Source of the DNA: Candidatus Doudnabacteria bacterium RIFCSPHIGHO2_02_FULL_43_13b
GTDB taxonomy: Bacteria > Patescibacteriota > Doudnabacteria > UBA920 > O2-02-FULL-48-8
Direction of reading: 5' to 3'
Assembly: GCA_001777655.1 (NCBI GenBank)
Contig: MFER01000013.1
Span: forward strand, 68,322 to 132,321
Length of the DNA: 64,000 bases
Notes under the pieces: model-generated
What the model saw: only the letters and a program-made list of their open reading frames with translations
Databases searched by the model: none
Told to the model about the DNA's origin: nothing
Position numbers and translations under genes: made by a program
Part shown: positions 1 through 64,000 of the stretch, piece by piece
Layout of the letters: every line of letters starts with the position of its first letter
Position numbering within the stretch: position 1 is the stretch's first letter

Positions 1-125
1 GGTGAAACACTCGGTGCCATTCTACTACCCTCCTTTCTGAGTAGAGTTTGGGTTTAAATAATAATTCTCTTTTTATTCCCTGTCAATGCTACAATTCCTA
101 TAGATAACTATTAGATCCCACTTTA

Positions 126-1616
126 ATGTTTCACGGTGAAACATATAAAACTATCAGAAATCTTAAGATTCACGAGGTTTTGTTCTACGTATTTCTGTTG
201 TTTTTGCCACTCCAGACCCGGATTCTCTATAATCCAACCTCGGCGTATATCCAAGATTACTTCAATTACCACTTGGCGTTTTTTGTCTATCTGACTGATC
301 TAATTCTAATCACATGTTTTATTAGTTGGTTCTTGTTTCCAACTAACGCATCTGCGAGCGAAGCGAAGCAGTCTATTTTAAGTTTTAGATTGCTTCGTCG
401 GTCAAATGGCCTCCTCGCAAATGCGAACAACCGATTTTTTTGGCTAATTTTAGCCTTTTTTCTAGTAATTTTAATAGGAATGTTCCCCGTGAAACATCTA
501 GATTTTGGCTTATATCAGGCATTTAAGTGGTTAGAGCTCTGGCTCCTAGTGATTTATATCTGGCAAACGTTTCACAAAAGGTTTCACTTCATAGTTTCAT
601 GTGCAACAATCTTCGTTTCTGGCCTGGGACAGGCCTTTCTAGGTCTATGGCAGTTCCACGTGCAACATGGGCTGGGACTGGGCTGGTTGGGCGAATATAT
701 CGCGCCAATAGGCACCTCTGGCCTGGCGACTATCAATGTGGCTGGGGAGAAACTAATCCGCGCCTATGGAACCATGCCGCATCCCAATGTTTTCGGGGCA
801 TTCCTAGTTTTTGGCTTATTTATGGGCTTTTTCTTGGTTTCACATGGAACCTCAAAAGAAACCCATCCCCGCGAAAGCGGGGATCTAAATAAAGCTTTAT
901 CAAGATCCCCGATTACTTATTTAATACTTGCCTCGGGGATGGTTATCGTTACCCTTGGAATCTTTGTGTCATTCTCTAGGTTAGCCTGGATAGCGGCGGC
1001 AATAGGGTTTTTCGGGTTTGGCCTCTATTATTTACTCAAAAAGGCTTGGAAACCCCTAATTTTATTAGGGTTTATAGCGATTGTTTCAGGTGGAACAATC
1101 CTGTTCTTCTTTGGGAACGACTTCAGTGCCCGAGTTTTTGATGCCAATCAAACGGCTTTAGTGGATCGCTGGTTTTTCGACGACCTCGGGTTAAAAATGA
1201 TGGCCCAACACCCACTGTTAGGAGTAGGAGTAGGCAATTATGTTCCGGCGTTACAGGCCGGGGTGTCGTTAGCCTCCTGGCAATACCAACCGGCTCATAA
1301 TATTTTTATCTTCTTGGGAGCAGAACTGGGCATCATTGGCCTGATAATTTTTCTCGGGCTGGTATGGGAAATTTGCCGGCGCCTAAAAAATATTTTTTCT
1401 GATCCATTACTATTTACTATTTACTCATTACTAATTACTATCCTGCTCATGGGACAGTTCGACCATTATTTTGTTACAATTCAACAGGGGAGACTGATGT
1501 TTTTTACTATCCTTGGATTATTAGCGGCGCTGCCCAATCTTTACGATCAACGGCGCGTCATTCCGGACCACGATCCGGAATCCAGATCTCTAGATTCTGA
1601 ATCAAGTTCAGAATGA
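126..1616 (+). CDS. O-antigen ligase / Wzy-like polytopic membrane protein; true start may be internal
   Basis: Many TM segments and a FSRLAWIAAAIGFFG motif typical of Wzy_C/O-antigen ligase. The ORF carries two in-frame palindromic repeat elements (351..428 and 863..942). Confidence 0.6.
   Translation: MFHGETYKTIRNLKIHEVLFYVFLLFLPLQTRILYNPTSAYIQDYFNYHLAFFVYLTDLILITCFISWFLFPTNASASEAKQSILSFRLLRRSNGLLANANNRFFWLILAFFLVILIGMFPVKHLDFGLYQAFKWLELWLLVIYIWQTFHKRFHFIVSCATIFVSGLGQAFLGLWQFHVQHGLGLGWLGEYIAPIGTSGLATINVAGEKLIRAYGTMPHPNVFGAFLVFGLFMGFFLVSHGTSKETHPRESGDLNKALSRSPITYLILASGMVIVTLGIFVSFSRLAWIAAAIGFFGFGLYYLLKKAWKPLILLGFIAIVSGGTILFFFGNDFSARVFDANQTALVDRWFFDDLGLKMMAQHPLLGVGVGNYVPALQAGVSLASWQYQPAHNIFIFLGAELGIIGLIIFLGLVWEICRRLKNIFSDPLLFTIYSLLITILLMGQFDHYFVTIQQGRLMFFTILGLLAALPNLYDQRRVIPDHDPESRSLDSESSSE
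351..428. repeat. Palindromic repeat family 1 copy (GCGAGCGAAGCGAAGCA...TTGCTTCGTCG...CCTCGCAAATGCG), in frame inside the Wzy-like CDS
   Basis: Nested inverted repeats. The same arms recur at 18445..18521, 26308..26372 and 61926..62002, with short relatives at 9386..9417 and 49090..49107. Confidence 0.7.
863..942. repeat. Palindromic repeat family 2 copy (CCATCCCCG..CGGGGATCTAAATAAAGC..AAGATCCCCG..CGGGGATGG), in frame inside the Wzy-like CDS
   Basis: A near-identical composite element lies at 44917..45011; both share the exact 17-mer GGGGATCTAAATAAAGC. Confidence 0.7.
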
Positions 1617-1623
1617 CAAGCTT

Positions 1624-2892
1624 ATGATGAAATCATTTATTAAACAATTTATTCCCGAAAGTTGGTTGAACTTCTATCACTTAAGTTTGGCGCGCTTGAG
1701 TAATTTTATTTTTAGGTATCCTTCAGAAAAATTAATTGTCATCGGGGTAACTGGCACCAACGGCAAATCAACTACAGTCAATTTGATTGCCAAAATTTTA
1801 TCCGGCTTCGTCGGGGATGAACGCAAGGTTGTAATATCATCAACAGTAAATTTTAGTGACGGCAGCAAAGAATGGTTGAATGATAAAAAAATGACCATGC
1901 CGGGAAGATTTTTTTTGCAAAAACTTTTAAACCAAGGGGTAAAAGCTGGCTGTAAATTCGCCGTCATCGAGTGTTCGTCTGAAGGGATTCTCCAACATCG
2001 TCAAGCGGGAATCTATTTCGACGTCATGGTTTTTACCAATTTAACCGCAGAGCACCTGCAAGCTCATGGGGGATTTGAAAATTATAAACAAGCTAAACTG
2101 ATTTATTTTCGACATCTAGAAAAACTGCCGCACAAAGTTATCGAAGGCAAAAAAATTCCGAAAATAATCATTGTCAACACAGATGACCCGCATGCACAAG
2201 AATTTTTGAATTGCAATGTCGATAAAAAAATTATGTATAGCAAAAACGCTGCTCAAAATATCCAAATTTCAGAAAGAGGCATTTCTTTCCAGTATCAAAA
2301 TACGCAATTTAGGCTTAATTTAAAGGGGATTTTTGATATTTATAACGCCTTAGCCGCGATTGCCACTACTGCGGCCTTGGGTGTTGGTCTAAACATTAGT
2401 AAACAAGCATTAGAAAAAATTTCTAACATCCCCGGCCGAATGGAATTAATTAATACGGGCCAAAGCTTTAAAGTATTGGTGGATTATGCACCCGAACCAG
2501 AAAGCTTAAAGCAAATGTATGCATCGATCAAAAGTTGGGATAAAAATAAAATTATTCATGTGCTCGGGTCAACTGGCGGTGGGCGCGATGTCGCCCGCCG
2601 AAAAATTTTGGGAGAAATCGCAGCGGCTAATGCGGATACGGTGATCATCACGAACGAAGATCCGTATGATGATGACCCCCAGCAAATTATCGATGATGTC
2701 GCCGTGGGTGTCCCACAAGCCTTAAAAATTCTCGATCGCCGAGAAGCGATTGCCAAAGCCTTATCGCTAGCGCAAAAAAACGATTTAGTCATTATCACCG
2801 GCAAAGGTGCTGAGCAAAAAATGGCAGTGCGCGGCGGCTATATTGACTGGGACGATCGGAAGGTTGTTCGAGAAGAGTTGTCGCGGTTGTAA
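1624..2892 (+). CDS. Mur ligase family protein (MurE/MurF-like UDP-N-acetylmuramoyl-peptide ligase)
   Basis: P-loop VIGVTGTNGKSTT typical of Mur ligases; central and C-terminal Mur ligase domains. Confidence 0.65.
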   Translation: MMKSFIKQFIPESWLNFYHLSLARLSNFIFRYPSEKLIVIGVTGTNGKSTTVNLIAKILSGFVGDERKVVISSTVNFSDGSKEWLNDKKMTMPGRFFLQKLLNQGVKAGCKFAVIECSSEGILQHRQAGIYFDVMVFTNLTAEHLQAHGGFENYKQAKLIYFRHLEKLPHKVIEGKKIPKIIIVNTDDPHAQEFLNCNVDKKIMYSKNAAQNIQISERGISFQYQNTQFRLNLKGIFDIYNALAAIATTAALGVGLNISKQALEKISNIPGRMELINTGQSFKVLVDYAPEPESLKQMYASIKSWDKNKIIHVLGSTGGGRDVARRKILGEIAAANADTVIITNEDPYDDDPQQIIDDVAVGVPQALKILDRREAIAKALSLAQKNDLVIITGKGAEQKMAVRGGYIDWDDRKVVREELSRL

Positions 2893-2921
2893 AAAAGACA
2901 GTTTATCTTTATAATCAATCT

Positions 2922-3086
2922 ATGCAAAGTCAAAATAATCAAGACGACTATCGGCAAGTCCGACACGATTTAATTTTTGTCCTCACGATGAATGCGATAT
3001 TTTTCGCCATCCTCATCGGTCTCTACTTTGTGAATCGCGCGACTGGGCAAATCGATAGTTTCTTTGTGAATTTGTTGAAATTTTAA
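2922..3086 (+). CDS. Possible small hydrophobic peptide (54 aa); not in the ORF track
   Basis: ATG..TAA ORF translating MQSQNNQDDYRQVRHDLIFVLTMNAIFFAILIGLYFVNRATGQIDSFFVNLLKF with one predicted TM helix. Confidence 0.2.
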   Translation: MQSQNNQDDYRQVRHDLIFVLTMNAIFFAILIGLYFVNRATGQIDSFFVNLLKF

Positions 3087-3166
3087 GGGCTCGTAGTAAA
3101 GTGGTATTATCCGCCTACACTGAAGTTTCGGCGGACAGGCACGCATTTGTCCCGCACCAATTTCGA
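3086..3166 (+). ncRNA. tRNA-like sequence directly upstream of tRNA-Ala; possible degenerate or duplicated tRNA
   Basis: Starts GGGCTCGTAGTAAAGTGGTATTATCCGCC, closely resembling the 5' half of the adjacent tRNA-Ala, but no clean cloverleaf could be folded by eye. Confidence 0.25.
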
Positions 3167-3240
3167 GGGCTTATGGTCTAGTGGTATGACGCCACATTCG
3201 CATTGTGGAAGCGCCAGTTCGATTCTGGCTAAGTCCACCA
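3167..3240 (+). tRNA. tRNA-Ala (anticodon CGC)
   Basis: Acceptor stem GGGCTTA/TAAGTCC with the G3:U70 Ala identity pair; anticodon stem CCACA/TGTGG with loop TTCGCAT; T-loop GTTCGATTC; discriminator A plus encoded CCA. Confidence 0.85.
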
Positions 3241-3251
3241 GAGAGGAAATC

Positions 3252-3707
3252 ATGAATCTTACTTACATCAATAGTATATTATCAGGGACATTACTACTGC
3301 TAGTGATCTGGCAAACCGTCCGACTGATCAAATTGGATCGCATTAGAAAAGAGTTTTTCTCCTCTGGATTAAAGAAAAATTTAGAGCAAATTTTAGTTGA
3401 CCAAAATCGGAGTCTAACCCAAATCAGCCAGGATTTACGGCACCTCGACGAAAACTTAACCAGGTTATACAAAGACAATCGGCATAATCTGCAAAAAGTC
3501 GGGTTTATCCGCTTTAATCCGTTCGACGATGCCGGAGGAAACATCAGTTTCGCTCTCGCCTTGCTGGATGGTGATGATAACGGAGCGGTAATTTCTTCCC
3601 TGCATGGACGCGAAGGAACGCGAATGTATGCGAAAGCAATTAAGGGCGGAGTTTCCGAATCTAAACTTACCGAAGAAGAGACGCAGGCTATTAAGGACGC
3701 TAAATAA
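3252..3707 (+). CDS. DUF4446-like membrane-anchored protein
   Basis: Start moved to MNLTYINS because the upstream part of the ORF overlaps tRNA-Ala; N-terminal TM helix. Confidence 0.5.
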   Translation: MNLTYINSILSGTLLLLVIWQTVRLIKLDRIRKEFFSSGLKKNLEQILVDQNRSLTQISQDLRHLDENLTRLYKDNRHNLQKVGFIRFNPFDDAGGNISFALALLDGDDNGAVISSLHGREGTRMYAKAIKGGVSESKLTEEETQAIKDAK

Positions 3708-3803
3708 ATTTTAAATGATTTATTTTTAATTTTGATTCAATTTCTAATATTTTAATATTAAAAATTCACTCGAAATTCAAAACTGAAAATTAAAAATTAT
3801 ATT

Positions 3804-4163
3804 ATGGCAAAACCAGAAACTAATCCAGAAACAATTGTCGCCGCTGGGATGCGGATCGAGGGGGAGCTTAAAAGCTCAGGCAATATCCGAATCGACGGCA
3901 TCGTCTCTGGTAAAATTCATACCTCACAAGATTTGATGGTCGGCCCAAATGCCCAAATCGACGCTGATTTGATTGCTGACAATGCTGTAATTGCTGGCGT
4001 GGTGAAAGGCAACATCACGGCGAAAGGATCAGTACTAATTTTAGAAACCGCCAAAATACTTGGCAACATCAGCTGTTTAAGTCTAGGGATTAAAGAAGGG
4101 GCATATTTCTCTGGCGCTTGTCGCATGAACGAGCCGAAGCCTACCGCAACCAATGGACAATAA
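3804..4163 (+). CDS. Bactofilin family cytoskeletal protein
   Basis: Beta-helical repeats IEGELKSSGNIRIDGIVSGKI..ADNAVIAGVVKGNITAKG characteristic of bactofilin (DUF583). Confidence 0.7.
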   Translation: MAKPETNPETIVAAGMRIEGELKSSGNIRIDGIVSGKIHTSQDLMVGPNAQIDADLIADNAVIAGVVKGNITAKGSVLILETAKILGNISCLSLGIKEGAYFSGACRMNEPKPTATNGQ

Positions 4164-4990
4164 TGTATTACTACATCGTCGATCCGGGAAAAATTTCACA
4201 GCGAGATTTCGAACGAGTCCAGAATCAGCTGTACTCGTCTGTTTCTGAATACAAAATTGCTGGTGAAATAGCGAGGGTTACCACGCTGCGCACCATTCCT
4301 CAGCTGGTCGAAGGAGCGTTGACCCGAGGGTATAAAACTATTGTGGCCGTGGGTGGTGACGATACTCTACACGATTTAATCAATGCCGTAGCCGGTCGGG
4401 AAGTGGGGATAGGATTCATCCCAATAATTGCATCTGAAGTTGGACAGATTTTGGGACTTGGCGATATTCCACATTCTGCTAAAACCATAGCCATTCGTCG
4501 AATCGAAGAGATGGATTTAATCTACATTAATCACAACGCGATTATCACATCAGTGGCGTTCGGCGCAGGCATGCAGGCTTACTCCTCGATATTTGAATTG
4601 TGGCGTTTGCCAACTTTTCAGATCGATTTTTCGGCTGACAACAATGAGTTTCGAGGAACAACTCAAGCAATTGGCGGGGTCGTCATTAACAGCCGCCTGA
4701 AAAAACCTGACAACCAAAAACTTTTTAATCCCACCGATGGAATATTGGATGTATTATTATTGCCGAAGCTTTCCAAGTTCCAAACCTTGAAGTTTCGAAT
4801 AGATATTTTAAAAGGAAACTTCGAAAAAATCCCGGGCAGCAGCATCATCCACGTCCGGCAACTGCAGATTTCTGCTCCTGAAGGCCTGCCGCTGCGGGTT
4901 AGTAATAAAATTATCACCCGCACGCCAGCAACGATCGAAGTCAAACCAAAGGCACTCAAAATCATCGTCGGAAAAGAGCGGAAATTTTAA
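4163..4990 (+). CDS. Lipid/diacylglycerol kinase catalytic-domain protein (YegS/DagK-like)
   Basis: TIVAVGGDDTLHDLINAV matches the DAGK_cat GGDGT motif; its start ATG overlaps the bactofilin stop (TAATG). Confidence 0.6.
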   Translation: MYYYIVDPGKISQRDFERVQNQLYSSVSEYKIAGEIARVTTLRTIPQLVEGALTRGYKTIVAVGGDDTLHDLINAVAGREVGIGFIPIIASEVGQILGLGDIPHSAKTIAIRRIEEMDLIYINHNAIITSVAFGAGMQAYSSIFELWRLPTFQIDFSADNNEFRGTTQAIGGVVINSRLKKPDNQKLFNPTDGILDVLLLPKLSKFQTLKFRIDILKGNFEKIPGSSIIHVRQLQISAPEGLPLRVSNKIITRTPATIEVKPKALKIIVGKERKF

Positions 4991-4998
4991 ATACTAAA

Positions 4999-5031
4999 GA
5001 AAAAATTCCATCATCAGATGGGATTTTTTCT
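4999..5031 (+). terminator. Rho-independent terminator
   Basis: AAAAAATTCCATCATCAGATGGGATTTTTTC hairpin followed by a T-tract. Confidence 0.6.
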
Positions 5032-5033
5032 TC

Positions 5034-5107
5034 TGGAGCGGGTAGCGGGAATCGAACCCGCGTCATTTGATTGGCAACCAAATGTTCTACCATTGAACCA
5101 TACCCGC
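5034..5107 (-). tRNA. tRNA-Gly (anticodon GCC)
   Basis: The reverse complement folds as GCGGGTA..TTGCCAA..GGGTTCGATTCCCGC..TACCCGC-T-CCA. Confidence 0.85.
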
Positions 5108-5118
5108 TCAAATATTTT

Positions 5119-5403
5119 TGGTGCCGCAGGTCAGAATCGAACTGACTACGCTCGCCTCTTCCAAAGGCTACTTGGACTATATCATCATCCTTTATAAAAA
5201 GGAGTTGGGCGCTGGTGCAGGGTTATTGTTGGGACTCACCTGCTAGTCTCTACACCTTACAGGAAACCTTCAGCCCTTCCTGCCTTGGCTCGGGATTGTC
5301 TTTTGCAAGAGTTCCCCCGAATTCACCCAATTTTTCTCAAGAACCATTACTGGTTCTGGCCCCAAAGATTTAGGGCGACGCTCTACCAATGAGCTACTGC
5401 GGC
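5119..5403 (-). tRNA. tRNA-Phe (anticodon GAA inferred) interrupted by a group I intron between U33 and G34
   Basis: 5' exon GCCGCAGTAGCTCATTGGTAGAGCGTCGCCCT; 3' exon GAAGAGGCGAGCGTAGTCAGTTCGATTCTGACCTGCGGCACCA. The spliced product is a canonical 75-nt cloverleaf with A73. Confidence 0.7.
5162..5371 (-). ncRNA. Group I intron (IC3-like, tRNA-intron type), about 210 nt
   Basis: P1 pairs exon CCCU with the guide sequence GGGG (U-G at the splice site). P10 pairs UCUUU with the 3' exon GAAGA. The intron ends in G. Core motifs CAAUCCCGAGCCAAG, GGUGUAGAGACUAGC and GAUAUAGUCCAAG match cyanobacterial tRNA-Leu introns. Confidence 0.7.
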
Positions 5404-5427
5404 GTGAAGTATATTATACATTATTTC

Positions 5428-5504
5428 TGGTGGACGCTAAAGGATTCGAACCTTTGACCTTCGCAGTGTAAATGCGACGCTCTAACCAGCTGAGCTAAGC
5501 GTCC
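5428..5504 (-). tRNA. tRNA-Val (anticodon TAC)
   Basis: GGACGCTTAGCTCAGCTGGTTAGAGCGTCGCATTTACACTGCGAAGGTCAAAGGTTCGAATCCTTTAGCGTCCACCA. Confidence 0.85.
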
Positions 5505-5508
5505 TAAT

Positions 5509-5594
5509 TGGTGGGGACGGAGAGATTTGAACTCTCACGCCTTGCGGCATACGCACCTCGAGCGTACGTGTATACCAAGTTCCACCACGTCCCC
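5509..5594 (-). tRNA. tRNA-Leu (anticodon GAG), class II with long variable arm
   Basis: GGGGACG..TACGC-TCGAGGT-GCGTA..variable arm GCCGCAAGGCGT..GAGAGTTCAAATCTCTC..CGTCCCC-A-CCA. Position 33 appears to be C. Confidence 0.7.
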
Positions 5595-5702
5595 AAAAAT
5601 CCCTCAAAGTATAAGTTAGATTGAACCATAGGTCAATTGTAGCATGAATTGCAGACTACTCCGACGTTTCAGTCGGAGTCCCGACCGCTATGCGTTCGGG
5701 AT

Positions 5703-5730
5703 TGACAAATCTGCGTTTTTGTGCTAACAT
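5703..5730 (+). promoter_or_regulatory. Sigma70-like promoter (TTGACA, 16-nt spacer, TAACAT) driving the GC-rich ORF
   Basis: TTGACAAATCTGCGTTTTTGTGCTAACAT, followed by a roughly 140-nt leader holding the long hairpin GCGCTGCTT..AAGCAGCGC and the RBS TAGGAGGAAGTAATG. Confidence 0.5.
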
Positions 5731-5879
5731 ATTTAGTTTGATAGTACTTTTATATCGACTTGCGGAATGGCGCTGCTTGTGCAGTTCTAAAATTTAGGAC
5801 TTTATAAGCAGCGCTGTTCCGAACTCAATCGGAAAGCTCTGACCAGCTCCGATAAGGGGCACCTTCTTAGGAGGAAGTA

Positions 5880-6491
5880 ATGGAATTGCCAAATCGCGTG
5901 CTCGTGAAATTTCGAATCAATCTCACCCGGGCCGCCGAACTGCGTGCCGCTGGACTCTACGAAGTCAAGCGCAGCATCGTGCAAGACCAGGCACTGCGGG
6001 GCAGGCAGGCCATCGAAGCGGAGGCTCTCGGTCGCGACCCATACCGCGGGCAGCGAACGGACGCCACTGGCACTGTCCGCCCGGACAGCGGCACGCCCAT
6101 GTTCACCTGGGACCCCAAGGGTCGGGTGAACGTGTGCCTGGCGACAACGATCGAGGATCTCCAGACGATTCTGGGCATGGTGTTGACGCAAGTCAACACG
6201 CTACAGAAACCGAACGATCACATGGCTTTCCTCGTTCTCAAGTTGGAGAACGCGGGATCGCCGGTGAATCTGTCGGCCAAGCAGCAGGCCCTCATCGACC
6301 GGCTCACAAGCCGGATCTACGGTCACCTGCATGGGTACAGAAACCCAGACAGATCGTGGACGCTCAACGCGGCCCACGCCGAGGACAACCCGTCCGAGAT
6401 CCGCGACGTACGGTTTTCCACAGACGGCTCAGTTCGCTGCGTCCCACGCCAGCAACACCCATCACACCACCAGCCGCCACCCCGCGGCTGA
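5880..6491 (+). CDS. Hypothetical protein (203 aa) encoded by a GC-rich, apparently foreign cassette
   Basis: GC about 62 % with strong G/C third-codon bias, against about 40 % in the flanks. It has its own promoter, an AGGAGG RBS and a downstream terminator hairpin; no recognisable domain. Confidence 0.55.
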   Translation: MELPNRVLVKFRINLTRAAELRAAGLYEVKRSIVQDQALRGRQAIEAEALGRDPYRGQRTDATGTVRPDSGTPMFTWDPKGRVNVCLATTIEDLQTILGMVLTQVNTLQKPNDHMAFLVLKLENAGSPVNLSAKQQALIDRLTSRIYGHLHGYRNPDRSWTLNAAHAEDNPSEIRDVRFSTDGSVRCVPRQQHPSHHQPPPRG

Positions 6492-6500
6492 AGAGACCCA

Positions 6501-6548
6501 AAGACTTAGATCGCAACGATTTAAGTCTTCTTCTTTTTGCTGAAATTT
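6501..6548. terminator. Bidirectional terminator hairpin AAGACTTAGATCGCAACGATTTAAGTCTT plus T-tract
   Basis: Perfect 8-bp stem followed by CTTCTTTTTG; lies between the GC-rich ORF and the convergent truD. Confidence 0.55.
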
Positions 6549-7950
6549 ATTCTTCTGATTCCGATTCCCTGGCCACGATAAACTTTTCTAATTTCTTTAA
6601 AGCTGGATCCATAGTGCCTGTTCCTAAAACCTGTTTAAGATCGTATTTCTTTGGATTAACTACGCTTGCTAATGATCCCTCAAGCGTAAAAAGATGAGAC
6701 AGAAAAGTCGTGGCATAAGCTCCCTTGGGCAAATCAAAGCTAATAATAACTCCTTCGGGTAAAATTTTGTAACCTAAAATCTTCGGCAATAATTTCGTTT
6801 CTACATATCTGAGTGTAAATCGAATAAAATCAAATCGTTTGATTTTTTGGGCGAAATCTAAGGGTATTTTATCCATTTCTAAAAACTGCCGATAAACCTC
6901 TCGATCTTTGGGGTCATTACTCAAAAGGAGAGGGAGGTTGGTGGGGACTTGAAATTTATCAGCAGCTGCCAATGACAGAACTTTATTAAATACAAAACTA
7001 CTGTAAGCATAAATCCACATTTTGACCTGTTCGGAAATGCTCCTGAGCGCCCCCGTATAATCGTGTCGAAATTCCTTCAAGTAATTTAAAAGTAATAACT
7101 CGAAACGCAGACTGAACCCGAATGGTTCATACAATTTTATTATTTCTTCCCAATTTCCGAATTGCTGGTTTGCCTGCTTCCGAAGTTGTGAAAAAAACGG
7201 CAATTCGCCGGGTCCTGGATCGCAAAGATAAGAACGCACCGTTTTTTCTTCCTTACCTTGTAGCAAAAGGAGTCCCCACCAATGACTCAGCAGGCGGTTA
7301 CCGAAACGCTGAAGCCAATAAAAATTCCAAAAACCCTCGGCCTGGATTTGAGTTAGACGTTGGACTAATTTTTCTTCATCAACCTGCTCTTGGGTTCGAA
7401 TAAATATTGTAAAACGATTCCCTAAAATATTATTCATGCTCATCGCTTCTTGGGCCGACTGGATATTTTTCAAATAAAAATTACTGTTAGGCAAAGTTTG
7501 GAGTTGATCTAGCGACACTTTACTTACACTTATTCGCTGTGACGTTAAAGCAATAGCATCTTTTACCCCACCATATCCGACTTGAGTTTCTTTGATATTT
7601 AGTTTCCGGGCCAGTTCCCGAATTGCATCGATGGTTGAAATTCCAACTTTAACCAAATCAGCACGAAAAAATGGAGCCGGTTGGCTGGAGACCGGAGACG
7701 AGTTAACGTCAATAGAAACTATGGTTCCATCGGACAATCTTTCTTCCACAATAAAATCAAAGGGATGGTATTTGATAAATCCTTTCACCAGAGGCTGGAC
7801 TGGCAAAACAATACCGACTCGCGTTAGTTGCTCTAAAATCTCTAATCCCTCTGTTCTTATAAATAATTCAGGATGTTGCTCTTTTTGGCTCGCCAAAAAG
7901 GCCTGTTCTTTCTGCCATTTCTCAAAGATCGGATCAAATAATTCGGGCAT
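6547..7950 (-). CDS. truD: tRNA pseudouridine(13) synthase TruD
   Basis: GYGGVKDAIALTSQR matches the TruD catalytic GxKD motif and YWLQRFGNR matches the RFG motif. Start set at MPELFDPIFEKW; the upstream part of the ORF is intergenic-like. Confidence 0.75.
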   Translation of the reverse strand: MPELFDPIFEKWQKEQAFLASQKEQHPELFIRTEGLEILEQLTRVGIVLPVQPLVKGFIKYHPFDFIVEERLSDGTIVSIDVNSSPVSSQPAPFFRADLVKVGISTIDAIRELARKLNIKETQVGYGGVKDAIALTSQRISVSKVSLDQLQTLPNSNFYLKNIQSAQEAMSMNNILGNRFTIFIRTQEQVDEEKLVQRLTQIQAEGFWNFYWLQRFGNRLLSHWWGLLLLQGKEEKTVRSYLCDPGPGELPFFSQLRKQANQQFGNWEEIIKLYEPFGFSLRFELLLLNYLKEFRHDYTGALRSISEQVKMWIYAYSSFVFNKVLSLAAADKFQVPTNLPLLLSNDPKDREVYRQFLEMDKIPLDFAQKIKRFDFIRFTLRYVETKLLPKILGYKILPEGVIISFDLPKGAYATTFLSHLFTLEGSLASVVNPKKYDLKQVLGTGTMDPALKKLEKFIVARESESEE

Positions 7951-8322
7951 GACCAAAGTATAGCCTGGTATGACACTATTGACAAAGCGGGGATTTTGTG
8001 CTAATATTATCAGTTGCGTACCCGACCCTATCCTCGTGGTAGGGCCGGGCAGGCAGCATGGGTCGCTGTGGTACATTTGCAAAAACTACCGGCAGTCAAA
8101 TTTAACTAAATTTGCTGCCTACGTGCTCGGTCGCTAAGGCGACCTGCGCAGGTTAGTTTTTGGCAAAGTACCTCGCTTCAGAGTAAAAAGTAAGTTCTTT
8201 ATAATATTAACTTCGCCTATTTCGTGGTCCCGCCTACGTGCAGGACGCAATACCCCGCGAACTAACACTTCGACGGGCAGGCAGGAGCCATAAAGTAAGC
8301 GAAGGATAGAAAGCATTATTCA
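7951..8322. other. Unusually long (372 bp) intergenic region with GC-rich repeated motifs; candidate structured RNA or regulatory region
   Basis: GGGCAGGCAG and CCTACGTGC each occur twice. GGCAGGCAGCA can pair with TGCTGCCT, and GGTCGCTAAGGCGACC forms a hairpin. Confidence 0.3.
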
Positions 8323-8862
8323 ATGACAAGCCGTTTTGTCTTGGTGGTGCTGACAGCAATTGTGATGGTAACTATATTCCCGCAAGCTGCATCAGCGCAT
8401 ATCAAAAACAAAACTCCACTCGTCTTTGAAATCAAAAGTATTCCAACAATTTCAGAACTAACTGGAAAAGCAGCGGTTGCGAAACCTTATGACCCTAAAA
8501 CTTACCAGATTCCTCCGAAAGTAACTGGCGACAATCGAATCTATATGCATGAGCCAGAAATTCGTGCTTATATCTGTCCAAAGATGGGCCAGAACGCTTG
8601 TAATATTTTTGTCGCTATCTTGAAAGCCGAAAACGGCACACATGAATGTACCAGAGACAATCGAGGATTAAATAAAAACGGATCAGTTGATGTAGGGTTA
8701 GCCCAGATCAATTGGAATCGAAATTATAACCCTCCTTATTCGATAGAACAGTTACAGGATTGCCAGTTCAATCTAGATATAGCGATAAAAAAATATGACG
8801 CCAGAGGATTCCAACCCTGGTATGCTTATACCAAAGGTGCCTACAAAAAATTCTTAAATTGA
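8323..8862 (+). CDS. Secreted lytic transglycosylase / lysozyme-like domain protein
   Basis: N-terminal signal peptide (VLVVLTAIVMVTIFPQAASA) and DVGLAQINWN resembling the SLT GLMQIN motif. Confidence 0.55.
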   Translation: MTSRFVLVVLTAIVMVTIFPQAASAHIKNKTPLVFEIKSIPTISELTGKAAVAKPYDPKTYQIPPKVTGDNRIYMHEPEIRAYICPKMGQNACNIFVAILKAENGTHECTRDNRGLNKNGSVDVGLAQINWNRNYNPPYSIEQLQDCQFNLDIAIKKYDARGFQPWYAYTKGAYKKFLN

Positions 8863-8910
8863 GCACTATAAAATTATAAATAGACGAAATCCCGTCGAAT
8901 GACGGGATCT

Positions 8911-8938
8911 AAAAACCCCCACAAATGTGGGGGTTTTT
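8911..8938. terminator. Rho-independent terminator AAAAACCCCCACAAATGTGGGGGTTTTT
   Basis: Perfect GC stem flanked by an A-tract and a T-tract. Confidence 0.75.
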
Positions 8939-8954
8939 AGATCAATAATTTCTT

Positions 8955-9041
8955 TGGTGGGCGAGGAGGGATTCCAACCCTCAATCCCTTGCGGGCCCAA
9001 GATTTTAAGTCTTGTGCGTATAGCAGTTCCGCCACTCGCCC
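8955..9041 (-). tRNA. tRNA-Leu (anticodon TAA), class II
   Basis: GGGCGAG..CAAGA-CTTAAAA-TCTTG..long variable arm..GAGGGTTGGAATCCCTC..CTCGCCC-A-CCA. Confidence 0.8.
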
Positions 9042-9047
9042 AAATAT

Positions 9048-9121
9048 TGGAGGCGTCAACCGGAGTTGAACCGGTGTAAAAGGTTTTGCAGACCTCTGCC
9101 TAACCGCTCGGCCATGACGCC
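9048..9121 (-). tRNA. tRNA-Cys (anticodon GCA)
   Basis: GGCGTCA..GAGGT-CTGCAAA-ACCTT..ACCGGTTCAACTCCGGT..TGACGCC-T-CCA. Confidence 0.8.
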
Positions 9122-9122
9122 A

Positions 9123-9368
9123 CTAGTCATTCTTGAAACGTTCTTTGAGTATTTCTTTTTGTTGATGAGCCTTGAGAAATCTTTCGCGTCTCACTGCTTC
9201 GCCTCTAGTATTATAACTCTCGGAGCCTAGCAACTTCCAGGGTGCATAAGCCTTTGTAGATCTAACTGACTTATTATTGTGCCTTGCAATTCTGCTGCTG
9301 ATATTCTCACAAGATCCTATATAGAGATCCCCGTTTACTTGGCTTTTAAGAAAATAAACATGGTACAT
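9123..9368 (-). CDS. GIY-YIG nuclease family small protein
   Basis: YHVYFLKSQVNGDLYIGSCENISSRIARHN is a GIY-YIG motif; the gene sits next to the tRNA cluster. Confidence 0.7.
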   Translation of the reverse strand: MYHVYFLKSQVNGDLYIGSCENISSRIARHNNKSVRSTKAYAPWKLLGSESYNTRGEAVRRERFLKAHQQKEILKERFKND

Positions 9369-9561
9369 AAAAAATAAAGAGTTTTGTCCCGCTACGCGGG
9401 ATCTCGCGAAGCGAGACAGACTCCAGCCTTACCCCTTGGCTACCAGGCCATAACTAGCATATTATAGTTTTTTTTTCGGAAATAATCTACACCAGACCAA
9501 TTGATCCTTAAGATCTAACAAAAATCCTAGAATTGATTAAGCATAAAAAAACTGCCTATTG

Positions 9562-10218
9562 CTAGGCAGTTTTTTGCTTTCTATTATCGGCCAATTCTCT
9601 TTCGATATACCCTATCTTTCCAGCAACAGCAGCCCATTTATGATCTCTCCTTAGTATGTCTTTTTCAATACCAGTTATGGCCTGGCGCAAATCCTTCCGT
9701 CTGGTTTCTGAAGTGCTTTCATCGTCGATCATGGATTTAAAATCTCGAATCCGTTGTCTCTCTGATTCTTGCACTTCCATAAATTTTTGGTGTTCAGCTC
9801 TGAGAATAGATAATTGATATTCCAATGCTCCCACCCGTTCTTGGAAAAAAGCTGACGAATAAGCGGCATCTGAACTTCGCCCCGGAGCATCTCTAAACGA
9901 ATAAGTAGAACCATCGGGTGATTGAAGTTCATAATCTATTTTCATATCAACCCAATCCGTATCTCCCTTTTGCTGATGTCTATAATCTATTACTGGAACG
10001 ACGGTTTGAGCAGATTCGATATTTTTTCTGTCATTGGCCAATAAAGGGTTTCTTTGGCGGCCCTCACCATAACTAGCTAAGATATCTTTCCTAAGCTCTG
10101 ACAGCAATGCCGCCTGAAACCTAGCCACCTGCTCTGTAGATTCTCGTCCCGATTCTTGCCCTTCAGGAGTAGCAATCCCCATCTCTTCCGGGGATGGACC
10201 TAATGTGTCTCTACCCAT
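9562..10218 (-). CDS. Hypothetical protein with a coiled-coil C-terminus
   Basis: ORF with a downstream terminator AAAAAAACTGCCTATTGCTAGGCAGTTTTTT at 9545..9575. Confidence 0.4.
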   Translation of the reverse strand: MGRDTLGPSPEEMGIATPEGQESGRESTEQVARFQAALLSELRKDILASYGEGRQRNPLLANDRKNIESAQTVVPVIDYRHQQKGDTDWVDMKIDYELQSPDGSTYSFRDAPGRSSDAAYSSAFFQERVGALEYQLSILRAEHQKFMEVQESERQRIRDFKSMIDDESTSETRRKDLRQAITGIEKDILRRDHKWAAVAGKIGYIERELADNRKQKTA

Positions 10219-10301
10219 ATTTTAATAGATTACTTATAATTTATGAGTTTAGTATATAACGACTAGGAAAAAAAACAAATATACGATGTTGATATACCAG
10301 G

Positions 10302-11018
10302 TTGACCTCTGAGTTAATTTTTAGTATCGTTTGGCTTGTAACAAATCCCATGGATATAATAAAAGTCATTCGGTATTTTCATCTTAAAGCAAACTTTGAA
10401 AACCTTTCCTGGATAAATAAATTTTTCCTGATTATTTTTTTAGTTAGCTTGATTTTTAATCTTATCCCGCACGAAGCCCAAGCGGCATTTTTAATTGTCA
10501 AAGATTATAAACCGATCTTAGTGTTTGATAGTAGTAGTCTAGATTACACAGATTACCTGGTCCAAATCAGCCAAGAAGCCACAGATCGATACTACCAGTT
10601 GCAAATGCAACAACAAGCGCAAAAACAAGTCTTGTTAGCAGAAAAAATCCAGAATTATTTAGAGTCTTATAATTCCCCGCTGGCTGATTATGCCGCGGCC
10701 TTGATAACCATGCGAAACTGGAAAACCATCATCTCCCTGGCTAACGCCGAAAGCTCAATGTGCCGCAAATATCCAATTTCGACTGCTAATTGTTGGGGGG
10801 TGGGCGGGTCTAATCTTTGGGATATGGGTGATAACTTAGCCCAGGGTATTATTAGTATGAACCATTTTTTAAACAAATACCCGAAAGGTCCGGTCAAATA
10901 TTCACAAATGAGTTTTGAACAAATGAATGGGTTTTACAAGCAACCAGCCAGAGACCACTGGGTTTATAACAATCAAAAAATTTATGACGAGCTTGCAGCC
11001 ATCGAACAAAACCTGTAA
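10302..11018 (+). CDS. Hypothetical membrane-anchored protein, possibly glucosaminidase-like
   Basis: TM helix, then SLANAESSMCRK..ANCWGVGG, loosely like the AQAALESGWG motif of endo-beta-N-acetylglucosaminidases. Confidence 0.35.
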   Translation: MTSELIFSIVWLVTNPMDIIKVIRYFHLKANFENLSWINKFFLIIFLVSLIFNLIPHEAQAAFLIVKDYKPILVFDSSSLDYTDYLVQISQEATDRYYQLQMQQQAQKQVLLAEKIQNYLESYNSPLADYAAALITMRNWKTIISLANAESSMCRKYPISTANCWGVGGSNLWDMGDNLAQGIISMNHFLNKYPKGPVKYSQMSFEQMNGFYKQPARDHWVYNNQKIYDELAAIEQNL

Positions 11019-11046
11019 AAAATCCCTCGAACGAGGGATTTTTTAT

Positions 11047-12186
11047 TTATTCAGAAGTTGGTGTCACTGGTTGGGGTGGAAGAGCCACTACTGCTCGCAA
11101 GGACAAACCCAATCGGTGTTCCTGCGGCTCAATTGAAATGATTTTAAATTCTTTCACGTCGCCGACTTTGACAATCTCGGATGGATCAGAAACTTCTTCC
11201 GATGAAAGCTCTACCGAATGCACCAGGCCATAAATTTCTGGGTCCAGTTCGACAAATGCGCCAAACGGCATCAGCTTCGTCACTTTACCAAAAACGACCT
11301 GGCCGACTTGATATTTCTTGATTGATTCAAGCCACGGGTCAGCCTGCAACCGTTTGACAGACAGTGAGATTCGATCCCGATCTATAGAAATAATCTGGGC
11401 CTGAATCTTCTGGCCGACTTTATAAAGCTCTCGGGGATGATCAATTCGATTCCACGATAATTCGGAGATATGAACCAGCCCTTCCAAACCTTCCCCGAAT
11501 TTGATAAAGATGCCAAAATCAACAACACCGGTTACTTCCCCGTCAACGAGGTTGCCCAGTTGCAATTTGCCAATTTTTGCTCGCAACTCGTCTTCCCCGA
11601 CCGCCTTTTCTGAAACAATTAATTTTTCATCAGTTGAATCAGCTGTGATAATTTGGACATCAAAAACTTTCCCGATGTAGCTACGCAAAATTTCCAAAAT
11701 CTTATTCTTATCGCCCTCTTCAACCCGCGGGTAATGTTCCGAAGACAGCTGAGAAACTGGTAAAAACCCGACAACCCCGTTGATTTCAACCATCAGACCA
11801 CCTTTATTAGCTTCTAAAATTTTAGTCTTGATCGCTTCTTTGGTTTTTAGTTGCTCGTTGAGAGTTTGCCAAACCCGTTCTTGACCCGCGGCTCGAAACG
11901 ATAACTCCACATTACCATCCTTGTTTTCTGGTTCAAGCACAGAGGCCAAAACTTTATCGCCAACTTTTAGGGTAGCAATCCGAACCGCCTCATCATAAAG
12001 CTCACGGCCCCGGACTACCCCTAATCCAATCCCTTCAAGATCAACATAGACTTCGTTTTTACCGACTGACAACACTGTTCCTTCGAGCACATCACTAATT
12101 TTTGGAATTTTAATTTCCACTCCTTCTTGCGCTAGGAGCTCCTGCATGGTTTTGGGTTCCGCGATAGCGGTTGTATTCGTATTCAT
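11047..12186 (-). CDS. rpsA: 30S ribosomal protein S1 (short four-domain form)
   Basis: Repeated S1 domains, e.g. VGQVVFGKVTKLMPFGAFVEL. Confidence 0.85.
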   Translation of the reverse strand: MNTNTTAIAEPKTMQELLAQEGVEIKIPKISDVLEGTVLSVGKNEVYVDLEGIGLGVVRGRELYDEAVRIATLKVGDKVLASVLEPENKDGNVELSFRAAGQERVWQTLNEQLKTKEAIKTKILEANKGGLMVEINGVVGFLPVSQLSSEHYPRVEEGDKNKILEILRSYIGKVFDVQIITADSTDEKLIVSEKAVGEDELRAKIGKLQLGNLVDGEVTGVVDFGIFIKFGEGLEGLVHISELSWNRIDHPRELYKVGQKIQAQIISIDRDRISLSVKRLQADPWLESIKKYQVGQVVFGKVTKLMPFGAFVELDPEIYGLVHSVELSSEEVSDPSEIVKVGDVKEFKIISIEPQEHRLGLSLRAVVALPPQPVTPTSE

Positions 12187-12251
12187 AACTTTAAGATTAT
12201 AGTTGAAATCGGGTTGAAAATCAAGCCCTTTTTTGGTAGAATATACAGGCT

Positions 12252-12881
12252 ATGACTATTTCCTGGTTTGGGCTTTCCAGCTTTAAAATCGTCGGACGCG
12301 ATCTCACCATCATCACTGACCCCTTTGGTAAACAAACCGGCTTGAGCGCGGTGCGGGGAGCAGCCGATGTGGTTGTTTCATCTAACCCCAAGTTAGACTG
12401 GTGTAACAATTTTTCCTCAATCCAAGGGTCGCCATTTATCATCACTGGTCCCGGCGAGTATGACATTAAAGGGGCTTTTATTATCGGCACGGCTGCTGAA
12501 AACAAAGAGTTAGGCGATTTGACAATTTATAGTATCGAAGTGGAAGGAATCCGCATCGCTTTCTTAGGCCCCATCAAACAAGGACAATTAACTGATGCCC
12601 AAAAAGCTATCTTTGAAGGCTCAGATTTGGTGTTAATACCAACCGGGGGTAAGCAAATCTTGGATTTTGAAAACGGCGCCAAAATCGCCACGCAACTGGA
12701 ACCTTATATTATCATCCCTCATAGCTATAAAACTTCGGGTCTGACATTAAATTTAGATAAACTGGACAAATTCTTGCAAGAGATGGGAAATAAATATGAA
12801 GAATCGGATAAACTGACTTTGAAAAAGAAAGACTTAAGCGGTGAACAAACCTCCCTGGTCGTACTTACTCCCCAACGATAA
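12252..12881 (+). CDS. Metal-dependent hydrolase, MBL fold (UPF0173-like)
   Basis: MTISWFGLSSFKI..TDPF..HSYK pattern of the Lactamase_B_3 family. Confidence 0.55.
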   Translation: MTISWFGLSSFKIVGRDLTIITDPFGKQTGLSAVRGAADVVVSSNPKLDWCNNFSSIQGSPFIITGPGEYDIKGAFIIGTAAENKELGDLTIYSIEVEGIRIAFLGPIKQGQLTDAQKAIFEGSDLVLIPTGGKQILDFENGAKIATQLEPYIIIPHSYKTSGLTLNLDKLDKFLQEMGNKYEESDKLTLKKKDLSGEQTSLVVLTPQR

Positions 12882-13450
12882 TGGATATCAAAAAAAGCCT
12901 GGAAAACTTACAAGACAAACCGTTTGCGACCCGAGTCAAAATATTATGGCTGACTGTCGGGGTTGTTGCTATTGGACTTATTATTATTTTTATTTTCAAT
13001 TTAAAATCAACTGTTAGTAATCTAAGCGGGCAGGATTTGATTAATTTATCGAATCGTTCTTCACAAACTGATTCCGAACAGCTTGAAACTCAATTGATTC
13101 AGGTGGAACGGATTGAAAAAGCTAATAATTCCTTCAAAATTTATTTTAACGTCAACAACGAAAGCCAAAATATCCTTAATTTTCCAAAATCGGAAGATAT
13201 CACCCTAACGGTGGAAGATCGCTCTTACCACCCTCGGCAAATTTCCGACCGGCAAGGAGAACCTTTCGTGCAAAAAATTCTCTCCCGCACTCAAAATTTC
13301 GGGATTTTAATTTTTGATTCAATCAACGGCGACGAAGGAAAACTGATTTTGGATAATTTAACCTTTGAGGAATCAAGTGCGACAACCTTGAAACAAGAAC
13401 TTGATTTAGACTTTAAGCAATTATTAAATCCCGTCGAGGTAAGAAACTAA
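12881..13450 (+). CDS. Hypothetical membrane-anchored protein
   Basis: N-terminal TM helix; no known domain recognised. Confidence 0.35.
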
Positions 13451-13451
13451 C

Positions 13452-15914
13452 ATGGATATCGGTAAAGTCAATCCAAGATCAATTGAACGTGAGATGGAGG
13501 AGTCATATTTGGATTACGCGATGAGTGTGATCGTGGCTCGGGCCCTGCCGGATGTTCGAGATGGGTTAAAACCCGTCCACCGCCGAATTCTTTATGCCAT
13601 GTCAGAGCTCGGGCTTCGCTCCAACGTAAAATTTCGCAAATCAGCGGCTGTGGTCGGGGAAGTTTTAGCCAAATACCATCCCCATGGGGACGTCGCAGTT
13701 TATGATTCCATGGTCCGCATGGCCCAAGAATTCGCCATGCGTTATCCCTTAATTGACGGGCAAGGAAACTTCGGTTCCATGGACGGCGATGCCCCGGCGG
13801 CCATGCGTTATACGGAAGCGCGCATGATGGCTTTGGCCGAAGAAATTTTGGCCGACTTGGAAAAAGACACGGTGGATTGGATGGATAATTATGATGCCAC
13901 AAAAAAAGAACCGAAAGTGCTGCCGGCCAAAGCTCCCAACCTGCTGCTCAACGGCACTTTAGGCATCGCAGTCGGGATGGCCACTGATATCCCGCCTCAC
14001 AATTTAGGGGAAGTGGTGGATTCCGTGATTAAATTAATTGAAGAACCACAAACTACGACTGATGAACTAATGGAGTTTGTGAAGGGCCCGGATTTTCCAA
14101 CTGGCGGATTTATCTATGATTGGAATACAATCAAACAAGTTTACGCCACCGGCAAAGGCCCCATCGTCATGCGCGGCCGGACCGAGATTGTGGAAGAAAA
14201 AGGCGTCCATAAAATTCTGATTACGGAAATTCCCTATCGAGTCAATAAGGCAACTCTCTTAGAGCAGTTTGCCGAGCTGGTGAAAGATAAAAGAATCGAA
14301 GGGATTAAAGATCTAAGGGATGAGTCGGACAAAGACGGGGTGCGAATCGTGATTGATCTGAAAAAAGAAGGCTTACCGAACAAAATTTTAAATCAATTAT
14401 TTAAATACTCATCTTTGCAAGAAACCTTCCACGTCAACATGCTGGCCTTGGTAGATGGAATAGAACCGCAGGTTTTGAACTTAAAAAATATTTTAGAATA
14501 TTACATTAAACATCGGGCCGAGGTTATCAAGCGGCGCACTGCTTTTGATTTGAACAAAGCGAAAGACCGCGCTCACATTTTAGAAGGATTAAAAAAAGCC
14601 CTGGATCATATCGATGCAGTGATCCAAACAATTAAGAAATCTGATACCACGGAAGAGGCTCATGCAGCCCTGATAACAAAATTCAAATTGTCAGATAAGC
14701 AGTCAACCGCGATTCTGCAAATGCAGCTTCGCGCACTGGCGGGATTGGAGCGTAAAAAAATCGACGATGAATTGAAGGAAAAACGGAAATTGATTGAAGA
14801 ATTGGAAGATTTACTCAAAAGTGAAAAAAAGATTAAAACCGTGGTCAAAACCGAACTGTTGGAATTGAAAGATAAATATAACAATCCTCGCAAAACCACG
14901 TTAGTGAAACAACCGATTGGAGAATTTAAAGCAGAAGATTTAATCCCCGAGCAATCAACCATGGTAATCGTTACCAGGTCAGGATACGTCAAACGTCTGC
15001 CCCCAGATACTTATAAAACCCAGGGCCGCGGCGGCAAGGGGGTAATCGGCATGACTACCAAAGAAGAAGACGTGGTAGAATGGCTGTCGACGACCAATAC
15101 TCACGATGATATTTTATTCTTTACGAACAAAGGGCGGGTTTTCCAAACCAAAGTCTACGAATTACCAGAAGCTTCCCGCACCGCCCGCGGTCAGGCCTTG
15201 GTCAACTTCTTGGAACTGCCGACTGATGAAATGGTTTCGGCCATCTTAACTTTTTCCAAGAAAATCCCGGCCAAATTTCTGATCCTTTCGACCAAAAAAG
15301 GCTTGATTAAAAAAACCGTAATCGAGGAGTTCGCGAAAGTCAGGCGATCGGGTCTGATTGCTATAAAGCTCAAAACCGGTGACGAACTGCGCTACGTCAA
15401 ATATTCTACGGGCAACGACGATGTGATTTTGTCCACGGCAGGCGGGCAAGCGATTCGGTTTGATGAAAAAGACGTCAGATCCATGGGCCGCGCCACTGCC
15501 GGAGTGAAAGGTATGCGATTGAAATCCGCCAGAGGCGGATCCTCCTCCGGAGGAAAAGATGATTACCTGATGAGTATGGATTTGGTATCCAAGAAAAACA
15601 AACTGGAAAATTTGCAACTTTTGATCGTCACGGAAAATGGCTTAGGCAAAAAAACAGATTTGAAATTCTACAAACGGCAACATCGCGGAGGATCGGGTAT
15701 AAAAACTTTGAAAGTTAGCCCGAAAACAGGCAAGATTGTCTCCCTCCACGTAATTGATAAAACCGAGGAACACGATCTGATGGTTATTTCCAAACTCGGA
15801 CAAACTCTTAGGACCCCCATCGGCAAAATTTCAACGCTGGGCCGCGCCACCCAAGGCGTACGAATCATGACCTTGGATAATAAAGACAAAGTGGCTACAA
15901 CCACAATAATTTAG
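13452..15914 (+). CDS. gyrA: DNA gyrase subunit A
   Basis: [16 protein letters not shown], the active-site Tyr region, and GyrA-box beta-pinwheel repeats. Confidence 0.95.
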
Positions 15915-15999
15915 AATTTACAATTTTGATTGAATTTTCGAAATTTGAATATTTAATATTCATTCGAAATTCATAACTCAAAATTAAAAATTCACTTTC

Positions 16000-16662
16000 A
16001 TGCTCTACGTAGTGGCTACCCCCATCGGCAATTTACAAGACATAACCTTTCGCGCCCTGGAAGTCCTCAAGACTTCCGATTTCGTAATTGCGGAAAATCC
16101 CAAAAACAGCGGCTTGCTTTTGAAACATTTTCAAATTGACAAGCCCTTCAAACAATTTGCCGAACATAATGAGCAAAAAGCTCTCCCACCCTTAATCCTA
16201 CAACTTAAATCCCAAAACGGCGCCCTCATTACCGATGCCGGGACGCCAGGCATCTCAGACCCCGGTTTCAGGCTCGTCCGGGCCTGTGTGGAAGCGGGGA
16301 TTAAAGTTGTTCCGATTCCAGGAGCAAATGCGGCCATCAGTGCATTATCAGTTTCGGGGTTGCCTACGGATCGCTTTCTTTTTATTGGTTTTGCTCCTCG
16401 CACAGAAAACAAACTAATCAAAACAGTCTTACTGGGTAAAGACACGGAAAGCACAGTCATTTTCTACGAATCACCCTTTCGGATTGTCAAATCTTTAGAA
16501 TTTATCCAAAAACATTTCCCAGACTGTCATGTGGTCGTGGCCCGCGAAATCACGAAAGTCTACGAAGAATTCCTGCGAGGGGCGCCCTCGGAGATTCTGC
16601 CCAAGCTCACAAAAGAAAATACAAAAGGGGAATTTACAGTCCTTATATCTTTCAAAAAATAG
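16000..16662 (+). CDS. rsmI: 16S rRNA (cytidine1402-2'-O)-methyltransferase RsmI
   Basis: MLYVVATPIGNLQDITFRALEVLK tetrapyrrole-methylase fold. Confidence 0.85.
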   Translation: MLYVVATPIGNLQDITFRALEVLKTSDFVIAENPKNSGLLLKHFQIDKPFKQFAEHNEQKALPPLILQLKSQNGALITDAGTPGISDPGFRLVRACVEAGIKVVPIPGANAAISALSVSGLPTDRFLFIGFAPRTENKLIKTVLLGKDTESTVIFYESPFRIVKSLEFIQKHFPDCHVVVAREITKVYEEFLRGAPSEILPKLTKENTKGEFTVLISFKK

Positions 16663-16702
16663 ATGTACTCTAATCTGACCGATCGGTCAATGGTGAGTAC
16701 AT
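16663..16702. repeat. Nested palindrome ATGTACTC..GACCGATCGGTC..GAGTACAT
   Basis: 8-bp outer inverted repeat around a perfect 12-bp palindrome; the TGACCGATCGGTCA core recurs at 59207..59222. Confidence 0.6.
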
Positions 16703-16849
16703 GGCTATTTAATCATTCCCCACGAAAACGGATCTATTTTATCAAAAAGGAAAGACCAAGCCGAATTGCTCTTCCAAAATTTTCAAAGCTTGAAAACTTA
16801 GGAAGGGGCACAAACTGAATTGCTCTATTTGTGCTCTTGGGTCGTATCG

Positions 16850-16937
16850 CTTTGGGGCGACAATCAAACGGCAAAAAAGCCATCACTGACCAAGGAAAAC
16901 ACCAAAGGTGAGTTTACGGTTCTAGTCTCGTTTAAAT
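16850..16937 (+). pseudogene. Degenerate duplicated fragments: yebC 5'-like (GGGCGACAATCAAACG) then rsmI 3'-like (translates TKENTKGEFTVLVSFK)
   Basis: Near-copies of the real rsmI C-terminus (TKENTKGEFTVLISFKK) and the yebC N-terminal codons, placed between rsmI and the TA cassette. Confidence 0.5.
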
Positions 16938-17007
16938 AATTTGACAAGTTAATTTAGTGGGAGCATAATAAACACATAAGGCGGCCAAGGGCCGTTTTTA
17001 TATTTTT

Positions 17008-17334
17008 ATGAAAATAATTATTAGCAAAGAAATGGGAAAATTTATCTATTCTCTTGAGAAGCAAACAATTGCCAAAGTTTTACGCACTCTAGATTTATTA
17101 GAAGAATTTGGTTACAAACTGCCAATGCCTCACAGCAAAAAGGTTTCGCGGAACATATTCGAACTCAGAACACGAGGACAACAGGAAATTCGAATATTCT
17201 ATTGCTTTTATCAAAGTAGAATTTATTTAATCTCGGGATTTGTTAAGAAGTCGCAAAGAATACCTCGTAAAGAATTAGAAAATGCAGAAAATAAATATAA
17301 AACTTTGGTTATTAATACTCTTGACAAGATATAA
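17008..17334 (+). CDS. Type II toxin, RelE/HigB (Gp49-like) family
   Basis: IFELRTRGQQEIRIFYCF..IYLISGFVKKSQ matches the Gp49/HigB addiction-module killer pattern; followed by an HTH antitoxin. Confidence 0.7.
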   Translation: MKIIISKEMGKFIYSLEKQTIAKVLRTLDLLEEFGYKLPMPHSKKVSRNIFELRTRGQQEIRIFYCFYQSRIYLISGFVKKSQRIPRKELENAENKYKTLVINTLDKI

Positions 17335-17355
17335 CTTATAAGTTATATTATATTC

Positions 17356-17628
17356 ATGCAAAGCTACAAATATTTCAAGGCTCAACTACTTAAGGATAAA
17401 ACTATCAAAAAGGCCTATAAAGAACTGGGACCGGAATTTGTTTTGGTGAAAATGTTGATTGAAAAGAGATTAAAACAAGGCTTGACTCAAACAGAACTAG
17501 CCCGAAAGATCGGTTCACAACAACCGGTAATTTCAAGACTGGAACGAGGAACTTATAATCCAACGATAAAATTCCTACATCGAATCGCTGACGCTCTAGA
17601 CGCCGAACTGAAAGTTTCAATTTCTTAA
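17356..17628 (+). CDS. HTH XRE-family antitoxin (HigA-like)
   Basis: GLTQTELARKIGSQQPVISRLERG helix-turn-helix. Confidence 0.7.
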   Translation: MQSYKYFKAQLLKDKTIKKAYKELGPEFVLVKMLIEKRLKQGLTQTELARKIGSQQPVISRLERGTYNPTIKFLHRIADALDAELKVSIS

Positions 17629-17719
17629 ATTTAAATCGAAAAACCAAGCCGACGTGCCCCGCACCGACACTTTTTGAACTCGCTTGGCAATAGGCCACTT
17701 CTTATGACAAAATAAAACC

Positions 17720-18436
17720 ATGAGTGGGCATAGTAAGTGGGCGACAATCAAACGAGCCAAAGGTGCGGCTGATGCCAAGCGCGGTCAGTTGTTTACGAAA
17801 TTGGCCAAAAATATTTCGGTGGCTGTCCAAAGCGGCGGGGGATCCGATCCGTCTTTCAATTTCAAACTCCGCATGGCAATTGACAAGGCCAAAGAATCGT
17901 CCATGCCGAATGAAAATATTGAGCGGGCAATCAAGCGTGGCGCGGGTGAGGGCAAAGAAGCCATTGTTTCTGTCACTTATGAAGGTTTTGGGCCGGCCGG
18001 ATCAGCATTGATTGTGGAAGCTATCACTGACAATTCCAATCGAACCCTCCAAGCCATCCGGACCGTTTTTCAAAAACATAACGGGCGGTTGGGTGAGCAG
18101 GGCAGTGTAGCTTGGATGTTTGAATCAAAAGGCGAGGTTCTAGTTGAACGGCAGCGTGGCGCTATGGATCTATCGTTAGAATTGATTGACCAAGGAGTCG
18201 AGGATGTGAAAGAAACCGAACATGGTTTAGAAATCTACACTCTGCCCGTGGATTTGGAAAAAACAAAAAAATTTATCGAAGGAAAAGGATTAAAAGTTCT
18301 ATCGGCAGAGCTGATTATGCGTCCGCAACAAACCGTGCAGCTGTCCGAAAACGATGCGGCTAAAGTTCAGGCTTTAGTGGACACTTTAAATGATAATGAT
18401 GATGTGGTAAATGTGCATAGTAATGTGAACTTATAA
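17720..18436 (+). CDS. yebC: YebC/PmpR family transcriptional regulator
   Basis: MSGHSKWATIKRAKGAADAKRGQLFTKLAKNI is the conserved YebC N-terminus. Confidence 0.9.
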   Translation: MSGHSKWATIKRAKGAADAKRGQLFTKLAKNISVAVQSGGGSDPSFNFKLRMAIDKAKESSMPNENIERAIKRGAGEGKEAIVSVTYEGFGPAGSALIVEAITDNSNRTLQAIRTVFQKHNGRLGEQGSVAWMFESKGEVLVERQRGAMDLSLELIDQGVEDVKETEHGLEIYTLPVDLEKTKKFIEGKGLKVLSAELIMRPQQTVQLSENDAAKVQALVDTLNDNDDVVNVHSNVNL

Positions 18437-18444
18437 AATAATCT

Positions 18445-18546
18445 TGTCTTTGCGAGCGAAGCGAAGCAATCTCTTTACTTAGGTCGGGATTGCTTCGTCG
18501 CTGTCGCTCCTCGCAAAGACAGAAGGAAAAAGACAGAAGGAAAAAG
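18445..18546. repeat. Palindromic repeat family 1 copy (12-bp perfect outer inverted repeat TGTCTTTGCGAG/CTCGCAAAGACA) followed by a 14-bp tandem GACAGAAGGAAAAA x2
   Basis: Shares the GCGAGCGAAGCGAAGCA and TTGCTTCGTCG arms with the copy at 351..428. The tandem ends at the ruvC ATG. Confidence 0.7.
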
Positions 18547-19020
18547 ATGAGAATACTAGGAATCGACCCCGGAATCGGCCGCACTGGCTATGCAATTTTG
18601 GAACAAACCAAGCAGAAAATTACTCTGCTGGCTTGCGGTTGTATCACGACCAAAACCGGCGAGGCCGAGCCTGCGCGATTGCTCGAGATCAAAACTGACT
18701 TAATGGCGATTATCAAAAAATATAAACCAGAAGCGATTTGCATTGAGTCATTATTTTTCGCGGCCAACGCGAAAACCGCGATGATGGTTGGGCAAGCTAG
18801 AGGAGTGGTGGTCGTCACCGCAGCGGAGAGCAAACTAAAAATTATTGAGGTCACCCCACTGCAAGTCAAAATTGCTGCCACAGGTTATGGCAAAGCGGAT
18901 AAACGGCAAGTGCAAACCATGATTGTCAAACTTTTGAAGTTAAAAAAAATCCCCAAACCCGATGATGTAGTGGATGCCATCGCTATCGCATGGGCGGGGA
19001 TTGGACGGACTAAGTACTAA
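18547..19020 (+). CDS. ruvC: Crossover junction endodeoxyribonuclease RuvC
   Basis: MRILGIDPGIGRTGYAIL RuvC N-terminus; start moved to the internal Met after the repeat. Confidence 0.9.
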   Translation: MRILGIDPGIGRTGYAILEQTKQKITLLACGCITTKTGEAEPARLLEIKTDLMAIIKKYKPEAICIESLFFAANAKTAMMVGQARGVVVVTAAESKLKIIEVTPLQVKIAATGYGKADKRQVQTMIVKLLKLKKIPKPDDVVDAIAIAWAGIGRTKY

Positions 19021-19029
19021 AATAAAAGA

Positions 19030-19067
19030 AAAGACCCTGTCCATCTACGAGAGTTGGACCGGGTCTT
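19030..19067. terminator. Bidirectional terminator hairpin AAGACCCTGTCC..GGACCGGGTCTT
   Basis: Long imperfect stem flanked by A-rich and T-rich runs, between ruvC and the GC-rich minus-strand gene. Confidence 0.5.
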
Positions 19068-19130
19068 CGTTGTGCACGACCGGCTGTCGCCGGGAATTTC
19101 CGTCTTTCTGGTCGTTGCCGTCTACGACGG

Positions 19131-19397
19131 CTACGAGGCGTCGCGCGTCGCTTCCGCGTCCGGTTGCGGCGGTGCGTCGCCTTCCGGGGGCGTGTTGCTG
19201 GCCGCCGCATGAGCCGCCGGCATCCGTGTATCAACAGCACGCTCTTCGCTGAAATGGAATCTCTCCGAGGGCGGGCGGGCGGGCGGAGCTGCGGTGGTGG
19301 CGGGCCGGGTCGAGCGGTTCCGGCTCCGAGCTGTCCTCGTGGAACGGCGGTTGCGCTTGCTCACTGGCTTGGCTAAACGTTTGGTCGCCTTTGACAT
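19131..19397 (-). CDS. Small, highly basic, low-complexity protein (88 aa) in a GC-rich (about 65 %) cassette
   Basis: MSKATKRLAKPVSKRNRRSTRTARSRNRS.. with an AGGAGGT RBS 5 nt upstream, a terminator downstream and a perfect palindromic operator upstream; GC far above the flanks. Confidence 0.5.
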   Translation of the reverse strand: MSKATKRLAKPVSKRNRRSTRTARSRNRSTRPATTAAPPARPPSERFHFSEERAVDTRMPAAHAAASNTPPEGDAPPQPDAEATRDAS

Positions 19398-19415
19398 GCT
19401 ACCTCCTGCTGATAA

Positions 19416-19438
19416 TTCACCTGGGATACCCAGGTGAA
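19416..19438. promoter_or_regulatory. Perfect palindrome TTCACCTGGG-ATA-CCCAGGTGAA (candidate operator or 5' UTR hairpin) upstream of the GC-rich small gene
   Basis: 10-bp perfect inverted repeat with a 3-nt spacer, 8 nt upstream of the RBS. Confidence 0.5.
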
Positions 19439-19481
19439 CCATTGAGCTAAGGTATCAGAAACCACAGTTTTAGTCAACACT

Positions 19482-19503
19482 AAAAAAGGCCTCATAGTGA
19501 GGC
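19482..19503 (-). terminator. tyrS rho-independent terminator (GCCTCACTATGAGGC plus T6 on the minus strand)
   Basis: Hairpin immediately downstream of the tyrS stop, followed by TTTTTT. Confidence 0.7.
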
Positions 19504-19589
19504 GCCTCTTCAACCCATCTCGAACGAAGGGAGAGATCTCGGTATTAACACCAAGATTTCTCGTCCCGATAAATCGGGACTCGAAATGG

Positions 19590-20744
19590 TTATTCAGTTT
19601 TAATAAATTTACGCTTACCCACCTGAATTATGCTACTGGGAGGAACCTTAGTCCCTTCATTAGCAATCTCATCATTAACCCTTACTCCTTTTTGATCAAT
19701 TAAGCGCTTAGCTTCATTTTTACTTGATGCTAAATTCGTTTCAACTAAAATACCAATAATGCTCGATTCGTGAACTTTTACATTCCGGATCTCCGAAGGT
19801 TTCTCTTTCTTAGAAAAAACTTTCGCCCACTCATTGGCCGCGCTCGTTGCCAATTTGGCTCCATGATATAACGTAACAATCTCTTGGGCCAAACGTTTCT
19901 TAATATCGCGGGGGTTAGCTCCCGCTTCCAGTTCTTTTTCCAATTCCTTAATTTCACTTATCGGCATTTGGGTCGCAAATTCAAAATATTTGAGGATCAG
20001 GTCATCATTAATCGACATAACCTTACCAAACATGTCATTCGGCTCATCTTCCAAGGCAATAAAATTACCGAGAGTCTTGCCCATCTTTTGGCCATCAGTC
20101 CCAATCAAATAATCAGCCAAGACAATATCTTGCGGCTCCAACCCGTGAGCATGCATGAGTTCTCGGCCGGTCAATAAATTAAATTTTTGATCCAGGCCAC
20201 CCAGTTCAACATCGGCCTTAGTCGCCACCGAATCGTAGGCTTGGATTAAAGGATATAACAATTCGTGAAAAGCCAAGGACTGGCCCATCTTTAATCGCTG
20301 TCTGAAAGTTTCGTGAGACATAATCCAACCAGCAGATAATTGCGAGGCTTCATAAATAACATCTTGCAGAGTAAATTTAGCAAACCATTCGGACTGCCAA
20401 TGCAATTCCAGCCGATTTTTATCCAAGATTTTCAAGGCTTGCTGTTCGTAAGTTGCAAAATTTTTGGCAATGTCGCTTTTGGTCAGTGGCGGCCGAGTTT
20501 CATTTTTGCCAGAGGGGTCGCCGATTGAAGCAGTCGTATCGCCGATAATTAAAACGGCGGTATGGCCCAGGTCTTGAAATCGCCTCAAAATCCACAGGAC
20601 CACGGCATGTCCGATATGAAGCCTTGCTCCCGTTGGATCAATCCCGAGTTTGATTCGTAATTTTTTCCCGCTATGCAGCTGCTGTTCGAGATGCTTTCGA
20701 TCGATAATCTCAGCAACACTGCGAGTCAATATTTCGTCTTCCAT
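19590..20744 (-). CDS. tyrS: Tyrosine--tRNA ligase
   Basis: HIGHAVVL (HIGH) and KMGKT (KMSKS) class I motifs, C-terminal S4 domain. Confidence 0.9.
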   Translation of the reverse strand: MEDEILTRSVAEIIDRKHLEQQLHSGKKLRIKLGIDPTGARLHIGHAVVLWILRRFQDLGHTAVLIIGDTTASIGDPSGKNETRPPLTKSDIAKNFATYEQQALKILDKNRLELHWQSEWFAKFTLQDVIYEASQLSAGWIMSHETFRQRLKMGQSLAFHELLYPLIQAYDSVATKADVELGGLDQKFNLLTGRELMHAHGLEPQDIVLADYLIGTDGQKMGKTLGNFIALEDEPNDMFGKVMSINDDLILKYFEFATQMPISEIKELEKELEAGANPRDIKKRLAQEIVTLYHGAKLATSAANEWAKVFSKKEKPSEIRNVKVHESSIIGILVETNLASSKNEAKRLIDQKGVRVNDEIANEGTKVPPSSIIQVGKRKFIKTE

Positions 20745-20796
20745 AGTAATAGTAAAGACATTATATCAGTTTTTTGCTACAATTAGTAGGCATTTT

Positions 20797-23361
20797 ATGA
20801 GTTATTATTATTCAAATTGGAATCGCAATCAAAGATCAGGGTGGAAAAAAATTGTCCAGCAAATTTTGGGTTATCCGAAAAACCTCTGGCAAAAATTCAG
20901 AACCCAAAAAACTTTCCGGCGGAAAATTTTTATGATCTGCGCTTACGCCATAACCGGCGCGTTATTAGCGGCCAGCGCCCTGTTTGCTGCCGTTTCATTA
21001 AGCTTACCTGACCCTAACAAACTCAATGCCAGAATTATACCTCAGTCGACGAAAATCTATGCCCGAGACGGCACCACGCTATTATACGAAGTTCACGGTG
21101 AAGCGAAACGCACTCTGATAGAACTGGCTGAAATTCCAGACTATGTAAAATGGGCGACTATTGCCATCGAAGATAAAAATTTCTATAACAACCACGGCAT
21201 TGACTGGCGGGGGATTTTCCGTTCCCTGTTTCGGAATATCACTTCCGGCGATTTAACTGGCCAGGGAGGTTCTACCATCACCCAACAATTTGTGCGCAAC
21301 GCGATTTTAACTCGCGAAAAAACCTTGATTCGAAAAATTAAAGAAGCCGTGCTGGCAATTGAGATCGATCAAAAATTTACTAAAGATGAAATTCTCAAAC
21401 TTTATCTAAACGAAATCCCGTATGGCCAAAACGCTTATGGTATTGAGGCGGCGGCTCAGACGTATTTTGGCAAACGCGCGCGTAATTTAGGCTTGGCAGA
21501 AGCAGCTTATCTGGCCGCTCTTCCTCAAGCCCCCACGTTTTACAATCCCCAGGGCCCCAACAAAGATCGGCTGGAAGCGCGAAAAAACTTAGTTTTGGAT
21601 CAAATGTTTGAGCAAGGATATATCAAAGAACAAGAACGCGACGAAGCTTGGGCCAGTCAAGTTACCTTTAATAAAATTAAGGATGCTATCTTAGCTCCGC
21701 ATTTTGTGCTCTATGTCCAAGGGTTGCTGGCGGAAACTTACGGGGAAAAAACTTTGGAAGAAGGCGGGCTCAAAGTTATCACGACCCTGGATTGGAATTT
21801 GCAGCAAATTGCCGACAAGGCGGTTAAAGAAGGCGTTGCTAAAAATGAAAAAAACAATAAAGCCAGTAACGCGGCGCTGACTGCGATTGATCCAAAAACC
21901 GGCCAGGTCTTAGCTATGGTCGGCTCCAGAGATTATTTTGATGACGAGCACGATGGTCAGGTTAATGTTGCTATCAGAGAACGACAACCAGGTTCCTCAA
22001 TCAAACCCTATATTTACGCAACAGCCTTTAAAGAAGGGATGGGCCCAGCAACGATGTTGGTGGATGTAAAAACCGTATTTGGGACTTATAACGGCAGGGA
22101 ATACGCGCCAACAAATTATGACGGAGCTGATCACGGAATCGTTAATATGCGAAAAGCGCTAGCCGGCTCCCTCAATGTACCCGCTGTCAAAACTTTGGCT
22201 TTAGTGGGAGTCCAAGATGCGATTGATACTGCCAAAGATATGGGAATTAGTTCGGATATCAGCGCCGACCGCTGTGGATTGGCCTTAGTTTTAGGGGGCT
22301 GTGAAATTAAACTAATCGATCATGTCTCAGCCATGGGAGTATTTGCCAACAATGGCGTTCGACACGAAGCGACCACCATCCTGAAAATTACGGACGGCTC
22401 AGGAAAAATTTTAGAAGAATACCAAGATAACGAAGGCGAGCAAGTTTTAGATCCGCAAGTTGCTTACCAAATCGTTAATATCATGACTGACAACGATGCC
22501 CGGTCTTTTATTTTCGGTTCCAATTCCCCATTAATTCTACCGGGAAGAACTGTCGCAGCCAAAACCGGCACGACGCAAGAATGGCGTGACGGTTGGACCT
22601 TAGGATTTACTCCCTCCCTGGCGGCCGGAGTTTGGGTTGGCAATAACGATTTTTCTAAAATGCGCGCGGGCGCTGACGGAGTGATTGTCGCCGCCCCGAT
22701 CTGGAACCAATTTATGCGGGAGGCGCTGAAGGATACCCCCCCGGAATTATTCATTGAACCTCCCGGCATCCAGCACATTCTCGTCGATTCGATTTCAGGC
22801 AAACTCCCCACCGAGTATACTACAGCTACTAAATCAGAAGTCTTTGCGGATTTTGCTCTGCCCAATACGTTTGACGATGTTCATGTCACATTAAACATCA
22901 ATAAATACAACGGTAAACTAGCTAACTCTCTAACACCTGCTGACGCGTTGGAAACCCGGGTTTATACGGTCTTACATTCAGAAATGCCAAATAATCCTGA
23001 CTGGGAGGTACCGGTGGTGTTCTGGGCCCAGGCGAATGGCTATAGTTATCCAACCGAACAAGATGATGGATCCACCAACCCCTCCTTTAATAACCCAACT
23101 ATTAACTTTATAACTCCGATTGAAAATCAAGAAATCTCAAATTTGCCTTTGATGGTCCAATTATCAGTCAGCGGCGATGTCCCCCTTAGTGTGGAACTGT
23201 CATTAAACAGCGTATTTATTGGTTCGACTAATACGCCTCCTTATAGTTTTGAAATCAAACAAGCGCCAAATGGTTGGTCCGTTCTTTCTGCGAAAGCAAA
23301 GATGTCGAATGGCAATACGATCCAAAAAAATATCCTTATCAATGTCAAGGTCAAAAAATAA
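20797..23361 (+). CDS. Class A penicillin-binding protein 1A (transglycosylase/transpeptidase) with a C-terminal extension
   Basis: GT51 motifs (EDKNFYNHGIDW, GGSTITQQ) and transpeptidase motifs (SSIKP, KTGT). Start set at MSYYYSNW to avoid overlapping tyrS. Confidence 0.85.
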   Translation: MSYYYSNWNRNQRSGWKKIVQQILGYPKNLWQKFRTQKTFRRKIFMICAYAITGALLAASALFAAVSLSLPDPNKLNARIIPQSTKIYARDGTTLLYEVHGEAKRTLIELAEIPDYVKWATIAIEDKNFYNNHGIDWRGIFRSLFRNITSGDLTGQGGSTITQQFVRNAILTREKTLIRKIKEAVLAIEIDQKFTKDEILKLYLNEIPYGQNAYGIEAAAQTYFGKRARNLGLAEAAYLAALPQAPTFYNPQGPNKDRLEARKNLVLDQMFEQGYIKEQERDEAWASQVTFNKIKDAILAPHFVLYVQGLLAETYGEKTLEEGGLKVITTLDWNLQQIADKAVKEGVAKNEKNNKASNAALTAIDPKTGQVLAMVGSRDYFDDEHDGQVNVAIRERQPGSSIKPYIYATAFKEGMGPATMLVDVKTVFGTYNGREYAPTNYDGADHGIVNMRKALAGSLNVPAVKTLALVGVQDAIDTAKDMGISSDISADRCGLALVLGGCEIKLIDHVSAMGVFANNGVRHEATTILKITDGSGKILEEYQDNEGEQVLDPQVAYQIVNIMTDNDARSFIFGSNSPLILPGRTVAAKTGTTQEWRDGWTLGFTPSLAAGVWVGNNDFSKMRAGADGVIVAAPIWNQFMREALKDTPPELFIEPPGIQHILVDSISGKLPTEYTTATKSEVFADFALPNTFDDVHVTLNINKYNGKLANSLTPADALETRVYTVLHSEMPNNPDWEVPVVFWAQANGYSYPTEQDDGSTNPSFNNPTINFITPIENQEISNLPLMVQLSVSGDVPLSVELSLNSVFIGSTNTPPYSFEIKQAPNGWSVLSAKAKMSNGNTIQKNILINVKVKK

Positions 23362-23364
23362 ACT

Positions 23365-24504
23365 ATGATTCACTTTTTAGGTTTGGTTCTGGCTCTCCTG
23401 CCAACCTACTTGATCCGATTCAAGCTTTTTGGCGTTCCGACAACCCTGTTAGAACTCTTGATTGCGGCCTTTTTATTTCTAACTCTGATTAATTTTAAAC
23501 TAACTGATCTTGTCAAGTTAAAAAGTTTAGGAAAAATAAACTTAAGCGCGGGCTTATTTATTTTGGCTGGAATTATTTCAACAATTGTTTCACCAGAACC
23601 CTTGCGGGCATTGGGACTTTTAAAAGCTTTTATCATTGAGCCAGTTCTACTTTTCTATGCCACTATCGTTACTATAAAATTGCCCAAAGATAAAATCGTA
23701 GTTTTGCGATGGTTGTTGGCAAGCAGTTTTCTGATTTCTCTGTTTGGGATTGTTCAATACTTTACTTATCTTAACTTGCCGATCAAGTTTTGGGGAAGCG
23801 GAGATGAGGGGCTTCGGATTACTTCAATCTTTGAACACCCCAACCAGTTAGCATTATACCTAGCCCCGTTATTAATTTTCTTTTTTGCTCTTTATCTTTC
23901 TGGTTTTAAATTATTTAAGGTTTGGTTTGAACGATTAGCTTTAATCATTCTGGGGGTTGCTTTGGCCCTGACGTTTTCTCGGGGCGCCTGGCTGGCTGTG
24001 AGTCTGATGGGTTTGATTTTGCTGATAAAAAAATACTCTTGGAAACAAATTCTACCACTCGTGCTTTTGTTGGTATTAATTCTCTTCAGTATTGCTCCAA
24101 TTAGAGAACGAGTCATGCTTGGAATCTCTGACCCATCCAGCAGTGTCCGCTTGCAACTGATGAAAATCGGCTTTCAAAAAACCCTATCTTCTCCCTTCTT
24201 AGGCAACGGCTTGTATGGATTTCGGACCACCCTGGCCGAATCCCAATTTAGCGGGGAAATTTTAAACAATCCTCATAATATTTTTCTGACCTTTTGGCTG
24301 GAAATGGGACTATTAGGATTACTGACCTTTGCTTTAATTTTCTTCATCTCCGCTGAGCAGGTAAAAATACACCCGTCAGCACTAAAGTTTGCTGCGGGTG
24401 TATTTTTGTTAACTGTGATTATTCAAGGCATGGTTGATGTGCCATATTTTAAAAATGATCTCTCAATTTTATTTTGGTTTATGATCAGTTTATTTTTTAT
24501 TTAG
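23365..24504 (+). CDS. O-antigen ligase / Wzy-like membrane protein
   Basis: FSRGAWLAVSLMGLILL Wzy_C motif; polytopic. Confidence 0.6.
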   Translation: MIHFLGLVLALLPTYLIRFKLFGVPTTLLELLIAAFLFLTLINFKLTDLVKLKSLGKINLSAGLFILAGIISTIVSPEPLRALGLLKAFIIEPVLLFYATIVTIKLPKDKIVVLRWLLASSFLISLFGIVQYFTYLNLPIKFWGSGDEGLRITSIFEHPNQLALYLAPLLIFFFALYLSGFKLFKVWFERLALIILGVALALTFSRGAWLAVSLMGLILLIKKYSWKQILPLVLLLVLILFSIAPIRERVMLGISDPSSSVRLQLMKIGFQKTLSSPFLGNGLYGFRTTLAESQFSGEILNNPHNIFLTFWLEMGLLGLLTFALIFFISAEQVKIHPSALKFAAGVFLLTVIIQGMVDVPYFKNDLSILFWFMISLFFI

Positions 24505-25234
24505 GTTCTAGACTGTCCCACATAAAATTAAAGCTAGCTCGCTGCATCTGCGATAATTCTTGGCTTTCAATTAATATTGCTGAGAGGTCTTCGCCAAAAG
24601 AAAACATCGCAATTTTATCATTCCAGATATAAAACAATCCATGATAATCGTAATGTTCTGGAATCAATCTAACTTCTCTTAAATGTTGCGGTCCTAAAAC
24701 TTTTCTTTCCCGGGCCTTCGGAGAATCTCTGAGAATGACTCTAACTGGAATTTTTAGTTCCACTCTCTTTTTCACAAAATCTGGATAATTTTCCAGAGTC
24801 GCAAATAAATCTTCAACCGAGGCAAATGATAACAGACTCTTTGCTTCATTGAGAATTTCTTCGAGAATAATTTTCATCCCCGGCTTGCCTTCATAAAAAC
24901 GAACAGTTGGACGAGATTTGCTACTGCCATACACAGCCATAAATTTCGGCAAGGCTCTCTCCATAATCGTAGTTTTTTCTTTCAGCGATCCAATAATCGT
25001 ATGCGGATCATCGGCACTGAAATATCTGACGCGTTTCTTTTTGAATGACGAAACCAGCCCTTTGTCGAGTAGGGTATTAAGCACGATTTCGGTCGTGGAC
25101 CTAGCCAACCCGGCTTGCTGGGCGATTTTTAATATGGGTCCAGAGCCGACTTGAAGAGTAGCCAAGTAAACCTTGGCCTGTTTTGGCCTGAGGCCATAAT
25201 CGATTAAAGTTCGTTCTAGGTCTAGTTCTGCCAT
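24497..25234 (-). CDS. TrmB-family transcriptional regulator
   Basis: N-terminal winged HTH (AKVYLATLQVGSGPILKIAQQAGLARSTTEIVLNTLLDKGLV); start at MAELDLER. Confidence 0.65.
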   Translation of the reverse strand: MAELDLERTLIDYGLRPKQAKVYLATLQVGSGPILKIAQQAGLARSTTEIVLNTLLDKGLVSSFKKKRVRYFSADDPHTIIGSLKEKTTIMERALPKFMAVYGSSKSRPTVRFYEGKPGMKIILEEILNEAKSLLSFASVEDLFATLENYPDFVKKRVELKIPVRVILRDSPKARERKVLGPQHLREVRLIPEHYDYHGLFYIWNDKIAMFSFGEDLSAILIESQELSQMQRASFNFMWDSLEPK

Positions 25235-25398
25235 AAAAACCGGCGGCATTAATTAGCTATATTATAGCTTATTTAAAGCCCTTTTGTCAATAGTTTACTA
25301 AAATATGCCAAAATTATTGTTTATATATCTATAATACTATAAACTTTCAAGTCAATGTAGGAATAGATCTAATTGACTGCCAATCCCAAGGAGGCAAA

Positions 25399-25869
25399 AT
25401 GGACGCGGTGCTACAGCTAGATAGGATAATGAATTTGCTTGCTGAATCTGAAGCGGTCTTGGAAGAAGTGGATCACAATCTTCAAGCGCTAGAAAAGAAA
25501 GTTCCTCAAGCTACGGCACATATGGTCAGATTCGCAACCTTGCAAGGAAGAATCGAGGCTATAAAGGGCCGGCTGAAGCACCAGAAACTCAGGTTACTGT
25601 CAGCAATGGACATCTGCATGAAACCCCTTTTTCCTGCATATAAATGGGGGGAAATGAGTATGGAAAATCTGGCTTCATGGGAAGGAAGGTATGATTTCGA
25701 GCGGTACTGTCCCGCAAGACTTCATGACCTCTCTACCAAATTTGAGGATGGTGAGAAATCTAGCCAAGCAGTCATGGAACAAGTGAGCAACCTTAATCTT
25801 GTATGCTTACAAATCCAAACCAAGCTAAATACTCTTATACGACGTGACCAGAAACTCGAGAAAGAATAA
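25399..25869 (+). CDS. Hypothetical protein (156 aa)
   Basis: Strong RBS AAGGAGGCAAAATG; no domain recognised; divergent from the TrmB regulator. Confidence 0.4.
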   Translation: MDAVLQLDRIMNLLAESEAVLEEVDHNLQALEKKVPQATAHMVRFATLQGRIEAIKGRLKHQKLRLLSAMDICMKPLFPAYKWGEMSMENLASWEGRYDFERYCPARLHDLSTKFEDGEKSSQAVMEQVSNLNLVCLQIQTKLNTLIRRDQKLEKE

Positions 25870-25973
25870 TCTCAAAACCGGCCCAGTCGCTGACTGAGCC
25901 GTTCTCTTTTATTTAAACCCAAAGGATTTTGGTTTTTCTTCAACCGACAACAGATTCCTGATCGCGTTAAAGA

Positions 25974-26300
25974 CTATTTTAAACCGCTGATCGTATTTGC
26001 GTTCCAGTTTTTTCCCGCCACTGCTATTTGAAAATTAAATGTAGGCGGGATCCCGCCAAAGGCGGTGACAATCTTTTCTCGCAACTCTTTATTACTCACG
26101 AGCATCTCGCGCAATTTCGTAAATGTCCGCATGATTTGGATATTGACTTGAATCGCGCGTTTACTATTGAGCACACTCGAAAGCATGGCAACGCCTTGTT
26201 CCGTAAAAACCAACGACGCGTATTTGATATTTTGCCTCTATTCAAGGTGCCAATTTGGAACCCCAAGTTCTTTAAGGTCACAAATTGTGACCTCGAAATT
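25974..26300 (-). pseudogene. ORF6N (KilA-N-like) domain gene remnant, frameshifted and N-terminally truncated
   Basis: Frame 1 gives [22 protein letters not shown]; frame 2 continues [36 protein letters not shown] (ORF6N core). A family 1 repeat replaces the upstream part. Confidence 0.55.
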
Positions 26301-26307
26301 TTCTGAT

Positions 26308-26372
26308 AGATTGCTTCGTCGGCGCCGAGGTTCTAACTATAAAAAAAGCGCCTCCTCGCAAATGCGCTTTTC
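26308..26372. repeat. Palindromic repeat family 1 copy (GATTGCTTCGTCGG..CCTCGCAAATGCG)
   Basis: Same arms as 351..428 and 61926..62002; truncates the ORF6N gene. Confidence 0.65.
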
Positions 26373-26402
26373 GTACTTTTATATTTTTTCCTAGTTCGTA
26401 GA

Positions 26403-26900
26403 CTAGCTATTCTCAATAAAATTAAATCCGTCTTTGTCTTTAACTTTGGCTTTTGGCCGGATGATCAGTTTGCGATTGGGTTCCACTCCCATGCTTTCTG
26501 ACCCCACGTCAGAATATAAAGATAAATAAGAATGTACCACGCGACGCTCATATGCCGGCATGGGTTCTAAAGAGACCGCTCTTTTCGTTTCACGGACATG
26601 GTGAGCGGCCTTGCGCGCCAATTCCTTTAAATAAATCACGCGCTTATCTTTATAATCATCAATATCAATGGCAAATGGGAATCGATCATCTTGAATCTGC
26701 TTGCGAAACAACACTCTAAGGATGTATTGCAGGGCCTCTAGGTTGGCCCCCAGTTTACCAATCAAAAGCTGCGCGTCATGGGTTTTGATATTAAATACCG
26801 TGCGGCCTTCTTCTTGGCGTTCGAAAATTTCTGCTTCAAATCCCATTTTTCGCAACAAATTTAAAGTTATATTTTTCAAAAGTTCATTGCTTGGTTCCAT
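26403..26900 (-). CDS. jag: Jag/KhpB RNA-binding protein (KH and R3H domains)
   Basis: Located downstream of yidC; MEPSNELLKNITLNLLRKMGF..R3H-like C-terminus. Confidence 0.7.
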   Translation of the reverse strand: MEPSNELLKNITLNLLRKMGFEAEIFERQEEGRTVFNIKTHDAQLLIGKLGANLEALQYILRVLFRKQIQDDRFPFAIDIDDYKDKRVIYLKELARKAAHHVRETKRAVSLEPMPAYERRVVHSYLSLYSDVGSESMGVEPNRKLIIRPKAKVKDKDGFNFIENS

Positions 26901-27594
26901 ATAACGCTTCCTTGGCTTCCTTTCGCAAAAGATAATATTGCTGGCCCACCCCAAACAAAGTAGTGATAATCCAATACAAGGTCAGTCCGGCTGGAAAAGT
27001 GCTGCCAAAAAATACTGTCAGGGCTGGCAAAAAATAGAGCGTTTGGTATTTGACCATTTTGGTGGTCGCATCCTCTGTCTGATTCTTTGGGAGCATAATT
27101 TTACTTTGCCAATACTGTAAGGCACCCGCTACCACTGCCATAATAATATTTTTTTTGGCCAAATCCAGAAACCCCAAAAACACTGGATTGATTTTTTCTG
27201 GAGCAGTGATAAATGAATATATCCCGTGTAGCTCGTTGCCGTTTAAGCTTTGGATAAACACCTGATAAAGCGCAATCAGGATTGGTAATTGAATTAAAAG
27301 CGGTAAGCAAGAACTTAAGGGATTTACCTTATGAGTGGAATAAAGCTCCATCATGGCCTTGGCTTGACGCTCTTTGTCATCCTTATATTTCTCTTTAATT
27401 TCGGCCATTTTGGGCTGGAGCGCGGTCATGGCCCTTTGGTGTTTCAATGATTTATGAAAGGAGGGCAAAAGGAGTAAACGAACTATAAGCGTTAACAAAA
27501 TGATAACCGCCCCGATATCCGGAATAAAATTATAGAAAAAAACCAAAAGGTTCAAAAGTGGGTAAACTAAAATTTGATTAAAAACTTGAATCAT
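26884..27594 (-). CDS. yidC: Membrane protein insertase YidC (short form)
   Basis: Five-TM YidC/Oxa1 core in the conserved rnpA-yidD-yidC-jag order. Confidence 0.85.
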   Translation of the reverse strand: MIQVFNQILVYPLLNLLVFFYNFIPDIGAVIILLTLIVRLLLLPSFHKSLKHQRAMTALQPKMAEIKEKYKDDKERQAKAMMELYSTHKVNPLSSCLPLLIQLPILIALYQVFIQSLNGNELHGIYSFITAPEKINPVFLGFLDLAKKNIIMAVVAGALQYWQSKIMLPKNQTEDATTKMVKYQTLYFLPALTVFFGSTFPAGLTLYWIITTLFGVGQQYYLLRKEAKEALYGTKQ

Positions 27595-27599
27595 AAACT

Positions 27600-27857
27600 T
27601 TAGGGCTGATCAATCACCGGAGCAACGCCGGGTCGGCACTTAATTAAACGCTTAATAATTTTAGGTAGCCCCGCCACGCCTTCATTTCTTAAAACTAATT
27701 CGGCATAAGCTGAACAAGAAGGATAAAATTTACAATAACCGTATGGGTAAAAAACCCTCAAGGGACCATGATCAAAAGAAAAGGTTTTTTGGTAAAGCCA
27801 AACCAGCCCTCTTAGAGGAAACGCCAAAATTAAATTAATATATTTTATGATTGCCAT
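27600..27857 (-). CDS. yidD: Membrane protein insertion efficiency factor YidD
   Basis: YQKTFSFDHGPL..CKFYPSCSAYA is the YidD signature. Confidence 0.85.
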   Translation of the reverse strand: MAIIKYINLILAFPLRGLVWLYQKTFSFDHGPLRVFYPYGYCKFYPSCSAYAELVLRNEGVAGLPKIIKRLIKCRPGVAPVIDQP

Positions 27858-28180
27858 ACGTTTGCTCGCTTCAGTAACTGGGTAACCTCTAATTCTAAAT
27901 CTTGGAATTTAATTCTCAAAATCTTACTGCTTGGAAAAAACAAGACATCAAAGGACTTAAATTTGTTTTGGTGCTGACTGACGATTGACTTTAAGCGCCG
28001 TTTAACTTTATTCCGATCAACTGCTTTGGGTAATATTTTTTTAGGGACAATAAAACCAAAACGTGGCAGGTTTTGGTTCGAGGGGAGAACTCTGATCCGA
28101 AGGTTTAAGCTTTGGAAGAAACGACCCGATCGAAATCTAGTAAAGTCAGCCTCATTTTTAAGTAAGTGAATCTTCCCCAT
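27845..28180 (-). CDS. rnpA: Ribonuclease P protein component
   Basis: KAVDRNKVKRRLK RNR-like motif; sits between rpmH and yidD. Confidence 0.85.
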   Translation of the reverse strand: MGKIHLLKNEADFTRFRSGRFFQSLNLRIRVLPSNQNLPRFGFIVPKKILPKAVDRNKVKRRLKSIVSQHQNKFKSFDVLFFPSSKILRIKFQDLELEVTQLLKRANVWQS

Positions 28181-28315
28181 TTAAACAGTGAGTCGTTTTC
28201 TGCCCTTAGCGCGTCTTCGGGATAAAACTGCTCGCCCAGTTCTTGATTTCATTCGCTTTCTAAACCCATGAACCCGTTTGCGTCGAAGCTTTTTCGGTCG
28301 ATATGTTGGTTGCAT
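28181..28315 (-). CDS. rpmH: 50S ribosomal protein L34
   Basis: Translates [44 protein letters not shown]; absent from the ORF track because it is under 60 aa. Confidence 0.9.
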
Positions 28316-28523
28316 ACTGACACATTATACTGCAAAGTGAGAGTTCTGTCACCCGGTTGTCGGCTTTGTAACACTTAATCAACTAATAATCCACATTATA
28401 TTAACAAGCTATCTATTTTTTGCTTAATCTTAGGCAAAAAATATATATTTACATGTTGATAACTTATCTGTTAAAATAAGTCACAGCCATTAAAAATCTT
28501 CAACCTTTACGATTAGCCTTGAA

Positions 28524-29855
28524 ATGACAAACCAACAACTCTGGCAAGCAATCCTCGGCAACCTAGAACTAGCCATAAGTAAAGCTAGTTTTACTACTTG
28601 GTTTAAAAACACCTCAATTTTGGAAAAAACCGACTCCGCGATAATAGTAAATACCCCCAACGCTTTCACGAAAGAGTGGCTGCAGAACAAATACCACCAG
28701 GATATTCTGAAAGCCTTAAAATCAATCGCCCCAGAGATTAGAGAGGTTAAATTCCAAATCACCAACCCAACTTATGTTGCTCCTCAGGCTGCCAGAGAAA
28801 TCCCCAAAACTACCGTAAAACGACCTGAAAACCAAAGTCTTAACCCCAAATATACTTTTACCACCTTCATTGTTGGTTCGAACAACCAGCTCGCTCATGC
28901 CGCCAGCTTAGCAGTCAGCAAAAAACCAGGAACAGTCTATAATCCATTATTTATCTACGGCGGCGTCGGCTTAGGCAAAACGCATTTAATGCAGGCGGTT
29001 GGAACGGAAATTTTAAAAAAAGACCCTTCGACCAAAATTTTATACGTAACCAGCGAAAAATTTACCAATGATTTCGTCTCAGCCCTTTCGCAAGGTCGAG
29101 CAGATCAATTCAAGTCACTTTATCGAAACGTTGATGTATTGTTGGTGGACGATATCCAATTCCTAGCCGGGAAAGAAGGAACCCAAGAAGAATTTTTCCA
29201 CACTTTCAATGCTCTGCACCAAAATAATCGACAAGTGGTGATGACCTCTGATCGATTACCGAAAGAAATCCCCGCCATCGAAGAACGGCTAGTTTCTCGG
29301 TTTGAATGGGGGATGATCGCGGATATTCAGGCGCCCGACTTGGAAACACGAATCGCGATTTTAAAAACGAAGGCCAAGGAAAAAAATTACAACGTTGACC
29401 CGGAAATTTTAACCTATATTGCCGAAATTATTCAAAGCAATATTAGAGAATTGGAGGGAGCCCTAAACCGCTTGATGGTTTATTGCCAGCTCAATAACAC
29501 CAAGCCCACCATCGATCAGGTAAAAAGTGTGTTGGTTAACGTCATCACCCCACCCAAAAAACGCGGTGTCTCAGCCAAAAAAATCATAGAGGTAGTGTCT
29601 GATTTTTATAATGTTTCACCAGAAGACTTACTCAAACAATCGCGTAAAAAAGAGTATGTGAACCCCAGACAAATCGCAATGTATATCATCAGGAAAGAAT
29701 TAGAAACTTCCCTGCCTTCCATTGGTGAGTTTTTTGGTGGGCGCGACCATACAACAGTCATCCATGCCGTAGACAAGATTGAACGAATAATTAAAGAGAA
29801 AAATAGTTTAAAACAAGAGATTAATTTAATCAAAGATCGGTTATATTTGAATTAG
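28524..29855 (+). CDS. dnaA: Chromosomal replication initiator DnaA
   Basis: Walker A GGVGLGKTHL, box VII, and the C-terminal DnaA-box-binding HTH. Confidence 0.95.
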   Translation: MTNQQLWQAILGNLELAISKASFTTWFKNTSILEKTDSAIIVNTPNAFTKEWLQNKYHQDILKALKSIAPEIREVKFQITNPTYVAPQAAREIPKTTVKRPENQSLNPKYTFTTFIVGSNNQLAHAASLAVSKKPGTVYNPLFIYGGVGLGKTHLMQAVGTEILKKDPSTKILYVTSEKFTNDFVSALSQGRADQFKSLYRNVDVLLVDDIQFLAGKEGTQEEFFHTFNALHQNNRQVVMTSDRLPKEIPAIEERLVSRFEWGMIADIQAPDLETRIAILKTKAKEKNYNVDPEILTYIAEIIQSNIRELEGALNRLMVYCQLNNTKPTIDQVKSVLVNVITPPKKRGVSAKKIIEVVSDFYNVSPEDLLKQSRKKEYVNPRQIAMYIIRKELETSLPSIGEFFGGRDHTTVIHAVDKIERIIKEKNSLKQEINLIKDRLYLN

Positions 29856-30060
29856 TTGTTAATTAACGGTTAACATCTTCTAGGTAAGTTTTTAGTAATA
29901 ATTATGTTAAAATATTTAGGGCAATCTTAACGACAGGTTTTACACAAGGTCCAGACAAGTTATTGCTTTGACCCAAACCTAAACCACCCAACAAAACAAA
30001 CAAAAACAACCTTACACACAAATCCACAGTACTTATTATCATTATTATTTTTTAAAATTT
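29856..30060. other. Probable oriC (dnaA-dnaN intergenic, AT-rich DUE plus DnaA-box-like 9-mers)
   Basis: AAATCCACA and TTTTACACA 9-mers and an AT tract TTATTATCATTATTATTTTTTAAAATTT. A second box-like TAATCCACA lies upstream of dnaA at about 28385. Confidence 0.5.
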
Positions 30061-31158
30061 ATGAAATTAATAGTAACTAAAGAAAATTTGAAAAAAGGTT
30101 TGTTTGCGGTTAGCCGGGTTGTTGGCAGCGGTAACCCCCTGCAGGTTTTAAATAATATTTTAATCAAAACCGACCAGGGCCGGGTTAAATTTTCTGCGAC
30201 CAACTTAGAAATTGGAGTAAACACTTGGGTAGGGGGAAAAACCGAAAAAGAAGGGGCTTTGACCGTACCGGCCAGATTAATTAATGAATATGTTAATAAT
30301 TTACCAACCGAGAAGGTAACGCTCGAGGGAACCGAAGGAAATACATTAAAACTTGACTCAGAAAATTATCACACGAATATTAAAGGTCTTCCTGCTGAAG
30401 ATTTCCCGCTAATCCCTCAGGTAACCGAAGAGCCGTTTGCTAAAATTGACGCTTCAGAGTTTAAAGATGCTTTAGCCGAAACAATCTGGGCTTCTTCTAA
30501 CAATGAGACCCAACCGGAAATTTCAGGGATTTTTATGGCGTTCGAAGATGAAAAAATAAGAATTGCCGCCACCGACCGATATCGTCTTGCCGAGCGAACA
30601 GCCACACTTAAAACCGCGGCCCGGGTTGTCAAAGAGGTCATTGTGCCATCCCGAACTGTTTCAGAGCTTTATAAAATCTTAAGCGTGGGGGCAGGAGAAG
30701 TAGAGATTTATTTTTCTGAAAGCCAGGTGTTGTTTAAATTTGATGATACCGAGTTGATTTCTCGCCTGATTGATGGCCAATACCCAGATTATCGGCAAAT
30801 TATTCCCAAGGAATTTAAGACTGAAGTCGAAGTTGAGCGAGAAGAATTTATCCACGCGCTTAAAGCTGCCGCGCTGTTTGTTCCAGATTCCAACAACATC
30901 ACAGTTGAGGTTAAGGCAGCAGGGATTACTGTTTCCGCCTCTTCTATGGCAGCGGGTGAGAACACCACTCAAATCAAAGCCAAGGTTTCCGGCAGTGATA
31001 ACAGCGCGGTGTTTAATTTTCGTTATTTGTTGGATTGCTTGAACAATTTGAGTGAAGCGATTGTGAAATTCAAAATGATTAATGACGCCTCGCCGGCCTC
31101 GCTGGCGCCCCTCAAACGGGACAATTATGTTTACATCGTCATGCCAATCAAGTTGTAA
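30061..31158 (+). CDS. dnaN: DNA polymerase III beta sliding clamp
   Basis: Three-domain clamp; conserved dnaA-dnaN-recF order. Confidence 0.9.
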   Translation: MKLIVTKENLKKGLFAVSRVVGSGNPLQVLNNILIKTDQGRVKFSATNLEIGVNTWVGGKTEKEGALTVPARLINEYVNNLPTEKVTLEGTEGNTLKLDSENYHTNIKGLPAEDFPLIPQVTEEPFAKIDASEFKDALAETIWASSNNETQPEISGIFMAFEDEKIRIAATDRYRLAERTATLKTAARVVKEVIVPSRTVSELYKILSVGAGEVEIYFSESQVLFKFDDTELISRLIDGQYPDYRQIIPKEFKTEVEVEREEFIHALKAAALFVPDSNNITVEVKAAGITVSASSMAAGENTTQIKAKVSGSDNSAVFNFRYLLDCLNNLSEAIVKFKMINDASPASLAPLKRDNYVYIVMPIKL

Positions 31159-32222
31159 TGAAGTTAACTGAGGTTAAATTAGAAAACTTTCGTAATTATA
31201 AAAAAATCGGCGTCGCTATTGACGCTGATTTAGTTTTGGTTTTAGGGGATAACGCTTCAGGTAAAACTAATTTTTTGGAAAGTATCTATTTTTTATCTCG
31301 TTTAAAATCTTTTCGCGCCCCCGATGATTTGTTGATAAGAGTCGGAGCAGATTATTTCAATTTACAAGCCAAAGTCCAAGAACAAAAACTTGAAGCAGTA
31401 GTTGCAAAAAACACTATCGTTCGCCGGGTGTTTAAAATTAATGATCAGAAAGTTAAACGAACGATCTGGCAATCATACAAAACTGTTTTATTTGTTCCCA
31501 ACGATTTAAACTTGTTTATTTTAGGGCCTGCGACAAGACGGAAATTCTTGGATGAAATATTGTCACAAAAAAGCAAAGAATATTCGCTGGCATTAATATC
31601 ACTGGGGCACATTCTCAAACAAAAAGCCGCGTTGTTAGAAGTTTTGAATCAAGGGAGCGGGGATGTTTCTGAGTTGGAATCTTGGAACGAACAGTTAACT
31701 CAATCCAGCCGAATCATCGAGCAACACCGCTATTTATTTATTGATTTTATTAACCAAAGATTTAAGCATTTAAATCAGGAATTAACCGGGCTTTCTTCTC
31801 GCTTTTTGGTGGAATTTATAAGTATGGTTGCCGGTTTAGATGAACAAGGACTTTTAGCCAAGCTTTCACAATACCAAGAGGCAGAAATCAAAAGCGGTCA
31901 GTGTTTGGTTGGCCCGCACCGTGATGATTTTGTCATCAAAAAAGACGAAGTTTTAAATATCTTTAATTCTTCCCGTGGTGAACTTCGCACCCAAGTACTT
32001 ACATTAAAACTGCTCGAAGCTGAGTATTTATCAGACGACAAGCAAAAACCCATCATTTTGCTTGATGATGTGTTTTCAGAGCTAGATGAAATTCGGCGCG
32101 CCAAGCTAATTGAAAACTTAAAGGGTTATCAAATTTTTATTACATCCACCGAAGAGCACCATCTGCCGAAACTAAGCAAGGAAGCCTTGGTTTTGAAAGT
32201 TGAGAATAATGCTATAATTTGA
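31158..32222 (+). CDS. recF: DNA replication and repair protein RecF
   Basis: Walker A GDNASGKTNFLESI and an SMC-like signature. Confidence 0.9.
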   Translation: MKLTEVKLENFRNYKKIGVAIDADLVLVLGDNASGKTNFLESIYFLSRLKSFRAPDDLLIRVGADYFNLQAKVQEQKLEAVVAKNTIVRRVFKINDQKVKRTIWQSYKTVLFVPNDLNLFILGPATRRKFLDEILSQKSKEYSLALISLGHILKQKAALLEVLNQGSGDVSELESWNEQLTQSSRIIEQHRYLFIDFINQRFKHLNQELTGLSSRFLVEFISMVAGLDEQGLLAKLSQYQEAEIKSGQCLVGPHRDDFVIKKDEVLNIFNSSRGELRTQVLTLKLLEAEYLSDDKQKPIILLDDVFSELDEIRRAKLIENLKGYQIFITSTEEHHLPKLSKEALVLKVENNAII

Positions 32223-32226
32223 ATAT

Positions 32227-32856
32227 ATGAGAGATTATGCAACATTAGCAACACCTGAAGAGCCAACCGCCGGTACAGAAAAAAATCCGGGAGATAGGTC
32301 GAGTGTATCAGCTGAAGAAACCGAGGCTAGTAATTTAGAAATTGTTAAAGCACAGATAATTAATCAAGCCCAGTTGTTATATTCCCAAGGGGCTTGGACT
32401 GATCTGAATCAACTGGTTCATGAACCCTTAACTACAAGATTGTTTGCCACGACAAACCTAGCAGTGAATCTACACGATCGATTAGCCCACGGAGAATTTA
32501 GGCTAGCAAAAGATCACTATTATTTAGACGATACACCATATAACTTCGCGACGGATTTAGTAGAATCTATGGGTGATAATCCGGATAACCTACCCGAGTT
32601 AATGAAAATTTGGTTAAAACATAAAGTCTCATCAGAAGAATGCGAAGAAGCTTTTGCTACTGAAGAACTTTTTCGCCAGCCTGATGAACTGCATTCTCAT
32701 AAAGAAAATAGATATATTTTAATTAGCAAGACCAAAAAATCGAGATTATTATTTATTGTTTATACGATTAGAAAAAATAAGGTGCGTGTAATTTCCGCCA
32801 GAAGCATGCACAAAAAGGAGCAAGATTTTTATGAAAAAGAAGCTGGTTCTGCCTAA
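32227..32856 (+). CDS. BrnT-family (DUF497) ribonuclease toxin fused in frame to a 125-aa N-terminal region of unknown function
   Basis: C-terminal MKIWLKHKVSSEECEEAF..RYILISKTKKSRLLFIVYTIRKNKVRVISARSMHKKEQDFYE matches BrnT. An internal Met at 32602 would give a standalone 84-aa BrnT. Confidence 0.6.
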   Translation: MRDYATLATPEEPTAGTEKNPGDRSSVSAEETEASNLEIVKAQIINQAQLLYSQGAWTDLNQLVHEPLTTRLFATTNLAVNLHDRLAHGEFRLAKDHYYLDDTPYNFATDLVESMGDNPDNLPELMKIWLKHKVSSEECEEAFATEELFRQPDELHSHKENRYILISKTKKSRLLFIVYTIRKNKVRVISARSMHKKEQDFYEKEAGSA

Positions 32857-33094
32857 ATTCAAAAATGAAGACGAAGAAAGAGAATTTTGGGATAAAATTG
32901 ACCTTGCCGATTATCTAGAACCTGGTGATTTTATCCGCGTCCGATTCCCAAACCTGAAACCCACTTCTCGATCGATTTCTATCCGGATCCCCGAATATAT
33001 CATTAATCAAGTCAAGATTGAAGCGAACAAGATTGACATTCCTTATCAGGCCTTGATGAAACAGTATATCGCCAAAGGTGTCTTAAAAAAATAG
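32831..33094 (+). CDS. BrnA-family antitoxin (CopG-like)
   Basis: EFWDKIDLADYLE..ISIRIPEYIINQVKIEANKIDIPYQALMKQYI; overlaps the toxin stop. Confidence 0.65.
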   Translation: MKKKLVLPKFKNEDEEREFWDKIDLADYLEPGDFIRVRFPNLKPTSRSISIRIPEYIINQVKIEANKIDIPYQALMKQYIAKGVLKK

Positions 33095-33158
33095 GCTTAA
33101 AAAGTCCGCTCCAAACTCAGGAGCGGATTTTTGGTTTTGAAAGTTGAGAATAATGAGA

Positions 33159-33719
33159 TTATTTATTAAACGGGTTTTTTTGTTTCTGTTTTTCGGGCAA
33201 GGCCTCGTAGAGATCCAAAAGTATTTTATTGATTTTGGTCGGGTTTGGTACGCGGTCAAACTCAAACCGATTGGTTTCAGCTGCGGTTTGGACGTAGACA
33301 TTACCATAATCAAAGAAGTTTTCTAAAATACCGTTGACCTCGGCGGTTACATCTTCAATTCTGCTTAAATGAAGCTCGGAAATTGTATGATGCAAGAGGG
33401 ATTTTTGGGTAATATCGACGATCCGTTCGTTCGTGACAATTTGCATATTCAGATAATACATGACCCAAGTGATCAAAAACCCCAGCAAGATGAAGAGTAG
33501 ATAAATAGTTTTGATCAGATTAACATAATCCAGATAAGGGTCTTTTTTAAGGGTCGGGGCATAACGGTTAATAGCCCAGTCAGAGAGGAACAAAATTATT
33601 ATAAATAAAAACCAAACCAAAAGTTTCGTGACCAACACCATCCAATGCTGGCGAGTGATGATGAAGATTTGCTCATTTTCTTGTTGGCCGGGGAAAAGGA
33701 TTTTTTTATTAATTAGCAT
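33159..33719 (-). CDS. Bacterial PH-domain (YdbT/DUF304-like) membrane protein
   Basis: Two TM helices followed by a PH-like domain. Confidence 0.45.
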   Translation of the reverse strand: MLINKKILFPGQQENEQIFIITRQHWMVLVTKLLVWFLFIIILFLSDWAINRYAPTLKKDPYLDYVNLIKTIYLLFILLGFLITWVMYYLNMQIVTNERIVDITQKSLLHHTISELHLSRIEDVTAEVNGILENFFDYGNVYVQTAAETNRFEFDRVPNPTKINKILLDLYEALPEKQKQKNPFNK

Positions 33720-33721
33720 GG

Positions 33722-33946
33722 TCAGAATTTAATGTTACTTAGATTATTAACAGCCGCTACATAGAGTCCGGCGGTAATTGTTAAGTAGACTAAAGATACC
33801 ACAATCGCCAGGATTTTGGAGCGACCGTAGCGCAGGAGTGCATAAAGCGCGATTAAACTATAAAGCACAAACCCAGCCATGATTAGATAAAAAATTAAAC
33901 TGACAATGCTCGAGATAAGGTTGGTTGGTTGAAAAGCTGGAGTCAT
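33722..33946 (-). CDS. Small two-TM membrane protein
   Basis: 74-aa hydrophobic ORF just upstream of ruvB. Confidence 0.35.
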
Positions 33947-34983
33947 AAAAGTGGTTTGGTTAGGGGTTTATTAATGGGTTTTTTCAAATGATCATAAGCC
34001 GCCGGTGTGGCCACCCGCCCTTTCGGAGTTTTGGCGATTAACCCTAAGCGTAATAAGTAGGGTTCATAAATATCCTCGATAGTCCCGGCATCTTCGGAAG
34101 TGGCAGCGGCGATGGACGTAATACCAACCGGCCCCCCCCCGAATTTTTCAATCAAGGCTTCCAAAATTCGTCTGTCGTTATTATCTAAACCCAAGTCATC
34201 AACTTCCAGCATATTTAAGGCGTCGTGTGCGACTTGTTCTGTGATCTTCCCTCCAGCGCGCACTTGCGCGTAGTCGCGAACTCGCTTGAGCAAGCGATTG
34301 GCAATTCTAGGGGTCCGCCGGGCCCGTTTGGCCACCTCTGCCCGGCCCGTAGATTCGATTTTGATATTCAAAATTTTTGCTGACCGCTCGATAATTTTTT
34401 CAATTTCTGGTTCTTCGTAATAATCTAGGCGGTAAGTCATGCCAAAACGGTCACGCAAGGGAGCTGAGAGCATGCCGATTCTCGTGGTGGCGCCAATTAA
34501 AGTAAATTTAGGCAGATCCAAGCGTAGGGCTTTTGCTCCCGCGCCTTTGCCCAAGACTATGTCCAAACTATATTCTTCCATGGCGGGGTAAAGAATTTCC
34601 TCTACCGTTTTGTTCAGTCGATGGATTTCATCTATGAATAAAATATCATTTTCTGAAAGATTCGTAAGCAACGAAGCTAAATCGCCGGATTTTTCAATGG
34701 CGGGGCCAGAGGTAATCTTAATGCCAACCTTTCCTTCTTTGGCAATAATATGAGCCAGTGTGGTTTTGCCCAAGCCCGGCGGGCCATACAGCAAGAGATG
34801 TTCTAAAGTTTCTTTTCTGCCCGAGGCGGCATCAATGAGAATTTTCAGACTTTCCTTGATTTTTTCCTGTCCGATGTATTCGGATAGCTTTTGCGGCCGC
34901 AGGGTTACTTCAAATAGCGTTTCAGAAGCATCTGGAACCGGGTTGATAATATCGATTTCGGCAACAGTTGGTTCAATAGCCAT
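33943..34983 (-). CDS. ruvB: Holliday junction branch migration helicase RuvB
   Basis: [18 protein letters not shown] Walker A, sensor motifs. Confidence 0.95.
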
Positions 34984-35002
34984 GAGTTTAGTATATCAAA
35001 TC

Positions 35003-36445
35003 TTAAAGATTACGTAAGAATTTTAAAGTTAGGTATACTCCCCAGCCAGTCGCACCCACTGTCAGGTGTTTTTTTGGTCGCATCGTCGAGGCCGTACCTG
35101 CAATGTCCAAATGAATCCAAGGGGTATTTTGCACGAAATGTTTTAAAAATAGCGCTGCCGTAATCACCCCCGCTAAGCCTTTTTCACCAACATTCTTCAA
35201 ATCAGCAACTTGGCTCTGGAGCTGATCTTGATACTCGGACACAAGCGGTAAGGGCCAGAGATTTTCGGCAGTGGCTAAGCTTGCTTGGTTTATTAATTTG
35301 TCATAAGTTTTGGTATTGGCAAAAAACCCGGTATATTCATCACCTAAAGCCACTAATACCGCCCCAGTTAAGGTGGCGTAGTCAATGATCAGTTTGGGTT
35401 GATAATGTTTTTTGGCAAAACTAATCGCATCCGCCAAAACTAGCCGGCCTTCTGCGTCAGTATTAATAATTTCTACGCTGGTTTTATCGTGAGCGACTAA
35501 AATATCGCCTGGTTTTAAAGCGGCGCCTGAGACCAAATTTTCTGCCGCTGGAATGATGGCGACCAGATGGCTTGAGAGTTTGAGCATGGCCGCCGCTTGC
35601 ATAACGCCAAGCACAGTTGCCCCGCCCGCCATGTCGAATTTCATTTCTTCCATTTTTTCGGCAGGTTTAATCGAGATCCCGCCGCTGTCAAATGTTAATC
35701 CTTTGCCAATTAAGACTATCGGTGGCTGTTTTTGATTCCCTGATTCTAAAATAATAAACCGAGGGGGTTCGTCAGAGCCCCGGGAGACTCCTAAAATTAG
35801 GCCTAATTTTTCCCTCATCATTTCTGATTCACCGAGGATTTTGTAATTTAGTTTATATTTTTTGGCAATGGTTATGGCGTGTTGGGCTAAGTGTTTCGGG
35901 GTCATGATGTTGCCTGGATGATTAGCCAAGTCCCGCGCTTGGTTGGTAGCCAGACCGATCATCCCTCCATCATTAAGAGCTGTTTTATAGCTTTTATTGT
36001 TCTGAATCACGATCTCTATTTGTTCAAAAGCTGGCGTTTTGTTGCCTTGTTTATAAATATTAAATTGGTAAGCACTATGCGTTACAGCAAAACCCGTAAG
36101 TTCCAAATAATTTGGGACCCAAGCTCGGTTGACGCTTGGCAGAAACAAACTGATTGATTTTGCTTGTAATTTTTGAGCGTTAGTGATGGCAGTATGGATG
36201 GCAATTCGCCAATTTTTTGCACCAAAATTTTGCTTCTTTCCCAAAGCGATTAATAACAGCCGAGCTGTCGGGGTATAGACGAGCAGACTATTGCCAATTT
36301 CATTTTTAAAATCAGCCAAAGCAGCTTCGGGTATTAAGAGTTTAGTTTTTTGCTTAACCGTCTTGGCTGCCTCCTCGTTTTCAAACAATGGAAAAACAAT
36401 CAGATCGGTTTTACTAGATAGTTTTGGATTGAGAGTAATTTTCAT
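35003..36445 (-). CDS. pepA: Leucyl aminopeptidase (M17)
   Basis: NTDAEGRLVLADA and the M17 catalytic-domain motifs. Confidence 0.85.
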   Translation of the reverse strand: MKITLNPKLSSKTDLIVFPLFENEEAAKTVKQKTKLLIPEAALADFKNEIGNSLLVYTPTARLLLIALGKKQNFGAKNWRIAIHTAITNAQKLQAKSISLFLPSVNRAWVPNYLELTGFAVTHSAYQFNIYKQGNKTPAFEQIEIVIQNNKSYKTALNDGGMIGLATNQARDLANHPGNIMTPKHLAQHAITIAKKYKLNYKILGESEMMREKLGLILGVSRGSDEPPRFIILESGNQKQPPIVLIGKGLTFDSGGISIKPAEKMEEMKFDMAGGATVLGVMQAAAMLKLSSHLVAIIPAAENLVSGAALKPGDILVAHDKTSVEIINTDAEGRLVLADAISFAKKHYQPKLIIDYATLTGAVLVALGDEYTGFFANTKTYDKLINQASLATAENLWPLPLVSEYQDQLQSQVADLKNVGEKGLAGVITAALFLKHFVQNTPWIHLDIAGTASTMRPKKHLTVGATGWGVYLTLKFLRNL

Positions 36446-36553
36446 CCCGATTAGAAATTTTGATTAGTTAATTATACGATTTAATTAGATTATTCCCGTT
36501 GAATACATTTTTCTTGGCAAAGATGCTTGTGAGTATTTCTAACGGGATTCATA

Positions 36554-37699
36554 TTATTGGGTTGAGGAAGGAGTTTCAGGGTTCGGAGTGGAGGGCTCGG
36601 TGACGGTTATTTTTTGGAACAGAGCAGGAGGGAGATAAGTGCTTTTGAAGGTTTGAGTAGTGGTTTGGTCATTCATAGTGACATGTCTAGTCCAGCTTGC
36701 TTTCATGGAGCCGTCTGGTTTTTGATCGAATTGGTATGGTCCTTCAAATACTACACTACGGTTATCTTTTGTGCCATAGAACTCAAAGTAGAGTTTACGA
36801 CCAACAATTTTGGTATGAATCAAAAAACTGCTCGGTAAGTTGTTAGTAAATTTTAAATCCAAGGCCCCCGGGTAGATCGTGGCATCGGAACCTTGTGGTG
36901 CGTAGTATTTTACGGCAAAAGAGTGATTCCGGCGAGCCGTAATCGGTAACCCCGCGTTCATCGCCGCTCGAAAAGCAGTGGTAGAGACTTGGCAGAGGCC
37001 TCCACCAAACTCTGGCACCAGGCCATCGGGTTTAATGACCAGCTCCGGCAAAAATCCGTGTTCCGCATCCACGTCGCCTAAAAATTTGTTGAAAGAAAAT
37101 TCTTCCAGGGGTTTAATAATCACTCCGTCGTATTTTTTTGAGCCGACGCTGATGTTATGAACCCGGTTAGCGGGAGAACCAGAGAAGTCCGACTCGCCTG
37201 CCGCCACTAATTCATTAATACCCAAGGTATTGGTTTGGGACAGTTTAATTTTTGGTTCTGAAATTAAAACCGGCAACCCAACAAGCAAGGCATCAGATTG
37301 CAAACTTTGGGCCAGAGAATAAATATCTAGGGCTTGTCCGTTTTGGCCTGGATTGAATTCTTCCGCCTTGCCGTTTTGCAAAATCAACTTGGCGTTTTCG
37401 GTTGATTGATTAATCTGGGCAGTTAAATCCTCGATTTGATTGATTGTGGCTGGGTCAAAAATTTTTCCTGGTTGTTCTAAATTTTTATCCAAAACTACCG
37501 AATTGATCAGACTAACTAGGGAAAAATCATTCCTAGTGTATGCTTGAGTAAGAAAATTAATACTATTAGTTTCAATTTCCCATTTTTTTTCACCAAAAAG
37601 TAAAGTTTTCCCAGAAACGATGGTAGGTAGGAGTAAAAGGGCAAGAACAATATTAAATTTTATGATTTTGGATCGTAACATTTCTGGTTTGGTTAGCAT
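36554..37699 (-). CDS. VanW-domain protein
   Basis: GGGLCQVSTTAFRAAMNAGLPITARRNHS matches the VanW core. Confidence 0.55.
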   Translation of the reverse strand: MLTKPEMLRSKIIKFNIVLALLLLPTIVSGKTLLFGEKKWEIETNSINFLTQAYTRNDFSLVSLINSVVLDKNLEQPGKIFDPATINQIEDLTAQINQSTENAKLILQNGKAEEFNPGQNGQALDIYSLAQSLQSDALLVGLPVLISEPKIKLSQTNTLGINELVAAGESDFSGSPANRVHNISVGSKKYDGVIIKPLEEFSFNKFLGDVDAEHGFLPELVIKPDGLVPEFGGGLCQVSTTAFRAAMNAGLPITARRNHSFAVKYYAPQGSDATIYPGALDLKFTNNLPSSFLIHTKIVGRKLYFEFYGTKDNRSVVFEGPYQFDQKPDGSMKASWTRHVTMNDQTTTQTFKSTYLPPALFQKITVTEPSTPNPETPSSTQ

Positions 37700-38081
37700 T
37701 GATTTTGATCGTGATGATTAGATCGCATCGGGTTTTTACTTTCGGAAAACGATCAACCCATTCGATCAGTACCACATTTTTTTCACCAAGAATTTCATCT
37801 AAACCCAAGACCGAAAGTTGGTCCAGTTTTTTCAGCCGATAAAAATCTAGATGAAATAAAACCCGGGAGTCGAACTTATATTGATGGATGACAACAAAAC
37901 TCGGACTGCTGATTTTTTGAATTCCCAAAGCCCGGGCAAAGGCTTTGACAAAGGTGGTTTTCCCAGCCCCCAAGGGGCCGATTAACCCAATCACATGGGC
38001 CTTTTTACGATACCTCATCCCTAGGCTTTTGCCTAGATTTTGAAATTGTTTTAGGCTTAAGTTTTTAAGCTTCATCGCCAT
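37653..38081 (-). CDS. tsaE: tRNA t6A biosynthesis ATPase TsaE
   Basis: LIGPLGAGKTTFVKAFARALGI P-loop. Confidence 0.8.
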   Translation of the reverse strand: MAMKLKNLSLKQFQNLGKSLGMRYRKKAHVIGLIGPLGAGKTTFVKAFARALGIQKISSPSFVVIHQYKFDSRVLFHLDFYRLKKLDQLSVLGLDEILGEKNVVLIEWVDRFPKVKTRCDLIITIKINANQTRNVTIQNHKI

Positions 38082-38082
38082 A

Positions 38083-38225
38083 CCCAGTATATCAACTTCG
38101 ATAAATGGTTTATTGGCTTTTGCATAAAATTAAAGTCTTTATTATAGATTTTTTGCTTAATCTATTATTATTAGTTTGATAATAAAACCATTTAGGGGCA
38201 AAAGCATCGAAGTTGTATTACTGGG
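38083..38225. mobile_element. MITE-like element A, copy 1 (about 143 bp, TIR CCCAGTATATCAACTTCGAT / ATCGAAGTTGTATTACTGGG)
   Basis: Near-identical inverted copy at 48128..48274. Terminal inverted repeats match at 18 of 20 positions. The element starts 1 nt from the tsaE start codon. Confidence 0.65.
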
Positions 38226-38282
38226 CTTATTTTAGCAGCTATTGACGACTTAGCCAAAACCAATTATAGTAATATGATTTAT

Positions 38283-38423
38283 GCCCGGTAGTAGAAATTT
38301 GATATTTATCCCGCGACTCGTGGGATAAATAAAAAACAACCGCGCGATAAAATTTCTTTGCTGGTTATAATAATCAAAGACAATTAGTAACTAATTTATT
38401 CTTTAATCAAATTTTCACTACCG
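38283..38423. mobile_element. MITE-like element B, copy 1 (TIR CCCGGTAGTAGAAATTTGAT / AAATTTTCACTACCGGG)
   Basis: Second copy at 47962..48057 with the same termini. It abuts the ATG at 38427 as ..CACTACCGGGTATG. Confidence 0.55.
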
Positions 38424-38426
38424 GGT

Positions 38427-39566
38427 ATGGAAATCACAGCTCAAATTACCTCAAAAATTTCACAGGCCGCCACAGTCTTGATTATTGTGGCAGGAGATAG
38501 CGGTGATAGCCTGGCCGCCGGTTTAGCATTGCAAGGATTTCTTAAAAAACTGGAGAAGGAAACCGCTGTTTTATCCTTCACCCCGAAATTGAACAAGCTA
38601 GATTTTTTGCAAGGATTTAGGGAGGCTCGGGAAGAGCTGGATGTGACCAAAAGTTTTGTCATTGACGTCTCAACCAAGCAGACGCAAATCGAGGAACTAA
38701 GTTATAAAAAAGAGGTTGATAAACTCTCGATTTTTATTAAACCTAAAAAAGGCCAATTCGAAAAAAATGACATTAGTTTCCGCAGTTCAAACTTTCCCTT
38801 CGATTTATTAATCATGATCGGGGTTGACTCGCTGGACCGTTTGGGGCAGCTTTATAATGAAAATACGGAATTATTTTTTGAAACCCCGATTTTAAATATC
38901 GATTTTAAGGCTACTAATGAAAATTTTGGGCAATATAATCTAGTGAATTTGACTGCCACTTCCAATTCGGAAATTGTGTTTGATTTAATCAACCACATTG
39001 AGGCTACCTTTATTGATGAAGCGATCGCGACTCAACTGTTAACCGGGATTATTTCCGAAACCGAAAGTTTCCAGCATGTTCGGACTACACCCCAAACTTT
39101 TCTCAAAGCTTCCCAGTTAGTCAGTTTAGGCGCCAACCAACAGGAAATTATCTCAAGGCTTTATAAGACGAAAAGTTTGGGGTTACTAAAGCTATGGGGC
39201 CGGGTTCTTGCTCGTCTGCAGCAGGCGCCAGAAATTTCTTTGGTTTATTCGTCAATTAATCAAACCGATCTAGAACGCTCACAGGCTTCGGAAGAAGACG
39301 TTCAGACTATTATCAAGGAAATGTCGATGCAGTTAGGGTTTGCCAAACTGTTTTTATTTTTTAAAGAAGACCAGTCCAACCAAACCTCTGTTTGGTGCCA
39401 CTCCACTCTGCCGGTTGATTTAAGACAAATTTTCGCCCAGTTTAAGCCCAAACTACTCGCTTACCAGACGACCTATTTTAGTTTGAACCAACCGTTATCT
39501 GAGGCGGAAAAACAAATCGTCTCGTTGCTAAAAAGTGACATTGCCAAATATAAATTGAACATGTAA
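38427..39566 (+). CDS. DHH/DHHA1-like phosphoesterase (NrnA-like), possibly degenerate active site
   Basis: NrnA-like architecture with VAGDSGDSLAAGLAL in place of HxNPDGDAxGS and NHI in place of DHH. Confidence 0.4.
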   Translation: MEITAQITSKISQAATVLIIVAGDSGDSLAAGLALQGFLKKLEKETAVLSFTPKLNKLDFLQGFREAREELDVTKSFVIDVSTKQTQIEELSYKKEVDKLSIFIKPKKGQFEKNDISFRSSNFPFDLLIMIGVDSLDRLGQLYNENTELFFETPILNIDFKATNENFGQYNLVNLTATSNSEIVFDLINHIEATFIDEAIATQLLTGIISETESFQHVRTTPQTFLKASQLVSLGANQQEIISRLYKTKSLGLLKLWGRVLARLQQAPEISLVYSSINQTDLERSQASEEDVQTIIKEMSMQLGFAKLFLFFKEDQSNQTSVWCHSTLPVDLRQIFAQFKPKLLAYQTTYFSLNQPLSEAEKQIVSLLKSDIAKYKLNM

Positions 39567-39612
39567 ACATCCCGCCAATGGCGGGGTGTTTTTTTCGTGA
39601 TATACTAAAATC

Positions 39613-41253
39613 ATGTCCAACCAAGCCGATAAAGCGATGCGGCTAAAGCAGGTTTACTCTGAGCTTAATCGCAAGTTTGAAGAAGAAGAAACTCAAAGGC
39701 AAGCGCTAAAACTTAACCTTCCCTATATTAATTTATATGGTTATCCGACCGATACCCAGGCTTTAAACGTGCTGTCGAAAGAAGACGCCCAAACGCATGA
39801 CGCCGCGGTATTTTTCCGCGAAGGGCGAGTTTTAAAATTAGGGGTAGTCAAACCTTCCCCGAGCCACCAGCAATTAATTAAGGAATTAAAAGAGCTAGAC
39901 TATACCGCTGAAATATACCTAATTTCCCACAGCAGTTTGCAACACCTTTTTGGTGGTTATAATGTGCTGCTATCGACGAAACAGAGATCCTCAGAAATTA
40001 AATTGATCAGCAGCGACCCGCGGTTTAAAGCTGCTTCGATTAAAGAATTTGGTCAGCAATTATCGAAAGTTTCGGCCACGGAACTGATCGATGTGCTTTT
40101 GGGATCGGCCTTAGATTTAGATTCCTCGGATATTCATGTTGAACCAGAAGGCGCCGATTTGAAAATTCGATTTCGCATAGACGGGGTGTTACAAGACGTC
40201 GCCGCTCTTTCGTTGGATACTCACCATCAAATGGTTTCCCGAATCAAAATTTTATCCAAGATGAAACTGAATATAACAACCACTCCACAAGACGGCAGTT
40301 TCGGCCTGACTTTTAATCAATCGCAAGTGGATGTCAGGGTTTCGGTCCTCCCATCGGCTTACGGCGAATCTATCGTGATGCGGATACTGCGACAGGACAA
40401 GGGTTCATTGCAGTTTGAGGAGTTGGGGATTGTCGGATTGGCCCGCGAGCGGATTTTGAAAGAAATTGAAAAACCTAACGGCATGATTTTAACCACCGGG
40501 CCGACCGGTAGCGGCAAAACTACGACTCTCTACGCAATTTTGAAACGTCTCAACGAACCAGGGATTAAGATCATCACTTTGGAAGATCCCGTGGAATATA
40601 AGATCGAAGGGATTACCCAAACCCCGATAGATACTCGCGCTGGCATGACTTTTGCTTCGGGCCTGCGAGCCATTTTTCGACAAGATCCGGATATTATCAT
40701 GGTTGGAGAAATGCGCGATTTAGAAACTGCTGAAACCGCCTGCCAAGTCGCTTTGACCGGACACATCGTTTTGTCGACCCTCCATACCAATGATGCGCCG
40801 TCCGCGATCCCGCGGTTGTTAGATTTGGGCGTTAAACCATTTGTGCTCGCTCCCGCCATCAATGCGATCATCGCCCAGCGATTAGTGCGGAAAATTTGCA
40901 CCGCTTGCAAGGAAAGTTATAAACCGTCAGGAAGATTGCAAGAACGCGTGGAAATGATTTTGAAAGCAGTGCCCAAATCTGCTCAAGCCGACATCCCTTC
41001 AAAACTTAACTTCTACCACAGCCCGGGTTGTAGCGTATGCAAAGGTTTGGGGTATAGGGGGCGAATGGGTGTTTATGAAGCCTTTAATATTAGCGATGAG
41101 ATTGAAAAAATGATTACTCGAGGCGCTACGACTACGGAAATTCGCAACCAAGCCATCAGTGAGGGCATGTTAACTATGGCCCAGGATGGGCTATTAAAGG
41201 CCTTGCAAGGGATCACAGACGTGGAAGAAGTATTTCGGGTGACCGAAGAGTAA
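39613..41253 (+). CDS. pilB: Type IV pilus / type II secretion assembly ATPase (PilB/GspE family)
   Basis: ILTTGPTGSGKTTTLYA Walker A, Asp and His boxes, tetracysteine motif. Confidence 0.85.
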   Translation: MSNQADKAMRLKQVYSELNRKFEEEETQRQALKLNLPYINLYGYPTDTQALNVLSKEDAQTHDAAVFFREGRVLKLGVVKPSPSHQQLIKELKELDYTAEIYLISHSSLQHLFGGYNVLLSTKQRSSEIKLISSDPRFKAASIKEFGQQLSKVSATELIDVLLGSALDLDSSDIHVEPEGADLKIRFRIDGVLQDVAALSLDTHHQMVSRIKILSKMKLNITTTPQDGSFGLTFNQSQVDVRVSVLPSAYGESIVMRILRQDKGSLQFEELGIVGLARERILKEIEKPNGMILTTGPTGSGKTTTLYAILKRLNEPGIKIITLEDPVEYKIEGITQTPIDTRAGMTFASGLRAIFRQDPDIIMVGEMRDLETAETACQVALTGHIVLSTLHTNDAPSAIPRLLDLGVKPFVLAPAINAIIAQRLVRKICTACKESYKPSGRLQERVEMILKAVPKSAQADIPSKLNFYHSPGCSVCKGLGYRGRMGVYEAFNISDEIEKMITRGATTTEIRNQAISEGMLTMAQDGLLKALQGITDVEEVFRVTEE

Positions 41254-41431
41254 TAGGAGTGAGACGATTATTAATTTTTCTATAATTATCTTTTACTATC
41301 ATTTTTTGACCGGTCGGACAAAATTTGAGAGTAATCATTTCATCCATTTTTCAATCTCCTGATCTGACTTCACCCAAGCTTGGTCGGACAAGCAGGCGTT
41401 TTTTTGATATGATAATTGTATCGATACTTCT

Positions 41432-43741
41432 ATGGAATTTAAGCAAAAACTCCTTTTAATTGATGGGCATGCGCTGTTTCATCGCGCTTATCACGCCTTG
41501 CCCAATATGACTGGGCCGGGCGGGTTTCCGACTGGCGCGATTTTCGGCTTTTTGTCCATGTTATTTAAAGCTTTGGTGGACATCAAACCGACCCATGCTT
41601 TGGTAACCTTTGACGTGCCTGGCAAAACTTTCCGCGATGAAATGGCGGCAGATTACAAAGCGCACCGCAAGGCGCCGGATGAACAGATGGTGATCCAACT
41701 CCCCAAGCTCAAAGAAATTTTGGCCGCGCTTGATATTCCAATTTATGAAAAAGAAGGATTTGAAGCCGATGATCTGCTCGGCATTATCTGTCACAAAACT
41801 TTAAAAGATGTCTTGAATATTATTGTCACTGGCGATTTGGATTTGTTGCAGCTAATCGATAATCATACCCATGTTTATCGGTTCAAAATTGGCTTTTCGG
41901 ATATCCAAATTTTCGATGCGGATAAAATGGTGGAAACTTTCGGGCTGCACCCGTCACAATGGGTGGATTACAAAGCCATCCGCGGGGATACTTCGGATAA
42001 CATTCCCGGTGTGCCAGGCATTGGTGAGAAAGGGGGCCTGGAATTGATTAAACAATTCGGATCTCTGGACGGCGTGTATGAAGCCGTAAATCAAGGAGCA
42101 GGCTCCGACGCTTCGGTCGGAGCAGGCAAAATCAAACCCGGGACCTTGAAAAAATTGATGGCTGGCAAAGATAAGGCATATTTATCTCAAAAATTAGCGC
42201 ACATTGACCAAACCAACCATCTGGATTTTGATTTTGAAGACACATTGCTTGATAAATATGATCAGGAAAAAACCAAAGAGTTATTGCATACGCTCGGAAT
42301 CAAAGCTTTGGATTCGAGACTGCCAGGGCTTAAGCAAGTTGAAAGTAAACAGGAAGCAGGAAGCAGTAAGCAGAGTGGTAAATCAAATAAATCTAATAAT
42401 CTAATCAAATCTGAAGCCCAAGCCCAAATCGCGGCATATCTTCTCGATCCCGGTCGGCGAAGTTATGATACGAGTAACTGGGACGAACTAGCTAAACAAC
42501 TGAGCGAACAGAAAAAACTTCTCGAACTTTATCAAGAGATTGAACTGCCGCTGATGCCAGTGCTTGAAAAAATGCAACAGCGCGGCGTCAAGGTGGATTT
42601 GCCTTGGCTGAAATCGTTAAGCGTGAAGCTTGAAGCGCGAATTGCAACTTTAACGAAACTGATTTACAAAGAAGCGAACATGGAATTCAATATCGCTTCC
42701 CCGATTCAACTGCGCGAAGTGCTGTTTGAGAAACTTAAGATTCCGACAGAGAATATTCGCAAAACCGGCAAAACCAAAGCGCTTTCCACGGGTGCGGAAC
42801 AGTTGGAAAAATTGCGCGGCCTGCACCCGATCATTGAATTAATCTTCGAGTATCGAGAACTGGCGAAACTCAAATCTACCTACATTGATGCGTTGCCGGA
42901 GTTAGTCGGACCAGATGACCGGATTCATACAACCTATAGCCAAACGATCTCGGCGCATGGGCGGCTGTCCTCGGTTAATCCCAATCTGCAGAATATTCCC
43001 ATCAAAACCGAACTGGGCAATAAAGTGCGCAAGGCTTTTATCGCTGATCCTGGCCAGGTCTTGTTGTCTTTGGATTATTCGCAGATTGAATTGCGCATAG
43101 CCGCGTCGTTGTCAGGGGACGCGGAGATGATTAAGATTTTTGACAAAGGCGAAGATTTTCATAGCGCCACGGCGGCGAGAATTTTCGGCGTGAAGGAGTC
43201 GGAAGTTACCCCGAAGCAACGACGCGATGCCAAAACCATTAATTTCAGCATTCTTTATGGGGTGTCAGCCTTCGGTTTATCCGAACGATCGGAAATGGAG
43301 CGGGCGGAAGCGGCCGACTATATCAAAAAATACTATGAAGCTTTTCCGCAATTGAAAGCCTATATCATGGGCCTAATTCAACTGGCCCACCAAGACGGCT
43401 TTATGACCAACCCGTTGGGTCGGATCCGTTATTTTCCGGAAATTCATGATTCGAAGTTCGCGGTTCGCACCGCGGCCGAGCGCTCGGCTGTGAATATGCC
43501 CATGCAATCGCTGGCTGCGGATATTATTAAAATGGCCATGATTGAGATTGATCAGAAATTGCCGGATCTAAAAATGCTCTTGAGTGTGCATGATGAATTA
43601 GTTTTTGAAGTAAAAGAAGGCGAGGAGAAAATTTGGGCGGCCAAAATTAAGCCGATCATGGAATCCGTCTATCAATTAAAAGTGCCAGTGATGGTGGAGG
43701 CCAAATTCGGCAAAAATTGGGCGGAGATGAAAAAGATATGA
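41432..43741 (+). CDS. polA: DNA polymerase I (5'-3' exonuclease plus polymerase; proofreading domain apparently reduced)
   Basis: N-terminal FEN-like domain and C-terminal Pol A motifs (DYSQIELR, KTINFSILYG, SVHDELVFE). Confidence 0.9.
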   Translation: MEFKQKLLLIDGHALFHRAYHALPNMTGPGGFPTGAIFGFLSMLFKALVDIKPTHALVTFDVPGKTFRDEMAADYKAHRKAPDEQMVIQLPKLKEILAALDIPIYEKEGFEADDLLGIICHKTLKDVLNIIVTGDLDLLQLIDNHTHVYRFKIGFSDIQIFDADKMVETFGLHPSQWVDYKAIRGDTSDNIPGVPGIGEKGGLELIKQFGSLDGVYEAVNQGAGSDASVGAGKIKPGTLKKLMAGKDKAYLSQKLAHIDQTNHLDFDFEDTLLDKYDQEKTKELLHTLGIKALDSRLPGLKQVESKQEAGSSKQSGKSNKSNNLIKSEAQAQIAAYLLDPGRRSYDTSNWDELAKQLSEQKKLLELYQEIELPLMPVLEKMQQRGVKVDLPWLKSLSVKLEARIATLTKLIYKEANMEFNIASPIQLREVLFEKLKIPTENIRKTGKTKALSTGAEQLEKLRGLHPIIELIFEYRELAKLKSTYIDALPELVGPDDRIHTTYSQTISAHGRLSSVNPNLQNIPIKTELGNKVRKAFIADPGQVLLSLDYSQIELRIAASLSGDAEMIKIFDKGEDFHSATAARIFGVKESEVTPKQRRDAKTINFSILYGVSAFGLSERSEMERAEAADYIKKYYEAFPQLKAYIMGLIQLAHQDGFMTNPLGRIRYFPEIHDSKFAVRTAAERSAVNMPMQSLAADIIKMAMIEIDQKLPDLKMLLSVHDELVFEVKEGEEKIWAAKIKPIMESVYQLKVPVMVEAKFGKNWAEMKKI

Positions 43742-44385
43742 GTGAAATTAAAGCTGTAATTTTTGATATCGATAATACCTTGACCAAGAAAAATTCTTGG
43801 TGGATGATTGCTGAAGCTATGGGCATGACCATAGCAGAAGATTTGGAAATTTATGAATTATCCAAAAGGGAGAAGGTTTCTCCAAGAGAGGTGGATAAGC
43901 AACTTTTGACTTTGTGGCAAAGGAAAGGATTGGCAACCAAGAGTAATTTTGAAAAAACATTCAGAGAAATGGAGCTAAGAGATGGCGTGCTTGATTTGAT
44001 AAAGTAATTGAAGCAAAAGAGTATAAAAGTTTGTTTAATTACTGGATCGATGGGACCTTTCGCTAAAATTATCGCCGAACGAGTCGCTGCCGATGATTTC
44101 TATTTCAATACGCCTCTTAGCTATGACGAGCAGGGGAATATTACGGATTTAGTATATGAAAAAGATCAAGCGGGACATAAACTTAAGCAATTCACGGAAT
44201 TTTGTCAGAAGTATGGATTTAAACCCGAAGATTGTGTAGTAGTCGGAGATAGCGAAAATGATCTTTTGCTTTTCCTAGAAACCAAGAAAGGTATCGCGAT
44301 TCGGACTGAAGCAGAAGATAAAATTTTGGAGCCTGTCGCTTGGAAAATCATTAATAATTTAGCAGAAATAAAAAATATTTTATGA
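43717..44385 (+). pseudogene. HAD-superfamily hydrolase interrupted by a single in-frame TAA at 44005..44007
   Basis: IFDIDNTL (HAD motif I) sits in the first part and VVGDSENDL (motif IV) in the second; both ORFs share one reading frame. Confidence 0.5.
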
Positions 44386-44879
44386 AACTTATAGAAACGC
44401 CCCTGGGAACGCCTGAGCAATTTAATGTTGTGATTGAAATTCCGAAGGGATCAGAAAATAAAATTGAATATGATGAGATAAAGGACGAAATGTTTGTAGA
44501 TTTTATTTTTACTGGTGGGTTTAAATTCCTATTCAATTATGGTTTTATTTCGAAGACCAAAACTGGCGACGGGGATACCTTGGACGCTATTGTTTTAGGA
44601 CCGAACCCGATTGCTTCGGGGACAGTAGTTTTATGTCGACCCGTGGGGATTATGCGGCAGTTGGATCGGGGGCAAGTGGATAATAAAATTATTGCAGTGC
44701 CAGTAAATGAACCAGAAACTATCTCGATTCAATCAATTCAAGACGTCCCCCAAGGAGAAATTCAAGCCTTTATAGAATTTTATGCCGAAGTGGCTCGGCA
44801 AAAACAGAAAACCATCGAAGTCACTGGTTTTGAAGATAAGGCGAGCGCGATCGAGGAAATAAAAAAAGCAATGATATGA
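44382..44879 (+). CDS. ppa: Inorganic pyrophosphatase (family I)
   Basis: EIPKGS..KIEYD..DGDTLDAIVL signature. Confidence 0.85.
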   Translation: MKLIETPLGTPEQFNVVIEIPKGSENKIEYDEIKDEMFVDFIFTGGFKFLFNYGFISKTKTGDGDTLDAIVLGPNPIASGTVVLCRPVGIMRQLDRGQVDNKIIAVPVNEPETISIQSIQDVPQGEIQAFIEFYAEVARQKQKTIEVTGFEDKASAIEEIKKAMI

Positions 44880-44916
44880 TATACAATGCGAATACGCGAA
44901 TACGCGAATACCATAA

Positions 44917-45011
44917 CCCATCCCCGAGGCGAGGATTAGCCAAGTGATCGGGGATCTAAATAAAGCCAACTAAGATCCCCGCTCAACTTTAGGAATACTT
45001 AGCGGGGATGG
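44917..45011. repeat. Palindromic repeat family 2 copy (intergenic), preceded by the tandem CGAATACG x3
   Basis: Shares CCATCCCCG..GGGGATCTAAATAAAGC..AAGATCCCCG..CGGGGATGG with the in-frame copy at 863..942. Confidence 0.7.
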
Positions 45012-45046
45012 TAAAAAAGCCCCGATTGTCGAGGCCTTTATGTTTC

Positions 45047-45301
45047 TTATTTCAACTTCGCAACCATCCGGCTTAGTCTGGATTTTTTGCGAGAAGCGTT
45101 ATTCTTATGAATAATGTTTTTCTTGGCAGCTTTATCCAGGGCAGCAAACGCGGCAGTTAGGGCTTTCGTCCCATCAGCCTTGGTCGCGGCCTTGTGGACC
45201 TGCTTGATGGCTTTGCGAATGGTTTCTAAAGCCTTAAGGTTAGTGACTCGGCGTTTCAGATTTTGCCGGACAGCCTTCATGGCGGATTTAGTGTTGGGCA
45301 T
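45047..45301 (-). CDS. rpsT: 30S ribosomal protein S20
   Basis: MPNTKSAMKAVRQNLKRR.. basic helical protein. Confidence 0.85.
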   Translation of the reverse strand: MPNTKSAMKAVRQNLKRRVTNLKALETIRKAIKQVHKAATKADGTKALTAAFAALDKAAKKNIIHKNNASRKKSRLSRMVAKLK

Positions 45302-45386
45302 GTTTCAAAGTAAAAGGTTAAAAGTAAAAAGTCAAAATTTGATTAGCCAAACAATGATAACAAAATTGCCTAAAAAAGACAAGGGT

Positions 45387-45656
45387 TTAATATGTTTTTG
45401 AAGTTCGCCGTTCGAGACGGAAGACTAAAATTATTTTTAGATCAATTAGAATTTTGTAGAAAATACGGTAGTTGCCGACTCTTCGGCGCCAAGTATGATC
45501 TTGGCCTTTCATTTTTTGGACATCACCGAAATAGGGATTAGTTGGCAAGAGTTTAATGACTGCTAAAATCGCCTCGGTATCGTGTTGAGGGATATTTTTT
45601 AACGCTTTGAAAACATCCGGGTCAATTCTTAAGTCCCAATTTTCTGATAGTGTCAT
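45387..45656 (-). CDS. RelE/ParE-family type II toxin
   Basis: WRRRVGNYRIFYKI..VFRLERR pattern; overlaps the upstream antitoxin gene. Confidence 0.65.
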   Translation of the reverse strand: MTLSENWDLRIDPDVFKALKNIPQHDTEAILAVIKLLPTNPYFGDVQKMKGQDHTWRRRVGNYRIFYKILIDLKIILVFRLERRTSKTY

Positions 45657-45900
45657 GGTAACTTAAGGATTTACCGTGTTCCAAATTTTGTTCGGCCTTA
45701 ATCAAGGCTTTTTTTTGAGCGGCAGTGGCAACAAATAGTTTCGGATCAGTTATTTCTTCCCAAATTTCCTCCTCGACGGGAGACACCCTAAAGATTGGTT
45801 CAGACCGTTTCATAACCACGACCGAATTACCATGTTTGACGTGTTTGATCCAGACGTCGACATTATTTCGAAATTCTTTTAGGCCCACAATATTTTTCAT
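45622..45900 (-). CDS. Phd/YefM-type antitoxin
   Basis: Small acidic protein immediately upstream of the RelE-like gene with a 35-bp overlap. Confidence 0.55.
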   Translation of the reverse strand: MKNIVGLKEFRNNVDVWIKHVKHGNSVVVMKRSEPIFRVSPVEEEIWEEITDPKLFVATAAQKKALIKAEQNLEHGKSLSYHDTIRKLGLKN

Positions 45901-45959
45901 GTTTATTAAGTTAATTAAAGTTCAACTTAAGTTTATCTTAAGATAAACCTTATGTCAAG

Positions 45960-47960
45960 TTACTTGAAACTATGCCGCTTCATCCGTTGTTTTTGGCGGA
46001 TGGCTTGGATTTCATCCCGTAATTTGGCGGCTTGTTCGAAATCAAGATTGCGGGCGGCCAGATCCATCTGATCGCGCAGTTCTTCGATCGCATAAGCAAT
46101 TTCTTGCTTGGTCATTTTGGTCAGATCTCGTTGAGGGGTGAGGGGTGAGGGTTCGGGGGTGAGTTTTTGACCAGCAAGCCGAGATTCGCGAATTGCCTTT
46201 TCTATACCTTTGGGCGTGATGCCATGTTTTTTATTATAATCTTCTTGGATTTTACGGCGACGGAGGACTTCATCCGTGGCCCGCCGCATGGAACCCGTGA
46301 TTTTGTCAGCATACATAATTGCCTTGCCATCTAAATGTCTGGCTGCCCGACCCATGGTTTGGATAAGAGAGGTATCGGAGCGCAAAAATCCTTCCTTATC
46401 AGCATCAAGAATGGCAACCAGTGAAACTTCCGGCAAATCCAAGCCTTCTCGTAAAAGGTTGATCCCCACGACCACATCATAAACACCTATTCGCAAATCG
46501 CGCAAAATTTCCAACCGTTCTAGGGTCTCTACGTCAGAGTGCAGATAATGGACTTTTATCCCATATTCTGTCAGATAATTGGCCAATTCCTCGGCCATGT
46601 TTTTGGTCAAGGTAGTAACCAAGACGCGTTGGTGTTTTTTCACTCGAATTTGGATTTCCTCCATTAAATCATCAATCTGATTTTTCGTCGGCCGAATCTC
46701 GATCTTAGGATCCAACAGGCCGGTTGGTCGGATCAACTGCTCGGCGACTTGTTTTGAGATTTTAAGCTCGCGGTCTTTCACCGGGGTAGCAGAAACAAAA
46801 ATTGTCTGGCCGATTTTTTTCTCAAATTCCTCGAATTTTAAAGGCCGGTTATCGGCAGCAGACGGTAGGCGAAAACCGTAATCAATCAAAGTTTTTTTGC
46901 GGGATTGGTCGCCCAAATACATCCCACCGATTTGCGGCAGTGTCATGTGAGATTCGTCGATAAACAGCAGAAAATCGTCAGGGAAATAATCCAGCAGGGT
47001 AGATGGCGGTTCTCCGGCCTTACGAAAGTCTAGCTGCCGAGAGTAGTTTTCAATCCCTGAGACAAACCCTGTTTCCAGCATCATTTCGATATCGAAATTT
47101 GTTCGCTGCTCAATCCTTTGGGCTTCGAGTTCCTTTCCTTGTTTTTTGAAAAATTTAACCTGATCGGCAAGTTCCTTTCGGATATTGCCAATCGCCGCCA
47201 TTAGCTTTTCTCTCGGTGTGACGAAATGTTTAGCTGGAAAAATAGTATATTCATCCAAGGTCCCGAGATCTTGACCAGTCAGAGGATTGTGCTGGGAAAT
47301 TTTTTCCACCCTATCACCATCAAAATTAAACCGCAAGACCCAATCAGAGGAAGCGGGGATAATTTCGATGACGTCTCCTCTGACGCGGAACGTTCCGCGC
47401 TCTAAATTAATGTCGTTTCGTAAAAACTGCAGATCGGTTAAGCGCCGTAAAAATTTATCTCGCTTGAAAGTCTCACCAATCCTAACTGGAATTGATAATT
47501 CCAAATAATCGTCCGGGGAACCCAAGCCATAGATACACGAAACAGAAGCGACGATCAGGACGTCTTTGCGAGAAAGGAGGCTTTCGGTGGCGGCATTGCG
47601 CAATTTATCAATCTCTTCGTTAATTTCCGTTTCTTTTTCGATATAAGTGTCAGAGCGCGGGATATAGGCCTCCGGTTGATAGTAATCATAATAAGAGACA
47701 AAATAGTGCACAGCGTTATCTGGAAAGAAATTTTGAAACTCTGAGGCTAATTGCGCCGCTAAGGTTTTATTATGAGAAATGATTAAAGTTGGTTTTTGGA
47801 GTTTTTCGATAACGTTGGCCATGGTAAAAGTTTTACCTGAGCCTGTCACCCCCAAAAGCGTTTGGTAGCGGTATTTTTTGGCCAGACCCGCAACTAGTTT
47901 GTCGATGGCATCTGGTTGATCCCCCGCGGGTTTGAAATCGGAATGAATCTTAAACGGCAT
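45960..47960 (-). CDS. uvrB: Excinuclease ABC subunit B
   Basis: [12 protein letters not shown] Walker A, helicase motifs, C-terminal UVR domain. Confidence 0.95.
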
Positions 47961-47961
47961 A

Positions 47962-48057
47962 CCAGGTAGTAGAAATTTGATTAATGCTTAAATTTACTGC
48001 AAGGTGTTATATTAATCTGTTCGCGAAGCGAACAGATATGAAATTTTCACTACCTGG
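47962..48057. mobile_element. MITE-like element B, copy 2
   Basis: CCAGGTAGTAGAAATTTGAT...AAATTTTCACTACCTGG with the internal hairpin CTGTTCGCGAAGCGAACAG. It starts 1 nt from the uvrB start codon. Confidence 0.55.
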
Positions 48058-48127
48058 CATAGTAAATTTCATTGTAGCAGAAATTTGTTGCGGGTGTATA
48101 GACCAACAGAGTATAATACGTTTATGA

Positions 48128-48274
48128 CCCAGTAATACAACTTCGATGCTTTTGCCCCTAAATGGTTTTTGAATTAACCTTCATTAGTTATATGACTAAG
48201 AATACAGTTAATAATAATGGTTTTTTTAGCGCAAAAGCGCACACAAAAACCATTATCGAAGTTGATATACTGGG
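48128..48274. mobile_element. MITE-like element A, copy 2 (inverted relative to copy 1)
   Basis: Its reverse complement aligns along its length with 38083..38225. It ends ..GTTGATATACTGGG directly at the ruvA ATG. Confidence 0.65.
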
Positions 48275-48841
48275 ATGATTGGATCAATTAAAGGCAGGGT
48301 TTCCAACAAAGGCACAGGGTACGCCATCCTGGATACTGGCAGTGTTGGCTATAAGATTTTTATTACTCCCACGCTTTGGGCGACCTTGAAGTTAAATCAA
48401 GAGATTGTTTTAATGATTCATACTTATGTTCGAGAGGATCAGCTCACTTTATATGGATTTCCCAGTTTACCAGAACTAGAATTTTTTGAACTACTCCTGA
48501 CTGTTTCCGGCGTCGGACCCAAATCGGCTTTAGGGATCATGTCTTTAGCTTCGATTGAGATGATCAAATCAGCGATCGTGTCAGAGGATCCGTCGGTGTT
48601 TACTAAAGTATCAGGGATTGGCAGAAAAACGGCGGAACGCGTAATTTTGGAATTGAAAGAAAAACTAAAAGATGAATCGTCGTCAACTCCGGTCGCCAAA
48701 GAACATTCGGATGCGATGGACGCCCTGATCGCGCTGGGGTACACTCAACAACAAGCCCGGGAAGTCTTAAAAACTGTACCCAAAGATGTGGTGGATTTGC
48801 AGGCCAAAATTAAGATGGCATTGAAGAGTTTAAATAAGTAA
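48275..48841 (+). CDS. ruvA: Holliday junction DNA helicase RuvA
   Basis: MIGSIKGRV N-terminus and the HhH motifs VSGVGPKSALGI / VSGIGRKTAERVI. Confidence 0.9.
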   Translation: MIGSIKGRVSNKGTGYAILDTGSVGYKIFITPTLWATLKLNQEIVLMIHTYVREDQLTLYGFPSLPELEFFELLLTVSGVGPKSALGIMSLASIEMIKSAIVSEDPSVFTKVSGIGRKTAERVILELKEKLKDESSSTPVAKEHSDAMDALIALGYTQQQAREVLKTVPKDVVDLQAKIKMALKSLNK

Positions 48842-48879
48842 GCAGGAAGTAGTAATCAGTAAGTAGATACGTCACCGAT

Positions 48880-49195
48880 ATGAATCATGGATATCAAAAT
48901 TTGATTGTTTGGCAGAAATCAATGTTGGTTGTTAAGGGCGTCTATAAAATCACAGGAGAATTGCCTAAACAAGAACAGTATATTTTAGTTTCACAGATGC
49001 TAAGAGCGGCAATATCTATTCCGTCAAATATTGCTGAGGGATGGTCACGCTAACTGGAATCAAGAGTTTATACGATTTTTTGAAATAGCCTTTGCTTCGC
49101 CTGCGAGCTGGAAACTCAGTTATTGATATGTAAAGATCAATATCAAAAAATAGATTGTAGTTCTGTCGAAGCGATCCTCGTAGAGGTTAAAAAAT
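48880..49195 (+). pseudogene. Four-helix-bundle protein (23S rRNA IVS / Avd-like family) with two frameshifts
   Basis: Frame 1 gives MNHGYQNLIVWQKSMLVVKGVYKITGELPKQEQYILVSQMLRAAISIPSNIAEGWSR then a stop. The family consensus continues in other frames as NQEFIRFFEIAF.. and ELETQLLICKD... Confidence 0.6.
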
Positions 49196-49264
49196 GTTAA
49201 CGAGTCTTATTCAGAACAAAACAAGGGCCCGGTTCTGATTACTGCTTACTATTTACTGACTGCT

Positions 49265-50197
49265 ATGATAAGCGCTCTTACAGAACAAACTTGGGATGCG
49301 AAAGTTGTCGAGCTGGGCGGCTCGATTTTGCAATCATGGAGTTGGGGTGAATTTCAGAAATTTCTAAATCAAAAAATTTACCGTTTTTCTGGTCAGGATT
49401 TTATTTGTTTGGCAGTTGGAATCGAATTGCCACTAGATAAAAAATATATTTATTGTCCCCGCGGCCCAGTTGGCAATCTCGAGTCTGCTTTGAGTGATTT
49501 AAAAAAATTAGCAGAGGACCATTCTATTATTTTTTCACGGCTTGAACCCCCCCAACCGCTGTTATTGCCGAAAGCGATCAAAGATGTTCAGCCTCCGAAC
49601 AATTGGATGTTGTCATTGGAAAAATCCGAAGAAGAATTATTGATCGGGATGAAACCAAAAACCCGCTACAATATCAATTTGGCCCAGCGTAAAGGAGTGT
49701 CGGTGCGGCTTGGGAACCAAGTTGACCTTTTGGATTTTTATAAGTTGATGCTGGAGACGGCGAAGCGCAATCAGTTTAAATTACATCCGCAGAATTATTA
49801 TTTGCAGATGTGGGATCATTTAGCTCCAACTAATTTGCAATTACTCTTGGCTTATTATAAGAATCAATTATTATCAGGAATGCTGTTGTCATGGTTTGGC
49901 GATTCGGCGACTTATCTGCATGGTGGGTCCTCGGTCAGATTGAAAGAGGCAATGGCCCCTTATTTAGTGCATTGGGAGGCGATTAAATTAGCTAAAGAGC
50001 GGGGGTACAAAACTTATGACTTTGGCGGAGTGGCTCCGGGCAATCAAACAGGGCATAGTTGGGCGGGAATCTCGAGGTTTAAGAAGGGTTTTGGCGGCTT
50101 TGAGGTGACCTATCCCGGAGCTTATGACCTAATTTACTCGCCAATTTGGTATAATGTTTATACGCAAGCATGGAGCTTACGAAAAATCTTAAGGTAG
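49265..50197 (+). CDS. FemAB-family peptidoglycan peptide-bridge aminoacyltransferase (FemX-like)
   Basis: APYLVHWEAIKLAKERGYKTYDFGG closely matches the FemAB core. Confidence 0.65.
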   Translation: MISALTEQTWDAKVVELGGSILQSWSWGEFQKFLNQKIYRFSGQDFICLAVGIELPLDKKYIYCPRGPVGNLESALSDLKKLAEDHSIIFSRLEPPQPLLLPKAIKDVQPPNNWMLSLEKSEEELLIGMKPKTRYNINLAQRKGVSVRLGNQVDLLDFYKLMLETAKRNQFKLHPQNYYLQMWDHLAPTNLQLLLAYYKNQLLSGMLLSWFGDSATYLHGGSSVRLKEAMAPYLVHWEAIKLAKERGYKTYDFGGVAPGNQTGHSWAGISRFKKGFGGFEVTYPGAYDLIYSPIWYNVYTQAWSLRKILR

Positions 50198-50270
50198 TAA
50201 ACAGAAAACAGTAAGCAGTAATCAGAATTAGTTCCTGTTTCCTGATTACTATTTACTGCTTACTAAATTT

Positions 50271-50840
50271 ATGAATTACAAAATTGCTGTTTCTGGATCA
50301 GCCTCCAATAATTGTGCGAAGGGAGCATTTAGAAAATCTTTTGAAGTCGGGCGGCAGATTGCTTTGCATGGCTGTGTTTTAATCACCGGCGCTACTATCG
50401 GGATACCCGAATGGGCGACCAGGGGAGCGAAGTCAGTGGGTGGCGTATCAATTGGCCTCTCCCCGGCAGTTTCCAAGCAAGCCCACATCAATACTTATCA
50501 TTTGCCTACTCGTTACATGGATTTGATAATTTATACCGGTTTTGATTATTCTGGTCGGAACATGCTCATGACCAGAGCTTGTGATGCCGTAATTACGATT
50601 TGCGGCCGGATTGGTACCTTAAATGAGTTTACGACTGCGTTCGAAGATCGGCGGGTTGTGGGAGTCTTGACTAACACGGGGGGAATTGAAAGCGAAATTG
50701 ATGATATCCTAAAACTTGCTAAACGCGGCCGAAGACGGATAGTATTTGATGATGACCCCAAGCGTTTGGTCCAGAGGGTTATCAAGGCAATCCGGATCAA
50801 TGAAAGGCAAAAACATATTAGACACAAAGAAGTTGCTTAA
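50271..50840 (+). CDS. TIGR00725 / LOG-like Rossmann-fold protein
   Basis: IAVSGSAS..LITGATIGIPEWATRGA pattern of the TIGR00725 family. Confidence 0.5.
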   Translation: MNYKIAVSGSASNNCAKGAFRKSFEVGRQIALHGCVLITGATIGIPEWATRGAKSVGGVSIGLSPAVSKQAHINTYHLPTRYMDLIIYTGFDYSGRNMLMTRACDAVITICGRIGTLNEFTTAFEDRRVVGVLTNTGGIESEIDDILKLAKRGRRRIVFDDDPKRLVQRVIKAIRINERQKHIRHKEVA

Positions 50841-50841
50841 T

Positions 50842-51168
50842 ATGATTTTATCCATTGACTCTTCAGATAACCAGATTACCAAGTTATCGTTGGTTTCTCC
50901 CAAAAAAATATTTACTCACCAATTTGAATCAGCAGGAAGTTTGTCCGAACAGCTGACGGAAGAGATAACCAGTTTTCTTAAAAAAAATAAGATCAGCATC
51001 CGGCAAATTAAAAAGATTACTGTCCATGAAGGTCCCGGTCCGTTTTCTCGAATTCGAACCGATATTGCCACAGCTAATGCTTTAATCTTCAGCTTGAACC
51101 TTAAGCAAAAATTGATTAAACCCCGATATGAAAAGGCACCAAATATCACCTTCCCCAGACATAGTTGA
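50842..51168 (+). CDS. tsaB: TsaB-like (YeaZ) N-terminal domain protein, short
   Basis: MILSIDSSDNQITKLSL..GPGPFSRIRTDIATANAL resembles the TsaB N-terminal half; start at the internal Met. Confidence 0.5.
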   Translation: MILSIDSSDNQITKLSLVSPKKIFTHQFESAGSLSEQLTEEITSFLKKNKISIRQIKKITVHEGPGPFSRIRTDIATANALIFSLNLKQKLIKPRYEKAPNITFPRHS

Positions 51169-51273
51169 CAACTTTTAAAAAAAGATTAAGATAGTAATGT
51201 GATATCAAACTTAATAAGCTTATAGCCAAAAGAGCGGCTCTTTTTGCATATGTGCAGAAAGAGAGATTATTTT

Positions 51274-54200
51274 ATGTCTCAAAAAAAGAAAATGGCTAAT
51301 CTTAGCCTAAATTTTAGCCCAACAAAGAATCTTCAAAACTCCCGAAGGTTCTTCACTTCATTTACCGAGGTGATGGAGATGCCCAATTTGATTGAAGCCC
51401 AAATTCGATCTTATAAATGGTTTTGGGAAAAGGGACTCAAGGAGCTGTTTGCCGAAATTAACTCGATTAAGGATTTTACAGGGAAGAACTTAGAGCTATT
51501 TTTTGGCGATTACTATCTTGATAAGCCTAAATATGATGAAAAAACCGCGAAAGAACGCAACACCACTTATGAAGCTCCGCTTTATGTTTCGGTAAGATTG
51601 GTGAACAAGGTGACCGGCAAGACTAAGACCCAAGATGTTTATCTGGGTGATTTTCCATTGATGACCCCTCGAGGAACCTTTGTGATCAATGGAGTAGAAC
51701 GCGTGGTGGTTTCACAGTTAGTCAAATCACCAGGCGTTTTCTTTAGCGCTGAAGTTGCCCGGGGCCGGAACTGGTATGGCGCCAAGATTATTCCCAATCG
51801 CGGAGCTTGGCTTGAAATCGAAACCGATATTAATGGCATAATCAGTGTCAAGATCGATCGAAAACGCAGAATTCCAATCACGGCCCTGATGCGAGTATTT
51901 AAGTTTACGACTGACGAAGAAATTCTGTCAGCCTTTGCCGACGTGGATACCAACCCCGATCTTCGATACATTCAAAACACTTTAGAGAAGGATCCGTCGA
52001 AGAGCGCTGATGAAGGATTTAAGGAAGTATATAAAAGAATTCGACCAGGAGATTTGGCGACAGTCGATAACGCGCGATCCTTGATCGAGGCCATGTTTTT
52101 CCACGCTGATCGCTATGATCTTTCAGAAGTTGGTCGCTACAAGCTAAATCAGCGTTTAAATGTCAAAGATCGACAGGACCGGATTTTAACCAAACAAGAT
52201 TTAACTGAAATTATCCGCGAAGTAATCCGTTTAAATAACAGCCAAGGAATCTGGGATGACATTGATCATCTTTCTAATCGTCGAGTGAGGGCCGTGGGCG
52301 AGTTGATTCAGGGTAAGTTCCGAATTGGTCTGGCTCGCATGAGCAGAATCGCCAAGGACCGCATGAGTTTGGCAGATATCGAAACAGTAACGCCAGCCCA
52401 GTTAATTCATGTTCGTCCGATTGTCGCGGTTATTCAAGAATTTTTTTCCTCCTCTCAATTGTCTCAATTTATGGACCAGACTAATCCTTTGGCGGAACTG
52501 GAGCATAAGCGCCGATTATCAGCTATGGGGCCAGGTGGGTTATCGCGGGAACGAGCGGGATTTGAGGTTCGAGACGTCCATCGTTCTCACTATGGCCGAC
52601 TTTGCCCAATCACCACCCCGGAAGGACCCAACATTGGCCTGGTGGCCCATTTGGCTAGTTATGCCAGAATCAACGATTTTGGTTTTATTGAAACCCCTTA
52701 TCGAAAGGTCATTAAACAATTACCCAATAACGGCAAATCAGCCGTAGGCCAAGCCGCCCTTTATGATTTAAAAGACACTTCTGACCAAGTCCTTGTTTTG
52801 GCAGGCAAAAAAATTAGTAAAGAAGCGGCCGGCAAGCTAGCTGCGAATAAAGCGCTGGGAATGATTCGAATCAAACCTTATTTGACCGAGGAGATTGAAT
52901 ATCTTGATGCCTACGAAGAACAACTGACTATTATTGCCCAGGCTAATGTATTGACTGACGAGCAGGGATATTTTATCGATGAAAGAACTTCGGTTCGAGT
53001 TCATGGCGAACCGTCCATTGCCGAAACTTCTGAAATAGATTATGTTGAAGTTTCTCCCAAACAAATTATTTCAGTCACGACTTCTCTGATTCCTTTTTTG
53101 GAGCACGATGACGCGAACCGAGCCTTGATGGGATCCAACATGCAACGTCAAGCGGTTTCCTGTATTAAACCCCAAGCTCCTGTTGTTGGTACTGGCGTAG
53201 AGTCTAAGGCTGCTTATGATTCTGGCCAAGTAGTAATTACCGAAACCGCTGGAGTAGTATCAAGTGTCTCCGGTGAAAAAATTATCATCGCGGAAAAAAC
53301 CGGGAAAAAACGTGAATACTCTCTGCAAAAATTTGTTCGTTCCAATACTTCGACTTCGATTAACCAACACCCAACTGTCAAAAAAGGAGAAACGGTCAAA
53401 GCCGGCCAGCCAATTGCCGATGGTGCCGCGATTGAAAACGGGGAACTGGCCTTGGGTCAAAACATGTTGGTCGCTTTTATTTCTTGGGAAGGCGGCAATT
53501 ACGAAGACGCAATTTTGATTTCTTCCCGGGTCGTGGAAGAAGATCGTTATTCTTCAATTCATATCGAAGATTTTAAGGTTGACGTTCGGGATACCAAATT
53601 GGGACCTGAAATTATTACTCGAGATATTCCAAATGTCGGAGAAGAGAAGCTGAAAGATTTGGATGAACTTGGAGTGATTCGAATTGGGGCCCAAGTCAAA
53701 GCCGGTGACATTTTAGTTGGAAAAATTACTCCGAAAGGAGAAACGGATCTGACTGCTGAAGAAAAATTACTCCGAGTTATTTTCGGCGAAAAATCCCGCG
53801 ACGTGAAAGACACTTCTCTGACATTGCCGCACGGTGAATACGGTAAAGTTGTGCATATTCGAGAATTTTCTCGTGAACAAGGCGACAAATTACCATCGGG
53901 CGTGATCAGATCGATTCAGGTGTCAGTCGCGGTGCTTCGAAAAATTCAAGTGGGTGATAAAATGGCTGGTCGTCACGGCAACAAGGGAGTTATTTCCCAG
54001 GTAATCCCAGTTGAAAACATGCCATTTATGGCTGACGGCACGCCAGTGGATATAATTTTAAACCCTTTGGGAGTGGCAAGCCGCATGAACATCGGCCAAA
54101 TTTTGGAAACTCATTTAGGTTTGGCGGCTCAGCGACTCGGGTATACCGTCGCCTCCCCGGCGTTAAATGGGGTGTCGGAAGAGATCATAAAACAAGAACT

Positions 54201-54759
54201 TGATAGAGCTGGTTTCCCTCAAGATGGAAAGGTGACTTTGTTTGATGGGAAAACCGGGCAGCCATTTTTAGAAAAGGTGACGGTGGGCATAATTTATATG
54301 TTGAAACTGCACCACCTAGTTGATGATAAAATGCATGCTCGCTCCACCGGCCCTTATTCCTTAATTACCCAACAGCCCTTAGGTGGTAAAGCACAATTCG
54401 GTGGCCAAAGGTTTGGGGAAATGGAAGTCTGGGCTTTAGAAGGATACGGAGCAGCGCACACCCTACAGGAAATGCTGACTATAAAATCTGATGACGTGGT
54501 TGGTCGGGCGAAGACCTATGAATCGATCGTTAAAGGCGAGCCGATCAAAAAGCCAAATGTGCCGGAATCTTTCCGGGTCTTGGTGAAAGAATTGCAATCG
54601 TTGTGTTTGAGTGTCGAATTGGTCGGCGAAAAGTTGGCCCGTGACAATGAAGTTAGTAGCGAGATTCGCGAGCTTGCGACTACCGATGTCCAAATTCCAA
54701 TAGAGGAGAAAGAAGAGATTTTAGACGATAAAGGAAAAAAGAGGAAGGGGAAAAAATAA
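51274..54759 (+). CDS. rpoB: DNA-directed RNA polymerase subunit beta
   Basis: LPNLIEAQ..SY N-terminus and conserved beta-subunit regions throughout; start at MSQKKK after a purine-rich RBS. Confidence 0.95.
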
Positions 54760-54763
54760 TCTT

Positions 54764-57700
54764 ATGTTACAAGCAACCGAAGAATTTAAAGCCGTCCGAC
54801 TCAGGCTCGCTTCACCCGCGGATATTTTGAATTGGTCGTATGGAGAAGTGACCAAGCCGGAGACTATTAATTATCGCACTCAACGGCCGGAGAAAGACGG
54901 TTTATTTGATGAGAAAATTTTTGGTCCGATTAAAGATTGGGAGTGTTATTGTGGTAAATACAAGCGCATTCGTTATAAAGGAATTATTTGCGATAAATGC
55001 GGCGTGGAGGTGACTCGCGCAGCAGTCCGCCGAGAGCGGATGGGCCATATCAAACTGGCCGCTCCCGTCGCTCACATTTGGTTTTTGCGCGGCGTGCCAT
55101 CCAGGTTAGGTTTAGTTTTAGATCTTTCAGTCCAGGAACTTGAGAAAGTCGTTTATTTTGCAGCTTATATTATCACGAATGTTGATGAAGAAGCCAGGTC
55201 AGCTACCCAAGAACAGATTGAGCGAGAATTTAAAGCGAAACGAAAAGAAATTGACGGTCGTTATGAGCACTTACTTAATCAATCCAAAGAAGAGGCTGAG
55301 GGCTTGCGAACCAGAGACATGTGGAGTAAGGAGATTGAACATTTAGAATCAATTCGTGATTTGGCCCGCTCGGAACTTAAATCCATCAAAAAATACCAAA
55401 TTATTTCGGAATTGGAATATCGCGATCTGTCCTTAAAGTACGGTCCGGTCTTTCAGGCCGGCATTGGAGCCGCAGCGATTGAACAGTTGGTTTCGGAGAT
55501 TGATTTGGAAAAACTATTTACCTTGTTGCGAGAAGAAATTAATACCGCGGAAGGCGTGAATAAGCGTAAATTAATTAAACGTCTCAAGTTGGTCAAATCG
55601 ATGATTAAATCCGCGATCCGACCCGAATGGATGATTATCCAAAACTTGCCGGTCATCCCGCCGGATCTGCGTCCGATGGTTCAATTAGATGGTGGTCGGT
55701 TTGCCGCTTCGGATTTGAACGATTTATACCGTCGAGTGATCAATCGTAATAATCGATTAAAAAAACTTTTGGAAATCGGCGCGCCGGAAGTGATTACTAG
55801 GAATGAAAAAAGAATGTTGCAAGAGGCAGTGGATGCTCTGATTGATAATTCTATCCGGCATGGTAAGGAAGTCACGGCTTCGACCGGTCAAAAACGTAAA
55901 CTTCGATCGTTAGCGGATATGTTGAAAGGCAAACAAGGAAGATTCCGACAAAATCTTTTAGGTAAACGTGTGGACTATTCCGGCCGCAGCGTGATTGTGG
56001 TGGGACCGAAATTGAAACTGCACCAGTGTGGTCTGCCGAAAAAAATGGCCTTGGAATTATTTAAACCATTTGTCATTTCTAAATTGATTTTAAGAGAGTT
56101 TGCTCATAATGTTCGCAGTGCCAATCGGTTGATTGAGCAAGGACGACCAGAGGTTTACGATATTTTAGAAGAGGTGACCAAACATCACTATGTCTTGCTC
56201 AATCGAGCCCCGACCCTGCATCGATTAGGTTTTCAAGCTTTTTTGCCAGTCTTAATTGAAGGCAAGGCCATCCAGATTCATCCCATGGTTTGTGATGCTT
56301 ATAACGCTGATTTTGACGGTGATCAAATGGCTGTCCATGTTTCCCTGACCGAAGCCGCTCAAGAAGAAGCGCGGAACATTATGTTGTCTGCCAAAAATTT
56401 GTTGAAGCCAGCCTCCGGAGAACCAGTCATGGGACCTACGAAAGATATGGTCTTAGGATGTTTTTGGTTGACCCGCATCCAGGCGGGTCAAAAGGGAGAA
56501 GGCATGGTTTTCGGCAGCGCAGAAGAAGCAATTTTGGCCTACCAATCCGGGATTTTAAGTTTGAAAGCCAAAATTAAAATTCGTTTGGGAGAAAAATGGG
56601 GCAATTTGGGTTTAACAGAAACTTGCGTTGGCCGGGTAATGTTTAATCAGATTTTACCGGAGGGGGTTAGGTTTAATAACGAAGTCATGGATAAAAAGAA
56701 ACTGCAACAGGCCTTACAGGTAGTTTATCGGGATTTTGGCATTGAGCGTACGGCCGATCTTTTAGATGAGATTAAAAAATTAGGGTTTAATTACGTCACC
56801 AAATCAGGTTTGTCTTGGGGGATGGAAGATTTGAAGGTGCCGGAAATTAAGAAACAATTGGTTGAACAAGCCGATCGAGAAGTTTTGGAAACTTACGAAC
56901 AACATCGAATGGGACTGTTGACTGAGCAAGAACGATATAATCGGGTGATTGAAATTTGGGCTACGGTCCGTGATAAAGTGGCGGAAGCTGTGACGAAAAG
57001 TTTGGATGAATATGGACCGGTTTATCAAATGGTGATTTCCGGAGCGCGGGGATCAGTTTCGCAGCTGGCTCAGATGGCTGGCATGAAAGGGTTGGTGACT
57101 AATCCGGCTGGGGACGTCATTGAATTGCCAGCCAAAGATTCATTTAAAGAAGGTTTAAGTATTTTAGAGTATTTTATCTCTACTCACGGTTCCCGTAAAG
57201 GGATGACCGACACGGCGTTGCGGACTGCCGATGCTGGATACCTGACTCGTCGGTTGGTTGATGTGGCGCAGGATATCGTGATCAACGCTGAAGATTGTGG
57301 GGTTGAAGAGGGTCGGATTATTACTAGGGCCTCTTCGGAAGCCTTGGGCCGACCTTTGGCTCGGCGAATTTTTGGTCGGGTCTTGGCAGCCAACGTGAAA
57401 GACGCCTCTGGTAAAGTCATTGCCAAGGCAGGGACCCTAATTGACGATAAACTCTCGGTTGAAATTGAAAAATCTACCACTGATCAAGTAGAGGTCCGAA
57501 CCGTACTTCGCTGCACCCTAACTCGCGGCGTTTGTACCAAATGTTATGGTTATGACCTTGGCTTTAATCGATCCGTCGAACAAGGAGCGGCAGTCGGGAT
57601 TGTCGCAGCGCAGGCGATTGGAGAACCAGGAACTCAGCTGACCATGAGAACTTTCCATACAGGAGGGGTGGCGGGCTTAGATATTACCCAAGGTTTGCCT

Positions 57701-58600
57701 CGGGTCGAGGAGTTATTAGAGGCCCGTGAACCGAAAGGTCAAGCGGTAATTTCCGAAATCGATGGATTCGTTTCCGAAATTAAACCTACGAACAAAGAAA
57801 CCACGATTCGGGTGGAAGCCAAAGAGATTTCCCAAGACAAATACGCTCTCGATCTGCCAAGTGGGGGGCCACGATTACAATTAACTGATGGCGAAGGAGT
57901 CAAGCAAGGGGATCCACTGTTCGTCAATACCAAAGGTGAGACGATCAAGGCTAAAGCACCGGGAGTCGTAAAGATTAAAAATAATCAATTGTTCGTCGTT
58001 CATGAATCTGAGAATTTTAAAGAATATTCAGCGCCGCTTGGCTTTAACGTAATTGTGAAACAAGGTGAGCTGATTACTAAAGGGCAGGCCTTAACCGAAG
58101 GTAATTTGAACCTACATCAATTATTTATTTTGAAGGGAATTGAGGCTTGTCAGGATTATATCATCAAAGAGGTCCAGGAGATTTATTCTTCCCAAGGACA
58201 AAATGTGAACGAAAAACATATTGAGATTATCGTACGACAAATGTTTTCCAAAGTTCGAATCACTGAAGCCGGAGATGCTGATCTTTTAATCGGGGATTTG
58301 ATAGATAAATCGAGATTACAAATGGCTAACGCGAAAATTGAAAAAGGCAAAGAAGCACAAGCCGAACAACTCCTTATGGGAATTACCAAATCATCTTTGA
58401 ATACCGAATCGTTCTTGGCTGCCGCTTCTTTCCAAGAAACCACGAGGGTTTTAATTGAGGCAGCGGTCACGGCAAAAACAGATTATTTAAGGGGTTTGAA
58501 AGAAAATGTGATTATCGGAAAACTTATTCCAGCTGGCACCGGTTTTCGAAAAGAAGCGCTGGGTGAAAAAGAAGCGGCTGAAATTGCCGATAATATTTAA
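54764..58600 (+). CDS. rpoC: DNA-directed RNA polymerase subunit beta'
   Basis: Zn-finger [35 protein letters not shown] catalytic loop, bridge helix and trigger loop. Confidence 0.95.
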
Positions 58601-58724
58601 AAGCGGTATACTAACGCCATGAATCCCGTTAGAAATTTCACATTGCGAGTTTATACTAAAAACACTCTCTGACGGGCTGATTATAAAGAAATTATTTATT
58701 AACTAATCAAAATTTCTAAACGGG

Positions 58725-59165
58725 ATGAATAAATACATCCAAGGAATTATCTTATTAATCTTGGTCGTTGCGGCAATCTTTTTGATTCCTAAGAAACAAG
58801 AACAGGCGCCACCAACCCAGGTTACTGACCAACAACCTCAAGCTATTCCAGAAGTGATTGTTGATACCCCGCAACCCAACGATGTGATCATAAGCCCAGT
58901 GACTGTGACTGGCCGCGCTCGTGGGTTTTGGTATTTCGAAGCCAATTTACCAGTGACGCTGAAAGATGGCAATGGCAATGTTTTGGCGCAAAAAGGTTTT
59001 CAGGCTATTGGAGATTGGATGACCACGGATCATGTGGATTTTTCTGACACTTTAATATTTATTACTCCGGCCACGCAATACGGCACTTTGATTATCAGTA
59101 AAGATAACCCGTCGGGCGAGCCGATCAACGACGCTGATTTCGTAGTCCCTATAAGATTTTGGTAA
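58725..59165 (+). CDS. Gmad2/GerMN-like immunoglobulin-fold secreted protein
   Basis: Signal-anchor, proline-rich linker, then VTVTGRARGFWYFEANLPVTLKDGNGNVL. Confidence 0.5.
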   Translation: MNKYIQGIILLILVVAAIFLIPKKQEQAPPTQVTDQQPQAIPEVIVDTPQPNDVIISPVTVTGRARGFWYFEANLPVTLKDGNGNVLAQKGFQAIGDWMTTDHVDFSDTLIFITPATQYGTLIISKDNPSGEPINDADFVVPIRFW

Positions 59166-59295
59166 AAATCCGCTCGGACACTGCTAAAAAATCTGAGATG
59201 TATGCACATTTGACCGATCGGTCAGCTAAGAGTACAAAAAGAAAAGCGGTTTAGTAGGTTAGATCCTGAAACGAGTTCAGGATGACGAATATTTT

Positions 59296-61521
59296 TTAGT
59301 TTAATTTTATCGGCCATTTTTCGACCAGCAGTAGGTTCTTGTGATTGATTTGCCAGGCGGCTTCGGTAACGAACGGCACGAATGGATGCAGGAGTTTGAG
59401 GCAAGTTTCCAAGACAGTTTTTAACATTAGTTGGGTGGAAGCCTTGGTTTTTGGATTGGCTAGCTGAGCTTTGGATTCTTCGATAATTTTATCAGCGAAG
59501 GTATGCCAAAAGTAATGATAGAGATTTTCTGCCGCATGGGCGAGGTCTTGTTTGTCCAAAAGTTTAGTTGTGCCATTAGTTACTTTGTCTAAATTTTTCA
59601 GGATGACTTTGTGAGCAGGGGCTAATTGAGCTGTTGCGTCCATGCCCTCTGTGTTTTGCATGACAAACCGAGCCGCGTTCCAAATCTTGTTGGCAAAGTT
59701 TCGGTAGCCGCGGACTTTATCTTCTGATAGCGGCAAATCATTGCCTGGCAAGTTGCCGACAACCAAAGCCATCCGCAGAGCGTCGTTGCCATAAATATCG
59801 ATCACGCCCAAAGGATCAATGACATTGCCCTTGGACTTGCTCATTTTTTGGCGATCTTTATCGCGCACCAGGCCATGAAGGTAGACGTTTTCAAACGGCA
59901 CCTGCCCGGTTTTGTAAAGCCCGAACATAATCATCCGCGCCACCCAGAAGAAGAGAATATCCCAACCAGTTTCCATCATTTGGGTCGGGTAAAAAGTCTG
60001 GAAGTTTATACCCCCCCTAGCCCCCCCTATGTTAGGGGGGGAATCTCTCTGTTCTCCTCCTTTCAAGGGGGAGTTAGAGGGGGTATTATCTAATGCCATG
60101 AGTGTGGCATATGGCCACTGACCGGAAGAAAACCAGGTGTCGAAAGTGTCAGGATCCTGGACCCAACCTTCCCCTGGCGATGCTTCTGAAATTTTCAGCT
60201 CATTGTCTTTATACCACACCGGGATCGGAATGCCCCACCAGATTTGGCGAGAAATCGGCCAGTCACGGATGTTTTTCATCCAATGCATTAGCACTTTTTC
60301 AAATTTTATTGGATTTATTTTAACTTTTTTATTTTTTACAGCATTTACGACCAAATCACGCAGTGAAATTTCGAATTTTGAATTTCGAATTTTGAATTTT
60401 TTTGTCATTGCCACATACCACTGGGGGATGATCAGGGGTTCCAGGACATTCTTACACTTGTAGCATAGTGACACGTTGTGCTTGTAAGTTTCATCGATTT
60501 TTTCCAGCAGTCCCAGCTTCTGCAGATCTTCGACAACTACCTTGCGTGCTTCGGCGACCTTCAGTCCGTGATATTTCGTGTTGGGCAAGTCCATCTTACC
60601 TCGCTTATCAATAACCTGTTTGGGCCCTGGGATTTCATCTTTTCCGCCGGGGACGGATCCGCCTTTGGCGGAATGTTTCTGCCAGATTTCGAAATCTGCG
60701 GCATCATGCGCCGGTGTTACCTTGACTACCCCGGTGCCGAAATCTTTATCTACTAGTTCATCCGCAATCACTTTGATTTTAAATTTGCCCAAAAGTCCTT
60801 CAGCCTCCAGTTCTTGGCCAATGTATTTTTTATATCTGGTATCTTTCGGATTGACTGCCAAGGCCGTGTCGCCAAATTTGGTTTCCGGCCGCACTGTCGC
60901 CAAAGTCAGCGGGCCGTATTTGATGTAATAAAGCGGATCGGTTCGCTCTTCGTGCTCGGTTTCGAGGTCAGCTAGGCCGGTTTGGTGTTTGACACACCAG
61001 TTGCAGATGCGGTTGCCGCGGTAAATCAGACCGTCGCGGTACATTTGCTCAAATGTTTCGTAAACGATTTGGATAATCCGCGGATCCAGGGTAAACATAT
61101 TGCGCGACCAGTCAGTCGAAGCGCCGAGGCGGCGAATGCCGTCTTCGGTTTGCTGTTTATAGTCCTGCACGAAATCCCAGACTTCTTTATAAAATTCCTC
61201 CCGCGTCATCTGAAAGCGTGACCGGCCTTCTTTTTCCAGTTTTTTCTCAAACACGACTTGGGTTTCGAACCCGGCATGATCCGTGCCGGGTAGCCAAAGG
61301 GTTTTTCGGCCGCGCATGCGTTCGAAGCGGATCATGATATCTTGCAGAGTAAAGCCTAATGCGTGGCCGACATGGACTTGGCCGTTGGCATTAGAAGGCG
61401 GCATGATGATCGTATATGGCTTGCCCGACAGATTATCGGGATTAAAAAAACCTGACTCTTCCCAGAGTTTGTAAATCTTGGACTCTTTGGATTGGTCATA
61501 GGTTGTGGGGATGTCGCGCAT
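59296..61521 (-). CDS. valS: Valine--tRNA ligase (short form) carrying two in-frame repeat insertions
   Basis: HVGHALG (HIGH) and KMSKSKGN motifs, editing domain. Insertions lie at 60009..60090 (G/C-homopolymer palindrome) and 60361..60400 (tandem). Confidence 0.85.
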   Translation of the reverse strand: MRDIPTTYDQSKESKIYKLWEESGFFNPDNLSGKPYTIIMPPSNANGQVHVGHALGFTLQDIMIRFERMRGRKTLWLPGTDHAGFETQVVFEKKLEKEGRSRFQMTREEFYKEVWDFVQDYKQQTEDGIRRLGASTDWSRNMFTLDPRIIQIVYETFEQMYRDGLIYRGNRICNWCVKHQTGLADLETEHEERTDPLYYIKYGPLTLATVRPETKFGDTALAVNPKDTRYKKYIGQELEAEGLLGKFKIKVIADELVDKDFGTGVVKVTPAHDAADFEIWQKHSAKGGSVPGGKDEIPGPKQVIDKRGKMDLPNTKYHGLKVAEARKVVVEDLQKLGLLEKIDETYKHNVSLCYKCKNVLEPLIIPQWYVAMTKKFKIRNSKFEISLRDLVVNAVKNKKVKINPIKFEKVLMHWMKNIRDWPISRQIWWGIPIPVWYKDNELKISEASPGEGWVQDPDTFDTWFSSGQWPYATLMALDNTPSNSPLKGGEQRDSPPNIGGARGGINFQTFYPTQMMETGWDILFFWVARMIMFGLYKTGQVPFENVYLHGLVRDKDRQKMSKSKGNVIDPLGVIDIYGNDALRMALVVGNLPGNDLPLSEDKVRGYRNFANKIWNAARFVMQNTEGMDATAQLAPAHKVILKNLDKVTNGTTKLLDKQDLAHAAENLYHYFWHTFADKIIEESKAQLANPKTKASTQLMLKTVLETCLKLLHPFVPFVTEAAWQINHKNLLLVEKWPIKLN
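60009..60090. repeat. G/C-homopolymer palindrome CCCCCCCTAGCCCCCCCTATGTTAGGGGGGGAA..GGGGGAGTTAGAGGGGG in frame within valS
   Basis: Encodes the low-complexity segment ..NSPLKGGEQRDSPPNIGGARGGINF.. inside ValS. Confidence 0.6.
60361..60400. repeat. Tandem repeat ATTTCGAATTTTGA x2 in frame within valS (encodes KFKIRNSKFEIS)
   Basis: A related tandem AAATTCAAAATCC sits in tsaD at 63026..63060, both next to CGCGAAC/GTTCGCG-type hairpins. Confidence 0.55.
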
Positions 61522-61558
61522 AGTAATAAGAAAAAAGCGGCTCGTCGGCCGCTAGTGG

Positions 61559-61801
61559 TTATTTTTGCATTCCGACTTTCTTTTCGAGTAATTCTACCCG
61601 TCGCTGTAATTCGACAAGCTCAAACCGATAAGCGACATTGTCGAGCTTAAGTTTAATTTCTTCTTGGCCTTCTTTAAGGTTGTTCAATCTTTTCTCAACC
61701 CCTCCAAAGCCTGTTTGGACCATTACAGCTAAGTCATCAATTGTAGTGCCTGATTTGTTACTCATAAAAATAATTATACTCCCTATTGACAAATTCGTCA
61801 A
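61559..61801 (-). CDS. Small hypothetical coiled-coil protein (80 aa)
   Basis: ORF with a C-terminal heptad-like region (ELVELQRRVELLEKKV). Confidence 0.35.
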   Translation of the reverse strand: MTNLSIGSIIIFMSNKSGTTIDDLAVMVQTGFGGVEKRLNNLKEGQEEIKLKLDNVAYRFELVELQRRVELLEKKVGMQK

Positions 61802-61814
61802 AAAGGAGTATAGT
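61786..61814 (+). promoter_or_regulatory. Sigma70-like promoter (TTGACA, 17-nt spacer, TATAGT) with a palindromic -35 region TTGACAAATTCGTCAA
   Basis: Consensus hexamers at ideal spacing, reading towards the RT fragment; the -35 element sits inside a 16-bp palindrome. Confidence 0.5.
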
Positions 61815-61845
61815 ATTAAACTGATAATTTGACCATCAGATACTT

Positions 61846-62430
61846 TTGAATATTTTCAAGCAATATATCCCAGATCAAGATAATATTTTATGGTTGTTGG
61901 AGGAGATAATTGAGAGCTTTGGATTAGATTGCTTCGTCGCCCCGCCATGGCGGGACTTCTCGCAAATGCGTAAAGATGCTTCTGCGAGGAGCGAAGCGAC
62001 GTGGCAGTCTAAAAAAGGCCTGCCCTTAGGCAACCTCACCTCCCAGCTCTTTATCAATCTCTATATGAATGAATTTGATCAATTCGTGAAGCACAAACTG
62101 AAACTTAAATACTATATCAGATACGCCGACGATTTTGTGTTCTTATCCGATACTAAGAATGACCTTACTGCAATACTGTCCCGTATTGCAGTATACTTGA
62201 ACGATGGGCTAAAACTATCGCTTCACCCTAACAAAATTATCCTCAAAACCTTTTCGTCTGGCCTTGATTTCTTAGGCTGGGTGAATTTCCCGCAGCATCG
62301 AGTCTTAAGAGCCGCGACGAAGCGGCGGATGATGAAAAAAGTCAATGAGAAAAACATATCGTCATATTTGGGGCTTCTAAAACATGGAAATACTCGTAAA
62401 ATTTCTACTTCAATTCCAAATTTGGTTTAG
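61846..62430 (+). CDS. Reverse transcriptase, DGR-type signature, N-terminally truncated (fingers motifs 1-3 absent), TTG start
   Basis: GLPLGNLTSQLFINLYMNEFDQFV has the [ILV]GxxxSQ motif diagnostic of DGR RTs, and YIRYADDFVFL is the YxDD catalytic motif. The ORF is only 194 aa, with a stop 21 nt upstream in frame. Confidence 0.65.
   Translation: MNIFKQYIPDQDNILWLLEEIIESFGLDCFVAPPWRDFSQMRKDASARSEATWQSKKGLPLGNLTSQLFINLYMNEFDQFVKHKLKLKYYIRYADDFVFLSDTKNDLTAILSRIAVYLNDGLKLSLHPNKIILKTFSSGLDFLGWVNFPQHRVLRAATKRRMMKKVNEKNISSYLGLLKHGNTRKISTSIPNLV
61926..62002. repeat. Palindromic repeat family 1 copy inside the RT ORF (GATTGCTTCGTCGCC..CTTCTCGCAAATGCG..CTGCGAGGAGCGAAGCGACG)
   Basis: Same arms as the other family 1 copies; translates in frame as LDCFVAPPWRDFSQMRKDASARSEAT between RT motif A remnants and motif B'. 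Confidence 0.65.
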
Positions 62431-63424
62431 CGGAGAAGGTTTTCACAAACTTTGCTTTGTGATTTTTTATGCGATAATAAGCCGCGAGGCCGATCATGGC
62501 TGCGTTGTCAGTGCAGTACTCAAGCTTAGGAATAGAAGCTTTTAGCTTATAGCTTTTAGCTAACAGTCCGAAGCGCTTGCGAAGTAATTTATTCGCAGCA
62601 ACACCGCCGCCGAGCATGATAGTTTTTGGCTTGTAACGGATGATGGCCTTTTCAAGCTTAGCAATCAGAACATCAACAATGGCTTGTTGCACGGAAGCAG
62701 CGATATCAGGTTTTAGGTTATAGGTTATAGGTGATAGTTCCTGAAGCTTATAAAGCACGGCGGTTTTCAGGCCGGAAAAACTGAATTCGAAATTTTTCGA
62801 GTTGATCATAGGCCGAGGAAAATCAAAGGCTTGCGGATTTCCTCGTTCAGCCAGTTTGCTTAAGTGTGGTCCCCCAGGATATGGCAAGCCGAGCATCTTT
62901 GCGGTTTTGTCGAATGCTTCCCCCGCGGCGTCGTCCAAAGTTTCCCCCAAGATGCGATACTGGCCATGTCCGCGCATGAGGACCAACAGCGTATGCCCAC
63001 CGGAGACAATCAATATTATCGCCGGGAATTTTGGATTTTGAATTTTGGATTTTGAATTTTCGCGAACGAAGTTCGCGTAGATATGGGCCTCCAAATGATT
63101 GACTGGCAGCACGGGTTTATTCAGAGCCAGGCCCAAAGCCTTGGCCGTATCAACGCCGACCATTAGTGAGGTCGCCAACCCCGGACCTTCGGTCACTGCG
63201 ATATAGTCGATTTGTTTCAGTGTCGTTTTCGCCTGTTTCAACGCTAAATCAATCGTCGGGATGATGGCCGTAATATGCTCCCGGGCCGCCACTTCGGGCA
63301 CGACACCACCATACTTTTTGTGCAGACTTGCTTGAGAGGCGATAATATTGGATTTTATCTGACCATTAATAATAACCGCGGCCGCGGTTTCATCACAACT
63401 AGTTTCGATGGCGAGGATCCTCAT
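62405..63424 (-). CDS. tsaD: tRNA N6-adenosine threonylcarbamoyltransferase TsaD
   Basis: MRILAIETSCDETAAAV and conserved His/metal motifs. Contains an in-frame tandem-repeat/hairpin insertion at 63026..63080. Confidence 0.85.
   Translation of the reverse strand: MRILAIETSCDETAAAVIINGQIKSNIIASQASLHKKYGGVVPEVAAREHITAIIPTIDLALKQAKTTLKQIDYIAVTEGPGLATSLMVGVDTAKALGLALNKPVLPVNHLEAHIYANFVRENSKSKIQNPKFPAIILIVSGGHTLLVLMRGHGQYRILGETLDDAAGEAFDKTAKMLGLPYPGGPHLSKLAERGNPQAFDFPRPMINSKNFEFSFSGLKTAVLYKLQELSPITYNLKPDIAASVQQAIVDVLIAKLEKAIIRYKPKTIMLGGGVAANKLLRKRFGLLAKSYKLKASIPKLEYCTDNAAMIGLAAYYRIKNHKAKFVKTFSAKPNLELK
63026..63080. repeat. Tandem AATTTTGGATTTTG x2.5 plus hairpin CGCGAACGAAGTTCGCG in frame within tsaD
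   Basis: Encodes ..ANFVRENSKSKIQNPKFPA..; related to the valS tandem. Confidence 0.55.
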
Positions 63425-63978
63425 ACCAAACTTTCTGTTTCCATATGACGTCTGGATTTCCAGAAGAAATAACCCACAGTGCCGAACGTAATTAGCGGAG
63501 AAAGCCACGTAGGTATATGGAACCCAAAGCTATCCGAAAGCATAATCAGTCCCAAAAATAAAATTGAATACATCGCGCCGTTTTTCAAATATTTATATTT
63601 TTTGATCCGTTCAATATTGCTCACAGTCAGTTTTCGTAAAACCAAAGCTCCCAAACCGTTCCCCAAGAGGATTAAAGGAACTGAAAAAGTGAAAGCAAAC
63701 GCGCCAATCACGCCATCTATCGAAAAGGAGGCGTCTAATACTTCCAAATATGCGACTTTTGCAATATCAGAGATTCCCCCAGCCAGAAGTTTTTTTTCTT
63801 GCTCCTCGGCATATTGTCGAAAACCATGAATGATGAAGAAAGCAGTAGAACCCAACACTGCCCCAAAGGCCATGAGGGGATTGATTTTAAGAGCAAACCA
63901 GACAATCGTAGCCAATAAGATTGAAACTACAGCAAAATACCACGCCCCTTGTCGGTGCAGAAATTTTTCGCCGAACAA
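63421..63978 (-). CDS. Integral membrane protein (DUF475/TerC-like); N-terminus may lie beyond the window end
   Basis: Multiple TM helices. Confidence 0.4.
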   Translation of the reverse strand: MFGEKFLHRQGAWYFAVVSILLATIVWFALKINPLMAFGAVLGSTAFFIIHGFRQYAEEQEKKLLAGGISDIAKVAYLEVLDASFSIDGVIGAFAFTFSVPLILLGNGLGALVLRKLTVSNIERIKKYKYLKNGAMYSILFLGLIMLSDSFGFHIPTWLSPLITFGTVGYFFWKSRRHMETESLV

Positions 63979-64000
63979 CCCATAATTTTTTGGTTCTAAA

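Follow-up and report, generated by a model that had tools for sequence, protein, structure and literature searches.

Rickettsia palindromic elements (RPE; Ogata et al. 2000) are palindromic repeats that lie in frame within essential genes, are translated as tolerated extra surface peptides, and are regarded as selfish DNA (listed in PMC3184786). REP/BIME/REPIN sequences, which are mobilised by RAYT (IS200/IS605-like) transposases, are GC-rich imperfect palindromes of 20-40 nt that are often paired and highly dispersed; they show no target-site duplication, and REPs act as single-strand hairpins (PMC3733652, PMC3116915). Among long simple repeats, heptanucleotide repeats are the most abundant class in many bacteria, with polymerase slippage as the proposed cause (Mrazek 2007 via PMC4679880; PMC4692102). 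Known examples include the cyanobacterial STRR, GGGNATC of Xanthomonas and Nostoc (PMC4692102) and TAACTGA of Beggiatoaceae (PMC4679880).

Features that resemble each of these systems occur in the window, the 64-kb stretch of DNA analysed here. The host lineage is an uncultivated groundwater bacterium of the candidate phyla radiation (CPR). Its valS (59296..61521, minus strand) encodes a valyl-tRNA synthetase of 741 aa (E=2e-146 to T. thermophilus ValRS 1GAX) that is a 100% match to OGE82482.1 from Candidatus Doudnabacteria RIFCSPLOWO2_01_FULL_44_21. The tsaD gene (62405..63424, minus strand) encodes a tRNA N6-adenosine threonylcarbamoyltransferase of 339 aa (E=4.5e-83 to E. coli TsaD 4YDU), a 100% match to OGE82485.1. 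Relative to orthologs of 66-83% identity, ValS shows private in-frame changes at three places, of +25 aa, +4 aa net and +10 aa. TsaD is longer by 7 aa, and its gene hosts three heptamer arrays. All repeats and palindromes that a preliminary description had reported in the two genes were found at the positions given, and alignment of both proteins to close orthologs showed that the flagged segments are in-frame insertions, as it had proposed. Its label of low-complexity insertion is correct as to insertion but omits that the segments are heptanucleotide arrays and hairpin cassettes, sequence classes that are found CPR-wide. We consider it fairly likely that the flagged segments are translated, lineage-specific insertions that come from two sequence-generating processes common in CPR genomes.

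The valS array, (TTCRAAA)x4.9 on the coding strand, occupies 60367..60400 (minus strand) and encodes KFKIRNSKFEI; Tandem Repeats Finder resolves it as period 14 x2.4 and period 7 x4.9. It adds a net four codons relative to an array-free ortholog, takes the place of unrelated sequence, and its segment has a predicted structure of moderate confidence. At the same site, two relatives contain (TTCAAAA)x4 (L001) and (ATCCAAA)x4 (L002), while a third (L003) has no array. Site 1 of tsaD (63026..63060, minus strand; peptide NSKSKIQNPKF) consists of five units, in which AAAATTC and AAAATCC alternate on the coding strand (period 14 x2.5 and period 7 x5.0). It exceeds empty-site orthologs, which have a two-unit proto-array (AAAAATC AAATTTC in P0124), by 21 nt, equal to 7 aa or three heptamer units. 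The corresponding TsaD residues 121-130 are modelled as coil with a mean pLDDT of 57.

Two further tsaD arrays, neither of them flagged in the preliminary description, involve no length insertion. Site 2, (AACCTAT)x~4 at 62706..62739 (minus strand; SPITYNLKP), is an equal-length heptamer array in all six lineages compared, with a lag-7 identity of 0.70-0.95 in each. At least five different units are found there (AACCTAT, AAGCTAT, CCTCCTC, AAAYCTT and TAARCAG), the change of unit having reached every repeat. Where the window has (AAAAGCT)x3.6 (62537..62561, minus strand; AKSYKLKA), other lineages have other units, such as ACTACCA in L204. Arrays in one tsaD loop evolve in concert at constant length.

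Directly after the site 1 array is a hairpin with a 7-bp stem (63061..63077, minus strand), which reads CGCGAAC-TTC-GTTCGCG on the coding strand and CGCGAAC-GAA-GTTCGCG on the given strand. It covers conserved Y-A-N-F-V codons and a pair of R-E codons, and is limited to the window and L206, the two R-E insertion alleles. On its own this hairpin is weak and near chance, as 3 of 200 shuffles fold equally well. Stems as short as 7 bp are expected by chance in 64 kb. The kinship suggested between it and the hairpin at 48015-48037 in MITE-like element B is not supported, as the likeness extends no further than one shared hexamer, GCGAAC/GTTCGC.

Period 7 is specifically enriched in CPR DNA. The window contains six period-7 and three period-14 arrays versus none in 60 third-order Markov simulations, and each other period from 4 to 15 yielded 0 or 1 array. 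Across 84 CPR loci (1.44 Mb) there were 55 period-7 arrays versus 0.0 simulated, with at most 10 for any other period, and an independent 821 kb of metagenome loci gave 43, with at most 11 for other periods. The arrays are not depleted from coding DNA: ORFs of 450 nt or more, which make up 84% of the DNA, contain 47 of the 55 (85%). The arrays favour 4-5 units, and those within essential genes of CPR bacteria are on the A-rich, stop-free strand. Across 84 genomes, ValS has 100 lineage-specific insertions clustered at about seven positions, and many of these insertions are heptamer arrays or perfect short hairpins.

We infer that slippage caused the arrays. Heptamer arrays, usually of 4-5 units, would arise and turn over via strand misalignment in a 7-base register, during slipped-strand replication or repair. 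As 7 is no multiple of three, translation of an array uses all three frames of its unit. The outcomes that would survive in an essential gene are only those that preserve the frame, namely changes by three units (21 nt, or 7 aa) and replacements of unaltered length. Such survival fits both the five units at tsaD site 1 compared to the two-unit proto-array and the constant-length tsaD loop with its own homogenised unit per lineage. Against slippage, single-unit steps would pass via lethal frameshifted intermediates, and concerted evolution at constant length would need a conversion-like step.

The second sequence class is a 30-nt double-hairpin cassette with the consensus TCCGCC-AAA-GGCGGA/TCCGCC-TCN-GGCGGA, found in more than 100 metagenomic contexts; an 18-mer scan returned at least 120 stretches. 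The valS copy (60643..60672, minus strand; TCCGCC-AAA-GGCGGA/TCCGTC-CCC-GGCGGA on the coding strand) is two substitutions away from this metagenome-wide consensus and encodes the private +10 aa (residues 284-293, SAKGGSVPGG). It lies within the region covered by the preliminary description, where it went unflagged. This copy is missing in all 25 ValS homologs and in the codon alignment, contains a V290A strain polymorphism, and has a pLDDT below 50 at residues 287-292. Outside that region, gyrA contains another 30-nt copy (15525..15554, plus strand), which folds as two hairpins (z = -4.0). This copy is private to the species: some 115 GyrA homologs from Doudnabacteria, as much as 89% identical, lack it. 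The two copies are an inverted match to each other and are both slightly diverged; they have the 8-nt right flank AAAGATGA in common and lack the family-typical TT left flank. SAKGG-type inserts were also found in tsaD of L009 and, in GyrA proteins of other Doudnabacteria, at K^KD sites.

The cassette is dispersed, and its reading frame and orientation are biased. Among the matches listed, 95 of 128 instances run on into the canonical second hairpin, T is at -2 in 75/88 and A at +2 in 76/88 flanks (TT/AA), and 77% of copies are inside long ORFs. Also among the matches listed, frame 0 is used by 49 of the 61 ORF-located copies that are non-palindromic (p = 6e-14), and the sense orientation prevails over antisense by 41 to 8 (p = 2e-6). 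This bias suggests, from sequence, that the inserts are translated. The cassette is stop-free in all six frames, is mostly read as SAKGGSASGG, and has compensatory variants in its stem arms (TCCGTC/GACGGA, TCCTCC/GGAGGA). No target-site duplication was found at cassette copies, and neither plasmids (7.3 Gb) nor E. coli genomes (28 Gb) contain the cassette. It would be copied into many unrelated genes, with a preference for TT/AA junctions and without target-site duplication, and would persist chiefly at sites whose frame yields the flexible peptide SAKGGSASGG. Trans-mobilisation or templated copying may be its mode of spread. Cassettes adjoin heptamer arrays, or lie within them, far more often than expected from array density, and this proximity could reflect a mechanistic link.

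The largest insertion is a G/C-rich composite palindrome of 75 nt in valS (60010..60084, minus strand), which encodes the private +25 aa (residues 480-504, TPSNSPLKGGEQRDSPPNIGGARGG). It contains homopolymers at 60011-60017 (C7), 60021-60027 (C7) and 60035-60041 (G7), and a perfect hairpin with a 9-bp stem, CCCCCCCTATGTTAGGGGGGG, at 60021-60041. Its 12-bp outer stem surrounds two inner hairpins, TCCCCC-TTGAAA-GGAGGA and CCCCCCCTA-ACA-TAGGGGGGG; the 20-nt terminal arms are complementary at 17/20 positions, and the whole folds as a single palindrome at -20.2 kcal/mol (DNA), equalled by 5 of 200 shuffles. The palindrome is missing in all 25 closest ValS homologs, with which the codon alignments agree, and the pLDDT is below 50 at residues 482-503. 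It appears to be a single-copy composite with hairpins styled like those of the cassette (TCCCCC..GGAGGA, C7..G7), closed by the outer stem. Since 2.27 Mb of related DNA yielded no further copy, its place in a mobile family is suggested by resemblance only.

The lack of a second copy also agrees with another, rather doubtful origin, in which the palindrome, and perhaps other one-off hairpins, were made in place without a mobile element. Neighbouring sequence would have been copied inverted by fold-back or template-switching during replication, followed by small tandem duplications, and the palindrome does contain a 10-nt tandem duplication (CCCCCCCTAG x1.9). Many private insertions in the 84 CPR ValS genes are likewise unique perfect hairpins of unrelated sequence, as de novo inverted duplication predicts; examples are AGATCGTATCTCC-AAA-GGAGATACGATCT in L036 and CCTGCCTGCCGGCAGGCAGG in L081. 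However, both arms belong to the 75-nt insertion itself, which is flanked by native codons; the palindrome is therefore no simple inverted copy of adjoining gene sequence. A different ValS site has like-styled hairpins (ACCCCCTCT..AGAGGGGGT, with PPLKLRGG-type peptides) in L002, P0007 and P0030, which also argues against an origin in place.

Three of the four insertions are in low-confidence loops of the AlphaFold models, and the inserted peptides are probably neutral passengers, not functional additions. It is unlikely that the hairpins and arrays are instead kept for an action at the RNA or DNA level, for instance by binding a protein reader of 7-nt repeats, by affecting mRNA stability or by pausing ribosomes at domain boundaries, with the peptides as by-products. 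Such a role would agree with the compensatory changes in the stems, with the preference for 4-5 units, with heptamer periodicity at the same tsaD loop in 6/6 lineages despite differing units, and with the reported binding of heptamer repeats by cold-shock proteins, one protein per unit (PMC4679880). Units nevertheless vary freely among lineages, which does not fit a sequence-specific reader, and the compensatory changes that preserve stem complementarity can also result from mutational correction of near-palindromes. Moreover, the insertions are private to single species, whose close relatives have genes that work without them, and they accumulate polymorphisms: two of the four ValS amino-acid polymorphisms are within the roughly 6% of the protein that is inserted.

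An adaptive role for the peptides as lineage-specific loops, for example interaction surfaces, with the repetitive DNA incidental, is quite improbable. Different lineages are hit at the same loops, but tolerance alone predicts this recurrence. Although cassette frame and orientation are strongly biased to one peptide, that identical 10-aa peptide is found in unrelated proteins (ValS, GyrA, TsaD and dozens of others). The peptides are also private to one species, modelled as low-confidence loops, and specified by exact repeats or hairpins in the DNA.

The preliminary description had further suggested that the G/C homopolymers act as slippage-prone contingency sequences. Homopolymers of 7 and heptamer arrays are, by reasoning alone, slippage-prone in principle, and one unit shifts the frame. 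We consider it very unlikely that the C7/G7 runs and arrays are hypermutable tracts that toggle valS or tsaD. Each is an essential, single-copy gene of a reduced genome, so that a slip by one base or one unit would frameshift an essential enzyme. No length variants were found among four ValS cluster members, and in one strain variant the C7 run is interrupted by a substitution (P495T). Phase-variable contingency loci, known as simple repeats in surface genes of pathogens, have their tracts near the 5' end; the genes that they switch are non-essential surface or restriction genes, and tract length differs from cell to cell. The sequences here are alike only in being slippage-prone in-frame tracts; they are internal, in surface loops of housekeeping enzymes, and at neither a 5' end nor a promoter. 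Lastly, sequencing or assembly artefacts of homopolymer-rich or repetitive DNA are extremely improbable, given that the exact ValS and GyrA are each found on 11 contigs and the exact TsaD on 16, that the identical ValS is reported from two NCBI genome bins, that near-identical strain variants from other assemblies (members of the 90%-identity ValS cluster) keep the insertions at the same length, and that every insertion is a multiple of 3 nt that leaves the reading frame open.

The literature we searched contains no description of such arrays or cassettes in CPR bacteria, and both kinds of sequence, common across the group, are apparently undescribed there. Translational bypass (byp) elements, known from Magnusiomyces mitochondria and T4 gene 60, are passed over by the ribosome and can be out of frame or contain stops. 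Like these, the CPR elements are short GC-rich hairpin insertions in coding sequences of an AT-rich genome, but they are stop-free multiples of 3 nt whose frame and orientation bias is consistent with translation. Nostoc small dispersed repeats (SDR), as reportedly described by Elhai et al. in 2008, are 21-27 nt long, some with a central palindrome, and have non-random flanks and nested insertions. They share with the cassette a mobile appearance, a length below 30 nt and host genomes likewise rich in heptamer repeats; they differ in belonging to another phylum and in sequence. REPs are extragenic with a conserved GTAG or CGTC head, whereas the cassette starts with TCCG, has TT/AA flanks and is mostly in long ORFs. 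The RPE, as listed in PMC3184786, are about 105-146 nt long and restricted to Rickettsia, while the CPR units measure 15-30 nt, the composite 75 nt, and have no sequence in common with them. Like the CPR arrays, known heptamer repeats are over-represented versus other periods and typically have 2-6 copies, with a preference for about 4 (PMC4692102, PMC4679880). They are, however, reported as mainly intergenic and under-represented in coding DNA, whereas the CPR arrays occur in ORFs in proportion to coding density, lie in essential genes on the A-rich stop-free strand, and show concerted evolution without a change in length.

The valS gene (59296-61521, minus strand, 741 aa) and the tsaD gene (62405-63424, minus strand, 339 aa) encode proteins whose sequences match entries of Candidatus Doudnabacteria bacterium RIFCSPLOWO2_01_FULL_44_21 exactly; this bacterium belongs to the candidate phyla radiation (CPR) and comes from the Rifle aquifer. 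The order rpoB-rpoC-Gmad2-valS-(variable slot)-tsaD is common to the window and related contigs. The preliminary description had read low-complexity stretches in both genes as in-frame insertions, and we found every sequence it described: the C7, C7 and G7 runs with a perfect hairpin of 9-bp stem (60011-60041), the valS tandem (60367-60400; 2.4 units of period 14 or 4.9 of period 7) and the tsaD tandem (63026-63060; 2.5 units of period 14 or 5.0 of period 7). An alignment of ValS to the 25 homologs nearest to it (66-83% identity), together with a codon alignment to three orthologous loci, revealed three changes private to the species. SAKGGSVPGG (residues 284-293), which had not been flagged before, is an insertion of exactly 30 nt, and TPSNSPLKGGEQRDSPPNIGGARGG (residues 480-504) is one of exactly 75 nt. 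Between them, an array of tandem 7-nt units (a heptamer array) encoding KFKIRNSKFEI replaced unrelated sequence with a net gain of four codons. TsaD was compared through 32 protein sequences and a DNA-level alignment of orthologs. About half of the homologs have no insertion between ANFV and FPA, and this stretch is seven residues longer in the window, corresponding to three heptamer units. Two other tsaD arrays (62706-62739 and 62537-62561) showed no length gain relative to orthologs. The core of the earlier reading, in-frame insertions, is right; in ValS the segments are private to the species and not conserved across orthologs.

These insertions are not assembly errors. The three other ValS proteins of the same 90%-identity cluster, which come from other assemblies, carry all three at identical length (a partial sequence, as far as it extends), and the exact ValS and TsaD sequences occur on 11 and 16 contigs, respectively. 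The homopolymer runs had also been proposed as slippage-prone contingency sequences. Length switching is the defining trait of contingency loci, and no variation in tract length was found among the four members of the ValS cluster, which differ by substitutions only. Two of the four variable residues lie within insertions, V290A and P495T, the latter interrupting the C7 run. In ValRS and TsaD the tracts fall in internal loops, unlike contingency tracts, which lie near the 5' end or promoter of dispensable genes with surface, restriction or regulatory functions. A contingency role is very unlikely, since a slip of one base or one unit would destroy an essential single-copy enzyme. Considering the equal lengths across assemblies and the substitutions inside the insertions, we suggest that the tracts are stable and under relaxed constraint.

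We extracted ValS by tblastn from 84 CPR loci and found 100 insertions that are lineage-specific and 4 aa or longer; they cluster at about seven positions, and many are heptamer arrays or unique perfect hairpins. In AlphaFold models, pLDDT was below 50 at ValS residues 287-292 and 482-503, TsaD residues 121-130 had a mean pLDDT of 57 and were coil, and the ValS array segment was modelled with moderate confidence. Low pLDDT or coil, together with the clustering across CPR ValS, suggests that the insertion sites are tolerant surface loops. The insertions map out naturally which loops of conserved enzymes tolerate added sequence.

Tandem repeats are far above chance in the window. It contains six period-7 and three period-14 arrays, where 60 third-order Markov simulations produced none; the other periods between 4 and 15 are represented by at most one array each. 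The CPR sample (84 loci around valS, 1.44 Mb, orthologs of 45-64% identity, among the matches listed) held 55 period-7 arrays versus 0.0 in simulations, with at most 10 for each other period; DNA of close Doudnabacteria was gathered separately, one protein at a time. In 821 kb of independent metagenome loci there were 43 period-7 arrays and at most 11 of any other period. ORFs of 450 nt or longer make up 84% of the DNA of the CPR sample and contain most of its arrays (47 of 55, or 85%), so that coding sequence shows no shortage of CPR heptamer arrays. Read on the coding strand, the units are rich in A and contain no stop codon in any of the three phases; (CAAAATT)x3, for example, encodes QNSKFKI.

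Further period-7 or period-14 arrays in long ORFs of the window lie at 1407-1441 (TTACTAT x5), 18515-18547 (a 14-mer x2.4), 42347-42374 (CAGGAAG), 42615-42641 (CGTGAAG) and 46132-46163 (TGAGGGG x4.6). RpoC of the window (rpoC, 54764-58600) has a private 4-aa insertion, LPSG, with codons CTGCCAAGTGGG at about 57920-57935, and RpoC of the related locus L002 has an 18-aa insertion that starts with an (AGCAGGA)x3 array. The metagenome locus L130 carries an (AAACCCT)x8.4 array of plant-telomere-type units (4384-4442) on the same contig as a copy of the 30-nt cassette described below. Near-identical (AAATCCG)x4 arrays, mostly ending in CCGAAAC, were found in different genes of five distant CPR genomes of the first sample. 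A mobile heptamer element could explain this recurrence, which was absent from the second sample, where the 43 arrays comprised 36 distinct units. We rejected that candidate and, on the same grounds, prefer a local origin of the arrays.

At the valS array site, four lineages possess (TTCRAAA)x4-4.9, (TTCAAAA)x4, (ATCCAAA)x4 or no array. At the first tsaD site (63026-63060), an ortholog with an empty site, P0124, contains the two-unit proto-array AAAAATC AAATTTC; the window and the related locus L001 have five units, and in the locus L206 the same insertion is present in decayed form. At the second tsaD site (62706-62739), length is constant in six of six lineages while the units are lineage-specific (AACCTAT, AAGCTAT, CCTCCTC, AAAYCTT, TAARCAG), with a lag-7 identity of 0.70-0.95. 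The window and P0124 differ there by one C-to-G change repeated in every unit. This is a pattern of concerted evolution. Turnover at all three sites fits a model in which a high rate of strand misalignment in 7-nt register would generate and turn over arrays, and selection for reading frame and loop length would then filter the outcomes. Mrazek (2007), according to the summary in PMC4679880, had proposed polymerase slippage with a 7-nt contact as the origin of heptamer repeats in bacteria. Constant-length concerted arrays in an essential gene offer a handle on the old question of why bacteria favour 7-nt repeats.

The 30-nt insertion in valS (60643-60672) has an inverted match in gyrA (15525-15554, plus strand). 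The gyrA copy is a 10-aa insertion in the C-terminal domain of GyrA and is absent from about 115 Doudnabacteria GyrA proteins of up to 89% identity. Each copy of this cassette folds as two adjacent hairpins and lies directly 5' of AAAGATGA. Among hairpins of the CPR sample that combine a 6-bp stem with a 3-nt loop, TCCGCC-N3-GGCGGA ranks first (16 copies spread over 11 genomes), and a sequence scan of metagenome contigs located TCCGCCAAAGGCGGATCC in at least 120 stretches. Among the matches listed, the canonical second hairpin follows in 95 of 128 instances, and the 30-nt consensus is TCCGCC-AAA-GGCGGA followed by TCCGCC-TCN-GGCGGA, flanked by TT and AA(A). The arms co-vary (TCCGTC/GACGGA, TCCTCC/GGAGGA). 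The cassette also occurs in tsaD of the related locus L009 and valS of the related locus L007, and inserts resembling SAKGG are seen repeatedly in other GyrA proteins, at two K^KD sites.

Long ORFs (450 nt or more) contain 68 of the 88 copies among the matches listed, and these 68 fall into the three frames as 56, 9 and 3. The non-palindromic in-ORF copies listed are in frame 0 in 49 of 61 cases (p = 6e-14), and sense outnumbers antisense by 41 to 8 (p = 2e-6); the cassette is thus read as SAKGGSASGG. Part of the frame bias would be explained by insertion at TT^AA, because the in-ORF phase could then only be NTT^AAN or TTA^ANN. The bias in orientation speaks for translation of the insert and for selection favouring a harmless peptide. 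No target-site duplication was detected at any offset, and flanking 7-mers were identical in 2 of the 88 matches listed. The full-length cassette was not found in 7.3 Gb of plasmids or 28 Gb of E. coli genomes. The cassette 18-mer matched viral contigs only twice, so that phages do not stand out as its carrier.

Cassettes are often embedded in heptamer arrays. At five loci, including L007 (2650-2700), a 30-nt or 15-nt hairpin sits within an array that is in phase on both sides. Cassettes and arrays may share permissive sites or be mechanistically linked. We consider it possible, but rather doubtful, that the cassettes form an undescribed ultra-small CPR class (15-30-nt hairpins, with the 30-nt double hairpin encoding SAKGGSASGG as prototype), whose copies a putative activity places at TT^AA-like sites of coding DNA with no target-site duplication, and that this activity is coupled to repeat generation in 7-nt register. 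Coupling is suggested by the occurrence of cassettes in or beside arrays far above chance. If real, such a system would be smaller than any mobile or templated insertion system known and would provide a main route of loop gain for essential proteins of these reduced genomes. More than 100 gene contexts for the cassette, with none in plasmids of cultivated bacteria or E. coli, point to an undescribed mobilising or templating activity.

The 75-nt valS insertion (60010-60084) is one long imperfect palindrome. Its 20-nt terminal arms are complementary at 17 of 20 positions, and it folds with a 12-bp outer stem around two hairpins of cassette-like style, TCCCCC-TTGAAA-GGAGGA (encoding SPLKGG) and C7-TAACATA-G7 (SPPNIGG). 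It includes a 10-nt tandem duplication, and its single copy is flanked by ATAA and ATAA with a 1-nt offset, an ambiguous candidate for a target-site duplication. Like hairpins (ACCCCCTCTTAAATTAAGAGGGGGT, with PPLKLRGG-type peptides) occur at a different ValS loop in L002 and two other relatives. A serious alternative is that the palindrome was made in place by fold-back synthesis; no second copy of it or of its 20-nt pieces was found in 2.27 Mb at up to three mismatches. Rfam 15 returned no family at gathering score, with miRNA-like hairpins at 26-27 bits against thresholds of 68-72. Given the same-style inner hairpins and the like hairpins at the other loop, we treat the insertion as a probable nested or composite member of the cassette-type hairpin class.

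Other palindromes occur in the window. An ORF between valS and tsaD (61846-62430, plus strand) is a reverse transcriptase gene of which only the C-terminal half is present (RVT_1 positions 111-203); it has its own in-frame palindromic insertion with CCGCCATGGCGG (about 61920-62003); L002 has a bAvd gene in the same slot. The gene content suggests that the slot holds a decayed diversity-generating retroelement. Just past the ends of ORFs there are two AT-rich 77-nt palindromes with 83% likeness to each other (3722-3798 and 15916-15992), which may act as terminators; their arms resemble inverted heptamer-type arrays (AATTTTG and CAAAATT). Inverted intergenic repeats of about 340 nt (38083-38429 and 47958-48274; 77% identity, reaching over 90% in blocks) lie on either side of a 9.5-kb segment and contain the hairpin ATCTGTTCGCGAAGCGAACAGAT, the MITE-like "element B" of the preliminary description. 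A tie had been drawn between its hairpin (48015-48037) and one in tsaD, yet the likeness is limited to one hexamer and the link is not supported. The tsaD hairpin (17 nt, 63061-63077) is near chance level and weak alone, and was rejected as a meaningful element.

CPR genomes, also called Patescibacteria, are regarded as extremely streamlined. Despite this, selfish or mutational translated DNA sits in the most essential CPR genes (valS, tsaD, gyrA, rpoC). Essential genes of these genomes contain heptamer arrays that are translated, as well as a 30-nt hairpin cassette that is dispersed; how arrays are generated and the cassette spreads is what we infer. Both provide a concrete, testable origin for many lineage-specific insertions of CPR proteins, and such segments can distort marker-gene alignments and phylogenies. 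A literature search of incomplete coverage returned papers on heptamer and small repeats, none describing either phenomenon in CPR, and searches with the cassette and peptide strings returned cloning primers only.

Among known systems, Rickettsia palindromic elements (RPEs) are palindromic selfish DNA translated within essential genes (PMC3184786). The valS, tsaD and gyrA insertions resemble them in being in-frame within protein-coding genes and compatible with the fold. RPEs, however, are about 105-146 nt long, fall into families RPE-1 to RPE-8 and occur in Rickettsia, whereas the insertions here are 15, 30 or 75 nt and the hosts are CPR. The cassette shares size, GC-rich palindromy and the lack of target-site duplication with REP/REPIN sequences (PMC3733652, PMC3116915), and as a 30-nt double hairpin in at least 120 stretches it matches the REP pattern of a 20-40-nt imperfect palindrome with many dispersed copies. 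Conversely, it lacks the GTAG or CGTC end tetranucleotide, starting with TCCG between TT and AA(A), and is mostly intragenic (68 of the 88 copies listed, in ORFs of at least 450 nt) while REP/REPINs are extragenic. Like MITEs, the 75-nt insertion has terminal inverted repeats (the 17/20 arms) and the cassette is palindromic throughout. The cassette lacks the target-site duplication of MITEs (2 of 88 identical flanks among the matches listed). MITEs are multi-copy relatives of a parent insertion sequence; the cassette is multi-copy, and the 75-nt insertion is single in 2.27 Mb. The heptamer arrays resemble STRR-like heptanucleotide repeats in that tandem units of 7 nt are enriched over other periods. 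In Xanthomonas, Nostoc and Beggiatoaceae, heptamer repeats are mainly intergenic (PMC4692102, PMC4679880), and those of Xanthomonas and Nostoc are reported to be scarce in coding regions, whereas CPR arrays are intragenic, in proportion to the coding share of the DNA (85% versus 84%). The arrays therefore belong to the known heptanucleotide repeat class and are set apart by their intragenic location.

Follow-up and report, generated by a model that had tools for sequence, protein, structure and literature searches.

The genome of Candidatus Doudnabacteria bacterium RIFCSPHIGHO2_02_FULL_43_13b carries, between valS and tsaD, a short open reading frame (ORF) that resembles the C-terminal part of a reverse transcriptase (RT), and the question raised by this locus is whether the frame is a working component of a diversity-generating retroelement (DGR), the relic of one, or a protein of some other kind. 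A preliminary description of the 64,000-nucleotide stretch of DNA analysed here (the window) had called it an N-terminally truncated, DGR-type RT remnant carrying a palindromic repeat, and had hesitated between a decaying DGR and an unconventional split arrangement. Our analysis indicates that the fragment is very probably a non-functional, 5'-truncated relic of a Patescibacterial chromosomal DGR, the rest of the element having been lost. The coordinates of the features discussed below are collected in Table 1.

Table 1. Features of the RT remnant and its surroundings, in window coordinates
Feature	Position	Strand	Remarks
DGR-clade RT remnant	61828..62430	+	homology to residues ~152-325 of ~325-aa relatives
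ORF, 194 aa	61846..62430	+	TTG start; stop TAG at 62428-62430
In-frame TAA, marker of the 5' breakpoint	61825..61827	+	21 nt upstream of the TTG; sequence, tblastn
Palindromic insert, in frame, ~27 codons (DCFVAPPWRDFSQMRKDASARSEATWQ)	61927..62007	+	81 nt
RT motif 4, LGNLTSQ	62026..62046	+	ORF residues 61-67
RT motif 5, YADD	62122..62133	+
Sigma-70-like promoter match, TTGACA-17-TATAGT	61786..61814	+	11/12; directed into the remnant
Divergent promoter match, TTGACG-17-TATAAT	61801..61773	-	11/12; for the 68-aa ORF and valS; neighbour
ORF, 68 aa, coiled-coil-like	61559..61765	-	no family assignment; neighbour only
PF05635 four-helix-bundle gene, twice frameshifted	48880..49230		12.6 kb from the RT remnant

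Results

Content and limits of the open reading frame

The ORF call and our reading of the sequence agree with the frame as first described, that is, 194 residues from a TTG start with a stop codon 21 nt upstream, and both LPLGNLTSQLFINLYMNEFDQFV and YIRYADDFVFL are found in the peptide. It runs from the stretch that follows motif 3 through motifs 4-7 to the thumb. Motif 4 has the (I/V/L)GxxxSQ form that has been published as the signature of DGR RTs (PMC3521204) and is invariant across the family alignment; the aspartates of motif 5 correspond to D215 and D216 of bRT, the enzyme of Bordetella phage BPP-1. Protein homology begins just 5' of the TTG, at 61828/61831 (FDHQIL) and immediately past the TAA in tblastn, the codons between TAA and TTG reading F-D-H-Q-I-L in frame. 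No Shine-Dalgarno-like sequence was found before the TTG of this ORF. Alignment to complete homologues places the start of the ORF at their residue ~152-157, from where it continues to their C-terminus; the Pfam model RVT_1 is matched at positions 111-203 of 205 only (E 2.6e-12), and phrog_1423 ('Reverse transcriptase', PHROGs) is matched by ORF residues 1-190 with 150.8 bits. The identical protein is present in public databases as OGE82484.1 and OGE94570.1, from Candidatus Doudnabacteria of the Rifle aquifer, where it is labelled hypothetical or 'reverse transcriptase domain-containing'.

Motifs 1-3 had been said to be missing, and indeed the RVT_1 match is exclusively C-terminal and the search described below recovered no N-terminal half. 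The peptide YIPDQDNILWLLEEII, which the preliminary description took for a remnant of motif A, is instead the helical stretch that joins motif 3 to motif 4. No trace of motif A is left, its aspartate (LKCD in homologues, D138 in bRT) included.

Assignment to the DGR clade

In a search against proteins of solved structure, the best sequence match was bRT (8ub7, E 2e-16, 63 bits), with ORF residues 57-166 aligned to bRT 177-284; the best group II intron RT in the same search had an E-value of 2e-8. The fold gave the same ranking. When the AlphaFold model of the ORF, with a pLDDT of 85-94 in the palm core, was submitted to Foldseek, the top five matches were bRT entries, aligned at 28-34% identity, and group II intron RTs followed. 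A protein search covering 5.8 billion proteins returned thousands of relatives, the best homologues listed besides the identical protein being 50-61% identical and the complete ones listed being ~300-340 aa long and mainly from Patescibacteria; no homologue between 61% and 100% identity was found among the 5.8 billion.

Curated profiles were less discriminating. The top NCBIfam match was TIGR04416, the group II intron RT/maturase (E 1.7e-17), and an assignment of this kind had been named beforehand as one that would speak against a DGR; its 63.6 bits, however, lie far below the cut-off of 300. Retron St85 (41.5 versus 235 bits), Drt2 (45.8 versus 390) and Drt3a (44 versus 200) also matched, and PADLOC returned many weak generic RT matches, all of 65 bits or less. 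The full-length relatives P0004 (60% identical to the remnant) and P0019 have the same sub-threshold NCBIfam top match, and no DGR RT model is among the NCBIfam matches of the ORF, so that the group II match does not count against a DGR. Rfam contained no intron match in 61500-62500 and none at gathering score nearby, and gave nothing in the region except one chance FMN match (E 0.97).

The deciding evidence comes from the neighbourhood of the relatives. Our comparison set consisted of the 80 genome loci listed with 49-68% identity over the retained part, the source genome not being among them. A repeat pair of 95-143 nt with mismatches almost only at TR adenines is present in 63 of these 80 loci; the RT-proximal copy is the TR, whose start lies ~0.9-1.0 kb 5' of the matched part, with the VR starting ~0.4-0.55 kb farther upstream. 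Most of the listed loci lacking a TR/VR pair are cut short upstream of the RT. In the loci listed, the Avd gene stands directly upstream of the RT, on the minus strand, and the one from locus L004 was matched in 73 of the 80; the Avd of this clade scores higher on bAvd than on PF05635. Most intact loci have a poly-G tract ahead of the RT start, and there is none at the remnant. The DGR-clade assignment of the preliminary description is thereby supported on three sides, by the SQ motif, by bRT as best match in sequence and in fold, and by the TR/VR pairs and bAvd of the relatives.

Decayed RTs are also found among the top matches, two of them frameshifted (L090, L091), one interrupted by an in-frame stop (L092) and one with a 5' deletion (L093). 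All four, which come from related metagenomes, still retain Avd and TR/VR, and in L093 the 5'-deleted RT stands beside bAvd and a TR/VR pair in which 20 of 27 mismatches are at adenines. Decayed RTs are thus easily found, and Schillinger et al. 2012 (PMC3521204) had described truncated ones in DGRs before, so that the loss of a DGR RT is an ordinary event. We considered whether a common truncation point might mark a natural short isoform, and ruled this out: the N-termini of short ORFs in the family are spread over residues 81 to 165 and are due to frameshifts, stops, contig ends and start choice. L004 was likewise rejected as an orthologous locus with an intact DGR. It has a valS ~1.6 kb from its complete DGR, but this valS is 48% identical and there is no tsaD; the proximity is treated as coincidence.

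The junction and its counterparts in relatives

The same protein with the same neighbours occurs on 12 contigs, and its 90%-identity protein cluster contains start-codon variants only. One ENA contig and one JGI contig agree base for base along 20.6 kb, and the 12.2 kb that each has in common with the window shows no difference either. A junction that is reproduced base for base on two contigs from other assemblies is not a misassembly, and DNA-identical copies from three sources imply that all of them come from one clonal population. The place expected for the 5' half of the RT, avd and TR is now taken by the 68-aa minus-strand ORF, which has no Avd or Pfam match, and by valS.

Using tsaD as a probe, we found two relatives (L083 and L084, with tsaD 75% and 69% identical) that keep the gene order terC-tsaD-valS. 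The gap between tsaD and valS is 190 bp in one of them and is filled in the other by two unrelated genes, a GGDEF-like ORF (read from sequence) and a possible PLP-dependent enzyme; neither the RT nor the 68-aa ORF was found at tsaD-valS in L083 and L084. The comparison of orthologous loci that the preliminary description had proposed has thus provided two relatives with valS beside tsaD and no RT between them; the gap between tsaD and valS is a variable spot, and the RT fragment is specific to the source lineage.

The missing parts of the element

The search for the remainder of the element covered the window and 8.4 kb of further contig, 72.4 kb in all, on both strands. Residues 1-165 of eight full-length homologues, used as tblastn queries, revealed no N-terminal half of the RT in any frame of the 72.4 kb; they yielded a 14-residue overlap at 61831-61872 and short chance segments, the best with E 0.02-0.09. 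Self-BLAST combined with an adenine-bias filter found no adenine-biased repeat pair in the 72.4 kb. The same sequence contains no similarity to 65 TRs of relatives, no tblastn match with E≤0.01 to 65 target proteins of related loci, and no match to the clade-type Avd (best E 2.0). The earlier statement that no TR/VR pair or target gene lies nearby is therefore correct within 72.4 kb. The best repeat in this sequence, 38083-38225 against 48128-48274, is not a TR/VR pair, having mismatches at all four bases.

A complete DGR RT has motifs 1-7 and a thumb in ~300-500 aa (PMC5758913), whereas the fragment has motifs 4-7 and the thumb only, in 194 aa, and motifs 1-3 are in no frame of the 72.4 kb. 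Work on bRT (bioRxiv 10.1101/2023.10.23.563531) shows what the missing residues 1 to ~150 would have contributed: an N-terminal extension to which Avd binds, a fingertips loop whose R74, F66 and I76 touch template and dNTP, and D138, a member of the catalytic triad of aspartates. With the counterparts of all of these lost together with the fingers, the fragment is incapable of polymerising DNA and is catalytically dead.

The frameshifted gene starting at 48880 had been described as an Avd-family pseudogene. It is a frameshifted four-helix-bundle gene, as claimed, but not the bAvd of this clade: its scores are 70-89 bits on PF05635 and 14.2-14.7 on bAvd (PF22296, cut-off 40), and it has no match in the 80 listed DGR loci. 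PF05635 ('23S rRNA-intervening sequence protein') is the superfamily that also contains Avd, and the gene matches this family with 89 bits; it is unlike the Avd of the related RT clade in its faint bAvd score and in matching none of the 80 loci. We regard the pseudogene as unconnected with the RT remnant for these reasons, namely its PF05635 type and the lack of a match to the 80 listed loci.

A palindromic insert before motif 4

The palindromic repeat noted within the ORF is indeed present, in frame and before motif 4; what does not hold is the 'motif A remnant' on its other side, which was mislabelled (see above). The insert occupies the loop between 'IIESF' and 'GLPLGN', and the spacing from 'SF' to 'GLPLGN' is consequently 32 residues in the window versus mostly 6-7 in homologues. 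Its GC content is 58%, versus 38% in the rest of the ORF, it folds with -49.8 kcal/mol (z = -6.0), and its pLDDT in the AlphaFold model is 51-60. The 13-mer GATTGCTTCGTCG of the insert has four exact copies in the window (388, 18488, 26309 and 61927), and another copy of the repeat family lies in frame inside the ORF at 126..1616. The flanks of the insert (TA/TTA) are ambiguous as a target-site duplication.

Inserts at the same loop, of 12-45 extra residues, occur in 13-16 of 74 full-length homologues and in 24 of the 79 related genome RT genes listed (~30%), and no inserts of more than 2 residues were found at other internal sites of the 331-column core. Of the 20 loop inserts that we folded, most gave stable hairpins, and the sequence changes from genome to genome; a second copy of the hairpin within the relative's own ~20-kb locus was found in 1 of 15. 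Since these other inserts are mostly single-copy, a simple MITE or mobile-repeat origin cannot be taken as established for the whole group. The preliminary description implied that the insert was part of the decay of the gene. It is no sign of decay, since hairpin inserts are frequent at this loop in related RT genes, including ones with an open frame.

Rickettsia palindromic elements (RPEs) and other MITE-like repeats are known to insert in frame into protein-coding genes. Like them, the 81-nt insert is palindromic, GC-rich relative to its host gene and present in four copies in 64 kb, and at least two coding sequences (the RT remnant and ORF 126..1616) contain the repeat in frame; unlike them, it has no clear target-site duplication and no known transposase. 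A bolder interpretation would make the loop before motif 4 in Patescibacterial DGR RT genes a specific in-frame hairpin site, reflecting a functional nucleic-acid element or targeted insertion rather than the mere tolerance that a surface loop allows, with the promoter-driven fragment possibly retained as an expressed product; we consider this very unlikely.

Promoters around the junction

The preliminary description was also right in pointing to a promoter with a palindromic -35 box that reads into the ORF: the plus-strand site at 61786-61814 is an 11/12 match, and its -35 box overlaps that of the divergent match as a palindrome. The window contains eight sites of at least 11/12, none of them better than the plus-strand match, compared to 1.3 expected from Markov shuffles, and comparison with the ORF list places several other 11/12-grade sites just 5' of ORFs. 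Given this excess and these positions, the plus-strand promoter is probably active and the remnant probably transcribed. No terminator-like site was found on the plus strand downstream to 62600. Because the remnant ORF and the convergent tsaD share 26 nt, transcription of the remnant would continue, in antisense orientation, into the 3' end of tsaD.

Discussion

We propose that an ancestral DGR cassette, or a piece of one, sat in the variable gap between tsaD and valS, with its components in the order target gene with VR, TR, avd on the opposite strand, and RT, as is usual in Patescibacteria. This layout looks like architecture B3 of Wu et al. A deletion or rearrangement with its breakpoint at 61825-61830 would have taken the target gene, TR, avd and the first ~150 RT codons, an order of events that we infer, and would have left half of the palm (motifs 4-7) and the thumb behind, without a nearby template or target. 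The remnant consists of 194 open codons with no internal frameshift or stop, and it keeps all 57 of the columns conserved in at least 95% of the 74 full-length homologues, which themselves keep 54-57. We read the intact frame and the conserved residues as signs that the loss is recent rather than that the fragment has been kept by selection, while acknowledging that continued expression and maintenance of the protein would likewise account for the intact frame and the promoter. The 'decaying DGR' alternative of the preliminary description is thus the one that agrees with the data, which reveal a 5'-truncated RT of the DGR clade and no TR/VR, target gene or Avd nearby.

A maintained protein would be a truncated palm-thumb polypeptide retained for a new role, for example as a regulator or decoy acting through DGR RNA or an RT-Avd complex made elsewhere, or in some other form of nucleic-acid binding. 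This is very unlikely in our judgement. The ORF is intact, with 57 of 57 conserved positions, and has a consensus promoter immediately upstream, but its TTG is not preceded by a Shine-Dalgarno-like sequence, and the absence of any 61%-100% identical homologue among 5.8 billion proteins gives no sign that the truncated form is conserved; nor do the nearest relatives have an RT at tsaD-valS. The thumb and palm of bRT contact spacer RNA (bioRxiv 10.1101/2023.10.23.563531), whereas the Avd-binding extension is lost from the fragment. In favour of the new role is the independent 5'-truncated RT in L093, which starts within ~10 residues of the same point beside bAvd and a TR/VR pair; against it, the starts of short ORFs are spread from residue 81 to 165 through frameshifts, contig ends and gene-caller choices.

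The remaining alternatives are less probable still. A split DGR would have its TR, target and Avd encoded elsewhere together with the N-terminal RT half, and the two RT halves would assemble in trans. Our search covered 72.4 kb of the genome, which leaves space for such components or for an intact DGR, and a four-helix-bundle pseudogene lies 12.6 kb away, but this gene is frameshifted and PF05635-type rather than the clade's bAvd, and the N-terminal half, TR, target and clade-type Avd are all absent from both strands of the 72.4 kb. Moreover, the break is inside the palm, just past motif 3, and not at a domain boundary, and none of the related loci examined has a split RT, their short RTs being explained by a frameshift, an in-frame stop or a deletion. 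The unconventional split arrangement, for which no N-terminal half is available in any frame of the 72.4 kb, is accordingly not upheld, and we consider it highly improbable. We give even less credence to an assembly or binning artefact in which a chimeric join at ~61825 produced the apparent truncation. Such an artefact could be suspected because the source is a metagenome-assembled genome and the junction adjoins palindromic sequence; the same junction and flanks, however, recur in independent samples and assemblies (two NCBI genome records, JGI Ga0209542 and an ENA k141-named contig), and the valS and tsaD flanks are both syntenic in relatives. It is equally hard to believe that the fragment comes from a different class of RT, such as a group II maturase, a retron or a defence-associated RT. 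The first rank of TIGR04416 in NCBIfam and the many weak RT matches in PADLOC point that way, but all of the curated scores are far under their cut-offs. P0004 and P0019 behave alike in NCBIfam even though loci of the family carry TR/VR and bAvd, motif 4 has SQ and not SP, neither a group II intron nor any other RNA family was found in the region, and bRT is the best match both by sequence and by fold.

Reading the locus as a DGR relic has a practical consequence for annotation: the 'hypothetical protein' OGE82484.1 would be better described as a DGR RT pseudogene, and no protein diversification can be inferred at this locus. It would also add a datable case of DGR loss from a streamlined CPR genome, the site being the tsaD-valS junction, which varies among close relatives. 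The more useful by-product of the comparison is the recurrence of hairpin inserts at one loop of the RT, which makes the loop a candidate permissive site for the engineering of DGR RTs.

The remnant resembles the DGR RTs of Patescibacteria (CPR) in its 49-68% identity with the 80 listed loci, its SQ motif, YADD, thumb and insert-prone loop, and differs from them in having no residues 1 to ~150, TR, VR or target gene, minus-strand bAvd or poly-G tract. Compared to bRT, it retains the equivalents of I181, G182, Q187, D215 and D216, and is without the Avd-binding N-terminal extension, the fingertips loop (R74) and the catalytic D138. Its closest precedents are the truncated RTs of Schillinger et al. 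2012 (PMC3521204), which are likewise RTs with SQ and YxDD shortened by mutation and with no associated TR/VR; unlike in those cases, the 5' deletion here would have taken the whole of the remaining cassette, and the remnant lies between housekeeping genes. Seen against these systems, the locus is a further example of a known and ordinary form of gene decay, and its only unusual point is the loop at which hairpin inserts recur.

Hairpin inserts in the reverse transcriptase genes

In the DGR RT genes of Patescibacteria, in-frame inserts that form hairpins recur in the loop between '..II.SF' and 'GLPLGNLTSQ', immediately ahead of RT motif 4, and it is here that the RT remnant carries its own palindromic insert (see table). 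The loop holds 12-45 extra residues in 24 of the 79 genome loci and in 13-16 of the 74 full-length proteins, and no insert of more than 2 residues was found at any other internal RT site of these related genes and proteins. Some of the loop inserts share the short hairpin modules IYAMAEM and PIGKTYGV, the order of which differs from one locus to another (L014, L071, L022 and L047), and for most inserts a second copy is absent from their own locus.

The insert in the remnant is one of the four copies, within the 64 kb of the window, of a palindromic repeat family whose members have GATTGCTTCGTCG...CTCCTCGCAAATGCG and its complement in common. Two housekeeping genes, valS and tsaD, hold AATTTYGAATTTTGAATTT-type repeats within their coding sequence. 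The tsaD gene of L084, a relative that keeps the terC-tsaD-valS order, has a different insert of ~30 residues at the same loop as the repeat in the window tsaD.

Features of the window and of related loci (L numbers)
Feature	Location	Strand	Remarks
Palindromic repeat family copy	353-425		in frame within membrane-protein ORF 126..1616, translated as ...NASASEAKQSILSFRLLRRSNGLLANA...
Palindromic repeat family copy	18451-18517
Palindromic repeat family copy	26307-26366
Palindromic repeat family copy	61927-62007		pre-motif-4 loop insert of RT remnant
Pre-motif-4 loop insert, example	L025:10073-10207
Pre-motif-4 loop insert, example	L037:10070-10147
Pre-motif-4 loop insert, example	L058:10070-10141
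Pre-motif-4 loop insert, example	L074:10067-10123
AATTTYGAATTTTGAATTT-type repeat in valS	60353-60400		encodes KFKIRNSKFEIS
AATTTYGAATTTTGAATTT-type repeat in tsaD	63027-63060		encodes SKSKIQNPKF
GC-rich palindrome	15525-15562
GC-rich palindrome	60635-60672
tsaD-valS junction	61522-62404		883 bp; 68-aa ORF and RT remnant
tsaD-valS junction	L083:9020-9212		190 bp
tsaD-valS junction	L087:905-1513		~600 bp
tsaD-valS junction	L084:9107-11398		2.3 kb; two unrelated genes
Group I intron match (Rfam)	5152-5381	-	66.7 bits; gathering score 50
Frameshifted pseudogene, PF05635 four-helix-bundle family	48880-49230	+
avd-RT intergenic tract	~9490-9530 in L003, L004, L008, L009, L010, L021, L029, L035, L037, L054
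avd-RT intergenic tract	likewise in L027, L038

Genomic context

Among related Doudnabacteria, the tsaD-valS junction differs in length and content from genome to genome (see table). The PF05635 pseudogene, which the preliminary description had placed in the Avd family, is unrelated to the Avd of the remnant's RT clade; it is flanked by (TACT/TTAC)-rich repeats (49233-49272 and 50188-50265). Inverted repeats of ~150 nt with 79% identity (38083-38225 vs 48128-48274; also 38393-38429 / 47958-47994) lie in two intergenic regions with a ~10-kb segment between them; they are mismatched at all four bases and were therefore rejected as a TR/VR pair. The group I intron match, flanked by tRNA-Gly (5034-5107) and tRNA-Val (5428-5504), may be an intron-bearing tRNA gene missed by ARAGORN.

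Comparison with related DGRs

Intact related DGRs have a run of 8-11 G, which two loci replace by (GT)n, in the short avd-RT intergenic region; it lies ~10-30 nt before the start codon of the RT gene. This tract, for which a role in ribosome binding, as part of the DGR RNA or as a slippage-prone switch is conceivable, is not present upstream of the RT remnant. Another metagenome has a second, independent case of a DGR RT truncated at its 5' end (L093:1678-2295, 201 aa); it begins near family residue 142-150 and also has an insert at the pre-motif-4 loop; it still adjoins bAvd and a TR/VR pair, with 20 of the 27 mismatches at adenines.
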